Shown in pieces: positions 1 through 60,726 of a stretch of 60,726 nt of DNA (its first letter is position 1; each line of letters starts with the position of its first letter). The stretch is from a virus (taxonomy: Duplodnaviria; Caudoviricetes), in the IMG/VR virus record IMGVR_UViG_3300045131_000496, positions 1 to 60,726 of that record. One strand, written 5' to 3'. The notes under the pieces were generated by a model. It saw only the letters and a program-made list of their open reading frames with translations. It was not told the origin of the DNA and did no database searches. The position numbers and the translations under genes were made by a program.

Positions 1-17
1 AAGTACCTCTAGATGAT

Positions 18-389
18 ATGGACATTGAGTTTAAGTACAAGACTAATACATATAAAGGTCTTTATGTTAAAAGTGTTGCAGTAAACGCGTATGTGGTTTT
101 AGGTGACTATCCTGGTGACGAGGTAGAATTGCTATTCCACTATATGGCATCACCTGAACCTTTAAAGTATACAGATGTCCTACCTCTGCCATTCAGCTAC
201 CATGAAGCCCTAATTCATTATATCGCCTACAGAGGGTACTCTGCTATTAAATCAGTAACACCTGTAGGTGCAGAAGATCTTTCATATAAGAAGAGGTTTG
301 AAGATAGTTGTATGCACCTAAAGGAAATTACAGATAATCTGTATGAATACATTGACTACTCTAGGTTATTTAAAAGGTGCTTTGTGTAG
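18..389 (+). CDS. N4 gp67-like head-tail adaptor (probably 5'-truncated; frame is open from position 3)
   Basis: LPLPFSYHEALIHYIAYRGY...YKKRFEDSC resembles the C-terminus of N4 gp67-family proteins; position upstream of tail genes fits N4 synteny. Confidence 0.6.
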   Translation: MDIEFKYKTNTYKGLYVKSVAVNAYVVLGDYPGDEVELLFHYMASPEPLKYTDVLPLPFSYHEALIHYIAYRGYSAIKSVTPVGAEDLSYKKRFEDSCMHLKEITDNLYEYIDYSRLFKRCFV

Positions 390-407
390 TTTACTTAGTG
401 TATAAGA

Positions 408-418
408 TATAATATAAT
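408..418 (+). promoter_or_regulatory. Putative sigma70-type -10 box (tandem TATAAT)
   Basis: TATAATATAAT in the intergenic gap, followed by an AAGGA RBS before ORF 465. Confidence 0.5.
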
Positions 419-464
419 AGCACTACAAGCTTTTCTATTACGTAATAATGAAGGATTTTATAAT

Positions 465-1115
465 ATGGCAACTAATAATGCTTTATCTAACTTTATGGAA
501 CATAAGTTCCTTGACCAGTTTGTATCACCTATTGCCGTAGGAGATATTTATGTAGCAGTACCTTTTACAGGCGCTGTAGTTAACGCAGAGATGGAAGTAG
601 GGTTAGCTCTAGACGGCACTAGTTTTGATAATGTAGTAAACGATACTAATTCTTTGGATGAAGCAGTTACAGCAGGTAACCCTAAGTCTTTAGCTTCTTA
701 CACTACAGGAGACAATATCTTAAGTTCTGCGGTAGTAGATGCAGGATCATTTAAAGTAGTACCGATCTTCTTTGATCGTCCTGGTTTATCGAGCACTGTG
801 CAAAATACGTATCAACTAGACTTCGGTGTACTTGGTGACGGTACTGTTAGCGGTACAGAAGGTACAGGTGTATCACTGACTGGTTACTACGTGTACACTG
901 GCGTTATTAAAGATTTAAGCAATAACCTAGTAGACATTACTACACTAGGTAATGATGTTCGTGCTGCTATTACTGATGGCACATCTACAAACTATGTCAT
1001 TACAGTTGACCTAGCAAAACCTGCTTTTTACGGTACCTTATCTAAATCACAGCAAATTAACACAGGTATTGATATTCTTATCAAGAAAAATGACATTAAG
1101 TTCAGCATGGAATAA
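465..1115 (+). CDS. Putative tail/virion structural protein
   Basis: AAGGA RBS; N-terminal LSNFMEHKFLD..IYVA and C-terminal GTLSKSQQINTG resemble a widespread phage tail-associated family; tail cluster context. Confidence 0.5.
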   Translation: MATNNALSNFMEHKFLDQFVSPIAVGDIYVAVPFTGAVVNAEMEVGLALDGTSFDNVVNDTNSLDEAVTAGNPKSLASYTTGDNILSSAVVDAGSFKVVPIFFDRPGLSSTVQNTYQLDFGVLGDGTVSGTEGTGVSLTGYYVYTGVIKDLSNNLVDITTLGNDVRAAITDGTSTNYVITVDLAKPAFYGTLSKSQQINTGIDILIKKNDIKFSME

Positions 1116-1117
1116 TC

Positions 1118-3601
1118 ATGACTGAAGACCTGCCTTTATTTATTGTAGGGAGCTATTCCTATGAAGCTGGACTTATCTCAGGAAAGATAGGTACAGCTGA
1201 AATAGGTAAAATGTCTATAGGCGTTAACCCTGCAGTAGCCAATGAGTTAGGTACTACTGGAGCACCACTGAATAAAATCGGTAGTGCTAAAGTAGGTAAC
1301 TTTGCTATCGGTAATTACCCAGAATATTACCATGAGTTAGAAATTAATACAGTAACATCATGTAGTGTAGCTATTGTATTAACTTCTGCATTAGAAATTG
1401 ACAGTGCTACAGAAGCATATAAAGATAACACATTTGTATTAGGTGAGACTGTTATCGGTAGTGGTAGTCCGCTTGGTGTAGATCACATACCATACAGAAT
1501 CTCTTTAGCTAGTTATCATGATATTGATGTAACCTCTATAGTGAATCTTGCACAGTCTGTGTACCTAGATTCTATAGAAGACATATTCATACCTAGTTCA
1601 TCTTACCTGCTAGGTAGTATAGCTAGTCAGTACTCAACATACGTTAATAGCGATGTTTATTTATTAGGAAGTATAGCTACTAACCATGATGTAGCTATTC
1701 AAGGTATAGTTGACTATACTGCCAGCATAGCGTCTACCTATGATATATCTTCTATATCTGTTGTGAACCTAGTACAGTCAGTATATACTGATTCAACAGA
1801 AGATATTGAAATTATTACAGAATCCGATCTACTAGGTTCTATTGCAAGTAGTTATGACTGTAATACTGTAACTGTATCTGATGTAACATACTCTATCGCA
1901 TCTAGCTATGATACCAGTACTATTACTGAAGTAGCACATACTACATCTATTAGCAGCCTGTATGATGTGTCAATTACTACAGCAGTTTATCTAGTAGGTT
2001 CTATTAGTACAGATTATACTTGTACTACTATAACTACTACAGAAATTATACCTAATATATCAGGGCATGTAGGCGAGTTCTTAATTCATGCCGATACCGT
2101 ATGTGATATTACTTCTGTAATAGCTACTAGTTACGATACATCTCTAGATACAGTAGCAAGTATCACAGCCTCTATAGCTACAGATTACGACACACGTGCA
2201 CATACTGAAAGTGAATTACTAGTTTCATTAGCTGGACATGCTGAGTCTGAAGCACACAGCGAGACGTACGAAATACCTCACATATATGGAGCTCATAGAA
2301 AAGCTATAGGCTTAATGAGTACCTATTCTAGCGAAGTAGTTACACTAACTACAGTTCAAACAGCTAAGACAAGCAGTAATAGTGCTAGTACATTATCAGT
2401 AACAATACAGCCATTACCAGTAACAATTAATAGCGGTTCCTCTACTACACTAGATAAAGTATATGCTACTGTAGCAACAATAGAAGAAAGTAAAGTAGTA
2501 GCTATTACTGACAGCATTAGCAATGTAATAGGGTTTGTACAAGGATCTACTTCTGGTGCAAATAGTAGTACTGAAACCGCAACAGTTATATGTACAAGTA
2601 CTGACACTAGCAGTACAGCAAGCATTGAACATATGCCTTTATGGGGTATGCTAACAGTATATACTACTGAATCCACAGCTACATCTACAGCAAGTAGTGT
2701 AACGCCTATCACACCTACACTCATTAAACCTTCAGTAGTCACTACTCTAGGTGTAGTGCGTAATGTGTACAGGATTAAGTTTGTTTCTGCTGAAGGATCT
2801 TGCAGTAGTAGCACTACTATAACTAGCAGCATAGGTACAGCTGCCTACGGTTTAGATGATAGCGGTACAACAGATATTACATCTTCAGTGTCTATAATCA
2901 CTAACCCAACAAGTACATGTGAAACTAAAGACGTAAATATAGCTCGTAGTATTAGTACTACAGTATCCTCAGCTACTAGCTATACTGAAGATGTACCTAA
3001 AGTATTTATGGTGTTCTTCGCTAAACCTATTACTAAACTGACTAGTGCAGAAGTTCAGTTTATATATCCTACACTAGGTCTATTTGAGAATGAAGAAGTA
3101 GGCAGTACAGCTAATATGCTAGATAGTCAAGTATTTGTTACTATGACTACATCACTAGATTCAGATAATTACACAAAAGCGTATGACGTACCTAAAGCCT
3201 ATGGTATTATTGGAGCATATGTCCATAATACTGTAGAGCTATCTACTATCAGCTTTACTTTTGTAGACGATCTACAAAATACTACACTAAGTATTACTAA
3301 ATTTAAAGAAGTAGAAGGTAAAGATTCTACTGCTGAAGTAGTTACAACCTTAGCTTCTACATATGCTACCAGTAGTGATTCTATACTAGATTCCATAACT
3401 TCTATGCGGTTTGAAGGACCTACTACTACAAAATTAACTTGTGATGCTGTTGACAGCTCACCTAAAGTACTGGTAACTTGCTCTAGTGCAGCAAGCAGTT
3501 CACAAGACTCTACTGATATACTTATCTTAGATTTCATATACCCTAGCCCTAAGATTAGGACTTGGGTCTTGCCTGTAACAAATAGAACATTTAAGGTGTA
3601 A
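1118..3601 (+). CDS. Ser/Thr-rich repetitive virion (tail/fibre-associated) protein
   Basis: 827 aa, very S/T/V/I-rich, about 18-aa degenerate repeats; tightly packed with neighbours. Confidence 0.5.
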   Translation: MTEDLPLFIVGSYSYEAGLISGKIGTAEIGKMSIGVNPAVANELGTTGAPLNKIGSAKVGNFAIGNYPEYYHELEINTVTSCSVAIVLTSALEIDSATEAYKDNTFVLGETVIGSGSPLGVDHIPYRISLASYHDIDVTSIVNLAQSVYLDSIEDIFIPSSSYLLGSIASQYSTYVNSDVYLLGSIATNHDVAIQGIVDYTASIASTYDISSISVVNLVQSVYTDSTEDIEIITESDLLGSIASSYDCNTVTVSDVTYSIASSYDTSTITEVAHTTSISSLYDVSITTAVYLVGSISTDYTCTTITTTEIIPNISGHVGEFLIHADTVCDITSVIATSYDTSLDTVASITASIATDYDTRAHTESELLVSLAGHAESEAHSETYEIPHIYGAHRKAIGLMSTYSSEVVTLTTVQTAKTSSNSASTLSVTIQPLPVTINSGSSTTLDKVYATVATIEESKVVAITDSISNVIGFVQGSTSGANSSTETATVICTSTDTSSTASIEHMPLWGMLTVYTTESTATSTASSVTPITPTLIKPSVVTTLGVVRNVYRIKFVSAEGSCSSSTTITSSIGTAAYGLDDSGTTDITSSVSIITNPTSTCETKDVNIARSISTTVSSATSYTEDVPKVFMVFFAKPITKLTSAEVQFIYPTLGLFENEEVGSTANMLDSQVFVTMTTSLDSDNYTKAYDVPKAYGIIGAYVHNTVELSTISFTFVDDLQNTTLSITKFKEVEGKDSTAEVVTTLASTYATSSDSILDSITSMRFEGPTTTKLTCDAVDSSPKVLVTCSSAASSSQDSTDILILDFIYPSPKIRTWVLPVTNRTFKV
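1500..2250 (+). repeat. Degenerate ~18-aa protein repeats (xLxGSIASxYD)
   Basis: YLLGSIASQYS, YLLGSIATNHD, YTASIASTYD, LLGSIASSYD, VTYSIASSYD, HTTSISSLYD, YLVGSISTDY, ITSVIATSYD, ITASIATDYD; boundaries approximate. Confidence 0.7.
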
Positions 3602-3606
3602 TACAG

Positions 3607-4224
3607 ATGGCAATTATAGGAACTATCATTCAACAACCTAATGAGCTTATTGACTACACTGTAGACTTCTCAGAGTTTTTGAATACTAACGAAGAGAATA
3701 CTGAAACAGAGACTTATTACATTACTAAAGTACATGCCGAAGTAAGTGAAGGCACTACTGCAAAGGTAATAGCTAATGGCTTATCGTATGACTGGTCTCA
3801 GATATCAGGAGAAAACGGTTATTATTTTGATATGGAAGCTGCGGTAAGTAAAGTTAAGTTTTACCTTTACGGAGGTACTGCAGGTGATAGATTTAAGGTA
3901 ACTATTCGTATCACAGCAGCTTCTTACCATTATTATACTAACCAGATGACTGGTGACTTTATGGTGAATAATGATACAGAGAAACTGATTACTTTTGATG
4001 AAAGTAGCTCTGCGTCTACACTAACAATAACACAAGACGGTAAAGAAGTAGCACCTCCAACGTTTACACCTATTGCAGGTACAAATAGCTATAAGGTACC
4101 AGAAGGGTACGCTTACGAGTTTAAGACTTTTAGTAAGCTAACAGTTGCAACACCAAAAGCCTACTCTGCTTCAGGCTCTATTGTTAAAGAAGTTGAATTT
4201 AAAGTTAAGATTAAAGAGTATTAA
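3607..4224 (+). CDS. Putative fibre-tail adaptor protein
   Basis: QQPNELIDYTVDFSEFL...GGTAGDRFKVTIRIT matches the P-x-E-x-x-D-Y-x-x-D / GGTxG-x-x-(Y/F)-x-V pattern of phage fibre adaptors. Confidence 0.55.
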   Translation: MAIIGTIIQQPNELIDYTVDFSEFLNTNEENTETETYYITKVHAEVSEGTTAKVIANGLSYDWSQISGENGYYFDMEAAVSKVKFYLYGGTAGDRFKVTIRITAASYHYYTNQMTGDFMVNNDTEKLITFDESSSASTLTITQDGKEVAPPTFTPIAGTNSYKVPEGYAYEFKTFSKLTVATPKAYSASGSIVKEVEFKVKIKEY

Positions 4225-4227
4225 TAA

Positions 4228-4551
4228 ATGTCAGTTACCTTAATAGATGATAAGTACCACATTGAGTATAGAGCAGGTACAACTCAAGAGCTCATACTAG
4301 ATTTAACATACTACCCAGACGAAACCAGCACTGTAGGCACACCTATGGATCTGTCTAGTGCAAAGTTTAAGTTTGTAGCGTTTGACGAAGAGTCAGGTAA
4401 AACAAAGTTTGAAATTCCTATGAATACACTAGATAATACTGTATCGTGTCTTATTGACCATAGAAGAAAATTGACCTGTAGTTTCTCTGTAGTACTAACC
4501 CAAGGCAGAAGTGTAACAGATTTCTTAACCGGTATTTTGAGGGTTTACTAA
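4228..4551 (+). CDS. Hypothetical small beta-sandwich tail protein (BppU-N-like)
   Basis: RAGTTQELIL..PMDLSSAKFKF..G-I-L-R-V pattern; context. Confidence 0.4.
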   Translation: MSVTLIDDKYHIEYRAGTTQELILDLTYYPDETSTVGTPMDLSSAKFKFVAFDEESGKTKFEIPMNTLDNTVSCLIDHRRKLTCSFSVVLTQGRSVTDFLTGILRVY

Positions 4552-5036
4552 TGGCAGCTATAGTAACAACAACAGCCAATACCTCATCAGTTACTGCATC
4601 CTCTATTACTAACGGGCAAACCTTAAATGGTGACTCTTTATGTAGATTAGAAATTGCTATACGTCCAGTAAAAGTAGTAGTAGGGATAAAGACTTCTGTT
4701 ACAGCTTTAGAGGTAATGAATGCTTTTAGTTCTAGTACCTCAGTGTCAGGATTAGCTGGACCTATTAAAACTAGCTACATAGAGAAAAGCTTAAGCGGTG
4801 ATTTTCTAGTACCTTCAAACATTTACGGTGATCTTATTCTTAATATGGTACTAGCAAAGCTGGAAGTAGAGGACGAAGATGGTGGTATAGAAACTATTAC
4901 AGAAACTTTAATTGATATAACCTATGATAAGTCTTCTCTAGTTATACAACTACCAGAAGAAGATCTAGATTATTTAGAAAACATCGGTACATTAAAAGGA
5001 TTAACTATTAGTTATGCAACTAGGATTACATCATGA
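4551..5036 (+). CDS. Hypothetical virion protein
   Basis: TAATG coupling to the upstream gene; C-terminal domain loosely resembles those of ORFs 5296 and 6328. Confidence 0.5.
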   Translation: MAAIVTTTANTSSVTASSITNGQTLNGDSLCRLEIAIRPVKVVVGIKTSVTALEVMNAFSSSTSVSGLAGPIKTSYIEKSLSGDFLVPSNIYGDLILNMVLAKLEVEDEDGGIETITETLIDITYDKSSLVIQLPEEDLDYLENIGTLKGLTISYATRITS

Positions 5037-5227
5037 TAAAAACAAAAGTTAGGGATTACGGTTTTATTGCATGGCTACGACTACAAGGGTTCATAGTACA
5101 TAATGACCTCACTACAGCTTTAACTATCAAAGAGCTAGCAAAGCTTAACGTTGAATACAAACAATCTCAATTTTATTTATTCAATGAAGAGTTAAAGGCT
5201 ATTGTTAGAAGTAAAGATAAGCTATAA
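5033..5227 (+). CDS. Hypothetical protein
   Basis: ATGA overlap with the upstream stop; 64 aa. Confidence 0.55.
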   Translation: MIKTKVRDYGFIAWLRLQGFIVHNDLTTALTIKELAKLNVEYKQSQFYLFNEELKAIVRSKDKL

Positions 5228-5233
5228 TATAAT
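5223..5233 (+). promoter_or_regulatory. Putative -10 box (TATAATATAAT)
   Basis: Upstream of ORF 5296, which has a strong AAGGA RBS. Confidence 0.45.
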
Positions 5234-5295
5234 CTAATTTACTAGCTGTAATAAGCTACTGTTTATATCGTTTCTATTACAGAAGGAAAATTAAA

Positions 5296-6264
5296 ATGGG
5301 TATTTTAGTTCGTTCAAAAAGTTCTATCTATGGTTTGAATGCTGATCTTGCTGCGTTGCAAGCTGCTGATTCTGCAGAACAGTCTCGTGCTGAAGCTGCT
5401 GAGTTAGTACTTACTAACAACCTAGCTACTGAGCAATCACGTGCAGAAGCTGCTGAATTGGTATTAACTAACACTGCTGCTGCTATTCAATCTGAACTTG
5501 ATGCTACTCAAGTAGGTGCTGGTTTAGCTACTGATGGTTCATACGTAGTTAAAGCTGACGCTAGTTATATCGCTACTGCTACTAGCTTGAACAGTGCTAC
5601 TATCAAGTTAGATGCTGCTTTAAAAGCTGAAGAGATTGCTCGTTTAGCTGCTGAAGCTGCTTTAGGCGTACGTATTGATAACGTATTGTCTAACACTGAC
5701 GGTACTGCTATTGATTCATTGACTGAAGTTGTTACTGAGTTCCAACGTGTTGATGGTAACTTACAAACTGCAATTACTAACTTGAGCAATGCTGCTGGTG
5801 CTGGTTTAACTCAAGAGATTGCTGACCGTGAAGCTGCTGACGTAGTATTACAAGGTAATGTTGATGCAGTTGCTGCTGACCTTGCTACTGCTGATGCTCG
5901 TGCTGTTGCAGCTGAAGGTGTATTGACTGCTGACTTAGCTCAAGAAGTTTCAGATCGTGAAGCTGCTATTGCTCAAGAAGTACTAGATCGTAACGAAGCT
6001 ATCCGTGTTGGTGGCTCTAACAACAAGATCGAATCTCGTACTGTAGCTTCTGGCAAAATCACATTGTCATTTGCTCCAAAAGGTGGTACTGCTGGTATCA
6101 TGAACTTTGCTACTGTTCGTTATACTGACGGTAACGGTGTATCTTATGATGCTCCTTTGACTGCTGGTTCAAGCGACAAAGAGTTCATTGTTAACACCGA
6201 TACTGCTGGTCAGTGGGATGGTAACTCTGTACTTGTACAATACATGTACGTAACTCCAGTTTAA
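5296..6264 (+). CDS. Coiled-coil fibre/whisker-like virion protein
   Basis: Ala-rich coiled-coil repeats (EQSRAEAAELVLTN x2, QEIADRE/QEVSDRE), DSLTEV motif, strong codon bias like the capsid gene, own RBS and terminator. Confidence 0.65.
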   Translation: MGILVRSKSSIYGLNADLAALQAADSAEQSRAEAAELVLTNNLATEQSRAEAAELVLTNTAAAIQSELDATQVGAGLATDGSYVVKADASYIATATSLNSATIKLDAALKAEEIARLAAEAALGVRIDNVLSNTDGTAIDSLTEVVTEFQRVDGNLQTAITNLSNAAGAGLTQEIADREAADVVLQGNVDAVAADLATADARAVAAEGVLTADLAQEVSDREAAIAQEVLDRNEAIRVGGSNNKIESRTVASGKITLSFAPKGGTAGIMNFATVRYTDGNGVSYDAPLTAGSSDKEFIVNTDTAGQWDGNSVLVQYMYVTPV

Positions 6265-6277
6265 TTACTGTGGTATT

Positions 6278-6308
6278 GGGGACGGGGAAACCTGTCCCTT
6301 TTTTATTT
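6278..6308 (+). terminator. Rho-independent terminator
   Basis: GGGACGG-GGAAA-CCTGTCCC hairpin (one G-U pair) followed by TTTTTTATTT. Confidence 0.85.
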
Positions 6309-6327
6309 ATAATCGGAGTTACTAAAC

Positions 6328-6945
6328 ATGGCTATTTTAATTTATAACGACGGTGATAAACTTGTAGATACAATCCCAGACCGTAATATGCTTACTAAAC
6401 GATTTGACGGTATGCGTGTACGAGTTAAAGATGCTACAGGTGATATTCAAGTAGGTGGCGGTAGTGCTGAGTACTTATGGGATACTTCAGTAGTAGGTGG
6501 ACGTTGGGCTATTACTTGGGCAGATACTTACCCTACAATGAGTTTTGCAAATGAAACTTTACCTATTACAGGTAGTACAATTACACTAGGTAATGTGCCT
6601 GCTAATGGTGTTTTATTCAGTGCTGTAATCATTGACGATAATGGTGTAATTATGGGTGATGCAGACGTTGCTTCTGTTAACCTAGGTGTAGTTACTTTAT
6701 CTAGTTCTAACTACTCTGGTAAGCAGTTAAAAGTAAACTATGCTTACGGATCTATGGCTTCTCAAATTCAAGTAGTGTATGACCAAATCAATGAACGTAT
6801 TGATGCAGTAGTAGGACCAGCTCCTGAAGACATGAATACACTTAAAGAGTTAGCAGATGCAGTTACCAATCTAAGTACCACTCTAGATTCAGCTTCTACT
6901 AGTTCTACAGAAGCTTCAAATTACGTCAATACCGTACTAGTTTAA
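6328..6945 (+). CDS. Tail fibre-associated protein
   Basis: GGAG RBS; VRVKDATGD motif and APEDMNTLKELADA fibre motif. Confidence 0.6.
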   Translation: MAILIYNDGDKLVDTIPDRNMLTKRFDGMRVRVKDATGDIQVGGGSAEYLWDTSVVGGRWAITWADTYPTMSFANETLPITGSTITLGNVPANGVLFSAVIIDDNGVIMGDADVASVNLGVVTLSSSNYSGKQLKVNYAYGSMASQIQVVYDQINERIDAVVGPAPEDMNTLKELADAVTNLSTTLDSASTSSTEASNYVNTVLV

Positions 6946-6982
6946 TTGGTATTATTTGGTATATAGAAATTAAGTATTGTAG

Positions 6983-6988
6983 TATAAT
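6983..6988 (+). promoter_or_regulatory. Putative -10 box TATAAT
   Basis: AT-rich gap upstream of ORF 7028 (AGGA RBS). Confidence 0.45.
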
Positions 6989-7027
6989 AACTATAAACTT
7001 AAAGTAATTATACATATAGGAAATAAT

Positions 7028-7399
7028 ATGAGTGAATACGTTTCAACTTTAACAAAACCTGCAACACTTCAATCATATGCAGAAGCAGTTACAGCAGGTA
7101 CTGCCCATAACTGGGTAGACGGTCAAGTAGGTACTGCAGATAGGTTTAATAAGAATGTACAGGTAGTATTTTCTATGGTTAATGATCTGTATACTGAATT
7201 AGACACAACAGCTACTAGTAATAAAACAGTACTAGATAGTACTTTAACTAATTTAGAGGCTAACAATGTTATTGTTGATCAATCTTTATCAACAATAGAA
7301 ACCAATTTTTTAGCCTTAGGAACAGCACTAGAAGGTACAGGGTCTGTATCAGAAACACTAAATGACACAGCAAATTACGTAACTACACTATTAGGATAA
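7028..7399 (+). CDS. Tail fibre-associated coiled-coil protein
   Basis: AGGA RBS; heptad pattern; C-terminus NYVTTLLG resembles that of ORF 6328. Confidence 0.55.
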   Translation: MSEYVSTLTKPATLQSYAEAVTAGTAHNWVDGQVGTADRFNKNVQVVFSMVNDLYTELDTTATSNKTVLDSTLTNLEANNVIVDQSLSTIETNFLALGTALEGTGSVSETLNDTANYVTTLLG

Positions 7400-7404
7400 A
7401 CAAT

Positions 7405-8304
7405 ATGAGTTTACAAGATTCTTTTGATGCTTTTTCTACAGGTATCACTAACCTAAGCGGAGCAGTTAAAACAATTGCGGACAAGGTTAAGAGTACTAGT
7501 GATGACTTAGCATCTCACGCTCACGGTGATTCTTTGGTATTTAATACTAACGATAACACGTTAACATACACCAAAACAGACGGTACTACACAGGTAATCA
7601 GTTTATTAAAGTACCTAGATAACAATGCCTCTGCTTTAGCTGGAGCTACTTACGATTCTGCTAACAAACAACTAGTATTTACTCGTGAAGACGGTACTAC
7701 TTTTAACGTAAGCACTGCAGTATTTTTTGATGACACTAATTTAGTTATTAGTGTGGCTGGTAAGTCAGGTGCAGTAACCTTAGATAAAACAGACGTAGGT
7801 TTAGGTAACGTAGATAATACAGCTGATGCAAGTAAAGTAGTATTAAGTGCTACTAAGCTAGATACTGCTAGAACTATTAATGGTATTGATTTTGACGGTA
7901 CTGCTAACATTACTGTAGCTGACGTTACTAAATTGCCATTAGCTGGTGGTACTATGACTGGTGGCTTAACAGTTAAACAACTAGTAGAAACACATACAGC
8001 TATCACAGTTACCTCAGGTACTGTAGGTATTGACCTATCTTTAGGTAATAGCTTCGGCTTTAGTACGGCCCTTACAGGTGCAGTTACTTTAAATTTCACT
8101 AACGTACCAGCTTGTGGTGTATTCAGTGTTACTGTTCCTTCTGGTTCTACTGCTTATGCAGTTACGCTAGGTACTGGTGGTACGCACCATGCTGCAGGTG
8201 GCTTAAGCAAATTGACTCTAACAGCTAGTTCAAAAGACAAGTTAGTATGCGAAGTACGTAATGGTACATTTGAATGGTCAATCATTAAAGATATCAAAGC
8301 ATAA
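7405..8304 (+). CDS. Tail fibre protein
   Basis: SVAGKSGAVTLDKTDVGLGNVDNTAD, ATKLDTARTINGIDFDGTANI and LPLAGGTMTG are typical fibre motifs. Confidence 0.85.
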   Translation: MSLQDSFDAFSTGITNLSGAVKTIADKVKSTSDDLASHAHGDSLVFNTNDNTLTYTKTDGTTQVISLLKYLDNNASALAGATYDSANKQLVFTREDGTTFNVSTAVFFDDTNLVISVAGKSGAVTLDKTDVGLGNVDNTADASKVVLSATKLDTARTINGIDFDGTANITVADVTKLPLAGGTMTGGLTVKQLVETHTAITVTSGTVGIDLSLGNSFGFSTALTGAVTLNFTNVPACGVFSVTVPSGSTAYAVTLGTGGTHHAAGGLSKLTLTASSKDKLVCEVRNGTFEWSIIKDIKA

Positions 8305-8315
8305 GGAGTTTCATT

Positions 8316-10139
8316 ATGATGAGACGTAATTTGCTGAGTGAGTCGGTAGCGAGTGTAAGCTCGTTACCTGCTAACACAGTCTTTAAATTGGGTACTGACG
8401 GTTTAGTTGGTGCTCAGAATAATATCTTTCTAGATACACCTACTAATAGCAGAACTGCTAATACTATTACTAGGTACGGTAATGTCACACAAGGTACATT
8501 CAGCCCTTATACGAAGGAAGCTGGGAAGTGGAGTAATTATTTTGATGGTGCGGGTGGTATTAGCGTCCCTTACAGCAGCGCCTTTGATTTTGGTACTGGT
8601 GAATTTAGTATAAAATGTGACGTGTTTGTTACATCTTACCCGACAAATAGGGGTGTTGTATTTGGTCGAGTTAATGATTGGACAGGATCTCAGTATTGGT
8701 TGGAGGTTACTTCATCTGGGAAAGTTGCACTAACTCGTTCTGGTGGTGCAATTATCACGTCCACACAAACTATCCCACTAAACTCTTGGTGTTCTGTAGA
8801 GGTTTATAGAATAGGTACAACTGCGTATATCGACATTAAGGGTCAAATTACAACTTTCACTAATACCACGTGGAACCTCACTGCCGGTGACCTAGGTGGG
8901 GAGTTTACGATAGGTGCTGATCAAGGCGTTAACTCGTTTTTCTTCAAAGGTTACATCTCCAACCTCAAAATCACCAAAGCAGGTACAGTAGTCCTCGACA
9001 CCTGCAAAGACAACCGCTTCAAAGACAACTCAATTTACAACCACACACTAACCCCGTCAGGTAATGTGAAAGTAAGTCCGTTTAGTCCTTATGCGAATAG
9101 TGCAGATTATGATGCTAGTGTGTATGGTGGTAGTGGGTATTTTGATGGGGATAATAAGTCGGATAGATTGTGGTCTAACGGCTTAAATCAGCAATCAACT
9201 GAGCCTTTAGATATTACGTTTAATACTTATTCAACAGGTACGTCTATATCTAATGGTGTTACTGCTTTGTTTGGTAGAAGGTATCAGGGTAACGGTGTTT
9301 GGGTGCGTATGACTGCCCCAACCTCACTAAGCTTTAACGCATCTGTGGTTAACGAGTTCATGACTTTACCTAGGTCTGTTATCAATGATAACCAGTGGCA
9401 TACTTGGCGTTTTTATCAGACAGCAGCAGGTGGTAAAATGTCTGTTGAGTTAGATGGTAGTTTGGTAGGTACAACAGTAGCAAATATTCCATTATTTGAT
9501 ATGGACAAGTTTGGTATTGGTGGTACAGATGATAACAACTATACCTTCAAAGGTTACATATCAAACTTTGTAGTAAAGAAAGCAGGATCAGAAGTCCTTA
9601 ATCTAAAATTCAACAATGCAGGTATTCGCGACGAATCAGGTATGAACTGTATTGAAACTGTTGGTGATGCAAAGGTTAGTAGTGATGGGCAAGGGGTTGT
9701 GTTTGATGGGGGTGGGGATTATTTAGCTATAGCCGATTCTACAAATCTAGCACTAGGAACTGGTGATTTTGAAGTTAGTTGTGACGTTTTTCTAAACTCG
9801 TATGCGAGTAATGCAGGGATAGTAATTCTTAATAGTGGATCAACTTCACAGTCGTTGTTCCAATTTAAATTTCATGGATCAACGTCATGGGGGTTGGCTG
9901 ACTATACTACTTGGCTTATCGAATCGACAACACTTCCAGCGTTAAATACGTGGCAGAAGTTAACTGTTTTTAGAATTGGCGGTCAGTTAGGTTTAAAGTT
10001 GAACAGTAATCAGATTGGCGCAACCGTAGCTAACACAAACAACTTTGCTAGTGGTACTAACGTAGTAGGCGCTTATGTTCCCACTAATAATTACATTAAC
10101 GGCACAATCAAAAATCTCACAATTACAAAAGGAGCATAA
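8316..10139 (+). CDS. Receptor-binding protein with three LamG/concanavalin A-like modules
   Basis: Repeats starting (Y/V)FDG, containing FGTGEF/LGTGDF, and ending FKGYISNL/FKGYISNF/INGTIKNL. Confidence 0.75.
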   Translation: MMRRNLLSESVASVSSLPANTVFKLGTDGLVGAQNNIFLDTPTNSRTANTITRYGNVTQGTFSPYTKEAGKWSNYFDGAGGISVPYSSAFDFGTGEFSIKCDVFVTSYPTNRGVVFGRVNDWTGSQYWLEVTSSGKVALTRSGGAIITSTQTIPLNSWCSVEVYRIGTTAYIDIKGQITTFTNTTWNLTAGDLGGEFTIGADQGVNSFFFKGYISNLKITKAGTVVLDTCKDNRFKDNSIYNHTLTPSGNVKVSPFSPYANSADYDASVYGGSGYFDGDNKSDRLWSNGLNQQSTEPLDITFNTYSTGTSISNGVTALFGRRYQGNGVWVRMTAPTSLSFNASVVNEFMTLPRSVINDNQWHTWRFYQTAAGGKMSVELDGSLVGTTVANIPLFDMDKFGIGGTDDNNYTFKGYISNFVVKKAGSEVLNLKFNNAGIRDESGMNCIETVGDAKVSSDGQGVVFDGGGDYLAIADSTNLALGTGDFEVSCDVFLNSYASNAGIVILNSGSTSQSLFQFKFHGSTSWGLADYTTWLIESTTLPALNTWQKLTVFRIGGQLGLKLNSNQIGATVANTNNFASGTNVVGAYVPTNNYINGTIKNLTITKGA

Positions 10140-10141
10140 TA

Positions 10142-10618
10142 ATGCTAGTAGCTAAAATGGTAAACAAGAAGTTGGTAGTTAAAGACCATACTGAGTTTTT
10201 CCCTAACACAATCTTTGGGTCTAACCCAACTATTGATTCAATGCCAGAACCTGTAATGCAGGTACAAGGTTGGATTGAACATGATCGCACTAAACAACGT
10301 CTAGAGCCTTGCGATGCTTACCAGAAAGATGGTACAGTACTTGTAGTAAAAGTAGTTGATCTAACAGCAGAAGAGATTACAGCTATGAATAAAGTACCTG
10401 TACCTCAGTCAGTATCACCTAGACAAGCTAGACTAGCTTTATTGGCTGCTGGTTTACTAGACGATATTGAAGCTGCTGTTAAGTCTAACCGTGAATGGCA
10501 GATCAGCTGGGAGTATGCTACCGAAGTTAGTCGTAACTCACCGCTAATTCAAGCAGTAGGTAAAGACATGACTGAAGAACAGCTAGATCAGTTATTTATT
10601 GACGCTAGTAAACTATGA
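10142..10618 (+). CDS. Tail fibre assembly/chaperone-like protein
   Basis: C-terminal VPQSVSPRQARLALLAAGLLDDIEA..WEYATEVSRNSPL..QLDQLFIDA domain is typical downstream of fibre genes. Confidence 0.65.
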   Translation: MLVAKMVNKKLVVKDHTEFFPNTIFGSNPTIDSMPEPVMQVQGWIEHDRTKQRLEPCDAYQKDGTVLVVKVVDLTAEEITAMNKVPVPQSVSPRQARLALLAAGLLDDIEAAVKSNREWQISWEYATEVSRNSPLIQAVGKDMTEEQLDQLFIDASKL

Positions 10619-10863
10619 AACAGTTTTTAATTGCTGTAGATCAGTTAATCAATACCATCATCTATATTAAGGGTGATGGTTGGGGTTACGCTGATGAAAC
10701 AATTAGTGCTAGAAGCTGGAGACTGAGAGATCAGTCTTCATTCTACAAATTTGTTAATGCTATATTCTTTTGGCAGAATAACCACTGCAGAGGAGCTTAT
10801 ATTTCTGAATTGTCTAGAAAGCAGCTACCTAAAGAGTACACTGAAAGTACTGTAGATAAGTAA
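10615..10863 (+). CDS. Conserved small phage protein (DQLxN...DETISARxWR...HC family)
   Basis: Recognisable motif family commonly found after tail fibre genes; ATGA overlap. Confidence 0.65.
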   Translation: MKQFLIAVDQLINTIIYIKGDGWGYADETISARSWRLRDQSSFYKFVNAIFFWQNNHCRGAYISELSRKQLPKEYTESTVDK

Positions 10864-10885
10864 CACAAACTTCACTTGTAATCCC

Positions 10886-10973
10886 CCTAGTTATATGTGA
10901 CAATGAATGTATAACTAGGTAACTAGTACTATAATTTACTATTCGGTAAATAGTCCGTCTGTACTACACAGAC
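10886..10973 (+). promoter_or_regulatory. Inverted repeats around a TATAAT box upstream of ORF 10999
   Basis: CCTAGTTATA...TATAACTAGG (10886-10919), TATAAT 10930-10935, ATTTACT/GGTAAAT (10934-10951), GTCTGT/ACAGAC (10957-10973). Confidence 0.5.
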
Positions 10974-10998
10974 AAATAATCTCGTAAAGGAGATTGAT

Positions 10999-11556
10999 AT
11001 GAGTGATGCAGTTGTTGGAACAGGTTCAGTTGTTGGTTTTACTGATGGCTACCGTAATGATCATTTATTAGCTACTACGATTGATCGTGCTGAACAGACA
11101 CGAGATATTATGCAGAGTGGACGATTTGAAGCAGAACAGTTACGTGATGCTATTGCAGCTTCCGAACTAGCTACAGAGAAGACAGGTGCTGCTAACCAAG
11201 TGACAATGGAAAAGATTGGTGCTGCTACTCAAATCGCTGCAGAGCGTTTAAGTACTAATAGCCAATTATCTGCTGAAAGGTTAGGTGCTGCTAGTACACT
11301 AGCTGCTTACCAAAACTTTGCAGCATTGCAATTACAAGCTTCACAAAACCATGCTAGTGCTATGGCAGCTGCAGCAGAGTGTTGTAGTTCAACTAAAGAG
11401 CTAATTCGTGAGGATGGTACTAAGACTCGTGACTTAATTAATGCTATTGAACGTGATAGACAGGCGGTACTATTAGCTGACGCTAAGAATGAACTGTTAC
11501 TAGCTAAGATTGCAGCTGCACAAGGTGCATTTATCAGCAGTAACAGTGTTTGCTAA
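10999..11556 (+). CDS. Hypothetical coiled-coil protein with AECC...KELI...TRDLI motif
   Basis: Strong AAGGAG RBS; Ala/Gln-rich helix, short EKxGAA repeats. Confidence 0.7.
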   Translation: MSDAVVGTGSVVGFTDGYRNDHLLATTIDRAEQTRDIMQSGRFEAEQLRDAIAASELATEKTGAANQVTMEKIGAATQIAAERLSTNSQLSAERLGAASTLAAYQNFAALQLQASQNHASAMAAAAECCSSTKELIREDGTKTRDLINAIERDRQAVLLADAKNELLLAKIAAAQGAFISSNSVC

Positions 11557-11602
11557 TACCTACTAGGTATAAAAATATCTTTTAAAATGTACTAACAGAT
11601 AG

Positions 11603-11641
11603 TACAATATACCCATTTAAATAATAGTTTAGGTGGGTATA
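11603..11641 (+). promoter_or_regulatory. TACAAT -10 box overlapping a hairpin that occludes the endolysin RBS
   Basis: TATACCCATTTAAAT-AATA-GTTTAGGTGGGTATA 15-bp stem (3 G-U) covering AGGTGG; TACAAT at 11603-11608. Confidence 0.65.
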
Positions 11642-11644
11642 CTT

Positions 11645-12142
11645 ATGAACTTAACTGCTAACATTACAGACAAAGAGATGGGTGTAGATGTACTACCTCA
11701 TACTGACTTACCTTACCAAATGGCTTTACTAGTTGCTGATAATCTACAAGCAATTAGAGACTACTATAAAAAACCTATCAGTATCCATGTTGGCTATCGT
11801 AACCCTGAGCACAATAAAGCTGTAGGCGGTGTAGCTACATCTCAACACTTATACGGCGAAGCTGCTGATTTCCATATTGACGGTATTTCCATGGAGCAGA
11901 TCGTTAATGATATTCGTAACAGTAAAATCAAGCTACCTCATAAGATTAGTCAAGTAATCCTTGAAGAATCTAAAGCACGACCAGGTTCATGGGGCTGGGT
12001 TCACCTAGGTGTATTTACTACTAGATGGGAAAACCAACGTAAAGAAAATGGTAAATCTCATGCAGGTAATGAGTTTTTAAAATGTATTAAAAATAGTTAT
12101 TATGCAATGACTAAAGACGCTACGGGGAAAGTACTTGTATGA
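11645..12142 (+). CDS. Endolysin, peptidase M15 family (start revised from GTG 11633 to ATG 11645)
   Basis: GYRNPEHNKAVGG..SQHLYGEAADF..WVHLG zinc-peptidase motifs; AGGTGG RBS 8 nt upstream of ATG 11645. Confidence 0.85.
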   Translation: MNLTANITDKEMGVDVLPHTDLPYQMALLVADNLQAIRDYYKKPISIHVGYRNPEHNKAVGGVATSQHLYGEAADFHIDGISMEQIVNDIRNSKIKLPHKISQVILEESKARPGSWGWVHLGVFTTRWENQRKENGKSHAGNEFLKCIKNSYYAMTKDATGKVLV

Positions 12143-12531
12143 ACCTCTCTTACTTTGTACTACAGTTGATGGGGCTTGTAGCTACCATCGCTGTACTGGG
12201 TAAGATGTACGTATGGGTTGATGATCCTAGTACTATGAGAAGAAATAAAGATAACTCCATTCATTGGCTACATAACATTTTAGAAGTAGCAATACTTGCA
12301 GGCGTAGGAGCTGCACTAGGTTATATTGTTTACATATCAGCATTAGCGTATGTAGGTGATATCAGTAAGTTGGACCAAGCAACCTTATCAGCAATATCAG
12401 CAGGAGTAGGTATGATGGCAGGTAAGGCTTGGAAAATGACTACAGAAACGGTAGAAATAGTTTTTGAATATGGTTCACAGAAGGTACGTGAAATGTTCAA
12501 AAAGAAAGTAGATCAGTATGACGATGACTAA
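12139..12531 (+). CDS. Putative holin (about 3 hydrophobic segments, charged C-tail)
   Basis: ATGA overlap with the endolysin; TM-like segments; KKKVDQYDDD tail. Confidence 0.55.
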   Translation: MNLSYFVLQLMGLVATIAVLGKMYVWVDDPSTMRRNKDNSIHWLHNILEVAILAGVGAALGYIVYISALAYVGDISKLDQATLSAISAGVGMMAGKAWKMTTETVEIVFEYGSQKVREMFKKKVDQYDDD

Positions 12532-13654
12532 TAGTCCACTAGATACATTATTAGAGGAGCTAGAGTCTAATAGTTCATCTAACGTAGAGTACTGTTTAAG
12601 ACCTACAGATACAATAACATCTACTACTTGTCCTAGTATGATAATAAAGTCTTATAACAGTACCTTTCTACGTGCTTCTGGTTACTCTCCTGAAGAGTTA
12701 CTAGGAAGACGACATAACGTATTACGACATCCAGATATGCCACAAGAAGTGTTTGATGACTTACGTAAAACTATTGCAGCAGGAAGACCTTGGCATGGGG
12801 TAGTTAAAAACAAACGTAAAGACGGTGGGTTTTACTGGGTAGACGCTACAATAACACCAGTAATAGAGAATGGAATGATAATGGGATACCAAAGCACTAG
12901 GTTCCCTGCCAGTGAGGCACAGAAGTCAAAGCATGAAAAGATGTATAAAGATATAAGAGAAGGCAACAGAAGACCACCTAACTCATTAGAAGACCTTACA
13001 CCTAGATCTAAGAGTAGGTTGGAGTTATATACCTCACTAGGTTTAATTACCCTGTTTGAGGGTATATCTCTTACACTAGGTTTACTAGGATACCTAGATG
13101 TATACATGATGATATTTACTGTACTACTAACTATGGTATTTATAAATAAGATTAGAAATCTAATACTAATAGACGATGACACAAGAGAACTTAAAGCTGT
13201 AAGAGAACTAGCTAGAGGTAACTTTAGAATACGAGTACCTAAACATACAGTATTTACAGAACCACTAGAGTTACTTCGTGCAATGATAGCTAGTAGTAAT
13301 TCTAGCGATATTGACTGTAAAACTAATGAAGCTGAACTTACTGCTCTTATGGATACCATAGATGGTATGGCTATATTTGTAGACATGGAATTTAAAGTAG
13401 TTAAATACAGCTTATCTGCGCTAAGACTTGAAAAAGTATTTAATTTACCGTTGAGTCAGATTAGCTTAGTGGACTACATTGAACAACCTATATATGTAGG
13501 GCTAACTAGAAAACATGATAAACAACTAACAAGCATACTTGTTAATGACTGCTTGTTAAGTGCTAGAATTACACCCATAGTTGTTAGGGGTGATACTAAA
13601 GGTTACTTATTTTTATTTTATTATTCAAAGGCAAACACAGATGAGTTTAGATGA
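12518..13654 (+). CDS. Aer-like sensor: PAS - F1 - TM hairpin - HAMP-like - degenerate PAS, no MCP or kinase domain
   Basis: SGYSPEELLGRRHNVLRHPDMP..PWHGVVKNKRKDGGFYWVDATITP..GYQSTR is an Aer-type PAS; hydrophobic hairpin; ELARGNFRIRVP HAMP-like; LMDTIDGMAIFVDMEFKV..RITPIVVRGDTKGYLFLF PAS-like. Confidence 0.85.
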   Translation: MTMTNSPLDTLLEELESNSSSNVEYCLRPTDTITSTTCPSMIIKSYNSTFLRASGYSPEELLGRRHNVLRHPDMPQEVFDDLRKTIAAGRPWHGVVKNKRKDGGFYWVDATITPVIENGMIMGYQSTRFPASEAQKSKHEKMYKDIREGNRRPPNSLEDLTPRSKSRLELYTSLGLITLFEGISLTLGLLGYLDVYMMIFTVLLTMVFINKIRNLILIDDDTRELKAVRELARGNFRIRVPKHTVFTEPLELLRAMIASSNSSDIDCKTNEAELTALMDTIDGMAIFVDMEFKVVKYSLSALRLEKVFNLPLSQISLVDYIEQPIYVGLTRKHDKQLTSILVNDCLLSARITPIVVRGDTKGYLFLFYYSKANTDEFR

Positions 13655-13745
13655 GTTAACAAACATTGCTATTGCTGTTGCAGCGTTACTGACTTTTATT
13701 AGTGCATGGGGACTACTAGATTACTTTACGGGTGGTAGTAAATGA
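13641..13745 (+). CDS. 34-aa single-TM membrane peptide (not in ORF track)
   Basis: MSLDELTNIAIAVAALLTFISAWGLLDYFTGGSK; overlaps the PAS gene end by 14 nt and the next start by ATGA, filling the gap exactly. Confidence 0.65.
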   Translation: MSLDELTNIAIAVAALLTFISAWGLLDYFTGGSK

Positions 13746-14251
13746 TTCTTAAAACATTACTTATTACTAAGAAAAATACAGACGAAGAGGGTAAAGTAAA
13801 AGCTAAAAAAGTATTAGAACAATTTCAACAAGCTGATAGCAGTAATGACTTATTTGCTATACAGTTCTATGAAAATGGCTCTAAGCTGCAATTAGCTTTT
13901 TCTGATAAGGCTGTAAAAAGTAATGGACTAACTCAGCAATACTTTGATATTGCTTCTGGTGATTTTATTACACAGGTAAGTACCTCACTAGATACTCTAG
14001 GTAAACAATACACTGATCTAGTTAATAAAGTAGCAAGTACGCAATTGGCTAGTGATACTAACACTAGTAACATAAATAAGCTAAACTTAGTGTATAATAC
14101 TGTTAAAGATGTAGTAGATAAACATGAAGTAAAACTGTCTTCACTAGATAGTAGAGTTACTACGCTAGAGAATGCTGTTAAGAACCTAGGTAGTACACCT
14201 AGTTCATCTAGCAGTGATGCAACTAATGTGACTACTGGTTTTACTTTTTGA
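13742..14251 (+). CDS. Hypothetical coiled-coil protein
   Basis: GGTGG RBS; heptad region LSSLDSRVTTLENAV. Confidence 0.6.
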   Translation: MILKTLLITKKNTDEEGKVKAKKVLEQFQQADSSNDLFAIQFYENGSKLQLAFSDKAVKSNGLTQQYFDIASGDFITQVSTSLDTLGKQYTDLVNKVASTQLASDTNTSNINKLNLVYNTVKDVVDKHEVKLSSLDSRVTTLENAVKNLGSTPSSSSSDATNVTTGFTF

Positions 14252-14264
14252 TTAGAGGTTTAGG

Positions 14265-14732
14265 ATGGCAGTATTAAAAAATGTAAAGTCACAGGTAATC
14301 GCTAAATGTTGGTATAGTAGCTTAAAGAATGCTGATAGCTTATCAGTATTACTTACACCAACTGCGAGTAATAGAGTAATTACAGGTATTAACCTAGGTA
14401 CATTAAACTTAAATATAACATCGTACAGTGTTAATGAATTACTGTCGTTAAGGTTTTATGTACTGCCTAAAACCCATACAGCATTTACAGCTAATAAAGG
14501 TTCAGCATTACTTAGTGAAGTACCTGTGCTTGATCACACCTTTAAATGTATTACAGGTAGTACTAGTGACCCTACATACAGCTCTATTAGAAACTCTCGT
14601 GATTCCTACACAGGACTACAGATACTGATACCTGCTGACCATGTACTAGCTGCTGTTGCCTTTACTGACAAATACGGTAATCCACAACTAGAGTCTCCTC
14701 CACAGTGGGCTAATGTTTCTTATTTAGAATGA
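14265..14732 (+). CDS. Hypothetical protein
   Basis: GAGG RBS; operon context. Confidence 0.6.
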   Translation: MAVLKNVKSQVIAKCWYSSLKNADSLSVLLTPTASNRVITGINLGTLNLNITSYSVNELLSLRFYVLPKTHTAFTANKGSALLSEVPVLDHTFKCITGSTSDPTYSSIRNSRDSYTGLQILIPADHVLAAVAFTDKYGNPQLESPPQWANVSYLE

Positions 14733-14757
14733 TTTAAATTTATACGAGGTAATAACT

Positions 14758-15507
14758 ATGTATCAACATAACGCAGCGTCAGCAACTTTAATTTTATCTA
14801 AACGACTTGATATGAAAGTACGTGCACAAATTGTTAAAGCTGTTAGCGATAAACAAACACAAGCACAACTAGGTATGTCACAATCGCAAGCTGATCAAGT
14901 ATCTGCACTTAATGCTAAGATGGATCAGATGATTGCAGATAGTAAGAAAATCAATGAGCAAGAGATGGCTTACATTGAAAACACGATGCTAGATGTACTT
15001 AAGAACTTGGAGGCTAAAGGGTTATTCAATCTAGTTGTATCTGTCAATGGTAAGAACTATTCATTGCGTGACATTGTAGAATCTATTGCTAATATGCCTA
15101 CAATTGTTAAAGAGAAATCGGAAGACGACTCTTCTGGTGAATGTGTTGGTATGCGTTATACTTTCAACGATGGAACTGAAGCCGTATTACCTTTGACTGT
15201 AACTGAAGATGATCAGTTTCTTACACAGACATTTGCTGGTAGTTTCAATGGTATTCAATCTAGTTTTAATGTTGTACATCGTAAACAGCCAATTGTTGTA
15301 GAAGGTCAGACTATTACAGATTATGTATTTGTTCAACAAACTAATATGACATTTGACCCTACAGCTAAACTAAAAGAAGCTAGTTCATTCACAGCTAAAG
15401 AAGTAGCTATTGATATGAATGGTGATGGTAATGTTGGCAACGTCTCTACTGAAGCTCCAACATCTGCACCTACAGTAGCTCCACTAGGTGATGGTGCTGT
15501 AATTTAA
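14758..15507 (+). CDS. Hypothetical protein
   Basis: GAGG RBS; N-terminal coiled coil, acidic beta-rich C-terminus with DMNGDGN motif. Confidence 0.65.
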   Translation: MYQHNAASATLILSKRLDMKVRAQIVKAVSDKQTQAQLGMSQSQADQVSALNAKMDQMIADSKKINEQEMAYIENTMLDVLKNLEAKGLFNLVVSVNGKNYSLRDIVESIANMPTIVKEKSEDDSSGECVGMRYTFNDGTEAVLPLTVTEDDQFLTQTFAGSFNGIQSSFNVVHRKQPIVVEGQTITDYVFVQQTNMTFDPTAKLKEASSFTAKEVAIDMNGDGNVGNVSTEAPTSAPTVAPLGDGAVI

Positions 15508-15515
15508 GGTAGTTA

Positions 15516-16046
15516 ATGATGAGTGATTATATTAAGTTTATTAAAGATATCGCTCCTACTGTGGCAGGGTTCTTAGGAACTCCTGCTATGGGTGTAGCAA
15601 CTAAAGCTTTACTAGATGCTTTTGATGGTGATGAAGAAACCGTAACTGCTATTACTAATGGTACTAAAGAGCTTAGTTCTGAGGATATTGCAAAGATTAA
15701 ACTAGCAGAGATTGACGCTAAAGCTAAAGCAGATGAACTAGGTTTAAAGTTCTATGAAGCTGAAGTAGAAGACCGTAAGTCTGCTAGAGAAATGCAAGTA
15801 GAAGCATTACACCAAGACGATAGATTTAGTAAAAGATTTATTTACTACTTTGCTACTCTATGGAGTATGTTTGCTATGCTTTATATTGCAGGTATTACTT
15901 TTATCAATATACCTGACGATAATACACGGGTAGTAGATACTGTACTAGGTTTCATTCTAGGTACTGTAATTGCTACTATTTTAGCGTTCTTTTATGGAAC
16001 TAGTGCTAGTTCTATGAAGAAGACAGAAATGATGAGTAATAAGTGA
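15516..16046 (+). CDS. Putative holin (3TM/GTA-holin-like family)
   Basis: EVEDRKSAREMQ..FSKRFIYYFA.., two C-terminal TM segments, FFYGTSASS ending. Confidence 0.6.
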   Translation: MMSDYIKFIKDIAPTVAGFLGTPAMGVATKALLDAFDGDEETVTAITNGTKELSSEDIAKIKLAEIDAKAKADELGLKFYEAEVEDRKSAREMQVEALHQDDRFSKRFIYYFATLWSMFAMLYIAGITFINIPDDNTRVVDTVLGFILGTVIATILAFFYGTSASSMKKTEMMSNK

Positions 16047-16054
16047 GATAGATA

Positions 16055-16444
16055 ATGAGTAATGATAATTTGTACAGCTACGCTAATGCAGCTGCAGACC
16101 CTTTAGGTGCTAACTTTAACTACTACGCACCTACACATAGAAGCGATAAGAAACCTGTGAATAGTGATGTTCTAAACTTTCAAAGGTACTGGAACAGTAA
16201 TTTACCGAAAGGTGTCACGCCATTGGCTGAAGATGGTATTAGAGGCCCTAAGACAGAGTTTGCTGAAAAGCAATGGGCTAATAATGCAAGAGCTCTAGAG
16301 TACGGCAGTTCTAAACCTACAACCATTGCACAGCCTATGGCAGTTCCTGCAGCTTCAGAAAGTTTAGCAGCACAAGCTCCACGAAAAGAAGTACCTGATT
16401 GGGCTAGAGGAACTATCCTAGAATTTACAGGGCAGTATAATTAA
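16055..16444 (+). CDS. Small protein with peptidoglycan-binding-like motif
   Basis: VLNFQRYWN..PLAEDGIRGPKT resembles PG_binding_1 (FQ...L..DGIxGPxT); contains ESLAAQ. Confidence 0.5.
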   Translation: MSNDNLYSYANAAADPLGANFNYYAPTHRSDKKPVNSDVLNFQRYWNSNLPKGVTPLAEDGIRGPKTEFAEKQWANNARALEYGSSKPTTIAQPMAVPAASESLAAQAPRKEVPDWARGTILEFTGQYN

Positions 16445-16466
16445 TATAGTAATTATTAAAATACTT

Positions 16467-16475
16467 TGGTATACT
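16467..16475 (+). promoter_or_regulatory. Extended -10 promoter TGGTATACT
   Basis: TGn-TATACT about 30 nt upstream of the portal start. Confidence 0.55.
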
Positions 16476-16504
16476 AATAGCACATATTATTAACGGATAA
16501 GGTT

Positions 16505-18616
16505 ATGGTAATTAATAAACAAGAAATTATAGCTAATCTTAAAGCTGATTTGAAAAAAGCAGAGATCTTGAAAAAGGACATCGATGCTAAAATCGACTCA
16601 TGGAGTAGACAAGCAAATGGATTGCCCTACGGAAATGAAGAAGCAGGTAAGAGTGCTATTGTATCTAAAGATATTAAAAAGCAGACTGAATGGCAAATCC
16701 CTTCTATTATTGACCCATTTGTATCAGCACCACAGATTGTAAGATGCCTACCTATTACTTATGAAGATACTCTTGCAGCTAGGCAGAATGAGCTAGTTTT
16801 AAACACTCAGTTCTGTAGACAGTTTGACAGATATAACTTCATGAATAAAGCAATTAGGGTTTTAGAAAATGAAGGTACTGTAGTAGTACAAACAGGTTGG
16901 GATTATGAAGATGAAGAAATTGAAGTAGATGGTCAAGGTATTGAAGTAGATGAATATGGTATGGAGCATATTGTTCCTACTAAAGTAAAAGAACTTATTG
17001 TTAAAAAGAATAAGCCTACTGCTCGTATTTGTCGTAATGTTGATATCTATATTGATCCTACATGTCAAGATAATCTAGATAATGCACAATTCGTTATTTA
17101 TAGGTATGAATCTGATTTATCATCACTAAAGAAAGATGGTAGATATACTAACCTAGATAAGATTCAAACAGGTGGTGGAGATAATGTACTATACAGAGGT
17201 GATTATATCTCACCTGATAGAACATACTTTAGCTTTGCTGATAAGGCTAGAAAGAAGCTTATGGTGTATGAATACTGGGGTAACTATGATGTGGATGGTG
17301 ACGGTATTGCAGAAGCCATTGTATGTGCTTGGGTTGGTGATACTATCATCAGACTAGAAGAGAACCCATACCCTGATAAGAAACCTCCATTCCTAGTTGT
17401 ACCATTTAATAGTATTCCGTTCCAGATGCATGGTGAGTCTAATGCTGAACTAATCGGTGATAACCAGAAGGTTAAGACGGCTATTATTCGTGGTATTATC
17501 GATAATATGGCTCAATCTAACAATGGTCAGATCGGTGTACGTAAAGGTGTACTAGATGTAGTAAACAAGAAGAAGTTCTTACAAGGACGAAGCTTTGAGT
17601 TTAACGGTACTCCTAACGATTTCTGGCAAGGTAGTTATAACAATATTCCTGCTTCAGCATTTAATATGCTAGAGCTAATGAATAATGAGATTGAGAGTTT
17701 AACTGGTGTTAAATCCTTTAGCGGTGGTATCAATGGTAATTCACTAGGTTCATCAGCTACAGGCGCAAGGGGAGCCTTAGACGCTACCTCAGTTAGACGT
17801 ATGAACATTATTCGTAACATTAGCGAGAACCTAGTTAAACCGTTACTGCGTAAATGGATGTCATATAATGCAGCATTCCTACAACCAGAAGAAGTTATCC
17901 GTATTACAAATGAAGAGTTTGTACCTATTAAACGTGATGACTTACTAGGTAATGTAGACATTGATATTACTGTAGCTTCATTAGAAGATAACTCTGCTAA
18001 ATCACAAGAGTTAAGTTTCCTATTACAGACCCTAGGTAACAGTGTACCATTTGAGATTACACAACACCTAATGGGTGATATGCTAGAGCTTATGCGTATG
18101 CCTGAACAAGCTAAACGTATTAGAGAGTTCCAACCTCCTAAAGATGATATGCAAGAACAGATGAAGCAACTAGAGCTACAACGTATGCAGTTAGAACTAG
18201 CTAAACTACAATCTGAAATTGAACGTAATAAAGCTAAATCTGCAGAAGATCAAGTAGACGTAATCTTGAAGCAAAACAAAGCAGAACTAGAAGCAGCTAA
18301 GGCTAGGTTAACTAATAGTACAGCTGACCTTAAAGACATGGACTTCCTTCGTGCAGATGAAGGTATTGACCATCAGCAGAAGATGGCAGAGTTTAATGCT
18401 AAACAACAGGCTACACTAGACAGTAAAGCACTAGATGCTTACCACAGAAGTTTAGATAATGATAGAAAACATCAGTCTGATCTAGATAAATTAATGGTAC
18501 AGCTTGCACATCAGAACAAGCATAAAGAAGTAGACCACTTATCTAAACTAGATATGGCAGCCTTTGAAGCTATGCAACGTGACAAAGATAGGAAGCATAA
18601 AAATGGGTCTAATTGA
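16505..18616 (+). CDS. Portal protein (N4 gp59-like)
   Basis: IKKQTEW, ARQNELVLNTQF, YEYWGNYDVDGDG, IRLEENPYPDKKPPF, EIESLTGVKSFSGG and KSQELSFLLQTLG motifs of N4-type portals. Confidence 0.93.
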   Translation: MVINKQEIIANLKADLKKAEILKKDIDAKIDSWSRQANGLPYGNEEAGKSAIVSKDIKKQTEWQIPSIIDPFVSAPQIVRCLPITYEDTLAARQNELVLNTQFCRQFDRYNFMNKAIRVLENEGTVVVQTGWDYEDEEIEVDGQGIEVDEYGMEHIVPTKVKELIVKKNKPTARICRNVDIYIDPTCQDNLDNAQFVIYRYESDLSSLKKDGRYTNLDKIQTGGGDNVLYRGDYISPDRTYFSFADKARKKLMVYEYWGNYDVDGDGIAEAIVCAWVGDTIIRLEENPYPDKKPPFLVVPFNSIPFQMHGESNAELIGDNQKVKTAIIRGIIDNMAQSNNGQIGVRKGVLDVVNKKKFLQGRSFEFNGTPNDFWQGSYNNIPASAFNMLELMNNEIESLTGVKSFSGGINGNSLGSSATGARGALDATSVRRMNIIRNISENLVKPLLRKWMSYNAAFLQPEEVIRITNEEFVPIKRDDLLGNVDIDITVASLEDNSAKSQELSFLLQTLGNSVPFEITQHLMGDMLELMRMPEQAKRIREFQPPKDDMQEQMKQLELQRMQLELAKLQSEIERNKAKSAEDQVDVILKQNKAELEAAKARLTNSTADLKDMDFLRADEGIDHQQKMAEFNAKQQATLDSKALDAYHRSLDNDRKHQSDLDKLMVQLAHQNKHKEVDHLSKLDMAAFEAMQRDKDRKHKNGSN

Positions 18617-18842
18617 TAACCTAGTTAACAAACAGAAAGAACAACAAGCTGTACAGCAAGTTAAACTAGCTGAGAACTTAATTAATTCAGCTAGACAACA
18701 GCAACAACAAATTCAACGTCCTGTATACCCAGTACAGGATAGCCTCGCATATGCAGTAAATAGAGACTACAATCAACCTTATTTAACTGGTCCTCTAGTT
18801 ACTGCACCTAATCAACAACAAACAGGATATTACTATGGATGA
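18603..18842 (+). CDS. Gln-rich hypothetical protein (start revised to 18603)
   Basis: AGGAAG RBS before ATG 18603; contains QDSLAYA. Confidence 0.6.
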   Translation: MGLIDNLVNKQKEQQAVQQVKLAENLINSARQQQQQIQRPVYPVQDSLAYAVNRDYNQPYLTGPLVTAPNQQQTGYYYG

Positions 18843-19137
18843 GTCTTTAGCAGGAATGGCACAATCAGGTGGTCAACAACAAGGACAAATGCCTACTGTA
18901 CAGCAGGTTGTACAAGCACTAATGCAAGGAGCTACCCCTGAACAGTTAATGCAAGCAGGTGTACCTAAAGAGCTTATTGAACAGGCTATTGCTTTGTTAC
19001 AACAAGCTATGGCAGAACAACAAGCAAGCGGTCAACCACCACAACAAGGTGGAGCACCAGTACAACCTAGTCAACCAATGTCTCCACGTCCAGCAGGTAA
19101 TCCAGCTAGGGGCGAGAGTCTAGCAGCTATGGGGTGA
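18835..19137 (+). CDS. Gln/Pro-rich hypothetical protein
   Basis: AGGA RBS; begins MDESLAGM and ends GESLAAMG. Confidence 0.65.
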   Translation: MDESLAGMAQSGGQQQGQMPTVQQVVQALMQGATPEQLMQAGVPKELIEQAIALLQQAMAEQQASGQPPQQGGAPVQPSQPMSPRPAGNPARGESLAAMG

Positions 19138-19141
19138 TAAC

Positions 19142-19294
19142 ATGGATGAAAGTCTAGCTAATATGTCACCAACTACTAACACTTACGAAGGTAGTAAAGA
19201 CCAACAGAATACAAAGCACTTTTACGACAAGAGTACTATTAAGAATAGCCCTAAAGTAAAAAGTAAACCACGTAAAGTAACAAAGGATAAGTGA
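19142..19294 (+). CDS. 50-aa basic protein (not in ORF track)
   Basis: MDESLANMSPTTNTYEGSKDQQNTKHFYDKSTIKNSPKVKSKPRKVTKDK; GGGGTG RBS; same N-terminus as the upstream ORF. Confidence 0.65.
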   Translation: MDESLANMSPTTNTYEGSKDQQNTKHFYDKSTIKNSPKVKSKPRKVTKDK

Positions 19295-19366
19295 AGTGTG
19301 TAAGAAAAAAGTTAAAAAGTAAGTACTTACTGCTATTTAAGTATTGTGTTTATATTACTAAATACT

Positions 19367-19372
19367 TATAAT
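19367..19372 (+). promoter_or_regulatory. Putative -10 box TATAAT for the head operon
   Basis: AT-rich gap upstream of ORF 19443 (GAGGA RBS). Confidence 0.45.
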
Positions 19373-19442
19373 AATGTTATAGACTATTACAATTAAGTCT
19401 TTAAACAACTTGTATTATTAATTAAATTAGAGGAATCATAAA

Positions 19443-19724
19443 ATGATTAACCCAGTAGATCGTGCAAATCCAGAATATGCAACTAAGGTATTAGAAGCTT
19501 TTGAGCGTTTACAAAATAACGAAGATTACAAATTGGTAATTGTTAATGGATACTGTAAAGATGAAGCATTACGTTTAGCTTCTTTGCTGTCTAACGATTA
19601 CTTAATCAGTCAAGGTAAACGTCAACTAGTTATGGAAGGTTTAACTTCTATTAGTTACTTTGATCAATACTTACGTGATATTGAAGGCTTACGTCCTGCT
19701 CCTGATGACGATTCAGAAGAATAA
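19443..19724 (+). CDS. N4 gp58-like protein
   Basis: ERLQNNEDYKLVIVNGYCKDEALRL pattern and position between portal and gp57-like. Confidence 0.65.
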   Translation: MINPVDRANPEYATKVLEAFERLQNNEDYKLVIVNGYCKDEALRLASLLSNDYLISQGKRQLVMEGLTSISYFDQYLRDIEGLRPAPDDDSEE

Positions 19725-19734
19725 GGAGACGTAA

Positions 19735-20865
19735 ATGGAAGACCTATACTCGCTCTCAGACGAAGAGTTAGAAAAAGCTTTTAGAGAAGTACGAGCTACT
19801 GAGGATGTTCAGTCAGCTACTTTAGATAATAGTACAGAACAATCAACCACTCAGCATGAAGTTGATGATGTACAAGAACATACCTCCAGCTATGATGCTG
19901 GGGGTGCTGATGTAGGACAACTTGAAGGTAATCAAGATCCTAATCAGGATGAAGGTGAAGCAGACAATAGCGACCAAGCTACTAGGCAGTCAGCACAAGA
20001 TATGCAACAACCTCAAACGATGCAAACTAGACGGGTTAAAGCATTAGGACAAGAGTTCGAGTTTAGTGAACAGGAAATGATTGAGAAGTTCCCACAGGCG
20101 TTCTCTCAAGCCATGGACTACACTAAGAAGATGCAAGCAATCAAACCTTACCGTAAGATTGTAGATGCTATTCAACAAGAAGGATTGTCACAAGATGACG
20201 TTAACCTAGCTATTGATGCGTTGAAGGGTAACAAAGATGCTATGGCAGTATTAATGAAGCGTAATAATCTAGATGCTTTAGATATTGATACTGAGAAAGC
20301 TGAAAGTTACAGACCTTCTGATTACGGTCGGCATGAGTCTGTTATTGCTATTACAGATGTAGTAAATGAAATTAAAGATGACCCTGAATACCCTAGAACT
20401 TTTAAGGTATTAAACGATCAATGGGATTCAAATTCTTGGGATGCAATTTCTAAGAACCCTAAAATGATTAAGGGTTTACATACAGACATTAAGTCTGGTT
20501 TGTTTGATGTACTAGCTCCAGTTGCTGAAAAGATGAAAGTCTATGACGAATGGAATGGTGTATCTAAAAAATCTGATTTACAGTACTACTGGGCAGCAGC
20601 AGATCAATACCGAGAATACCAGTATATGCAGTCTCAACAAGCACAACAGCATGCTTCGGTTCAGTCTCAACAACAGCAGGTACAACAGGTTAAACAACAA
20701 TCTGCTAATAGACAAGCCGCACAACAGCAAGCAAGTGTACGTAAAGCTGCAGCTCCTACATCCGCTAGTATCAACGGAAATGGGAAAAAAGGTCCTGTAA
20801 ACTACTTAGAGATGTCTGATGATGAGTTTGAACAAATTTATCGTGAGCAAATGAGTAGGGCGTAG
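19735..20865 (+). CDS. N4 gp57-like protein (scaffold-like; often annotated tape measure)
   Basis: Acidic N-terminus; MDYTKKMQAIKPYRK..LAIDALKGNKDA; C-terminal LEMSDDEFE; directly upstream of the capsid gene. Confidence 0.75.
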   Translation: MEDLYSLSDEELEKAFREVRATEDVQSATLDNSTEQSTTQHEVDDVQEHTSSYDAGGADVGQLEGNQDPNQDEGEADNSDQATRQSAQDMQQPQTMQTRRVKALGQEFEFSEQEMIEKFPQAFSQAMDYTKKMQAIKPYRKIVDAIQQEGLSQDDVNLAIDALKGNKDAMAVLMKRNNLDALDIDTEKAESYRPSDYGRHESVIAITDVVNEIKDDPEYPRTFKVLNDQWDSNSWDAISKNPKMIKGLHTDIKSGLFDVLAPVAEKMKVYDEWNGVSKKSDLQYYWAAADQYREYQYMQSQQAQQHASVQSQQQQVQQVKQQSANRQAAQQQASVRKAAAPTSASINGNGKKGPVNYLEMSDDEFEQIYREQMSRA

Positions 20866-20900
20866 GGTGTTAAGTTTATTTAATTTTTAAAGGTAAAGAT

Positions 20901-22154
20901 ATGTCTACTCTAAATTTAGGTCCTGCTAATAACTTCTACGGTGACGGTATTAACTCGTCAGCTGGTGAAAATACGGTACGTCATTATTATGATCGTGTAG
21001 GTATTCGTGCAGCTACTGCAAAAAACGTATATGGTCAGTTTGCTTCTCGTAAAGAGATGCCTAAGAACTCAGGTAAAGAATTTAAAATTTCTAAATTCTT
21101 GAATGGCTATGACCGTAAATTGTCTGATGCTGATTTTGCTAAGTACGGCTATATGACTGGTCGTAGTTTAGCTGACTACCAAGCTACTCTAGCTTCTGCA
21201 GTTGCTTTGACTGAAGGTGCTGGTGCAGTTAATAAGCGTAAACTAGAGAAAATCACTGTATCTACTAAACTAGCTCGCTATGGCGAGATGTTAGAATATA
21301 CTGATGAAGTTGATATGTTCTCAGAAGACGTTATGCAAACTCGTTACCATGAGTTCATGGGTAACTTAGCTAACGAACGTAATGAATCATTGATTCAAAT
21401 GGACATGTTGGCTACTCCTACAGTAATGTTTACTGGTGGTGCTACTGCTCGTACACAAATCGGTCAAGATGCTGGTGCTACTGGTACATTCGATTCTAAG
21501 TACAAAGTAAGCTGGGATTTGATTCGTCAAGCTACTCGTCGTCTTGTAGCTAACCGTGCTAAGAAAAACACTGAAATCGTAACTGGTACAGTTAAGATTG
21601 ATACCCGTACTATTGCTCCTGCATACTACGCTATCATCGGTGCTGATGTTAAAGCTGACTTAGAAAACGTAGTACGTGGTACTGTAGCAGCTAACGGTAA
21701 AACGGATAACGTATGGATTCCTTCACATCAATATGCTTCTGGTACTACCTTAGCAGAAGGTGAAGTAGGTTTAATTCATGAAGTACGTTTCATCGAAGCT
21801 GAGTCTGCATTCGCTTACCGTGGTAACGGTGCTGCTGTTCCAGCTGGTTATACTGGTACATTGTCTTACACTACTTTTGCTAACAATGCTGACGCTGTTG
21901 TTGCTCGTGGTGCAGGTGCTACGGCTGGTTCATACTTTGACGTATTCCCAATCCTATTCCCTACTCAAGACGCATTTGCTACTGTAGGTTTGAAAGGTGT
22001 TGGTAAGATCACGTTCAACTCTAAGCCACCTAGTGATGTAAGTATCATTAACCCTTATGGTACACAAGGCTTCTTCAGCTACAACTTCTTCTATGCTGGC
22101 ATCATTTTGGAGCCAGAGCGTTTGTTGAAACTAGAAGTAGGTGCTAGTCGATAA
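20901..22154 (+). CDS. Major capsid protein (N4 gp56-like)
   Basis: MPKNSGKEFK, LTEGAGAVNK, IDTRTI, YASGTTLAEGEVG, DVFPILF, NPYGTQGFFS motifs; strong codon bias. Confidence 0.93.
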   Translation: MSTLNLGPANNFYGDGINSSAGENTVRHYYDRVGIRAATAKNVYGQFASRKEMPKNSGKEFKISKFLNGYDRKLSDADFAKYGYMTGRSLADYQATLASAVALTEGAGAVNKRKLEKITVSTKLARYGEMLEYTDEVDMFSEDVMQTRYHEFMGNLANERNESLIQMDMLATPTVMFTGGATARTQIGQDAGATGTFDSKYKVSWDLIRQATRRLVANRAKKNTEIVTGTVKIDTRTIAPAYYAIIGADVKADLENVVRGTVAANGKTDNVWIPSHQYASGTTLAEGEVGLIHEVRFIEAESAFAYRGNGAAVPAGYTGTLSYTTFANNADAVVARGAGATAGSYFDVFPILFPTQDAFATVGLKGVGKITFNSKPPSDVSIINPYGTQGFFSYNFFYAGIILEPERLLKLEVGASR

Positions 22155-22160
22155 CTAGTT

Positions 22161-22211
22161 CCTTATACTGTAGATACCCTTTGATTATTCAGAGGGTATT
22201 TACTTATAAGG
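22161..22211 (+). terminator. Terminator-like long hairpin after the capsid gene
   Basis: ATACCCTTTGA-TTAT-TCAGAGGGTAT core with outer CCTTATA/TATAAGG arms. Confidence 0.65.
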
Positions 22212-22271
22212 TAGTTCCAAGTATTATATATGTATTAACAACCAAATAAGCAACCCAAGAGGACTTACGTA

Positions 22272-22754
22272 ATGAGTAAATTAGACGAATTAAAAGCTGA
22301 AGCTACTGAACTAGGTATTACATTCAGTGGTAACATTGGCGAAGAAGCACTACAGAAAAAGATCAACGATCATATGGATGCTCGTGGAGAAGCTGCAGCA
22401 CAAGTAGTAATGCAGTCAGTAGAGGTAGTACCTTCTACAGATAAAGATAAGCTAGAATTAGAGTGGCGTAAAATCGTTAAGAAACGAGAAGAAGAAGCCA
22501 ACAAAGAAGTAATGGTAGTAATCGTAGATAATGATCCACGAGAAAACCATTTAACAACCTCAGTTACCGTAACTTCAGGTAATGCAGAATTTACACTAGG
22601 TACATGGGTGTATCCTTTAAATAGTCCTACTATGATCAAACAAGGTCATCTAGATGTACTTAAAGATGTTACTATTCCTATGCATGTACTAGATAACGCA
22701 TCAGGGCAAGCACATGCCGTTATGCGTAAACGTTATTCAATCTCTAATCAATAA
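22272..22754 (+). CDS. N4 gp55-like protein
   Basis: LKAEATELGITFSGNIGEEALQKKI N-terminus; position after the capsid gene. Confidence 0.7.
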   Translation: MSKLDELKAEATELGITFSGNIGEEALQKKINDHMDARGEAAAQVVMQSVEVVPSTDKDKLELEWRKIVKKREEEANKEVMVVIVDNDPRENHLTTSVTVTSGNAEFTLGTWVYPLNSPTMIKQGHLDVLKDVTIPMHVLDNASGQAHAVMRKRYSISNQ

Positions 22755-22762
22755 GAAATGTT

Positions 22763-23125
22763 ATGGCTGCGGTACGAAGACTATATATAACTAGAGATGC
22801 TACTAATGAGTACATTTTTACTGTTAAAAAGTCTGGTAGTTCTGCAGCTATTACTATTAATTCTTCTGATGTTTTTAGAGCTAAGCTTGTAAACATATCT
22901 TCACTAGATATTATAGCCTTAGAAAAAGAACTTACCGTAGTATCTGCTGCAGAAGGGGTAGTTAAATTAACTATTACTCCTGGTGAAGCTAATACCTTAA
23001 CCTATGAACTAGGTGCTAAAGAAGATTATTACTACCCTAAAGCTGTTTACAGGCTTATCATGGTGTATGATACTGTAGATAATGGTCCGATGGTTGTTAA
23101 TGTAGGAAAAGTATATGTCAAATGA
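22763..23125 (+). CDS. Small tail/fibre adaptor-like protein
   Basis: AAEGVVKLTITPGEA..YRL..GKVYV beta-sandwich pattern; overlaps the fibre gene start. Confidence 0.5.
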   Translation: MAAVRRLYITRDATNEYIFTVKKSGSSAAITINSSDVFRAKLVNISSLDIIALEKELTVVSAAEGVVKLTITPGEANTLTYELGAKEDYYYPKAVYRLIMVYDTVDNGPMVVNVGKVYVK

Positions 23126-26100
23126 CTTACCTGTTATTACTAATGAGTACACCCTAGTTAATGATGACGTATATCTAGGTAGCACAGGCTTACCTGCAAT
23201 AGTTCAAAGTCAAATAGTTGACCTAGTTACGAATGCTTTTGGTAGTAAATTTGCAGGTATAGATACACTCTCTGGTAACTTACTTACTGCATTAGATAGT
23301 TTGCAAGTGGCAGAAAATACGTATGCTAAATTTATAGTAGATAGGCAGACTGACTATGATTCTATGGTTGCTACTTATGAAACTTGGAATGCTACATTTG
23401 CAAGTAACAGTGCGACAATACAAAAATTAGACTTTGCGTATGCTAATATAAATAGTGTAATAGCTGGTTCATTAGAGGCTTATAAGGCAGAGTTTAATAA
23501 TAAAATTAAGTCTGAAGTAGACATGGCTAAATTAGCTTATGCTTCAAGCATAGGGGCTTTAGCTACTTCTATCGATAGTTTAAGTTCCGTATGGGAATCT
23601 CAAGACGGTAGGATAGACGGTTATGCTAATGCAACACAGACTATCTCCACCTACATAGGGTATGATCCAACAGCGTCAAACAGGACGTTGGCTGAATCTA
23701 TGTTCTCATATAATAGTACACTTAAACTAGGTGAGTACTACTACGATACAGGGTTTGGTTTAAAATCTTCAATCAAACTTAGCGGTAAGGGTACAGCTAA
23801 AGAGCCGTTCTCTTCTGAGTTTTGGATAAAAGCAAACTCATTTAAGCTAGTTGACCCAGATAATAACAACCATTCTCCGTTCTACGTTGATAATGGGGTT
23901 GTTTACTTACAAAACGTTGTTATAGGTAACACTTCAGATGCTATAGCAGATAGAGTACAGTGGAACTCTAATACACAGTACCGCAAGTTAGATAAAGTAA
24001 AATACAATGGTTTGAATTACGTAGTAAGTGTAGACCATGTTAGCTCATCTACATTTGACAAAAGTAAAGTAAGACCAGATTTTGTTCCTAGAGGATCTAC
24101 TGGTGTTACAGTATCCATGGCAGTAGATACCCCACTAGTTATCGAGTACAACAAAGACGGCAGTATTACAGACAATACTATTACAAATGTCACCTATACC
24201 GCAAGTACAGTAGGGTACGTAGGCACTGTGTACTACGAATGGTATGTAAATGAGGTGTACAATTCTACTACAACAACTAACACATTAAGTTTGGTTGTAC
24301 CTAGTAGTTTTAAATCGTCTATAGGAAAGGTACGAGTATATGCTAAAACTGTACAAGATCAACTACCTGCTAAGAAGTACTACTTAGGGTATGAAGAGTT
24401 AAACGTAACAGGGTATAGAGAAGGAAGTACAGATTACTCTATTGTTTGGGATAACGGCACTAACTCAGTATCAGCAAGCGCTGCTGGAGAAGTAGAACCT
24501 AGTGGATATACAGGTACAGGGGTTAGGGTATCAGTATTTCACGATTCTAGTTACCTTACCCCAGAAATAACCTCTGATGGTGTACCTACACAGGCTAACC
24601 ATTTTTCAGTAAAATATGCAGTTAAAACAGGTAATGTAACCATAGGTACTCGATCTATAGTAGGTAACGAAATAGTATATAGTGACATAGCTAACTTAAC
24701 TACTAACTCATGCATTGTAATTTATACTATTACTGTTAAAGATTCTGACGGTGATTTACTAACGTTTGACAGACAACAAACTATTGTAAAGTCAAAAACA
24801 TCTAGGAGTACTTTAAAATCTACTGTATTCGCTAGAACTAAACTAGAGACATTGCCTGTACCTACTGGAGGTAATTTTAAGTCACCTATCCCTACATCCG
24901 TAAACAGTGACGGTAGTGTATGGAGGGGTGGTATTCCTGACGGCAAAAAACCATTATGGAGCTGTACTAGAATTTTTACTGATGATGGTTTAGGTACTCA
25001 ACAAGAAGTGTGGACTACTCCACAGCTTATTGCTAACACTCTACAAAGTAAAACACAGTTTAGTGTAAATGGGGCTAATGGATGGCATGATACAGCTAGT
25101 TCAGGTGATTACTTCATGCGTACTTGTACTAGCGATGACGGAGGTGAAAGTTGGTCCTGCAACAGTGCAGTTAAGGTTAAAGGTGAAGATGGGTCAGATG
25201 GGGCACCAGGAGCTAACGGTAAGAGCGTATCTACCGGTTTTGTATACTGGACCAGTACAACTACCACACCTAGCAGTAAGCCTAGTTCAGGGTCATATAA
25301 CCCGACTACAGGTGTAGTTACTGCTTCCGTAGGTTGGAATATGGAACCTCCTACAGTAACGGCAGGAGCTACACAAGCAAGCATTTACTACTCTGCGTAT
25401 ACTGTGCTTGAACAAGATGACGGTTCATTCTACGTTACGTTCAAAGATCTTAAAAAAGGTACAGAGTTTAGCGGGTTGGTTACATTTACTTCTGCTGACG
25501 ATAGGTACGCTGATAAGAACTTAGCCGGTGTTACTACTATTGATGGTGATAAAGTAATAACAAACCATATTACGTTAGGTACTAATGGGCAGATAAAGTC
25601 TAATAATTTTGTCTCAGGTTCTGCTGGTTGGTGTATTAAAGGTAACGGAGATATTGCTGAGTTTAAAGACGTAAAAATTTACGGAAACATAATAGACTCT
25701 GATACTGACCCTAGATTTATGTTAGGTGATGGCGGTAGGTTTTTAACTGCAGCAAGTATACATGCAGGTGTACCTTCAGGAGACGTAAAGTTAAAAATAG
25801 ATAGTAATGCAAATATACGGTTAAATTCAGACGGTACGGCTAGATTTACTAAGCATTTAAATGTAGGCCCTAAGGGAGCCTTTTATGCTTCAAAAGAGGG
25901 CACTATAGGGTGTATGTATTGGACCAGTAGCACACAAGAACTGAAACCTTATGGTACTAGTGGTACATATAATCTAGGGTCACCTAGTAACCAATGGGGC
26001 ACAGTGTTTGCTGATACTTCTTCTATTAGTACTTCAGACGCACGTAAAAAAACAGATATAAATGCATTAAACAGTAATGAGTTGAAGGCTTCTATACAGC

Positions 26101-26381
26101 TATCTAAAGAATTTGGTACATTCCAGTTCTTAAATGCTATTAAAGATAAAGGTAGTAACGCTAGATTGCATATCGGTATGACAGTACAGCGAGCTATTGA
26201 AATAATGAAAGATAATCACCTAGATCCATTTGCTTATGGTTTTATATGCTATGATGAAGCTGGTGTAGATGAGTTAGGTAATAACTACCCTGACAGCTAT
26301 GGATTTAGGTATGAAGAACTTCTAGCGTTTATATCTATAGGGTTTGAGGCTAGATTAACACAACTAGAAAAAGGTATTTAA
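23115..26381 (+). CDS. Tail spike/fibre with TipJ/DUF1983-like segment and C-terminal peptidase S74 chaperone
   Basis: SEFWIKANSFKLVDP..PFYVDNGVVYL; WNSNTQYRKLDKVKYNG carbohydrate-binding-like repeat; collagen-like GEDGSDGAPGANG; TSDARKKTDI...YGFRYEELLAFI. Confidence 0.8.
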   Translation: MSNDLPVITNEYTLVNDDVYLGSTGLPAIVQSQIVDLVTNAFGSKFAGIDTLSGNLLTALDSLQVAENTYAKFIVDRQTDYDSMVATYETWNATFASNSATIQKLDFAYANINSVIAGSLEAYKAEFNNKIKSEVDMAKLAYASSIGALATSIDSLSSVWESQDGRIDGYANATQTISTYIGYDPTASNRTLAESMFSYNSTLKLGEYYYDTGFGLKSSIKLSGKGTAKEPFSSEFWIKANSFKLVDPDNNNHSPFYVDNGVVYLQNVVIGNTSDAIADRVQWNSNTQYRKLDKVKYNGLNYVVSVDHVSSSTFDKSKVRPDFVPRGSTGVTVSMAVDTPLVIEYNKDGSITDNTITNVTYTASTVGYVGTVYYEWYVNEVYNSTTTTNTLSLVVPSSFKSSIGKVRVYAKTVQDQLPAKKYYLGYEELNVTGYREGSTDYSIVWDNGTNSVSASAAGEVEPSGYTGTGVRVSVFHDSSYLTPEITSDGVPTQANHFSVKYAVKTGNVTIGTRSIVGNEIVYSDIANLTTNSCIVIYTITVKDSDGDLLTFDRQQTIVKSKTSRSTLKSTVFARTKLETLPVPTGGNFKSPIPTSVNSDGSVWRGGIPDGKKPLWSCTRIFTDDGLGTQQEVWTTPQLIANTLQSKTQFSVNGANGWHDTASSGDYFMRTCTSDDGGESWSCNSAVKVKGEDGSDGAPGANGKSVSTGFVYWTSTTTTPSSKPSSGSYNPTTGVVTASVGWNMEPPTVTAGATQASIYYSAYTVLEQDDGSFYVTFKDLKKGTEFSGLVTFTSADDRYADKNLAGVTTIDGDKVITNHITLGTNGQIKSNNFVSGSAGWCIKGNGDIAEFKDVKIYGNIIDSDTDPRFMLGDGGRFLTAASIHAGVPSGDVKLKIDSNANIRLNSDGTARFTKHLNVGPKGAFYASKEGTIGCMYWTSSTQELKPYGTSGTYNLGSPSNQWGTVFADTSSISTSDARKKTDINALNSNELKASIQLSKEFGTFQFLNAIKDKGSNARLHIGMTVQRAIEIMKDNHLDPFAYGFICYDEAGVDELGNNYPDSYGFRYEELLAFISIGFEARLTQLEKGI

Positions 26382-26383
26382 TT

Positions 26384-26788
26384 ATGGCTAGTACTACTAC
26401 CACAGAAACTACTAAACTAGTAGGGTTTGAAAACGTTACTAAAGGTAAAGTTGAAAATAATGAGTGGACAGGTGATGGTATTTTTGACACCTTAATGTAT
26501 GCTGCTAATAAGAACATCGAAATCCAATTCAACAAAGGTAGGATTGTAGGTAAGGAATACGCAGAGGCTTATACTGATGTAATGAATACTATTATTACAC
26601 AAGCTATTCAGTACTACTTACAGAAAGATGGTCAAGATGAACAAGCAGCCCTAACGTATGCACAACGAGTTAAAGTAGATAAAGAAACTGCTATGTTAGG
26701 TATGGATACTGTTATGAAACAGTCCGAAGAAAGTAAGGCAAATGATCCTACATTCGTATACAAACCAAGATATGTTAAAGGAGTATAG
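26384..26788 (+). CDS. N4 gp54-like virion protein (short)
   Basis: TGDGIFDTLM..IQFNKGRIVGKEYAEAY matches the gp54 N-terminal motif. Confidence 0.7.
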   Translation: MASTTTTETTKLVGFENVTKGKVENNEWTGDGIFDTLMYAANKNIEIQFNKGRIVGKEYAEAYTDVMNTIITQAIQYYLQKDGQDEQAALTYAQRVKVDKETAMLGMDTVMKQSEESKANDPTFVYKPRYVKGV

Positions 26789-26790
26789 TA

Positions 26791-27684
26791 ATGGCTGTAC
26801 AAGTAAATATAACGCCAACTGTAGATGTTATTGACAAGCTAGAACAATTAGTAGGATCACTTATCGAAGATGATTCATCTGTATACATTCGTACTAAAAT
26901 GACGTTAGAAGCATTGCTGTCTGATGGTAACATTACTAGTGCAGAGAAAGCAGATTTGACTGCTAAGATTCTTTCAGAGCTTAATACAAGTATTGTAAGT
27001 GCTAGTCTTCAAACTGCATTACAATGGGCTTTAAAAGAAAAAGAAGTAGAAATAAAAGTACTAGAACTGGGTAGAGAACTAGCCATCCATGATGCAGATA
27101 TCCAAGTCAAAACTGCTAGTATTGATAAGATGAAAGCAGATGCTAATTCTGCAGAAGCAGCGTATAGAGCTACCTACGGTACTTTAAGCAGAGATGCTAA
27201 TGGTAATGTGATTAACTTTACTACTATTGGTAGTAAGACAGCAGCAGAAATTAAATACACACAAGCACAGACAGCAAATACTACTAAAAATACTGGAGTG
27301 CTATCTGCTAAAGAGCTAGAGATTAGGGCAGGTACATACAAAGTACTAGCGGACACTAGAGCTAACTTTGGTAGTGTAAGTTCATACACCCTAACAAATA
27401 ATGCTATGTTAGTTACCTTAGCTGACACGGAAGATACTTTAGGTAAATGGCAAAAAGAATTAGCACTAGAGCAGAGTAAAGGATACGGCTGGAACGCTTG
27501 GTCTAACGCTGTAACTTCTGCTGCAGGTATGGTCTCTACGCTTATTGCCTCTGAAGCTCCTGATATTTTTGGTAAAGATACAGATGGTAATGATAGGGTA
27601 GGTACTAGAGCACTAAATCAAGTAAACACTGGTATTTACAATTTATTAAAACTAGGTGAGCCTAGTTTACAGCCTACTATGTAG
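26791..27684 (+). CDS. Second gp54-like virion protein
   Basis: DGNITSAEKA..LQTALQWAL and GKWQKELALEQSKGY resemble gp54 segments; GGAG RBS. Confidence 0.5.
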   Translation: MAVQVNITPTVDVIDKLEQLVGSLIEDDSSVYIRTKMTLEALLSDGNITSAEKADLTAKILSELNTSIVSASLQTALQWALKEKEVEIKVLELGRELAIHDADIQVKTASIDKMKADANSAEAAYRATYGTLSRDANGNVINFTTIGSKTAAEIKYTQAQTANTTKNTGVLSAKELEIRAGTYKVLADTRANFGSVSSYTLTNNAMLVTLADTEDTLGKWQKELALEQSKGYGWNAWSNAVTSAAGMVSTLIASEAPDIFGKDTDGNDRVGTRALNQVNTGIYNLLKLGEPSLQPTM

Positions 27685-27686
27685 TT

Positions 27687-29861
27687 ATGAAAAAGCTCTC
27701 TGTAGACTTAGCTTCTGTTACTAAACAAAGTTATTTAAATAACATAGGATGGATAAACAAGTTTATCCGTCTGTGGGGAACTACAAACGTAAATGGTGAA
27801 GAAGTCCTATTAAGTAGAAGGTATTTTTATAGTAATACAGAAGCTGCTTGGTGTAGAGCTAGAGGTGAAGATGTAGACAAGGGTGACTGGGTAGAACCTG
27901 CTCCGTGTGAGCCTGAGTTTACAAAGGAAGAAGCAAAGGCTAAGAACCAGACTTGGTATCCTACATACTTCGCTCCCTACTATACTAAAAAAGACTCTAA
28001 CGGTAATTACTCTACAGATGAAGATGATCTAGGTATGGAAGTGTTTAGGTTTTTAAACATAGATAAAGACCTAGCTTCTACTAAATGGAAACGAAGTCAA
28101 ATAAAATATGCTTGGTTTCTACTAAATCCTGATAAGCTGGCTGAGTTAGAAGCCACTACAATAACTTCACTACTAAACGCTGCGGTTAAGCAACGTTCTG
28201 TAAGTGGTAAGTTGACGTTACAGGTTATGATAGACTTAAATGGAGATTTGCTTACAAGAACTACAAGCTGTGAGTATTTAGACGCTGGTTATGTAGCCTG
28301 TAAAGAACAGGCAATTGATGCTTTAGCTCCTTATAAGGCTTATACAGAAAGTACTACCAAAGACCTAGGTAAAATGTATAAGGACTATGAAGTTTGGTTT
28401 AAAGATAATTTTGAATTTATGATAAGCAGTAATAGCATTATCGATTCTTCAGACGAAATACCCTACCTACGTCCTATAGCTATGTATGCTTTCTCTGATA
28501 TGGACAGAGTAAAAATAACAGATGTTAAACGTATACCTGTAGTAGTACCTAGGCAGCAAACTTACACTGATGAAATTAGCGGCTTTTACGAAGATGTAAA
28601 CGTAGTAAAAAACACATTAACAGTAACCTTTGAGCTAAACACATACCAGCTAGATCAATCTGTTATATACTCAAGAATTATAGAAGCTGCTACAGCCAAA
28701 CGTATATCATTTTTTAGTCTTAACAATGTACACGAACTAGTCAAAAAGTATCTGGCAAGCTCATATGTACCTGACGAAGGAGAAATGACTGAAGCTGAGT
28801 CTATGGAATTTATAGGGTTAAACAACAGTAAAACTCAAAAAGACGCAGATATGTGGTTATACGACCCTTCAGTTAAGAGATACCATTTAAGAGTATCATG
28901 GTTACGTAATGGGTTAATGGGTGATGGTTCAATAGTTAAAGCAAAAAAACGAATAGACATAGTACAAAAGCTACTAGATATGGACTACAAAAAACAATCA
29001 CAGAGTACTAACTGGATTCAAGCTATTATAATTATTGTTATTGTAGTGATAATAAATTACGCTTGCAATGGGTGTCTTACCGACAAAATAGCTACAATGA
29101 TAGCTGCTGAAGTAGGTGTCAGTACAGCGGTTGCTGCTGCCGTAGCTTATACTATAGTTATCTCTACTGCACTTAACCTAGTAGCAGTGGTGGCATCTCT
29201 GCTAGGTATGTATCAACTGGCAATGAGCATACAATCGTTCTTAAAGACTATCCAGCCTATAGTGATACTAGCTACTATTATTTATGCTTATGCAGCTATT
29301 GCTCAAAGATTTGCAGCAGAACGTGCTGCTGATGCAGCTATGCAAGCAACAGAAACACAAGTAGCTTCTATGGGTGGTAGTACATTTGAGTTTGTACCAA
29401 GAACAAACATCGAAATAGCAGTAGACTTAGTAAAGGATAGTGTAAGTTCTACTATCAATAACTTTACGAGTAGTATTACCAATTTTAGTGATTTTAGTAG
29501 TATGACTTATGACAAAGCTATTAAGATGATAGATACATCTACTAAAGTAGCTATGCAGATATACGAAAACTACGCTAAGACAGAAATGAAAAAACTTAGC
29601 GATGAAATGAAGTCTATACAACAAGAAAACGCAGAGTTAGCAGAAGCTACAGAAAAGTCAGAATTATCTATAAACTTACTGATAGCTACACAGAATGCTG
29701 CTTTCAATAATCTTACTAATGATATGAGTAAAGATGTATCTATGTTTGATACGCCTTATATGCCTGCTATTAGACTAGGACACATAGGTAATACACAAAC
29801 AACTAGTGCTATAGCTTTGATGGGTGAAGCTGGTGATAACTACATGAATCGCTACTATTAG
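27687..29861 (+). CDS. N4 gp53-like virion protein with hydrophobic segments
   Basis: KKQ..WIQAIIIIVIVVII followed by several Ala/Ile-rich TM-like stretches and a coiled coil; synteny. Confidence 0.65.
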   Translation: MKKLSVDLASVTKQSYLNNIGWINKFIRLWGTTNVNGEEVLLSRRYFYSNTEAAWCRARGEDVDKGDWVEPAPCEPEFTKEEAKAKNQTWYPTYFAPYYTKKDSNGNYSTDEDDLGMEVFRFLNIDKDLASTKWKRSQIKYAWFLLNPDKLAELEATTITSLLNAAVKQRSVSGKLTLQVMIDLNGDLLTRTTSCEYLDAGYVACKEQAIDALAPYKAYTESTTKDLGKMYKDYEVWFKDNFEFMISSNSIIDSSDEIPYLRPIAMYAFSDMDRVKITDVKRIPVVVPRQQTYTDEISGFYEDVNVVKNTLTVTFELNTYQLDQSVIYSRIIEAATAKRISFFSLNNVHELVKKYLASSYVPDEGEMTEAESMEFIGLNNSKTQKDADMWLYDPSVKRYHLRVSWLRNGLMGDGSIVKAKKRIDIVQKLLDMDYKKQSQSTNWIQAIIIIVIVVIINYACNGCLTDKIATMIAAEVGVSTAVAAAVAYTIVISTALNLVAVVASLLGMYQLAMSIQSFLKTIQPIVILATIIYAYAAIAQRFAAERAADAAMQATETQVASMGGSTFEFVPRTNIEIAVDLVKDSVSSTINNFTSSITNFSDFSSMTYDKAIKMIDTSTKVAMQIYENYAKTEMKKLSDEMKSIQQENAELAEATEKSELSINLLIATQNAAFNNLTNDMSKDVSMFDTPYMPAIRLGHIGNTQTTSAIALMGEAGDNYMNRYY

Positions 29862-29870
29862 TAATAAATA

Positions 29871-29879
29871 TGGTATAAT
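29871..29879 (+). promoter_or_regulatory. Extended -10 promoter TGGTATAAT
   Basis: Perfect TGnTATAAT, 30 nt upstream of ORF 29910 (GAGGTG RBS). Confidence 0.7.
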
Positions 29880-29909
29880 TGTTCTAACTAATTTTTATGA
29901 GGTGATGAT

Positions 29910-30584
29910 ATGGCTAGTTTATGGGGTAATGATTCTTCAGGTAAAAAAATTGATAACTCTGATAATGCGGTAGATAAAGCTTTTGATGAATTTGACTTGG
30001 ATTTGATTGCATCTATGCCTAATGCCTGGGATGTAAATAACAACCCTAAAAGCGACTTTGGGTTTGGTAAGGGCTATAATAGCACGTTCTCTAACCAGTA
30101 CAAAGACTTTACTACCGCTTACAATCCTACATATAATAACTTCAGTAAGAATGCTGGCTCATACTACAACATCTTAGATAGCAATAATGGGTCAAGTAGC
30201 TTAGCTGATATGCGTTCATACGCTGCAGGACAGCAAATGAATGACTGGCTAACAAAAAATCCTGGAGCTAAGTTAAGTACTGACCAGTCTAAAGAAATGT
30301 TTAATAACTTCTATAATAGTGCTGATTTTAAAGCTAGTGATCCTAATGGCGGTATTAAAGGATTTATGAATGACTATGGTCAATCATTAGGGTTAGGGTT
30401 GGGGTTAGTTAATAACGCCGCACAGTTATATGGCATGAACAAGCAATGGGATTTCATGGATGATAGATTAAAAATGATGAAAGAAGACCAAGGTATGAAA
30501 CGAGAACTATTTAATCAACAAAACTCTCGTAACAAAGCTCTAGGTAACTATCAGTTTAACCCTAACAATACTGCGGCAGTTTAA
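29910..30584 (+). CDS. N4 gp52-like ejection protein
   Basis: GLGLGLVNNAAQLYGMNKQ..LKMMKE..FNQQ pattern; Cys-free; synteny. Confidence 0.6.
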   Translation: MASLWGNDSSGKKIDNSDNAVDKAFDEFDLDLIASMPNAWDVNNNPKSDFGFGKGYNSTFSNQYKDFTTAYNPTYNNFSKNAGSYYNILDSNNGSSSLADMRSYAAGQQMNDWLTKNPGAKLSTDQSKEMFNNFYNSADFKASDPNGGIKGFMNDYGQSLGLGLGLVNNAAQLYGMNKQWDFMDDRLKMMKEDQGMKRELFNQQNSRNKALGNYQFNPNNTAAV

Positions 30585-30595
30585 GGAGTTACACC

Positions 30596-33500
30596 ATGCC
30601 TATATCTGATTTACTAAGAGGAAGCAATGCAGGTAGTAACATTGACTATGTGTCTGCTATACCTAGAGAGGGTCTAGGCTCTGTATTCCTTAATTATGCT
30701 AAAGAACAAGAAGAAGCTAAAGCTAAAGCTGCACAGGAAGCAGAAAAGATTCGTCAATTTAACGTGACTACTGATACCTCTAATAATAGATATGAAGCTG
30801 AACAAGCTAGATTAGCTGCTAAAGATGCAGAAGATTTGCGTAGATATAATTTAGAAAAAGAACAGTTGAAGCTGGATAAAGAAGAAAACCAGAGACGATG
30901 GGATACAACAAACAATAGAGAAGAAGCTAAGTACAAGTATGACGTAGGACAAGATACTATAGGAACAAAAGCAACAGCACTTGCAGGTTCACTAGATGCT
31001 GCTACACTAGGTACAGACTATGCATTTGGTCAATTAGGGGCTATTACAGCTAAAGCAGCAGAGGAGAAAGGCTATAACGCTGCCTATAATAAGTTTGCAG
31101 AAGAGCAGATTAGTCAAGGCAATTTAGATGCTTTTAACGCCAAACAAGCAAGTACAGATAGAAGTGTACTAGTTAAACCTATGTCACAAGCAGAAGCTTT
31201 AACTGAAGTAATATCAGACGGTAAAGTAACAGATAGAACTAGAACATTGCTAGGTATGTCACAAGCTAGTGATGAGGAAGTAGGTAAACGGCTAGGTGAA
31301 CTAAGCGGTGGTAAAAATCAGATTTATAAGCCTATTACAGATGCTTTATATGATGAAAAGAAACTCAACGCTCTAGTTAAAGATGTTACAGACAATATGC
31401 AACAGAGTGAGTATGCATCTCTACTAGGTAGTACAGTCAAGGAATCAGGACTTCTAAGGGGTGCTGATACAGACACACAAAGAAAAGTTACTAATGTACT
31501 AGAAGATCAGACTAAAAATTCTGGTACTGACACACCTGAACAAGTAAAAGCTCAACGAGATACAGCACAACAAAGACTTACTAATACGCTATCAATGCTT
31601 ACTGCATTTAGCCAAAAGGTGCGTGACAGCTCTAGCAAAAAAGGAAATACCAGTCTAAAACTAGATTCTGCAGACGCTCAAGCTATTACTGACGGTACAC
31701 CAGAGGGTATTAGAGGTGTAGTACATAAGATGGTAGCTGGTTTTTCTGGTGGTAACATCATGAAAGATGCTGATGGTGACACTTTTGATGCTGTGGCTAA
31801 CTTTTTCACAGGTAATAAAGCTTCAGATGTTAAGGCTAATATGGAAGAAGCTTTCTTAGAGCTTAATAACAGTAAGTATGCAAATCTTACACCAGACCAA
31901 AAAGCTAATATAGTAAGGACTGCCTCTATTGCTAGTAGTGCTTATGGCAATGCGGATGATAAATGGTTTAGTAGTAGTAACAGTATTGCAAACATAACGA
32001 AGAATCTTGCGGATAATGCTATAAATGGCAAAGGCAGTACTGACGAAGCTTCAATGATTACTCAGTTAAAAGATAACGCACAAAATGCTTATAATGCTAC
32101 ATTAAACCAAGGTGGTTCATCAGCCTCTAGTACACTTGCTAACTATATAGATACAGGTAAGCAAAGATTAACTCCACCTCCAACCATTACTACACCTACA
32201 CAGACACCTGCCGTACCTAGACAGCAAGCAGTAGTAAACCAGACTCCTGTAGCTACACCTAGTAGTACTGCCGTAGTGGAACAACCTACTGCTCCAGTTA
32301 CAGCTATACAACCTACTGATACAAAACAAGTAATACAGCCTAATACAGGCAGTACAGGGACTAGGCTACCAGTAGATAACAATCCTTCTGTAACAGACGG
32401 AACTGCTGGTAATCTACCTAAAAGTTACACAGATCAGATGAAGTTGGTTGATAGGATACGAACTACTGAGGGTGAAGATAGAGAAGCTGCCATCGCAGAA
32501 TACAACAGTAGATATAGAATGCCTGCTCCAACAAGCTCATCTAACCTTACCTCTAGTTTACCAACAAACTATGGTGAGACTTCACTAGATTTACAAAAAA
32601 GTATATTACCTACATATAAGAAAGATATTACTGATAACGGATCTACTACTGACTACAATAATGAAGCAGCAGTAAACGCTACACATGAGTTAAGGGACTT
32701 GTATCAGACAGCAAGAATGTCTGGTAAAGAAGGTGAAGAAGCTAGAGCATCACTAAAAGAAGCTATACCTAGGTTTATAGAAACTTATGGGGTAAAGGCT
32801 ACACCTGAAGAAGTAGTTAAAGACCTAGATAAGTATAACCTTACATGGGCTACTAACAATGATAAAGCTGAGGCTATTGAATATATCGGTAATGCTGTGG
32901 TAGGTTCTGTAGCAGCCCCTGCAAGTTTACTGGGTGCTTTAGGTGTTGGGGCTTTAAGTGGTGGTGCTATAGGTACTTTAGCATCCCCATATAAGAAGAG
33001 TAATGACGGCAACTTTAACATTAATGATACTGCTCATGGTGCTGCCGAAGGTGCTGCAGCCGGCTTACTTCCTGCTGTAGTTTTACGTGGACTAGAAAAA
33101 GCTTATTCCAATGAAGTAGTTAGAGGGGCGTTGTCTGGAGGATGGAAAGAAAGAGAAACTGCAGGTAGTGCATATAACATACTGATTGACAACAATTTAC
33201 CAAAGAACGTATCAGATATTGTAGCTACAGACTACGCTAGAGCTGGCTACGGAAAGCCAACAGACCCTACTACTTTGATTAGTGCTGCAGAATTAAAACA
33301 AAGTATGATAAACCCTAATACAGGTAAAAAAGACTTAAGTACCTATATGCCTAGAGAGGTTAAGGACAGCCTTACTGAAAGCAAAGCCGCACTATCCTCA
33401 GCTAAAACTGATTTAGGTAATTTAACTTTAGCTATTAAAGAAGGAAAACAAAAAGAGGCTGAGCTAGATAAGGCTATAAAGATAGGAGAAAATAGGTTTA

Positions 33501-34234
33501 GAAGAGGTGGAGTATTCCCAGAAGCTGAAGAAAAAGAGCTTGCTAGGCTTAAAGCAGAAAAAGCAGCACTAAGTAGTATGCAGACTATTAGAGAGGCTGG
33601 TCTCAAGCCAGCACAAGCTGAAATAAATAACGCTAAAGTTGCACAGAAAGCAGCAGTAAACAGCTACAAAGAAACAGAAGCAACTATAGGTGCACAACTT
33701 AATAAAGATTATCAAGAGCTGTTATCTGGTAAACATTTGAGTAATGCAGCACCTGCAAGGTTAGCTCTACCCCCAGCAAGTATAAAAGTACCTCCTGGAG
33801 GGTTTTCAACTCCGGCAGGTCTAGCTTCTACATCTTCTGGAAGTAATTCAGCTATTGCTACTGCAGTGGCTACAACTGCACCTAAAAGTAGTCTTGCGCC
33901 AACGGTAGTGCCGACACCTCCTCCTACTCCTGTAACAGCTGCTGCTCCTACTGTAGCCACTACTATACCGAAAACTGTACTGTCTGTACCTGGCACAGTT
34001 GAAGATCTTACTAAACTGGGTGCTGCTGATGTAATTAGTATTGTAAATAGCGGAAATAAAGATAGCCTTCTCGCTAGTTTAGATGCCGCAATAAAAAGTA
34101 ATATACCAGAAGTTGATAAGAAATTACTACAAGAAAAAAGAGACGCTGTAGCTAATTGGACTCCATCATTAGATTTAGATAACCTAACTGCTTTATTAGA
34201 TGGAGCGGAATTGGTACAAAGTATAGGTAAATAA
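30596..34234 (+). CDS. Large ejection/internal virion protein (gp51 position)
   Basis: 1212 aa, no Cys seen, coiled coils, Pro/Thr linkers, Gly/Ala hydrophobic segment AVVGSVAAPASLLGALGVGALSGGAIG; AAGGAG RBS. Confidence 0.6.
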   Translation: MPISDLLRGSNAGSNIDYVSAIPREGLGSVFLNYAKEQEEAKAKAAQEAEKIRQFNVTTDTSNNRYEAEQARLAAKDAEDLRRYNLEKEQLKLDKEENQRRWDTTNNREEAKYKYDVGQDTIGTKATALAGSLDAATLGTDYAFGQLGAITAKAAEEKGYNAAYNKFAEEQISQGNLDAFNAKQASTDRSVLVKPMSQAEALTEVISDGKVTDRTRTLLGMSQASDEEVGKRLGELSGGKNQIYKPITDALYDEKKLNALVKDVTDNMQQSEYASLLGSTVKESGLLRGADTDTQRKVTNVLEDQTKNSGTDTPEQVKAQRDTAQQRLTNTLSMLTAFSQKVRDSSSKKGNTSLKLDSADAQAITDGTPEGIRGVVHKMVAGFSGGNIMKDADGDTFDAVANFFTGNKASDVKANMEEAFLELNNSKYANLTPDQKANIVRTASIASSAYGNADDKWFSSSNSIANITKNLADNAINGKGSTDEASMITQLKDNAQNAYNATLNQGGSSASSTLANYIDTGKQRLTPPPTITTPTQTPAVPRQQAVVNQTPVATPSSTAVVEQPTAPVTAIQPTDTKQVIQPNTGSTGTRLPVDNNPSVTDGTAGNLPKSYTDQMKLVDRIRTTEGEDREAAIAEYNSRYRMPAPTSSSNLTSSLPTNYGETSLDLQKSILPTYKKDITDNGSTTDYNNEAAVNATHELRDLYQTARMSGKEGEEARASLKEAIPRFIETYGVKATPEEVVKDLDKYNLTWATNNDKAEAIEYIGNAVVGSVAAPASLLGALGVGALSGGAIGTLASPYKKSNDGNFNINDTAHGAAEGAAAGLLPAVVLRGLEKAYSNEVVRGALSGGWKERETAGSAYNILIDNNLPKNVSDIVATDYARAGYGKPTDPTTLISAAELKQSMINPNTGKKDLSTYMPREVKDSLTESKAALSSAKTDLGNLTLAIKEGKQKEAELDKAIKIGENRFRRGGVFPEAEEKELARLKAEKAALSSMQTIREAGLKPAQAEINNAKVAQKAAVNSYKETEATIGAQLNKDYQELLSGKHLSNAAPARLALPPASIKVPPGGFSTPAGLASTSSGSNSAIATAVATTAPKSSLAPTVVPTPPPTPVTAAAPTVATTIPKTVLSVPGTVEDLTKLGAADVISIVNSGNKDSLLASLDAAIKSNIPEVDKKLLQEKRDAVANWTPSLDLDNLTALLDGAELVQSIGK

Positions 34235-34235
34235 C

Positions 34236-35021
34236 ATGACATACGCTATACCAAATCAATACTTTGATACTATCGTAGGTAACGGTAAGTACAGTATCCC
34301 TTCTAAACCACTCACCAGTATGACCTTTGGTGAGTACATGGCTTATGCACCTCAGCTAATTGAGGCAACTAGAGGAAAGAAAGAGCTAGGTTTAGAGGGC
34401 ACAGGTAAAGGTACTAGTGCTTCTGGTGCTTACCAATTTACTGCAGAAACTACTAAAGATATAGCCCCTATGGTACTAGGTGAAAACTGGCAATCACAAA
34501 AAATGACACCAGAGAACCAAAGGCTGATGGCTTCTAAGTTATTTGATATCCGTAAAGGAGGTAATTTAAAAAAGACATGGTCTAGTTTACCTAATGCCGA
34601 AGAAGGTGCGTATTCCAATATGACATTCGACGAAGTAGAGCCTATTATCGTAAGAGGTGAGGTAGGTTATACTGGTGATTCTAAACCTATTACTGCAGTT
34701 GCCAACAATACAGCCCCTTCTAACGAGTATATGAATATGTATAAAGACATGTCAGATAGGCTAGATAGAAGAGAGGCTTTACTGGATGAACGATATAAAC
34801 AATCAATGGCAGATAGGAAATATGCAAATAGTTTAGCTTCAATGGAGCCTGTTGTGCAAGCACCTGCTATGCAAGAAGAACAAGCAGAGCCTATAACTAG
34901 ATTAGCATTACCTAGTTATAATCCACAACCATTAGACTTGAGTGTAGCTAAACCATATGTACCAAATAGACTAGCTAAAAGCAGGCTAGGTAAGTTACTT
35001 TTACAAGGAAGTGCAGGATAG
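34236..35021 (+). CDS. Virion-associated lysozyme-like protein (lambda-R/GH104-like)
   Basis: TSASGAYQFTAET..MTPENQRLMA..WSSLP motifs. Confidence 0.7.
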   Translation: MTYAIPNQYFDTIVGNGKYSIPSKPLTSMTFGEYMAYAPQLIEATRGKKELGLEGTGKGTSASGAYQFTAETTKDIAPMVLGENWQSQKMTPENQRLMASKLFDIRKGGNLKKTWSSLPNAEEGAYSNMTFDEVEPIIVRGEVGYTGDSKPITAVANNTAPSNEYMNMYKDMSDRLDRREALLDERYKQSMADRKYANSLASMEPVVQAPAMQEEQAEPITRLALPSYNPQPLDLSVAKPYVPNRLAKSRLGKLLLQGSAG

Positions 35022-35041
35022 TTTACTGTACCATACTTTAT

Positions 35042-35050
35042 TGATATAAT
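35042..35050 (+). promoter_or_regulatory. Extended -10 promoter TGATATAAT
   Basis: Perfect TGnTATAAT, 30 nt upstream of the vRNAP start (GAGGT RBS). Confidence 0.7.
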
Positions 35051-35080
35051 AGTACCAAAGTTAACTACTGAGGTACTGTC

Positions 35081-38000
35081 ATGTTATCCAACTACTACAA
35101 TAATCCATATATCGCATCAGCTACCTTAAATGAACCTGCTCAAGGTGTCGAGGATACAGATGAAACAAGTTTAGCTGCTGCTAAAGAAGATAAGCTCCGT
35201 AAGCTAGCTGAGAAGAAGGCTACACTTACAGCCGATAAACCTTTCACCTATGAACAGGCTGATTACGCAGACTTGACTAAGGGCACGTACACAGTAATGC
35301 CTGACGGTAGAAAAGAAGATAACTCTAATAAGATCTACAATGAGTTGTCACCTACCGAGTTGCAAGCAGTAAAGGGACTAGGTATAGCTAAGTATGCGCT
35401 AGAGCCTGATAAAGCTACCGGCAAGGTGTATATGACTGACTTAGAAGGAAATAAGCAGGAGTATAACGGCCCTACTGAAAGACTCTACATGGGTAAGGGT
35501 AAAGGGCCGAATGGAGAGGATATATTCAAGCTGGGCATTAGCGCCCCAGGACCTACCCCTGAAGCTATGATTGGCACTAAGTGGGAGGGTATGGACCCTT
35601 CTATAGTTCGCTATGATTCAGAAGCGGCTAAGTACTTTAAACTAGGGAGTGAGCGTAAGCCTTATGGTTGGGCATCTGGTCCTGAAGGGATAGATACATC
35701 TACTATGCAGAGTGTACTGCTACCCTACAACGTAGCTAAGGTAATGGAGGCAACGGATCACGGTAACAAAAGTGCTATGGCTAACCGAGCAGTTCCAGGA
35801 CTTAGTTCTGAAGGTAAAGAACGCTTCGGTCAAGGGTACGGTGAGTACTACAAGAACGGAGTTAAAGGTATGTTTGGTGATGTTAACCAAAACCTATCTG
35901 CCGAAGAGTACGATAAGGTTATGGGTACAGCTGATAAATTCCTGGCAGAGCGGATAGCACAGCAACAAGCTTTAGATCCACGTAACGGTATTGTAGATAA
36001 AGCAGCGTGGGAAAAGCACGTAGCTAATAAGCAAGCTGAGTACAAGTACAACACAAACAGTCTAGCAGATAACTGGGGCAATGCATTTAAAGGGGCAGCA
36101 GCATCCGCAGGTACAGGTGTACTGAAATTAGTTGATGCCTTACAAGAAGCCGCTACATTACCTTACCAAGCTGCTACAAATGCTATTGGACGATCATTAG
36201 ACCCTAAGTATAAAGATAGGGATATAGACCTAATAAAAGATGAATGGGTAAAAGCAGGAGAAGGTAACTTAGATAAGTTATTTGGGCATGATAGAGCACT
36301 TACTGATTACGCTTCACAGAGGGCTAAAGAGGAGATGGAGAAGGCTAAAATAGACCTCACTAGTCTTGACAACTTAACTGATCTAGCTACTAACAAAGAA
36401 AGGCTTTCTCATGTAGGCGATGTAGCAGGTATAGCTGCTTATAATCCTGCAGTAGTTACTAACTCTATAGCAGAAGTGCTAGGCGAAGGAGGTGGATTAA
36501 AAGCTATTGGTAGCGTTGCACTAAAGACTATGGCCGCAGTCGCCCCTAACCTAGCTAAGTCCGTAGAAGGCGTACTAACTACTAATAGATCGGATGTCAT
36601 AGCTAAGGCAAAAGAGATTAAAAGTAGAGAAGATCTTACAGATGATGCTAAAAGAGCTGCTATAAAAGAGGTAGAAAAGGAGTACACAAAAGGTAAACTA
36701 GCTGTTGACTTACTTAAAGGTAGTGCTTTCAGTAACGCTGACGCTATGGTACGTATCGATAATGATATCGATAAGTACAAAGAGAATAACGAAGGAGAGT
36801 CCCCTACTGCCGGTAAGCTACTTCAAATTGCAGTTACGGATAAAATTCTTGCCGAGATGAACGTACTATCCGCTAAAAGTGCTGTAGGACTTGATACACC
36901 AGTCAGTTCGTTATCTAGTAGTGCTATAACTGGAGCTATTAAACAAGCAGGTGCTGCTGTACTGCATGTAACAGGCAGTATCGGTAAAGAAGCTATTCAA
37001 GAAACGATTGATAGCATAGGGGAGCAAGTAAACCAAAAGTATAACAGTAAGGAGTTCAAAGACGCTACTGTAGGTGACATTATCAGAGAGAGCAGCACTG
37101 AGATCGCACTAGGTACAGTACTAGGCGGTGTAGGTGGCGGTTACATGGGCACTGTAGGGGCCATAAAGAATAATGTAATAGGCCCTTTGGTTGGCCAGGC
37201 AGCGCCTACGGTAAGTGCTGCTTCCTCTGCCGAGAAATCAGTAAAAACAGACATTTCGCAAGCAAAAGAGCAAGTAGGGGAAGAAGTTACTCCAGCTGTG
37301 CAGTACTTTAGAACTTTAGCAGAAGTAGACAAAGATTTTAAATCGGGAGTTATTACTAAGGACAATGTAGTTGACTATATTGATAAACTAGAATCAATGC
37401 AAGAGTTACGTTATGGTTTAAAGGATGTTCCAGAAGGTTTAGTTGCATACCAAGACGCTAGGTACTTAAACTTAGCTAATCATATTAATTCGTTTATGAC
37501 AGATGAAAATGCTACTGATGAGCAGTTAAAACTACAACGAAAATTACCCACAACGCTTCCCGACCCAAGTACAGCGTCTGCCCCTACGGATGCGACATTA
37601 GGTTCAGAAGAAACTACAGTAGTAGGTGCAACTGCAAGTAGTATATATTCAGATGCAGATAGAAAAGCTGATGCAGAGAGGCTACTTCATTTTGCTATAG
37701 ATTCGCTAGAGTTTACACCAGATCAGGCAGACATTATTGGCAGTCGCTACAGTAGATTTGCTAAAGCAAATGGGGTAGAACTAGAAAGATTAAATACGAT
37801 TATCAAGAGTTATGCAGCAGTAGAGGAAGAAGCATCTATAGGTAGACGTAGCTGGTTATCGTACGAGAACAAATTAGACGCTCTGATGAGTGCTACTGTG
37901 CCTAATACTAAAGCTATCGAAAGACAGTATAGACAGCTGAATAACTGGTTAGCTACTACAAATAATGCAAAGTTAGATTTAGAAGAAGGTATCGCTGCAG

Positions 38001-48200: not shown

Positions 48201-49371
48201 ACTGTTGAATATACTTTTCGGGTATCCTCATATGTCTTTAGCTAACATAGAGGTATTAAAACAGCTACCTAAGCTAATCTCTTCTGTAGTTAAAATAGCA
48301 GAAAATTTTTGGTTTGATTTTATAAAAATACTCAAAAGTACTATCTTGATTAGAATACCTCAGATTTTAATTACTAACATTATATCTAATGCTATTTACG
48401 TCATGAATACAGGTACTCTCAGTATTCCAGAGCTAGTTAGGATGCATAGTGAGAGTTACAGAGACGTAAAAGAGTATATGAACAACCATAAGGAAGCTGT
48501 ACGTTTATCTGTTATGATCAAAGAACTACAAGCTCAATACAATAGAGCAGGTAACAAACCGGCTATTACCGCAAAGATCAGTTCATTAAAGGCAGCTTTA
48601 GAAATTAAAGAACGTCATATGAAAAGCAGTAAAATCCATGAGTTAGTAGAGGCAGGGATGTTTCAGACAGTAGTAGAAGACGTAGAGACCTCTTCTCTTA
48701 ACACCAATAACAAGATCACTAGTTTTCTAGATGAGGTTACAGGAAAACTGCCTGGTGTTATTAGAGAGCCTGCAAGAATATTATACCTAAGTGACTCCAC
48801 AGCTTACGCAAAAATATCTAAAGAATTTCTGCAACTATCAGATTTAATGGCACGAGATATGGTGAATAGAAGACAGAAAGTGCTAGAGATGCAACAGGCA
48901 GATGGAAAGAAACCCCTACCTAGAGAGTTCCTTAGTTGGTACGAAGAAACTTACCATACTGAGTTAAACCCTCAACAGAGGTTGGTAGGTGAAGTTAGAG
49001 AGGTGTTTCTGAAAAAGGCTAAGGAATCTAGACACTATAATTTACTTAAGAGCTTTATTAACTATAACCAACCTAACGGCAGATTTGAGGAGTGGTTAAA
49101 TAGAGCAGGGTTGTTTATGTTTACTAAGTATGTTAAGAATATTCAGAGGATTATTACTCAAACTTCAGTAAACCATCCAGTCAAAACTATTTTGTCTTTG
49201 CTAACTTTTCAGTTTTTGTTTAATCAAGATATTATTCATGATCAAGCGTTTATGATAAAAGGGTTTGGTCAAGACGGTGAGTTTGGCTTGACCAATATAT
49301 TCCCATTTTATAATCCTTTAGATAGTATATTAACGGTAGTAAACCCACCGTTAATTCAGCTTGTTACCTGA
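45235..49371 (+). CDS. Separate C-terminal domain of N4-type vRNAP
   Basis: LEEVLHTATAF (degenerate zincin), EEFLAKGLSNP, IHELVEAGMFQTVVED and FINYNQPNGRFEEWLNRAGLFMFTKY resemble the C-terminal third of N4-like vRNAPs. Confidence 0.75.
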   Translation: MSSCRSQTKQEIEAVKNDYKAKLVEGRVLASDGTSYEASYKAIESADSVDSFIKGSNLRLGRSTITNNFIEELGEVLAIDRTSSNGTKRVKAEVLNVKVIDDVTILAAKVDNEVEVISFNRYGESTEVGGIKYEIPGLKAAVESIKNKGRRVKLSSEAKELLQGNIDLGSSSQKGLVDLRDYVKQEDYEHGNVEHMVGMLHKLNGISRNPSTQEFIQHAEGLLKGLHNHFLRGMNLYLRENADTSSGVVSLANNAIAIKVGKDKPKSTYATDAEVYLEEVLHTATAFAFRNNSNESNKLIRELRYLVTTAQAKTSWKDLLRVQESTATEEDIKNAKELYKYVFSSENADEEFLAKGLSNPAVYKHFQSINVLGSEGKATTMYQKIMDFFYKLMDVVLGRYNFADSSKSAADKLTELAIGLSEVNWRAQSKVEDIGVLGTINDSINDLDNAIAGKLKEFYDNVLSNDDPIERLPPDASVVEKTLFMAKFIGKAVTNKEYRKAMALVADGLGLKQEGTVQEFLATQFEESESKQAANWLKLANDMIDNQRNLVISSTENHIKKAFTRPLSEAEEVAITRALIDTNLGHLAYYRDNDKGVTNARLREWLTDDKVLLNHIYEVRQRVLDSLSKTPERANWVANQAHGLGYYMATGLTNEQQNLSGLNIVRGIGTNQRFEIDDTLLANVKELATLNAVRYTNQEYRNTLAELLKTEYEGVKRVANIYEAFKNDSSNKLFSKDPIHMIDGYSKELFDDTVVQAVVPISRKQEMEDAGYRYVGKLPKHASIVDGDALGVFISEGYTKVERLRGAVNLGGLSAKGSSLKEQKYNENPVLAGALFERDLIRLQRASNKIAIEMTKSSYDPAKHVTGVSPVYDNMGEVTDFRYVASKRNKEEWLGQNLKVSEVLARSMGSVVDKTHKEVQNKRVLEFLKKTMEEQWEGGELGKDTITKFTLIGPRVADRKMRETYQMLPSNIREWVSNRPDQTLAVPSELLNILFGYPHMSLANIEVLKQLPKLISSVVKIAENFWFDFIKILKSTILIRIPQILITNIISNAIYVMNTGTLSIPELVRMHSESYRDVKEYMNNHKEAVRLSVMIKELQAQYNRAGNKPAITAKISSLKAALEIKERHMKSSKIHELVEAGMFQTVVEDVETSSLNTNNKITSFLDEVTGKLPGVIREPARILYLSDSTAYAKISKEFLQLSDLMARDMVNRRQKVLEMQQADGKKPLPREFLSWYEETYHTELNPQQRLVGEVREVFLKKAKESRHYNLLKSFINYNQPNGRFEEWLNRAGLFMFTKYVKNIQRIITQTSVNHPVKTILSLLTFQFLFNQDIIHDQAFMIKGFGQDGEFGLTNIFPFYNPLDSILTVVNPPLIQLVT

Positions 49372-49524
49372 TTTAGTTAGGTCTAGTAGTTGCTTTATTA
49401 CGTATACAGCACCTAGCAGTAAAATACCAATAGCTACTATATACGAGATGTATAAAGTAGCTATGGTAATAATTATTAGGATTATTACAGTGAAAACAAT
49501 GCCAATAGAGTGGAAGTAGTTCAT
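49351..49524 (-). CDS. 57-aa membrane protein (not in ORF track)
   Basis: MNYFHSIGIVFTVIILIIITIATLYISYIVAIGILLLGAVYVIKQLLDLTKSGNKLN; TAATG coupling; overlaps the convergent ORF end by 21 nt. Confidence 0.65.
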   Translation of the reverse strand: MNYFHSIGIVFTVIILIIITIATLYISYIVAIGILLLGAVYVIKQLLDLTKSGNKLN

Positions 49525-49847
49525 TAGTACCTTCTTCTATAGGAAGTGGACCTTCTAGACTGTTCCTGCTTTTTGACTCTGTCGAACTCTTCTTTAGCTT
49601 TTGTAGCTAAGGGTCCTATAAAATTAGGAGGACTCGCATAGAAGGCGATACTGATTACTAGGGAAGCAACCATACCTACGACTAGTGCACCAAAAGAACC
49701 ACTAAATATTATGGTAATTAGGATGAGTAAGGCCATATCAAAGAAGGCATCTTCATACCGTTTCTTATCGAATTTTTTCTTAATAAGTAAAATGTTTAAA
49801 GCAGTTACTATCCCTATTATAGCGAAACCAATACCGTCCACACGCAC
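49524..49847 (-). CDS. Hypothetical membrane protein (about 3 TM)
   Basis: Three hydrophobic segments and a basic C-tail. Confidence 0.65.
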   Translation of the reverse strand: MRVDGIGFAIIGIVTALNILLIKKKFDKKRYEDAFFDMALLILITIIFSGSFGALVVGMVASLVISIAFYASPPNFIGPLATKAKEEFDRVKKQEQSRRSTSYRRRY

Positions 49848-49858
49848 CTCTAAAATTG

Positions 49859-50206
49859 TTATGTTAGTCTACAATTACTGTAGTCAGCTTTGTATAAAGT
49901 AAATGGGTCTTGGTTTTTATCCTTTACCCATTTACCAGTTTCTAGGTTGATCTGCCCTTTACGAGACGTAATTTCTTTTACTGTCTCTGCTAATGTAAGG
50001 TTAGGATCATACCCTAGTTTAAATAATGCACCTGTTGCTAGAACTATCATATCGTTTAAAGCATCCACTAGTTCATATTCATTATTACCAGCATCTTTAA
50101 ACTCCTCTAGTTCCTCATGCAACATGTCATATTCTGCTTGCTTATTAAAAGAGAACAGGTTACGTTCTCTATTAAAAGCAATAATGTTAGCTACATTGTC
50201 ACTCAT
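49859..50206 (-). CDS. MazG-like / PRA-PH-like nucleotide pyrophosphohydrolase
   Basis: MLHEELEEF..ELVDALND acidic motif of all-alpha NTP-PPases. Confidence 0.7.
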   Translation of the reverse strand: MSDNVANIIAFNRERNLFSFNKQAEYDMLHEELEEFKDAGNNEYELVDALNDMIVLATGALFKLGYDPNLTLAETVKEITSRKGQINLETGKWVKDKNQDPFTLYKADYSNCRLT

Positions 50207-50412
50207 TCGTAATCCTTCGAAAGTTTACGTAAGTTTAACAAAGCCTCACTATCCTGTAATGTAACAGTGTTACCTCTAGATTTAATAAACTTAGCAATAG
50301 TTTCTTCAATAAGATTGTACATATCTCTATTAGTAGCGCCTTTAGGTTCTTTATTGCCGATACCTTGCAACATTTTAAGCATATCTTGTGCTTGTTTCAT
50401 TTGTTCGTCCAT
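50203..50412 (-). CDS. Hypothetical protein
   Basis: GAGG RBS; ATGA overlap with the next gene. Confidence 0.6.
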   Translation of the reverse strand: MDEQMKQAQDMLKMLQGIGNKEPKGATNRDMYNLIEETIAKFIKSRGNTVTLQDSEALLNLRKLSKDYE

Positions 50413-50423
50413 TGTTAACCTCT

Positions 50424-50726
50424 TTAGTTTTTAAATTTTTGATTTACAAAATCTGTGTAGAATTTGCCTGTATGGTCTTCTATAGGTACTTCGGATACGT
50501 TTACACCATATAAAAAAGAAATATGTACGGTGTAGATATAAGATTCAAAGCTGTCTAATGCAGGATTTACACCTAACAAGTAAGCAAATATACCTTTATT
50601 GATGTCATACAGTAGTTTATCGTATGCCCAGTCATACTCATACACACCTGTATCGTCTTTACCTACCCAAGTGTCAACTAGTTCATGTAATGAGTTGTAC
50701 TTATTAACCTCAATTATGTCGTACAT
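50424..50726 (-). CDS. Hypothetical protein (start revised to ATG 50726)
   Basis: TGATG coupling to the upstream gene. Confidence 0.55.
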   Translation of the reverse strand: MYDIIEVNKYNSLHELVDTWVGKDDTGVYEYDWAYDKLLYDINKGIFAYLLGVNPALDSFESYIYTVHISFLYGVNVSEVPIEDHTGKFYTDFVNQKFKN

Positions 50727-51067
50727 CACACCCACCCTTCTTCTGTTTTAGTAACAATAGTTACTTGAGCGTCTGTAGCTCCATTAACTGTCATTAAATA
50801 ATCTTGTACTAGTTTCATATATCCACTAATATCTCTAACGGTATCAATGTACAGTGGATCACCATTAGCAATTCGTGCTAACTTATGAAACACCATATGT
50901 ACACCTTCAGCAATTACTGGATCTAGTGGTTTACCGTCTCTATGCACACCGTAGTAGTGCTGATTAAACGTATTCATAAAGACTTGCGTTAGCATAGCTT
51001 GAGTACGAAAATCACCGTAGCGGTTTCCACGTTCGTTTAAAGTAGCTTCAATTGTTTCGTCACTCAT
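50726..51067 (-). CDS. DUF6378-like phage protein (start revised to 51067)
   Basis: TLNERGNRYGDF..HKLARIANGDPLYIDTVRDISGY; AAGGGA RBS. Confidence 0.7.
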   Translation of the reverse strand: MSDETIEATLNERGNRYGDFRTQAMLTQVFMNTFNQHYYGVHRDGKPLDPVIAEGVHMVFHKLARIANGDPLYIDTVRDISGYMKLVQDYLMTVNGATDAQVTIVTKTEEGWV

Positions 51068-51080
51068 ATTCATTCCCTTT

Positions 51081-51110
51081 AAAAAAGTAAGAGGCATAAA
51101 ACCTCTTACT
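51081..51110 (-). terminator. Rho-independent terminator after nrdA
   Basis: Minus strand AGTAAGAGG-TTTTATG-CCTCTTACT followed by TTTTT. Confidence 0.75.
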
Positions 51111-51124
51111 ATATTTGTTAGTAT

Positions 51125-53794
51125 TTAAGCACTACAAGCCACACATTCAATGTTCTTACTACGAAGTAGTGCTTGTGCAGCATTAGTACCGTGCTGATAG
51201 TACAAGCCTTTTAAACCTAACTGCCATGCACGTATATGCAAAGCGTTAATCTCTTTAGCAGTATAGTTTGCAGGAATCATTAGGTTAATTGACTGACCTT
51301 GGTCAATGTAGTCTTGACGTACTGAAGCTTGATCAATAACAACTTCTTGGTTAATCTCACCAAAAGTTAAAAACACTGCTTTCTCTTCTGCAGTGAGAAT
51401 AGTGTCAGGCAAACCTAGTACAGATCCATCATTGTTAATGATAATGTCCCATACCTCTGCAGTATTATGACCTTTAGACTCTAGCAACTCTTCAAGATAC
51501 TTATTTTTGATAACTGTCTTTACTTTAGCTAGGTCTTTGATATAACAATTACTAAACGGAGGTTCAATAGACTGTGATACTTGACCTAGAATGAAGGCAG
51601 AGCTAGTTGTAGGTGCTACTGCAAATAATGTAGCATTACGTCTACCGTATCCCACTAGGTTTTCTGGCTCACCGAAGAGTTCAGCTAGTTCTTTAGAGGC
51701 TTTATTACCTTTAAGGTTTATAGTCTTGAAGATTTCTAGGTTTAGTTTAGCTGCTTCTTTAGACTCAAATGGTATCATTTTAGACTGTAGATAACTAACC
51801 CAACCAAGAACACCAAGACCTAAAGCCCTATTATTTCGGGTAAATGTATGAGAGCGTTTCATGTATTCCCATACTAGATTATCATCTCTACTAGATGAAT
51901 CTCGGTATGCTTCTAATTTAGCTATAAACTCAGAAGCTACAGCATCCAGGAAATAAACCATAGTTTCTACTGCGTCAGTATCTTTCCATTCGTCATAGTG
52001 AAGTATATTCATAGATGATAGGATACAAGTAAAAGACTCCTCTGGTGTAGACGGGAGATTAATTTCTACGCACAAATTTGAACTATTAATACGTTGATTT
52101 TTATCTCTAAATACGTCAGGAGCTTTATTGTTAGCGTTATCTCTGAACATTACGTACGGATAACCAATTTCTTTACGGGACTGTAAAAGCTTTGCCCATA
52201 CCTTACGTTTTGCTGTATCACCAGCGATCATTTCTTTCATCCAGTAGTCGTCAATTACCACGCCAGTATTCATGTCTTGGATTGCATGACCATCTGTACC
52301 TACTTCAAGAAATTCCATAATATCACCGTGATCAATAGGCAAATATGGAGCCATACGTCCTCTACGAGCTGAGTTACCACACACAAGAGAATGCCCATTT
52401 CTGCGAACGATCAATCTATGTGTAGGTACTTCAACACAGTATACATTACCTTCATACTCAACCTCTTTAGGTGTTACCTTTTCAACACCGAAGTATTGAC
52501 CTAGTGATAGGTATGCTTTGTATATTGGTTGTTTATTAGGGTCTTTCTCCCTTAAGTCTAGAGTAACAGTGCATTTGTACTTGCATAAAGCAGCAATACT
52601 CTGAACAATGTCTACATTAGACTTAATTATAGATGCGTATAAGAAGGAAGAAGGAGCTCCATGTGAATCCCAATTAGATACCTCCTCTAGGAACTCTGTA
52701 GCCCACTCATATGAAACATTAGTAATGTCTACCCAGTCTTCAAATGTCTTAGGTAAAACTTGTCCGACATTAACATAGAAGTTATGTGTTTGGTCAGTCT
52801 CATAAAAAGAGTAGGAGTAAGGAATACCTGCAGTTTCTAGTATCCACTCTAAGCGTTCTTTCTTGCGTAATTTAGCAAATCGGAACTTAAGGGCTTCTTT
52901 ATAGTTAGTTACTATAGCACCGTCAGCTTGCAATGCAATCAACAAACGCTCAAATGGTGTTAATCCTACACCGGAAGATTGTTTAGCTGAGTGTAGGAAT
53001 TTTACGTCACGATGCAATGGTACCTCATCTGCACGTTTAGTTACTAATTCTTGCTTTACTGTACGAGTGTAGCTAGTTACTCCATTCTCTGTAGTAGTAA
53101 TCTTTTTATCATAACTAAATATCATATTGTGATTTTTAGTCACTAATAAATCGATATTCTTAGAGTCTTTAAAATGAAGTAAAGGTTCATTCACAGGGTA
53201 CTCTATATAATCTAGCGGGAGAGTAAACGATACAGAATGGTCATCATGTACCTGTGCTACTTTGACATCACGAGTCATCATAAGCTGAGGGAAAGGCATC
53301 CAACCGGCTTCTGTTAAAATCTCAGTGTCTTTATCATAACAACCCTGAGAAACTACATTAGTGGTAGCCTGAAATAGCTCTAGGAAGTGTACTACACCTG
53401 TGGACTTACCATTATCAGTAATAGCAGCACCACGAGGACGAAGTTCCCCAAAGTAACCAGATGTACCTCCCCCTAGTTTAGACATCATCCCTACTTCGCT
53501 CTGTGCATAGAGAATACCACCGATATCATCTGTCACATGGCTATTAAAGCACGAAATCGGCATTCCTCTTTGCTTACCGAAGTTAGTCCAAATAGGTGTA
53601 GCTAGTGAATACCAACCTCTAGACATATAGTCATAAAACTTATCCGAGAAGCCTTCTATACCTAGGTACTTTTCTGCTGTATCTGCAATATGCCTAATAC
53701 GAGATTCTGCAGTCTCGCCTTCTGATAGATACCCTCTAGATAAAAATGTTCTAGATTCGTCTGTCAACCAATAAAATTTATCATATGTACGCAT
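51125..53794 (-). CDS. nrdA: Class I ribonucleotide reductase alpha subunit (no ATP-cone), intein-containing
   Basis: PISCF, GGGTSG, SNLCVEI, FTCILSS, APTTSS, DQGQS, LYY, C-terminal CxxC. Confidence 0.95.
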   Translation of the reverse strand: MRTYDKFYWLTDESRTFLSRGYLSEGETAESRIRHIADTAEKYLGIEGFSDKFYDYMSRGWYSLATPIWTNFGKQRGMPISCFNSHVTDDIGGILYAQSEVGMMSKLGGGTSGYFGELRPRGAAITDNGKSTGVVHFLELFQATTNVVSQGCYDKDTEILTEAGWMPFPQLMMTRDVKVAQVHDDHSVSFTLPLDYIEYPVNEPLLHFKDSKNIDLLVTKNHNMIFSYDKKITTTENGVTSYTRTVKQELVTKRADEVPLHRDVKFLHSAKQSSGVGLTPFERLLIALQADGAIVTNYKEALKFRFAKLRKKERLEWILETAGIPYSYSFYETDQTHNFYVNVGQVLPKTFEDWVDITNVSYEWATEFLEEVSNWDSHGAPSSFLYASIIKSNVDIVQSIAALCKYKCTVTLDLREKDPNKQPIYKAYLSLGQYFGVEKVTPKEVEYEGNVYCVEVPTHRLIVRRNGHSLVCGNSARRGRMAPYLPIDHGDIMEFLEVGTDGHAIQDMNTGVVIDDYWMKEMIAGDTAKRKVWAKLLQSRKEIGYPYVMFRDNANNKAPDVFRDKNQRINSSNLCVEINLPSTPEESFTCILSSMNILHYDEWKDTDAVETMVYFLDAVASEFIAKLEAYRDSSSRDDNLVWEYMKRSHTFTRNNRALGLGVLGWVSYLQSKMIPFESKEAAKLNLEIFKTINLKGNKASKELAELFGEPENLVGYGRRNATLFAVAPTTSSAFILGQVSQSIEPPFSNCYIKDLAKVKTVIKNKYLEELLESKGHNTAEVWDIIINNDGSVLGLPDTILTAEEKAVFLTFGEINQEVVIDQASVRQDYIDQGQSINLMIPANYTAKEINALHIRAWQLGLKGLYYQHGTNAAQALLRSKNIECVACSA
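52373..53341 (-). mobile_element. Intein (323 aa) with LAGLIDADG-like endonuclease region
   Basis: SQG|CYDKDTEILT...LLVTKNH...LLIALQADG...VYCVEVPTHRLIVRRNGHSLVCGN|SARRG. Confidence 0.92.
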
Positions 53795-53805
53795 ATATAC
53801 TTCCT

Positions 53806-55035
53806 TTAAAATAAATCTTCTTCAGAAAACGAAATCGCATTCTTGGTATAGTTAGTATTATGCCCTGTAAAAAAGTCTCTATGAATTGTGGTTTTAATTT
53901 GAATTTCAAACCATTCAGAAACTTTAAGTAAGTCTTGGTTAAGGTTATCTTTAATAGCAGGAAACCCAGCCATTACTAAACCTTTATTAGCTCTAAAGTA
54001 CATATACTCTAGTACAGATGCTTTAGATAAAAACTCAAGCTCACCTTCCTCAAAAATCCAATCGATGATTTTAGTCTCAGCTTTAAGTGCTTCTTTTACC
54101 ATTTGACGAACTTCTTGATTAAGTTCTTTAGTAAAAAACTCAGGCTGCTCTCTACGAATTACTTGAATAATATCTGCACCTACTTGACTATGAAGTACCT
54201 CTTCCAGCGCCGTGGCAGAAATTCCCTGAGCTAAACCCATGACTTGGTTACGTTCTTTATTAAACACGCTAATAGTTAAAAATTGCGTAAATAAGGACAC
54301 ATTCTCTACGAATAGGCTAAAAAAGATCAAAGCTTTTAAGTAATCTTCGTTACTTCCTGAATGACCACGTAACGATTCATTCATATACGCAATACGACCC
54401 TTCATAGCAGGTGTAGTTAATACTTCTTTAAACAAGTCGTTCAAGTTCAGTAACTCTAGTACTTTAGCGTAAAAATGCGCATGATATACTTCGTTAGAGC
54501 CGATAGTAGCACCTAGTTCTTCAAACTCTGCTTTAGGAAACCTATCACCTAGCTTGGACCAAAAAGACTTAACCTTAGCCTCTACACTTGCAATAGATAG
54601 AATAGACCTGATAACGGCAGATGAATGATGTTTAGGCATATTTACTAAAATATCTTGAACACTACTGTCTAGGTTAAATGAGTTATGTGTCCAAAATGAT
54701 TGATGAATAGCATCAATGTACTCAATAAACTGAGGGTACTCATACGGACGATATGAATCTCTACGTCTAAAGATATCTGGCTTGTGGCTAAACCTGTATG
54801 TGATATACTCTCTTGCAGTATTATGTGCTTTCATATCCATTAGGATATTCTCTACTGCAATATGAATGTCATCAACTTTTACAACAGCACTGCCATTGAA
54901 TGTAGTTAGCACAAGTTCGAGAACTTTAGAAGAGTCAATATTCTCTTTTGTCCTAGATGTAGCAAGCTTTACCGCTCTGATGACCTTATCATTATCCCAT
55001 TGTTGCGTAGTACCATTACGTTTTTCTACTTGCAT
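53806..55035 (-). CDS. nrdB: Ribonucleotide reductase beta subunit with N-terminal ATP-cone
   Basis: MQVEKRNG..DKVIRAV..VDDIHIAVENILM..AREYITYR ATP-cone; YRPYEYP, FWTH, ASVE, EVYHAHFY, VENVSLF, EEVLH. Confidence 0.93.
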   Translation of the reverse strand: MQVEKRNGTTQQWDNDKVIRAVKLATSRTKENIDSSKVLELVLTTFNGSAVVKVDDIHIAVENILMDMKAHNTAREYITYRFSHKPDIFRRRDSYRPYEYPQFIEYIDAIHQSFWTHNSFNLDSSVQDILVNMPKHHSSAVIRSILSIASVEAKVKSFWSKLGDRFPKAEFEELGATIGSNEVYHAHFYAKVLELLNLNDLFKEVLTTPAMKGRIAYMNESLRGHSGSNEDYLKALIFFSLFVENVSLFTQFLTISVFNKERNQVMGLAQGISATALEEVLHSQVGADIIQVIRREQPEFFTKELNQEVRQMVKEALKAETKIIDWIFEEGELEFLSKASVLEYMYFRANKGLVMAGFPAIKDNLNQDLLKVSEWFEIQIKTTIHRDFFTGHNTNYTKNAISFSEEDLF

Positions 55036-55054
55036 AATACTCCTTTAATTTTAT

Positions 55055-55465
55055 TCATTTAATTTCCTTTATTGGTATTACCTTAATCTCTGCTCTAGGT
55101 TCAAGTTTATCTTGACCTGCTATTGCCCATGTTGTTCCTATATGGTGTATGACATTGTCTTGTAAGATAACACCACTAGATTGAAGAGCATCTAGTAGTG
55201 TTTTAGATATAAGAGGTACTACATTAGAACCATCACAAGACGGATTTTTGTAGTACAGCTTAATATCTAGGGTGAACTCACCATTTACAGTGCCTGTAAT
55301 ATCAGTTTGATTTTTTACTAACTCTTCAAAATCACGCTTAAACTGGTTTTGATCTACGAAATGTGCATTCCTATACCAATTTAATGATACTAAAACGGTT
55401 TTATCACCTTTCTTGCTATTCTTTGTCCAATATATAGGAAGTGTGAATAGTAATTCTTTACTCAT
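55055..55465 (-). CDS. RusA-like Holliday junction resolvase
   Basis: SLNWYRNAH..DGSN..KTLLDALQSSGVILQDN. Confidence 0.7.
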   Translation of the reverse strand: MSKELLFTLPIYWTKNSKKGDKTVLVSLNWYRNAHFVDQNQFKRDFEELVKNQTDITGTVNGEFTLDIKLYYKNPSCDGSNVVPLISKTLLDALQSSGVILQDNVIHHIGTTWAIAGQDKLEPRAEIKVIPIKEIK

Positions 55466-55468
55466 GTG

Positions 55469-55738
55469 TCACAATACACGAGCTTTTAATACACCGTACT
55501 TACGGAAACGTACACGGTTTACCTTATCGCCTTTTGCAGGGCTGGAAGTATAGCGTTCAAAAGCACCAAAGTCTTTTACTTTAACTCGCTTACCTGCAGC
55601 AATATTATCAGCAATAATCTTGAAGGTATCAGTAACCAAACCTACTGCTTGCTTCTTAGTCATTAAAGCATTACGTTTTTGTAGTTCCTCAGCTAACATT
55701 TTTACGTTAACAATTTCTACATTAGTTGTATTATCCAT
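55469..55738 (-). CDS. HU/IHF-like DNA-binding protein (start revised to 55738)
   Basis: MTKKQAVGLVTDTFKIIADNIAAGKRVKVKDFGAF..VRFRKYGVLK; AAAGGA RBS. Confidence 0.8.
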   Translation of the reverse strand: MDNTTNVEIVNVKMLAEELQKRNALMTKKQAVGLVTDTFKIIADNIAAGKRVKVKDFGAFERYTSSPAKGDKVNRVRFRKYGVLKARVL

Positions 55739-55761
55739 TCTATTTCCTTTTAGGTTAGAGT

Positions 55762-55794
55762 AAAAACAAACCCGCAGAACATAAGAACTGCGGG
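55762..55794 (-). terminator. Rho-independent terminator after rIIB
   Basis: Minus strand CCCGCAG-TTCTTATGTT-CTGCGGG followed by TTTGTTTTT. Confidence 0.75.
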
Positions 55795-55802
55795 GTGGTA
55801 CA

Positions 55803-56870
55803 TTAACAAAGTGTATTTTTCTTAACTTTGTATTGTGTTTGGTGTTGTGTGAAGATGCCAAGCTCTTCATAGTTAAGGTTGCCTAGTACCCATGCACCAT
55901 TATCGTCTTTGACTGCAAATAAAAACACATCATCTAGCGAGCAATAAGCAAGACGTGCTTTACGGTTCGTCTCAGTTCTCGCTACTTGCAACATGTTTTC
56001 TTCATTACGGTATAGATAGTCAATTACATCTTCAACAGATTGTAATTTAATCTTACTAGATACATCTTTCATTACAGCAGTTCCTTTTAGTTCTTTATCA
56101 CGTTCTACTTCACGTAGGATTAGGTATTTACAAGCACGACCTTTCATGTCTCTGTAATCATTAGGAATAGACACTACGTCCGTAGGATTAATTTTAACTA
56201 GTACAGTCTTATTACTGACAGCACTTGCGTAACTATCTAGGTAGTCCCATGCAGCAAAGTGTAAACCTTTAGCACATGTCTTATTAGGATCTTTTTCGCA
56301 GTAGAAACGCTCTTCTTCAACTACTTTACCAGGACTGTTATCCATAGTGCCTGAGTAGATGTCTTTAAAGTCACTACGAACTCGCTTATAGGCTAAGAAA
56401 TCACCATCCTCTGCAAGAGTCATACCACAAGCTTGGATAAACCCAAATAGCTGTGAGTGTACGTCCTTATCAGGATTATCTGCTAGTTTACCTAGGAACT
56501 TGCTGAATGGCGTAATGTCACCGTTATCGTCTGCTACCCGTAAAATCTCAAAACGTAAATCGTTAGGGATATTAAACTCATAGCCATTCACTGTAAACTG
56601 TACAGCACTATTATCAGGGTCTACTACAATTTTGTAGTTTTTATCGATATGTTTAAGTGTTACCTCTGCACCATCTGCAATTTGTCGTAGACGTGCTGCA
56701 GGTGACATCAAGCTTAAGATAGTGTCAATATCTTGTGAGCCTTGATGGATTACCAAATCTACAACCTTACCGAAGTAAGGGTGTGATGATTCGATCATAT
56801 TAGGACTGCCGTCTAAACCCATAACAGTTAGGGAGTTGCCAGTATATAGATAAGTTAATGGAGTAGTCAT
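55803..56870 (-). CDS. rIIB: rIIB-like protein
   Basis: QLFGF..EDGDFLAYKRVRSDFKDIYSGTMDNSPG..DPNKTCAKGLHFA..VKINPTDVVSIPNDY..KGRACKY. Confidence 0.9.
   Translation of the reverse strand: MTTPLTYLYTGNSLTVMGLDGSPNMIESSHPYFGKVVDLVIHQGSQDIDTILSLMSPAARLRQIADGAEVTLKHIDKNYKIVVDPDNSAVQFTVNGYEFNIPNDLRFEILRVADDNGDITPFSKFLGKLADNPDKDVHSQLFGFIQACGMTLAEDGDFLAYKRVRSDFKDIYSGTMDNSPGKVVEEERFYCEKDPNKTCAKGLHFAAWDYLDSYASAVSNKTVLVKINPTDVVSIPNDYRDMKGRACKYLILREVERDKELKGTAVMKDVSSKIKLQSVEDVIDYLYRNEENMLQVARTETNRKARLAYCSLDDVFLFAVKDDNGAWVLGNLNYEELGIFTQHQTQYKVKKNTLC

Positions 56871-60726: not shown

What the first reader, a model, noticed from the sequence alone, without database searches (positions are those of the whole stretch)
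12518..13654. Aer-like redox/energy sensor without an output domain embedded in the lysis cassette
Seen: the order is endolysin, putative holin, PAS protein, 34-aa TM peptide, all with overlapping start/stop codons. The protein follows the Aer layout: PAS with RHPDMP and KNxRKDG.YWV, F1 helix, TM hairpin, HAMP-like segment. It then ends in a degenerate second PAS rather than an MCP signalling domain. Known: Aer PAS binds FAD and senses respiratory-chain redox, and holin triggering depends on membrane energisation. Inference: it may be a captured and repurposed receptor that links lysis timing to host oxygen/energy state via the holin, or a dominant-negative decoy of host energy taxis. The conserved Trp of Aer's FxDMW appears as FDDLR here, so flavin binding may be altered.
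Basis: partly seen in the sequence, partly recalled or inferred. Interest (0 to 1): 0.85.

Follow-up and report, generated by a model that had tools for sequence, protein, structure and literature searches.

The report
Phage-borne sensor half of an aerotaxis receptor
A lake-water N4-like phage carries, right after its cell-wall-cutting and membrane-hole genes, the sensing half of a bacterial oxygen/energy receptor without the part that talks to the swimming machinery, so it may let the phage read the host's energy state, but what it does with that reading is untested.

Summary
ORF 12518-13654 (378 aa) is an Aer-type flavin PAS domain, F1 linker, membrane hairpin, HAMP and a second PAS fold, with no MCP signalling domain.

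It follows an M15 endolysin and a 3-TM holin-like gene, with overlapping stop and start codons.

One refinement: the second PAS does not replace the MCP module. The whole protein is collinear with the N-terminal ~360 residues of two-PAS Aer-like chemoreceptors of Thiomicrospira-like Gammaproteobacteria. It stops at the domain border before HAMP_2 and MCPsignal.

It is not a decaying fragment:
- Six distinct members of 372-402 aa keep the same layout down to about 29% identity.
- All 6 listed population SNPs in the gene are synonymous.
- Its GC content matches the phage.

Endolysin or holin-like homologues sit on contigs of the same length as two relatives' contigs.

Four of six mapped Aer FAD contacts are identical. 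The adenine-stacking Trp is Arg in 4 of 6 members.

Function is inferred only. I favour a late-expressed membrane redox sensor that modulates lysis (about 0.4). A receptor decoy and other roles remain open.

The parts
11633..12142 (+). Endolysin, M15 peptidase family. No hydrophobic N-terminus. Probable true start is ATG 11645 behind AGGTGG.
   Evidence: Pfam Peptidase_M15_3 E 1e-17. phrog_894 endolysin E 9.2e-27. No hydropathy peak. Junction sequence.
12139..12531 (+). 130-aa membrane protein, holin-like. Hydropathy peaks at residues 1-25 and 46-72, a weaker third hydrophobic stretch and a charged C-terminal tail. No known family.
   Evidence: No hit in Pfam, PHROGs, NCBIfam or PADLOC. Two homologues only (97% and 81% identity).
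12518..13654 (+). The finding: 378-aa PAS1-F1-TM hairpin-HAMP-PAS2 protein without an MCP signalling module.
12587..12910 (+). PAS1 (residues ~24-131), Aer/PAS_FAD1 type, with RHPDMP and KNxRKDG.YWV.
   Evidence: PAS_3 E 1.7e-16. 8dik Aer PAS E 5.4e-29. FAD-contact mapping.
12911..13012 (+). F1-like linker (residues ~132-165).
   Evidence: AF2 helix 133-147. Alignment to Aer continues to residue 150.
13013..13156 (+). Membrane hairpin (residues ~166-213), basic residues on both flanks.
   Evidence: Hydropathy. AF2 helices 164-189 and 195-213.
13157..13318 (+). HAMP (residues ~214-267), with the family motif ELARGNFR.
   Evidence: hhalign against the bacterial HAMP: E 7.5e-10, prob 96.5%, 44 columns; reversed control 0.59. 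NCBIfam NblS TM-HAMP-PAS stretch 194-332, E 7.9e-6. ESM Atlas look-alikes are HAMP/PAS clusters (lead only).
13319..13633 (+). PAS2 (residues ~268-372), no Pfam hit, no conserved His or Cys inside the fold.
   Evidence: AF2 pLDDT 70-88 with PAS topology. Foldseek: 34 matches at E <= 1e-3, listed rows nearly all PAS sensors. VIA Z 9.9 to Aer2 PAS 4hi4 and 9.8 to NifL. hhalign against bacterial PAS2: E 1.2e-5, prob 81%. Conserved columns.
13641..13745 (+). 34-aa single-TM peptide ORF. Its start overlaps the PAS gene's end. Reality unproven.
   Evidence: No family. Listed SNPs: 3 conservative non-synonymous, 2 synonymous.
13742..14251 (+). 169-aa ORF with weak coiled-coil-type hits, ATGA overlap with the peptide ORF. 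Function unknown.
   Evidence: only weak hits.

Best explanation
Shown:
- The gene encodes the sensor half of a two-PAS Aer-type energy-taxis chemoreceptor: flavin-type PAS, F1, membrane hairpin, HAMP and second PAS.
- A lineage of N4-like freshwater phages captured it, cut off at the domain border before HAMP_2 and the MCP kinase-control module.
- It is kept intact under purifying selection.

Inferred:
- It sits in the inner membrane with all domains in the cytoplasm, probably as a dimer like Aer.
- PAS1 still reads the redox state of the respiratory chain through a flavin. Binding of the adenine end is altered in the window's subclade by Trp to Arg.
- The signal passes PAS1 to HAMP to PAS2.
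- Because it cannot reach CheA, PAS2 and/or the hairpin act by protein contact.
- The gene is translationally coupled to the holin-like gene in the late endolysin cluster. So the most likely target is the lysis machinery. It would act as an antiholin-like or lysis-inhibition-like modulator that advances or delays hole formation according to the host's energy state.

My odds: identity and maintenance about 0.85; the lysis-modulator mechanism about 0.4.
For: Identity:
- PAS_3 E 1.7e-16; Aer PAS 8dik E 5.4e-29.
- Whole-length profile match to two-PAS Aer-like MCPs, E 3.9e-41 over columns 20-363.
- C-terminal part alone against nine bacterial relatives: HAMP+PAS2 E 2.3e-12, HAMP E 7.5e-10, PAS2 E 1.2e-5; reversed controls 0.43-0.59.
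- PAS fold of the C-terminus.
- The bacterial relatives run on to HAMP_2 and MCPsignal. The phage protein has no MCPsignal.
- In a quick tree of 121 PAS1 domains the six family members lie on one side of a branch (SH-aLRT 84). A Thiomicrospira protein is their neighbour (95).

Maintenance:
- Six distinct members of 372-402 aa have the same layout.
- 6 of 6 listed SNPs in the gene are synonymous. These are 40 of 136 differences listed.
- GC 0.353 against 0.375 for the window.

Flavin pocket: Aer H53, R57, N85 and R115 are identical and M69 is Leu, by the alignment and the contacts in PMC9668731.

Lysis context:
- Overlapping stop and start codons with the holin-like gene and the 34-aa ORF.
- Position just upstream of the portal, where N4 keeps gp60-gp63 (bioRxiv 10.1101/2025.11.12.688109, sections read).
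- Holin-like homologue P0122 (81%) on a contig of 4584 bases, the length of P0003's contig.
- Endolysin homologue P0128 (62%) on a Logan contig of 5501 bases, the length of P0005's contig.
- One contig of an RNA library spans 11000-13500. This is not proof of transcription.
Against: - No result ties the protein to the holin or to lysis timing. The link is position only.
- The holin-like protein belongs to no known family and no spanin was recognised. So 'lysis cassette' rests on one endolysin and TM proteins.
- The linkage in relatives is inferred from equal contig lengths, not from seen DNA.
- For P0002's contig (3931 bases) no neighbour was found, and no holin-like homologue was found for P0005's contig.
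- Related N4-like phages share none of the 13 window ORFs between 8316 and 16444 (0 of 13 loci). The region is a variable zone where unrelated cargo could lodge.
- The PAS protein diverges faster (56%) than the neighbouring holin-like protein (81%) in the same relative. This fits tracking of a host partner as well as tracking of a phage one.
- Trp to Arg at the adenine-stacking site may weaken FAD binding. The aerotaxis review PMC13401364 (passage) says conserved Trp residues shared with Aer hold FAD in AerC.
Confidence: 0.4

Rival explanations
1. Decoy or dominant-negative subunit of the host's own two-PAS Aer-like receptor. The truncated protein pairs with the host receptor through the hairpin, HAMP or PAS2, or competes for its redox input. 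This blinds or locks energy taxis in the infected cell.
For: It is homologous along its whole length to the dimer-forming sensor half of such receptors. It lacks the output module. It evolves faster than its neighbour (56% against 81%), as expected when tracking a host partner. Split energy-taxis receptors in which a separate PAS protein acts on an MCP exist (CetA/CetB; review PMC13401364, passage).
Against: It lies among late structural and lysis genes, not early host-takeover genes. Identity to the nearest bacterial receptors is low (PAS1 about 45-53%, HAMP/PAS2 seen only by profiles), which makes mixed dimers doubtful. The host is unknown, so its motility and receptor set are unknown. The benefit of altering taxis late in a lytic cycle is unclear.
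Confidence: 0.2
2. A membrane redox or energy sensor with a phage function unrelated to lysis. Examples are superinfection exclusion or control of another late process through an unknown partner bound by PAS2. On this reading its place beside the endolysin is incidental.
For: The region upstream of the portal is hypervariable among relatives (0 of 13 loci share its ORFs). Downstream ORFs have no known function. The architecture is conserved and selected.
Against: Overlapping reading frames with the holin-like gene. Recurrence next to endolysin or holin-like homologues in two relatives. No match to defence families (PADLOC).
Confidence: 0.25
3. A structural membrane protein that no longer senses. 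The Trp to Arg change abolished flavin binding, and the protein works constitutively, for example as a holin partner through its hairpin.
For: W70 of Aer stacks on the FAD adenine (PMC9668731) and is Arg in 4 of 6 members.
Against: The isoalloxazine-pocket residues H53, N85 and R115 and the phosphate contact R57 stay identical or invariant across the family. All listed SNPs in PAS1 are synonymous. Two members keep Trp.
Confidence: 0.1
4. A decaying remnant of a captured chemoreceptor gene with no function.
For: It lacks the output domain. A truncated Aer-like ORF also rides as transposon cargo in P1-like phage SJ46.
Against: Six intact members of like length down to about 29% identity in the C-terminal part. 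The truncation falls exactly at a domain border. 6 of 6 listed SNPs are synonymous. Base composition matches the phage.
Confidence: 0.03

Closest known systems
E. coli Aer (PAS_FAD1 energy-taxis receptor; PDB 8dik PAS domain)
   Same: N-terminal flavin-type PAS (E 5.4e-29, about 44% identity), F1, membrane hairpin and HAMP in the same order. FAD contacts H53, R57, N85 and R115 are kept.
   Different: No MCP kinase-control module. An extra PAS after the HAMP. Adenine-stacking W70 is Arg. Phage-encoded.
Two-PAS Aer-like chemoreceptors of Thiomicrospira and related Gammaproteobacteria (loci L095-L101, L024, L017; unnamed family)
   Same: Collinear PAS1-F1-TM-HAMP-PAS2. HAMP+PAS2 hhalign E 2.3e-12. 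Nearest neighbours in the PAS1 tree.
   Different: The bacterial proteins (593-995 aa in the loci read) continue into HAMP_2, MCPsignal and sometimes further domains. The phage protein ends about 6 residues after PAS2.
P0008, a 228-aa 'PAS domain-containing protein' of Thiomicrospira sp. R3
   Same: Output-less Aer-like PAS, hairpin and start of HAMP. Neighbour of the phage family in the tree (SH-aLRT 95).
   Different: Bacterial chromosome. It ends inside the HAMP and has no PAS2. It is probably a broken copy of the full-length receptor seen in sister species.
Antiholins and lysis-inhibition sensors (T4 RI, N4 gp63 LIN domain)
   Same: Small membrane-anchored regulators encoded in or near the lysis cassette that set lysis time in response to a signal (recalled for T4; N4 from bioRxiv 10.1101/2025.11.12.688109).
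   Different: No sequence relation. No binding or timing effect is shown here. The input would be cytoplasmic redox, not superinfection.
Phage VP882 VqmA (PAS plus HTH quorum receptor)
   Same: A phage-encoded PAS sensor that informs a lysis decision (recalled). Its structure 7dwm is among the PAS2 fold matches, Z 9.0.
   Different: Soluble transcription factor of a temperate phage. Here the protein is a membrane protein without a DNA-binding domain in an N4-like phage.
Aer-like ORF on Tn1721-type cargo in P1-like phages (SJ46, P1 MH445380)
   Same: The only Aer-type PAS hits among 50,697 phage records: 6 records, 42-44% identity over residues 29-154.
   Different: Transposon cargo beside transposase and resistance genes, not near lysis genes. 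No shared C-terminal part.

Membership tests
Aer / PAS_FAD1 methyl-accepting energy-taxis receptors | N-terminal Aer-type PAS domain | tested here: met
   PAS_3 E 1.7e-16. 8dik E 5.4e-29.
Aer / PAS_FAD1 methyl-accepting energy-taxis receptors | FAD-contact residues (H53, R57, M69, W70, N85, R115 of Aer, from PMC9668731) | tested here: inconclusive
   H66, R70, N98 and R128 are identical; M69 is L82; W70 is R83. W is kept in 2 of 6 members. T27 was not mapped. Cofactor binding itself cannot be tested here.
Aer / PAS_FAD1 methyl-accepting energy-taxis receptors | Membrane hairpin followed by HAMP | tested here: met
   Hydropathy and AF2 helices. HAMP hhalign E 7.5e-10. Pfam HAMP itself gave no hit at E <= 0.1.
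Aer / PAS_FAD1 methyl-accepting energy-taxis receptors | MCP signalling (kinase-control) domain PF00015 | tested here: not met
   No MCPsignal hit at E <= 0.1 in the window protein, P0002 or P0005. The protein ends at residue 378, just after PAS2.
Two-PAS Aer-like chemoreceptors (Thiomicrospira type) | Collinear PAS1-TM-HAMP-PAS2 | tested here: met
   hhalign whole length E 3.9e-41. C-terminal part alone E 2.3e-12 with nine relatives. With only two more distant relatives it was not significant (E 0.008, prob 5%).
Two-PAS Aer-like chemoreceptors (Thiomicrospira type) | HAMP_2 plus MCPsignal after PAS2 | tested here: not met
   Present in L024, L017 and L100. Absent from all six phage-family members by length and Pfam.
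Holin regulators (antiholin / LIN proteins) | Encoded within the lysis gene cluster | tested here: met
   Directly after the M15 endolysin and a holin-like TM gene, with overlapping codons. Recurs by contig-length match in two relatives.
Holin regulators (antiholin / LIN proteins) | Binds the holin and shifts the time of lysis | not testable with these tools
   Needs genetics or biochemistry.
Bipartite energy-taxis sensors (CetB type) | Stand-alone soluble PAS protein acting on a separate MCP | tested here: not met
   The phage protein has its own hairpin, HAMP and a second PAS. The CetA/CetB description comes from a passage of PMC13401364.

The most novel reading that the evidence does not exclude
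A virulent phage carries its own flavin-based redox sensor. It is the sensor half of an aerotaxis receptor, rewired so that its C-terminal PAS domain or its membrane hairpin acts on the holin system. Lysis or lysis inhibition would then be timed by the respiratory state of the infected cell. This would be an antiholin-like regulator with a cytoplasmic energy input, a kind not described so far.
Probability: 0.25. Interest if true: 0.85.

Novelty: new variant of a known kind. Interest (0 to 1): 0.62.

Why it matters
Holin triggering is known to depend on membrane energisation. No phage-encoded protein that reads the host's respiratory redox state has been tied to lysis.

Two full-text searches gave nothing relevant:
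- 'lysis cassette' with 'PAS domain': 2 papers, neither relevant by title.
- N4-like/Schitoviridae with PAS or aerotaxis terms: none of the 15 papers listed held either phage term.

If this family modulates lysis, it gives a testable link between host physiology and burst timing in an abundant lake phage. The stretch was found in runs of 16 studies.

If it is instead a receptor decoy, it would be a case of a lytic phage manipulating host energy taxis.

Either way it is a natural experiment. It shows that the PAS-F1-hairpin-HAMP-PAS module of Aer-like receptors can persist and be selected without a kinase-control domain.

Tried and rejected
- Synteny through relatives. Twelve IMG/VR loci found with the portal, plus Alteromonas phage AD45-P1, share none of the window's ORFs from 8316 to 16444 at tblastn E <= 1e-3. 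They could not show whether the slot is conserved.
- Searches for the family in IMG/VR found nothing: whole protein, two alignments, P0125 and P0126. The one metagenome scan was taken over by the common HN[IV]LRHPD pattern. It returned only bacterial Aer-like genes, not the contigs of P0002-P0005.
- A scan of 185,579 species genomes with two C-terminal patterns found no relative. This covers close relatives only.
- megablast of 11000-15000 against phage records: no match. tblastn of the holin-like protein against phage records: no match.
- The first whole-protein AF2 model was poor (mean pLDDT 54.5). I used it only for helices.
- The first hhalign of the C-terminal part against two distant bacterial receptors was not significant (E 0.008 and 0.089, prob 5% and under 1%). 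One search overturned this with nine closer sequences.
- Complex prediction of the PAS family alignment with the holin-like alignment: no verdict (score 0.00, mark 0.32, controls not run). This is no evidence either way.
- Lipobox scan of + strand ORFs in 10000-16600 with a strict pattern of my own: nothing, so no o-spanin candidate. A miss proves little.
- Promoter and terminator scan: fewer promoter-like sites than in shuffles, so uninformative.
- PADLOC: no defence family for the PAS protein or its neighbours, except a 0.0076 ZorA-like trace in ORF 14758.
- tRNA scan: none, so no host clue. The host remains unknown. The Thiomicrospira-like neighbours of the tree are a lead only.
- The careful tree search did not finish. 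The quick IQ-TREE tree was used.
- Supplementary tables of the N4 lysis preprint (its Table S3 and Figs S6-S7) were not seen. They may list N4-like lysis cassettes with extra genes.
Full report
**What the window is.** The window is a whole IMG/VR virus record of 60,726 bases, estimated 72% complete. It is an N4-like podophage:
- Virion RNA polymerase pieces at 35081-49371 (phrog_2206).
- Portal at 16505-18616 (phrog_1216, E 1.5e-190). It is 62% identical to Alteromonas phage AD45-P1.
- Major head protein at 20901-22154.
- rIIA and rIIB homologues and ribonucleotide reductase on the minus strand.

Near-identical DNA of 11000-15000 occurs in lake and freshwater runs of 16 studies, five of them RNA libraries. 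megablast against 50,697 phage records finds nothing. The host is unknown and there are no tRNA genes.

**The observation.** ORF 12518-13654 (378 aa) is real, and the gene order and overlaps are as described.
- Upstream lies an M15 peptidase endolysin (Pfam E 1e-17; phrog_894 E 9e-27). Its listed GTG start at 11633 is probably replaced by ATG 11645 behind AGGTGG.
- Next comes a 130-aa membrane protein (12139-12531) with hydropathy peaks and a charged tail. It belongs to no family.
- The PAS ORF overlaps this gene by 14 nt.
- A 34-aa single-TM ORF (13641-13745) overlaps the PAS ORF's end by 14 nt. It is followed, with an ATGA overlap, by a 169-aa ORF of unknown function.

**Domain layout.**
- PAS1: residues 46-127 hit PAS_3 (E 1.7e-16). 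Residues 30-145 align to the crystal-structure sequence of the E. coli Aer PAS domain (8dik, E 5.4e-29).
- Hairpin: a helical hairpin at about 164-213 is supported by hydropathy and by the otherwise poor whole-protein model.
- C-terminal 164 residues: these have no Pfam hit. Modelled with a six-row alignment, residues ~269-371 reach pLDDT 70-88 with the strand-strand-helices-three-strands order of a PAS fold.
- Foldseek gives 34 PDB matches at E <= 1e-3, and the listed ones are nearly all PAS sensor domains.
- An independent all-against-48,161-chains alignment puts Aer2 PAS (Z 9.9), NifL PAS (9.8) and other PAS/LOV domains in almost all of the 50 rows shown.
- ESM Atlas look-alikes of residues 215-378 are HAMP/PAS clusters (score 0.94-0.95, lead only). 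NCBIfam gives a weak match of residues 194-332 to the TM-HAMP-PAS part of NblS (E 7.9e-6).
- There is no MCPsignal domain.

**Where it came from.** The metagenome scan and a genome scan with the short Thiomicrospira protein P0008 brought in bacterial receptors of 593-995 aa. Their order is Aer-type PAS, hairpin, HAMP, PAS_8, HAMP_2, MCPsignal.
- A profile of the phage family aligns to two of them over columns 20-363 (E 3.9e-41). PAS1 dominates that score.
- With those two alone, the C-terminal part was not significant.
- With nine sequences, including the closer Thiomicrospira and 'Francisella'-MAG clade, the C-terminal part alone gives E 2.3e-12 (HAMP+PAS2, 142 columns), 7.5e-10 (HAMP) and 1.2e-5 (PAS2). 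Reversed controls give 0.43-0.59.

So the phage protein is the N-terminal sensor half of a two-PAS Aer-like chemoreceptor. It ends a few residues after PAS2, where the bacterial proteins go on to HAMP_2 and the kinase-control module.

In a quick maximum-likelihood tree of 121 PAS1 domains the six family members form one group (SH-aLRT 84). P0008 of Thiomicrospira sp. R3 is their neighbour (95). For that tree I left out P0001 (a near-identical fragment) and P0004 (a partial sequence, identical to P0003 wherever both are present). The careful search did not finish.

**The family and selection.**
- The word-indexed search of 5.8 billion proteins listed four further sequences with 52-57% identity and 89-98% coverage (P0002-P0005). 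It also found a 99% identical fragment.
- An exhaustive phmmer of the C-terminal 164 residues against 1.84 billion representatives gave five hits at E <= 1e-3: a fragment of the same phage, P0005, two distant full-architecture members (P0125 of 393 aa and P0126 of 402 aa) and one spurious repeat protein.
- That makes six distinct members, all 372-402 aa, with conserved motifs through HAMP and PAS2.
- None was found in 50,697 phage records or, by the pattern scans, in IMG/VR. None was found in 185,579 species genomes by the C-terminal patterns.
- Contigs of four runs laid on 11000-15000 differ at 136 places, of which 40 were listed. The 6 inside the PAS gene are all synonymous. For comparison, the endolysin has 3 non-synonymous of 14 and the 34-aa ORF has 3 of 5.
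- GC (0.353; GC3 0.243) matches the phage (0.375).

A decaying fragment is therefore very unlikely.

**The flavin pocket.** The Aer PAS structure paper (PMC9668731, passages seen) names N85, H53, T27, M69, R115, R57 and W70 as FAD contacts.
- By the alignment, H53, R57, N85 and R115 are identical here (H66, R70, N98, R128).
- H66, N98 and R128 are invariant in all six members. R70 is Lys in P0125.
- M69 is Leu.
- W70, which stacks on the adenine, is Arg83 in the window, P0002, P0003 and P0005, but Trp in P0125 and P0126.
- A review passage states that conserved Trp residues shared with Aer hold FAD in AerC (PMC13401364).

The ring pocket thus looks intact, while the grip on the adenine end is changed in one subclade. 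Binding itself is untested.

**Lysis linkage.**
- In N4 the lysis genes gp60-gp63 were cloned as one late cassette and shown to suffice for lysis. N4 also shows lysis inhibition involving a pinholin 'LIN' region (bioRxiv 10.1101/2025.11.12.688109; abstract and sections 5, 7 and 10 read). That this cassette lies next to the N4 portal gp59 I recall; it comes from no call.
- Here the endolysin cluster also lies a few kb upstream of the portal, though with other genes and order.
- The holin-like protein has only two homologues. One (81% identical) comes from a contig of 4584 bases, the length recorded for P0003's contig.
- An endolysin homologue (62%) comes from a Logan contig of 5501 bases, as does P0005.
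- This is indirect evidence, because the tool that fetches such contigs was closed. It suggests linkage in two of the three relatives with contigs of 3.9 kb or more. Nothing was found for the third.
- The six records with an Aer-type PAS among the phage records are not comparable. Where I looked (SJ46) the hit is transposon cargo away from lysis genes.

**Mechanism.**
- Shown: the layout, the origin, the loss of the CheA-controlling module, the maintenance, and the position.
- Inferred: a cytoplasm-facing, membrane-anchored, probably dimeric sensor whose PAS1 reads respiratory redox through a flavin and passes the signal through HAMP to PAS2.
- PAS2 has no conserved His or Cys. It is more likely a transmitter or contact surface than a second cofactor site.
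- With no kinase-control domain the output must be a protein contact.
- The overlapping reading frames with the holin-like gene and the small TM ORF make the lysis machinery the most economical target. I put this at about 0.4.

Rivals:
- A decoy of the host's own two-PAS receptor (0.2).
- A sensor for another phage function (0.25).
- A constitutive membrane partner that no longer senses (0.1).
- A dead remnant (0.03).

The complex prediction with the holin-like protein gave no verdict and counts for nothing.

**Novelty and verdict.** The parts are known kinds: Aer-type PAS, HAMP and PAS. What I could not find in print is their combination as a stand-alone, selected, phage-specific family beside lysis genes (searches; listings and abstracts only). 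I rate it a new variant of a known kind, interest 0.62.

Noticed in passing
window 13641-14251: The 34-aa single-TM ORF and the following 169-aa ORF (weak coiled-coil-type hits) overlap by ATGA. Joined, they would resemble an i-spanin (N-terminal TM plus periplasmic coiled coil). No lipobox ORF (o-spanin) was found in 10000-16600 with my strict pattern.
   Followed up: partly
window 35081-49371: The N4-type virion RNA polymerase is spread over separate ORFs. ORFs of 2741 aa and 1378 aa both match phrog_2206, with a 644-aa ORF between them.
   Followed up: no
window 55803-59482 (-): rIIA-like (870 aa) and rIIB-like (354 aa) genes, annotated in PHROGs as lysis inhibitors. They are relevant if the phage shows lysis inhibition.
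   Followed up: no
window 15516-16046: 176-aa protein with two C-terminal TM segments (phrog_1544). Homologues occur in 160 phage records, 147 of them Vibrio phages. It is another holin-type candidate close to the portal.
   Followed up: partly
window 11688-11692: In contigs of three runs a 1-base insertion behind 11688 and a 1-base deletion at 11692 compensate each other inside the endolysin gene. This recodes one to two codons in a variant strain.
   Followed up: no
window 12803-12840: Contigs of other, more abundant organisms in three of the four runs laid (X2, X6, X8) match only this 38-base stretch (the KNxRKDG.YWV region) with 3 differences and then diverge (tables 7 and 8). They are probably bacterial Aer-like genes in the same water.
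   Followed up: no
P0008 (Thiomicrospira sp. R3); loci L095-L098: A 228-aa Aer-like ORF that ends inside the HAMP. Sister species carry full-length two-PAS receptors of 731-756 aa; a fourth locus ends after 593 aa. It is probably a truncated bacterial copy and the nearest neighbour of the phage family in the tree.
   Followed up: partly
L084 2298-3554 and 5047-6978: One IMG/VR contig shows two portal-like matches about 1.5 kb apart, 62% and 58% identity. This may be a duplication or an assembly chimera.
   Followed up: no
window 51125-53794 (-): Besides RNR families, the ribonucleotide reductase large subunit (888 aa) gives a PhoH-like PHROG hit over residues 147-476. Its meaning was not examined.
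   Followed up: no
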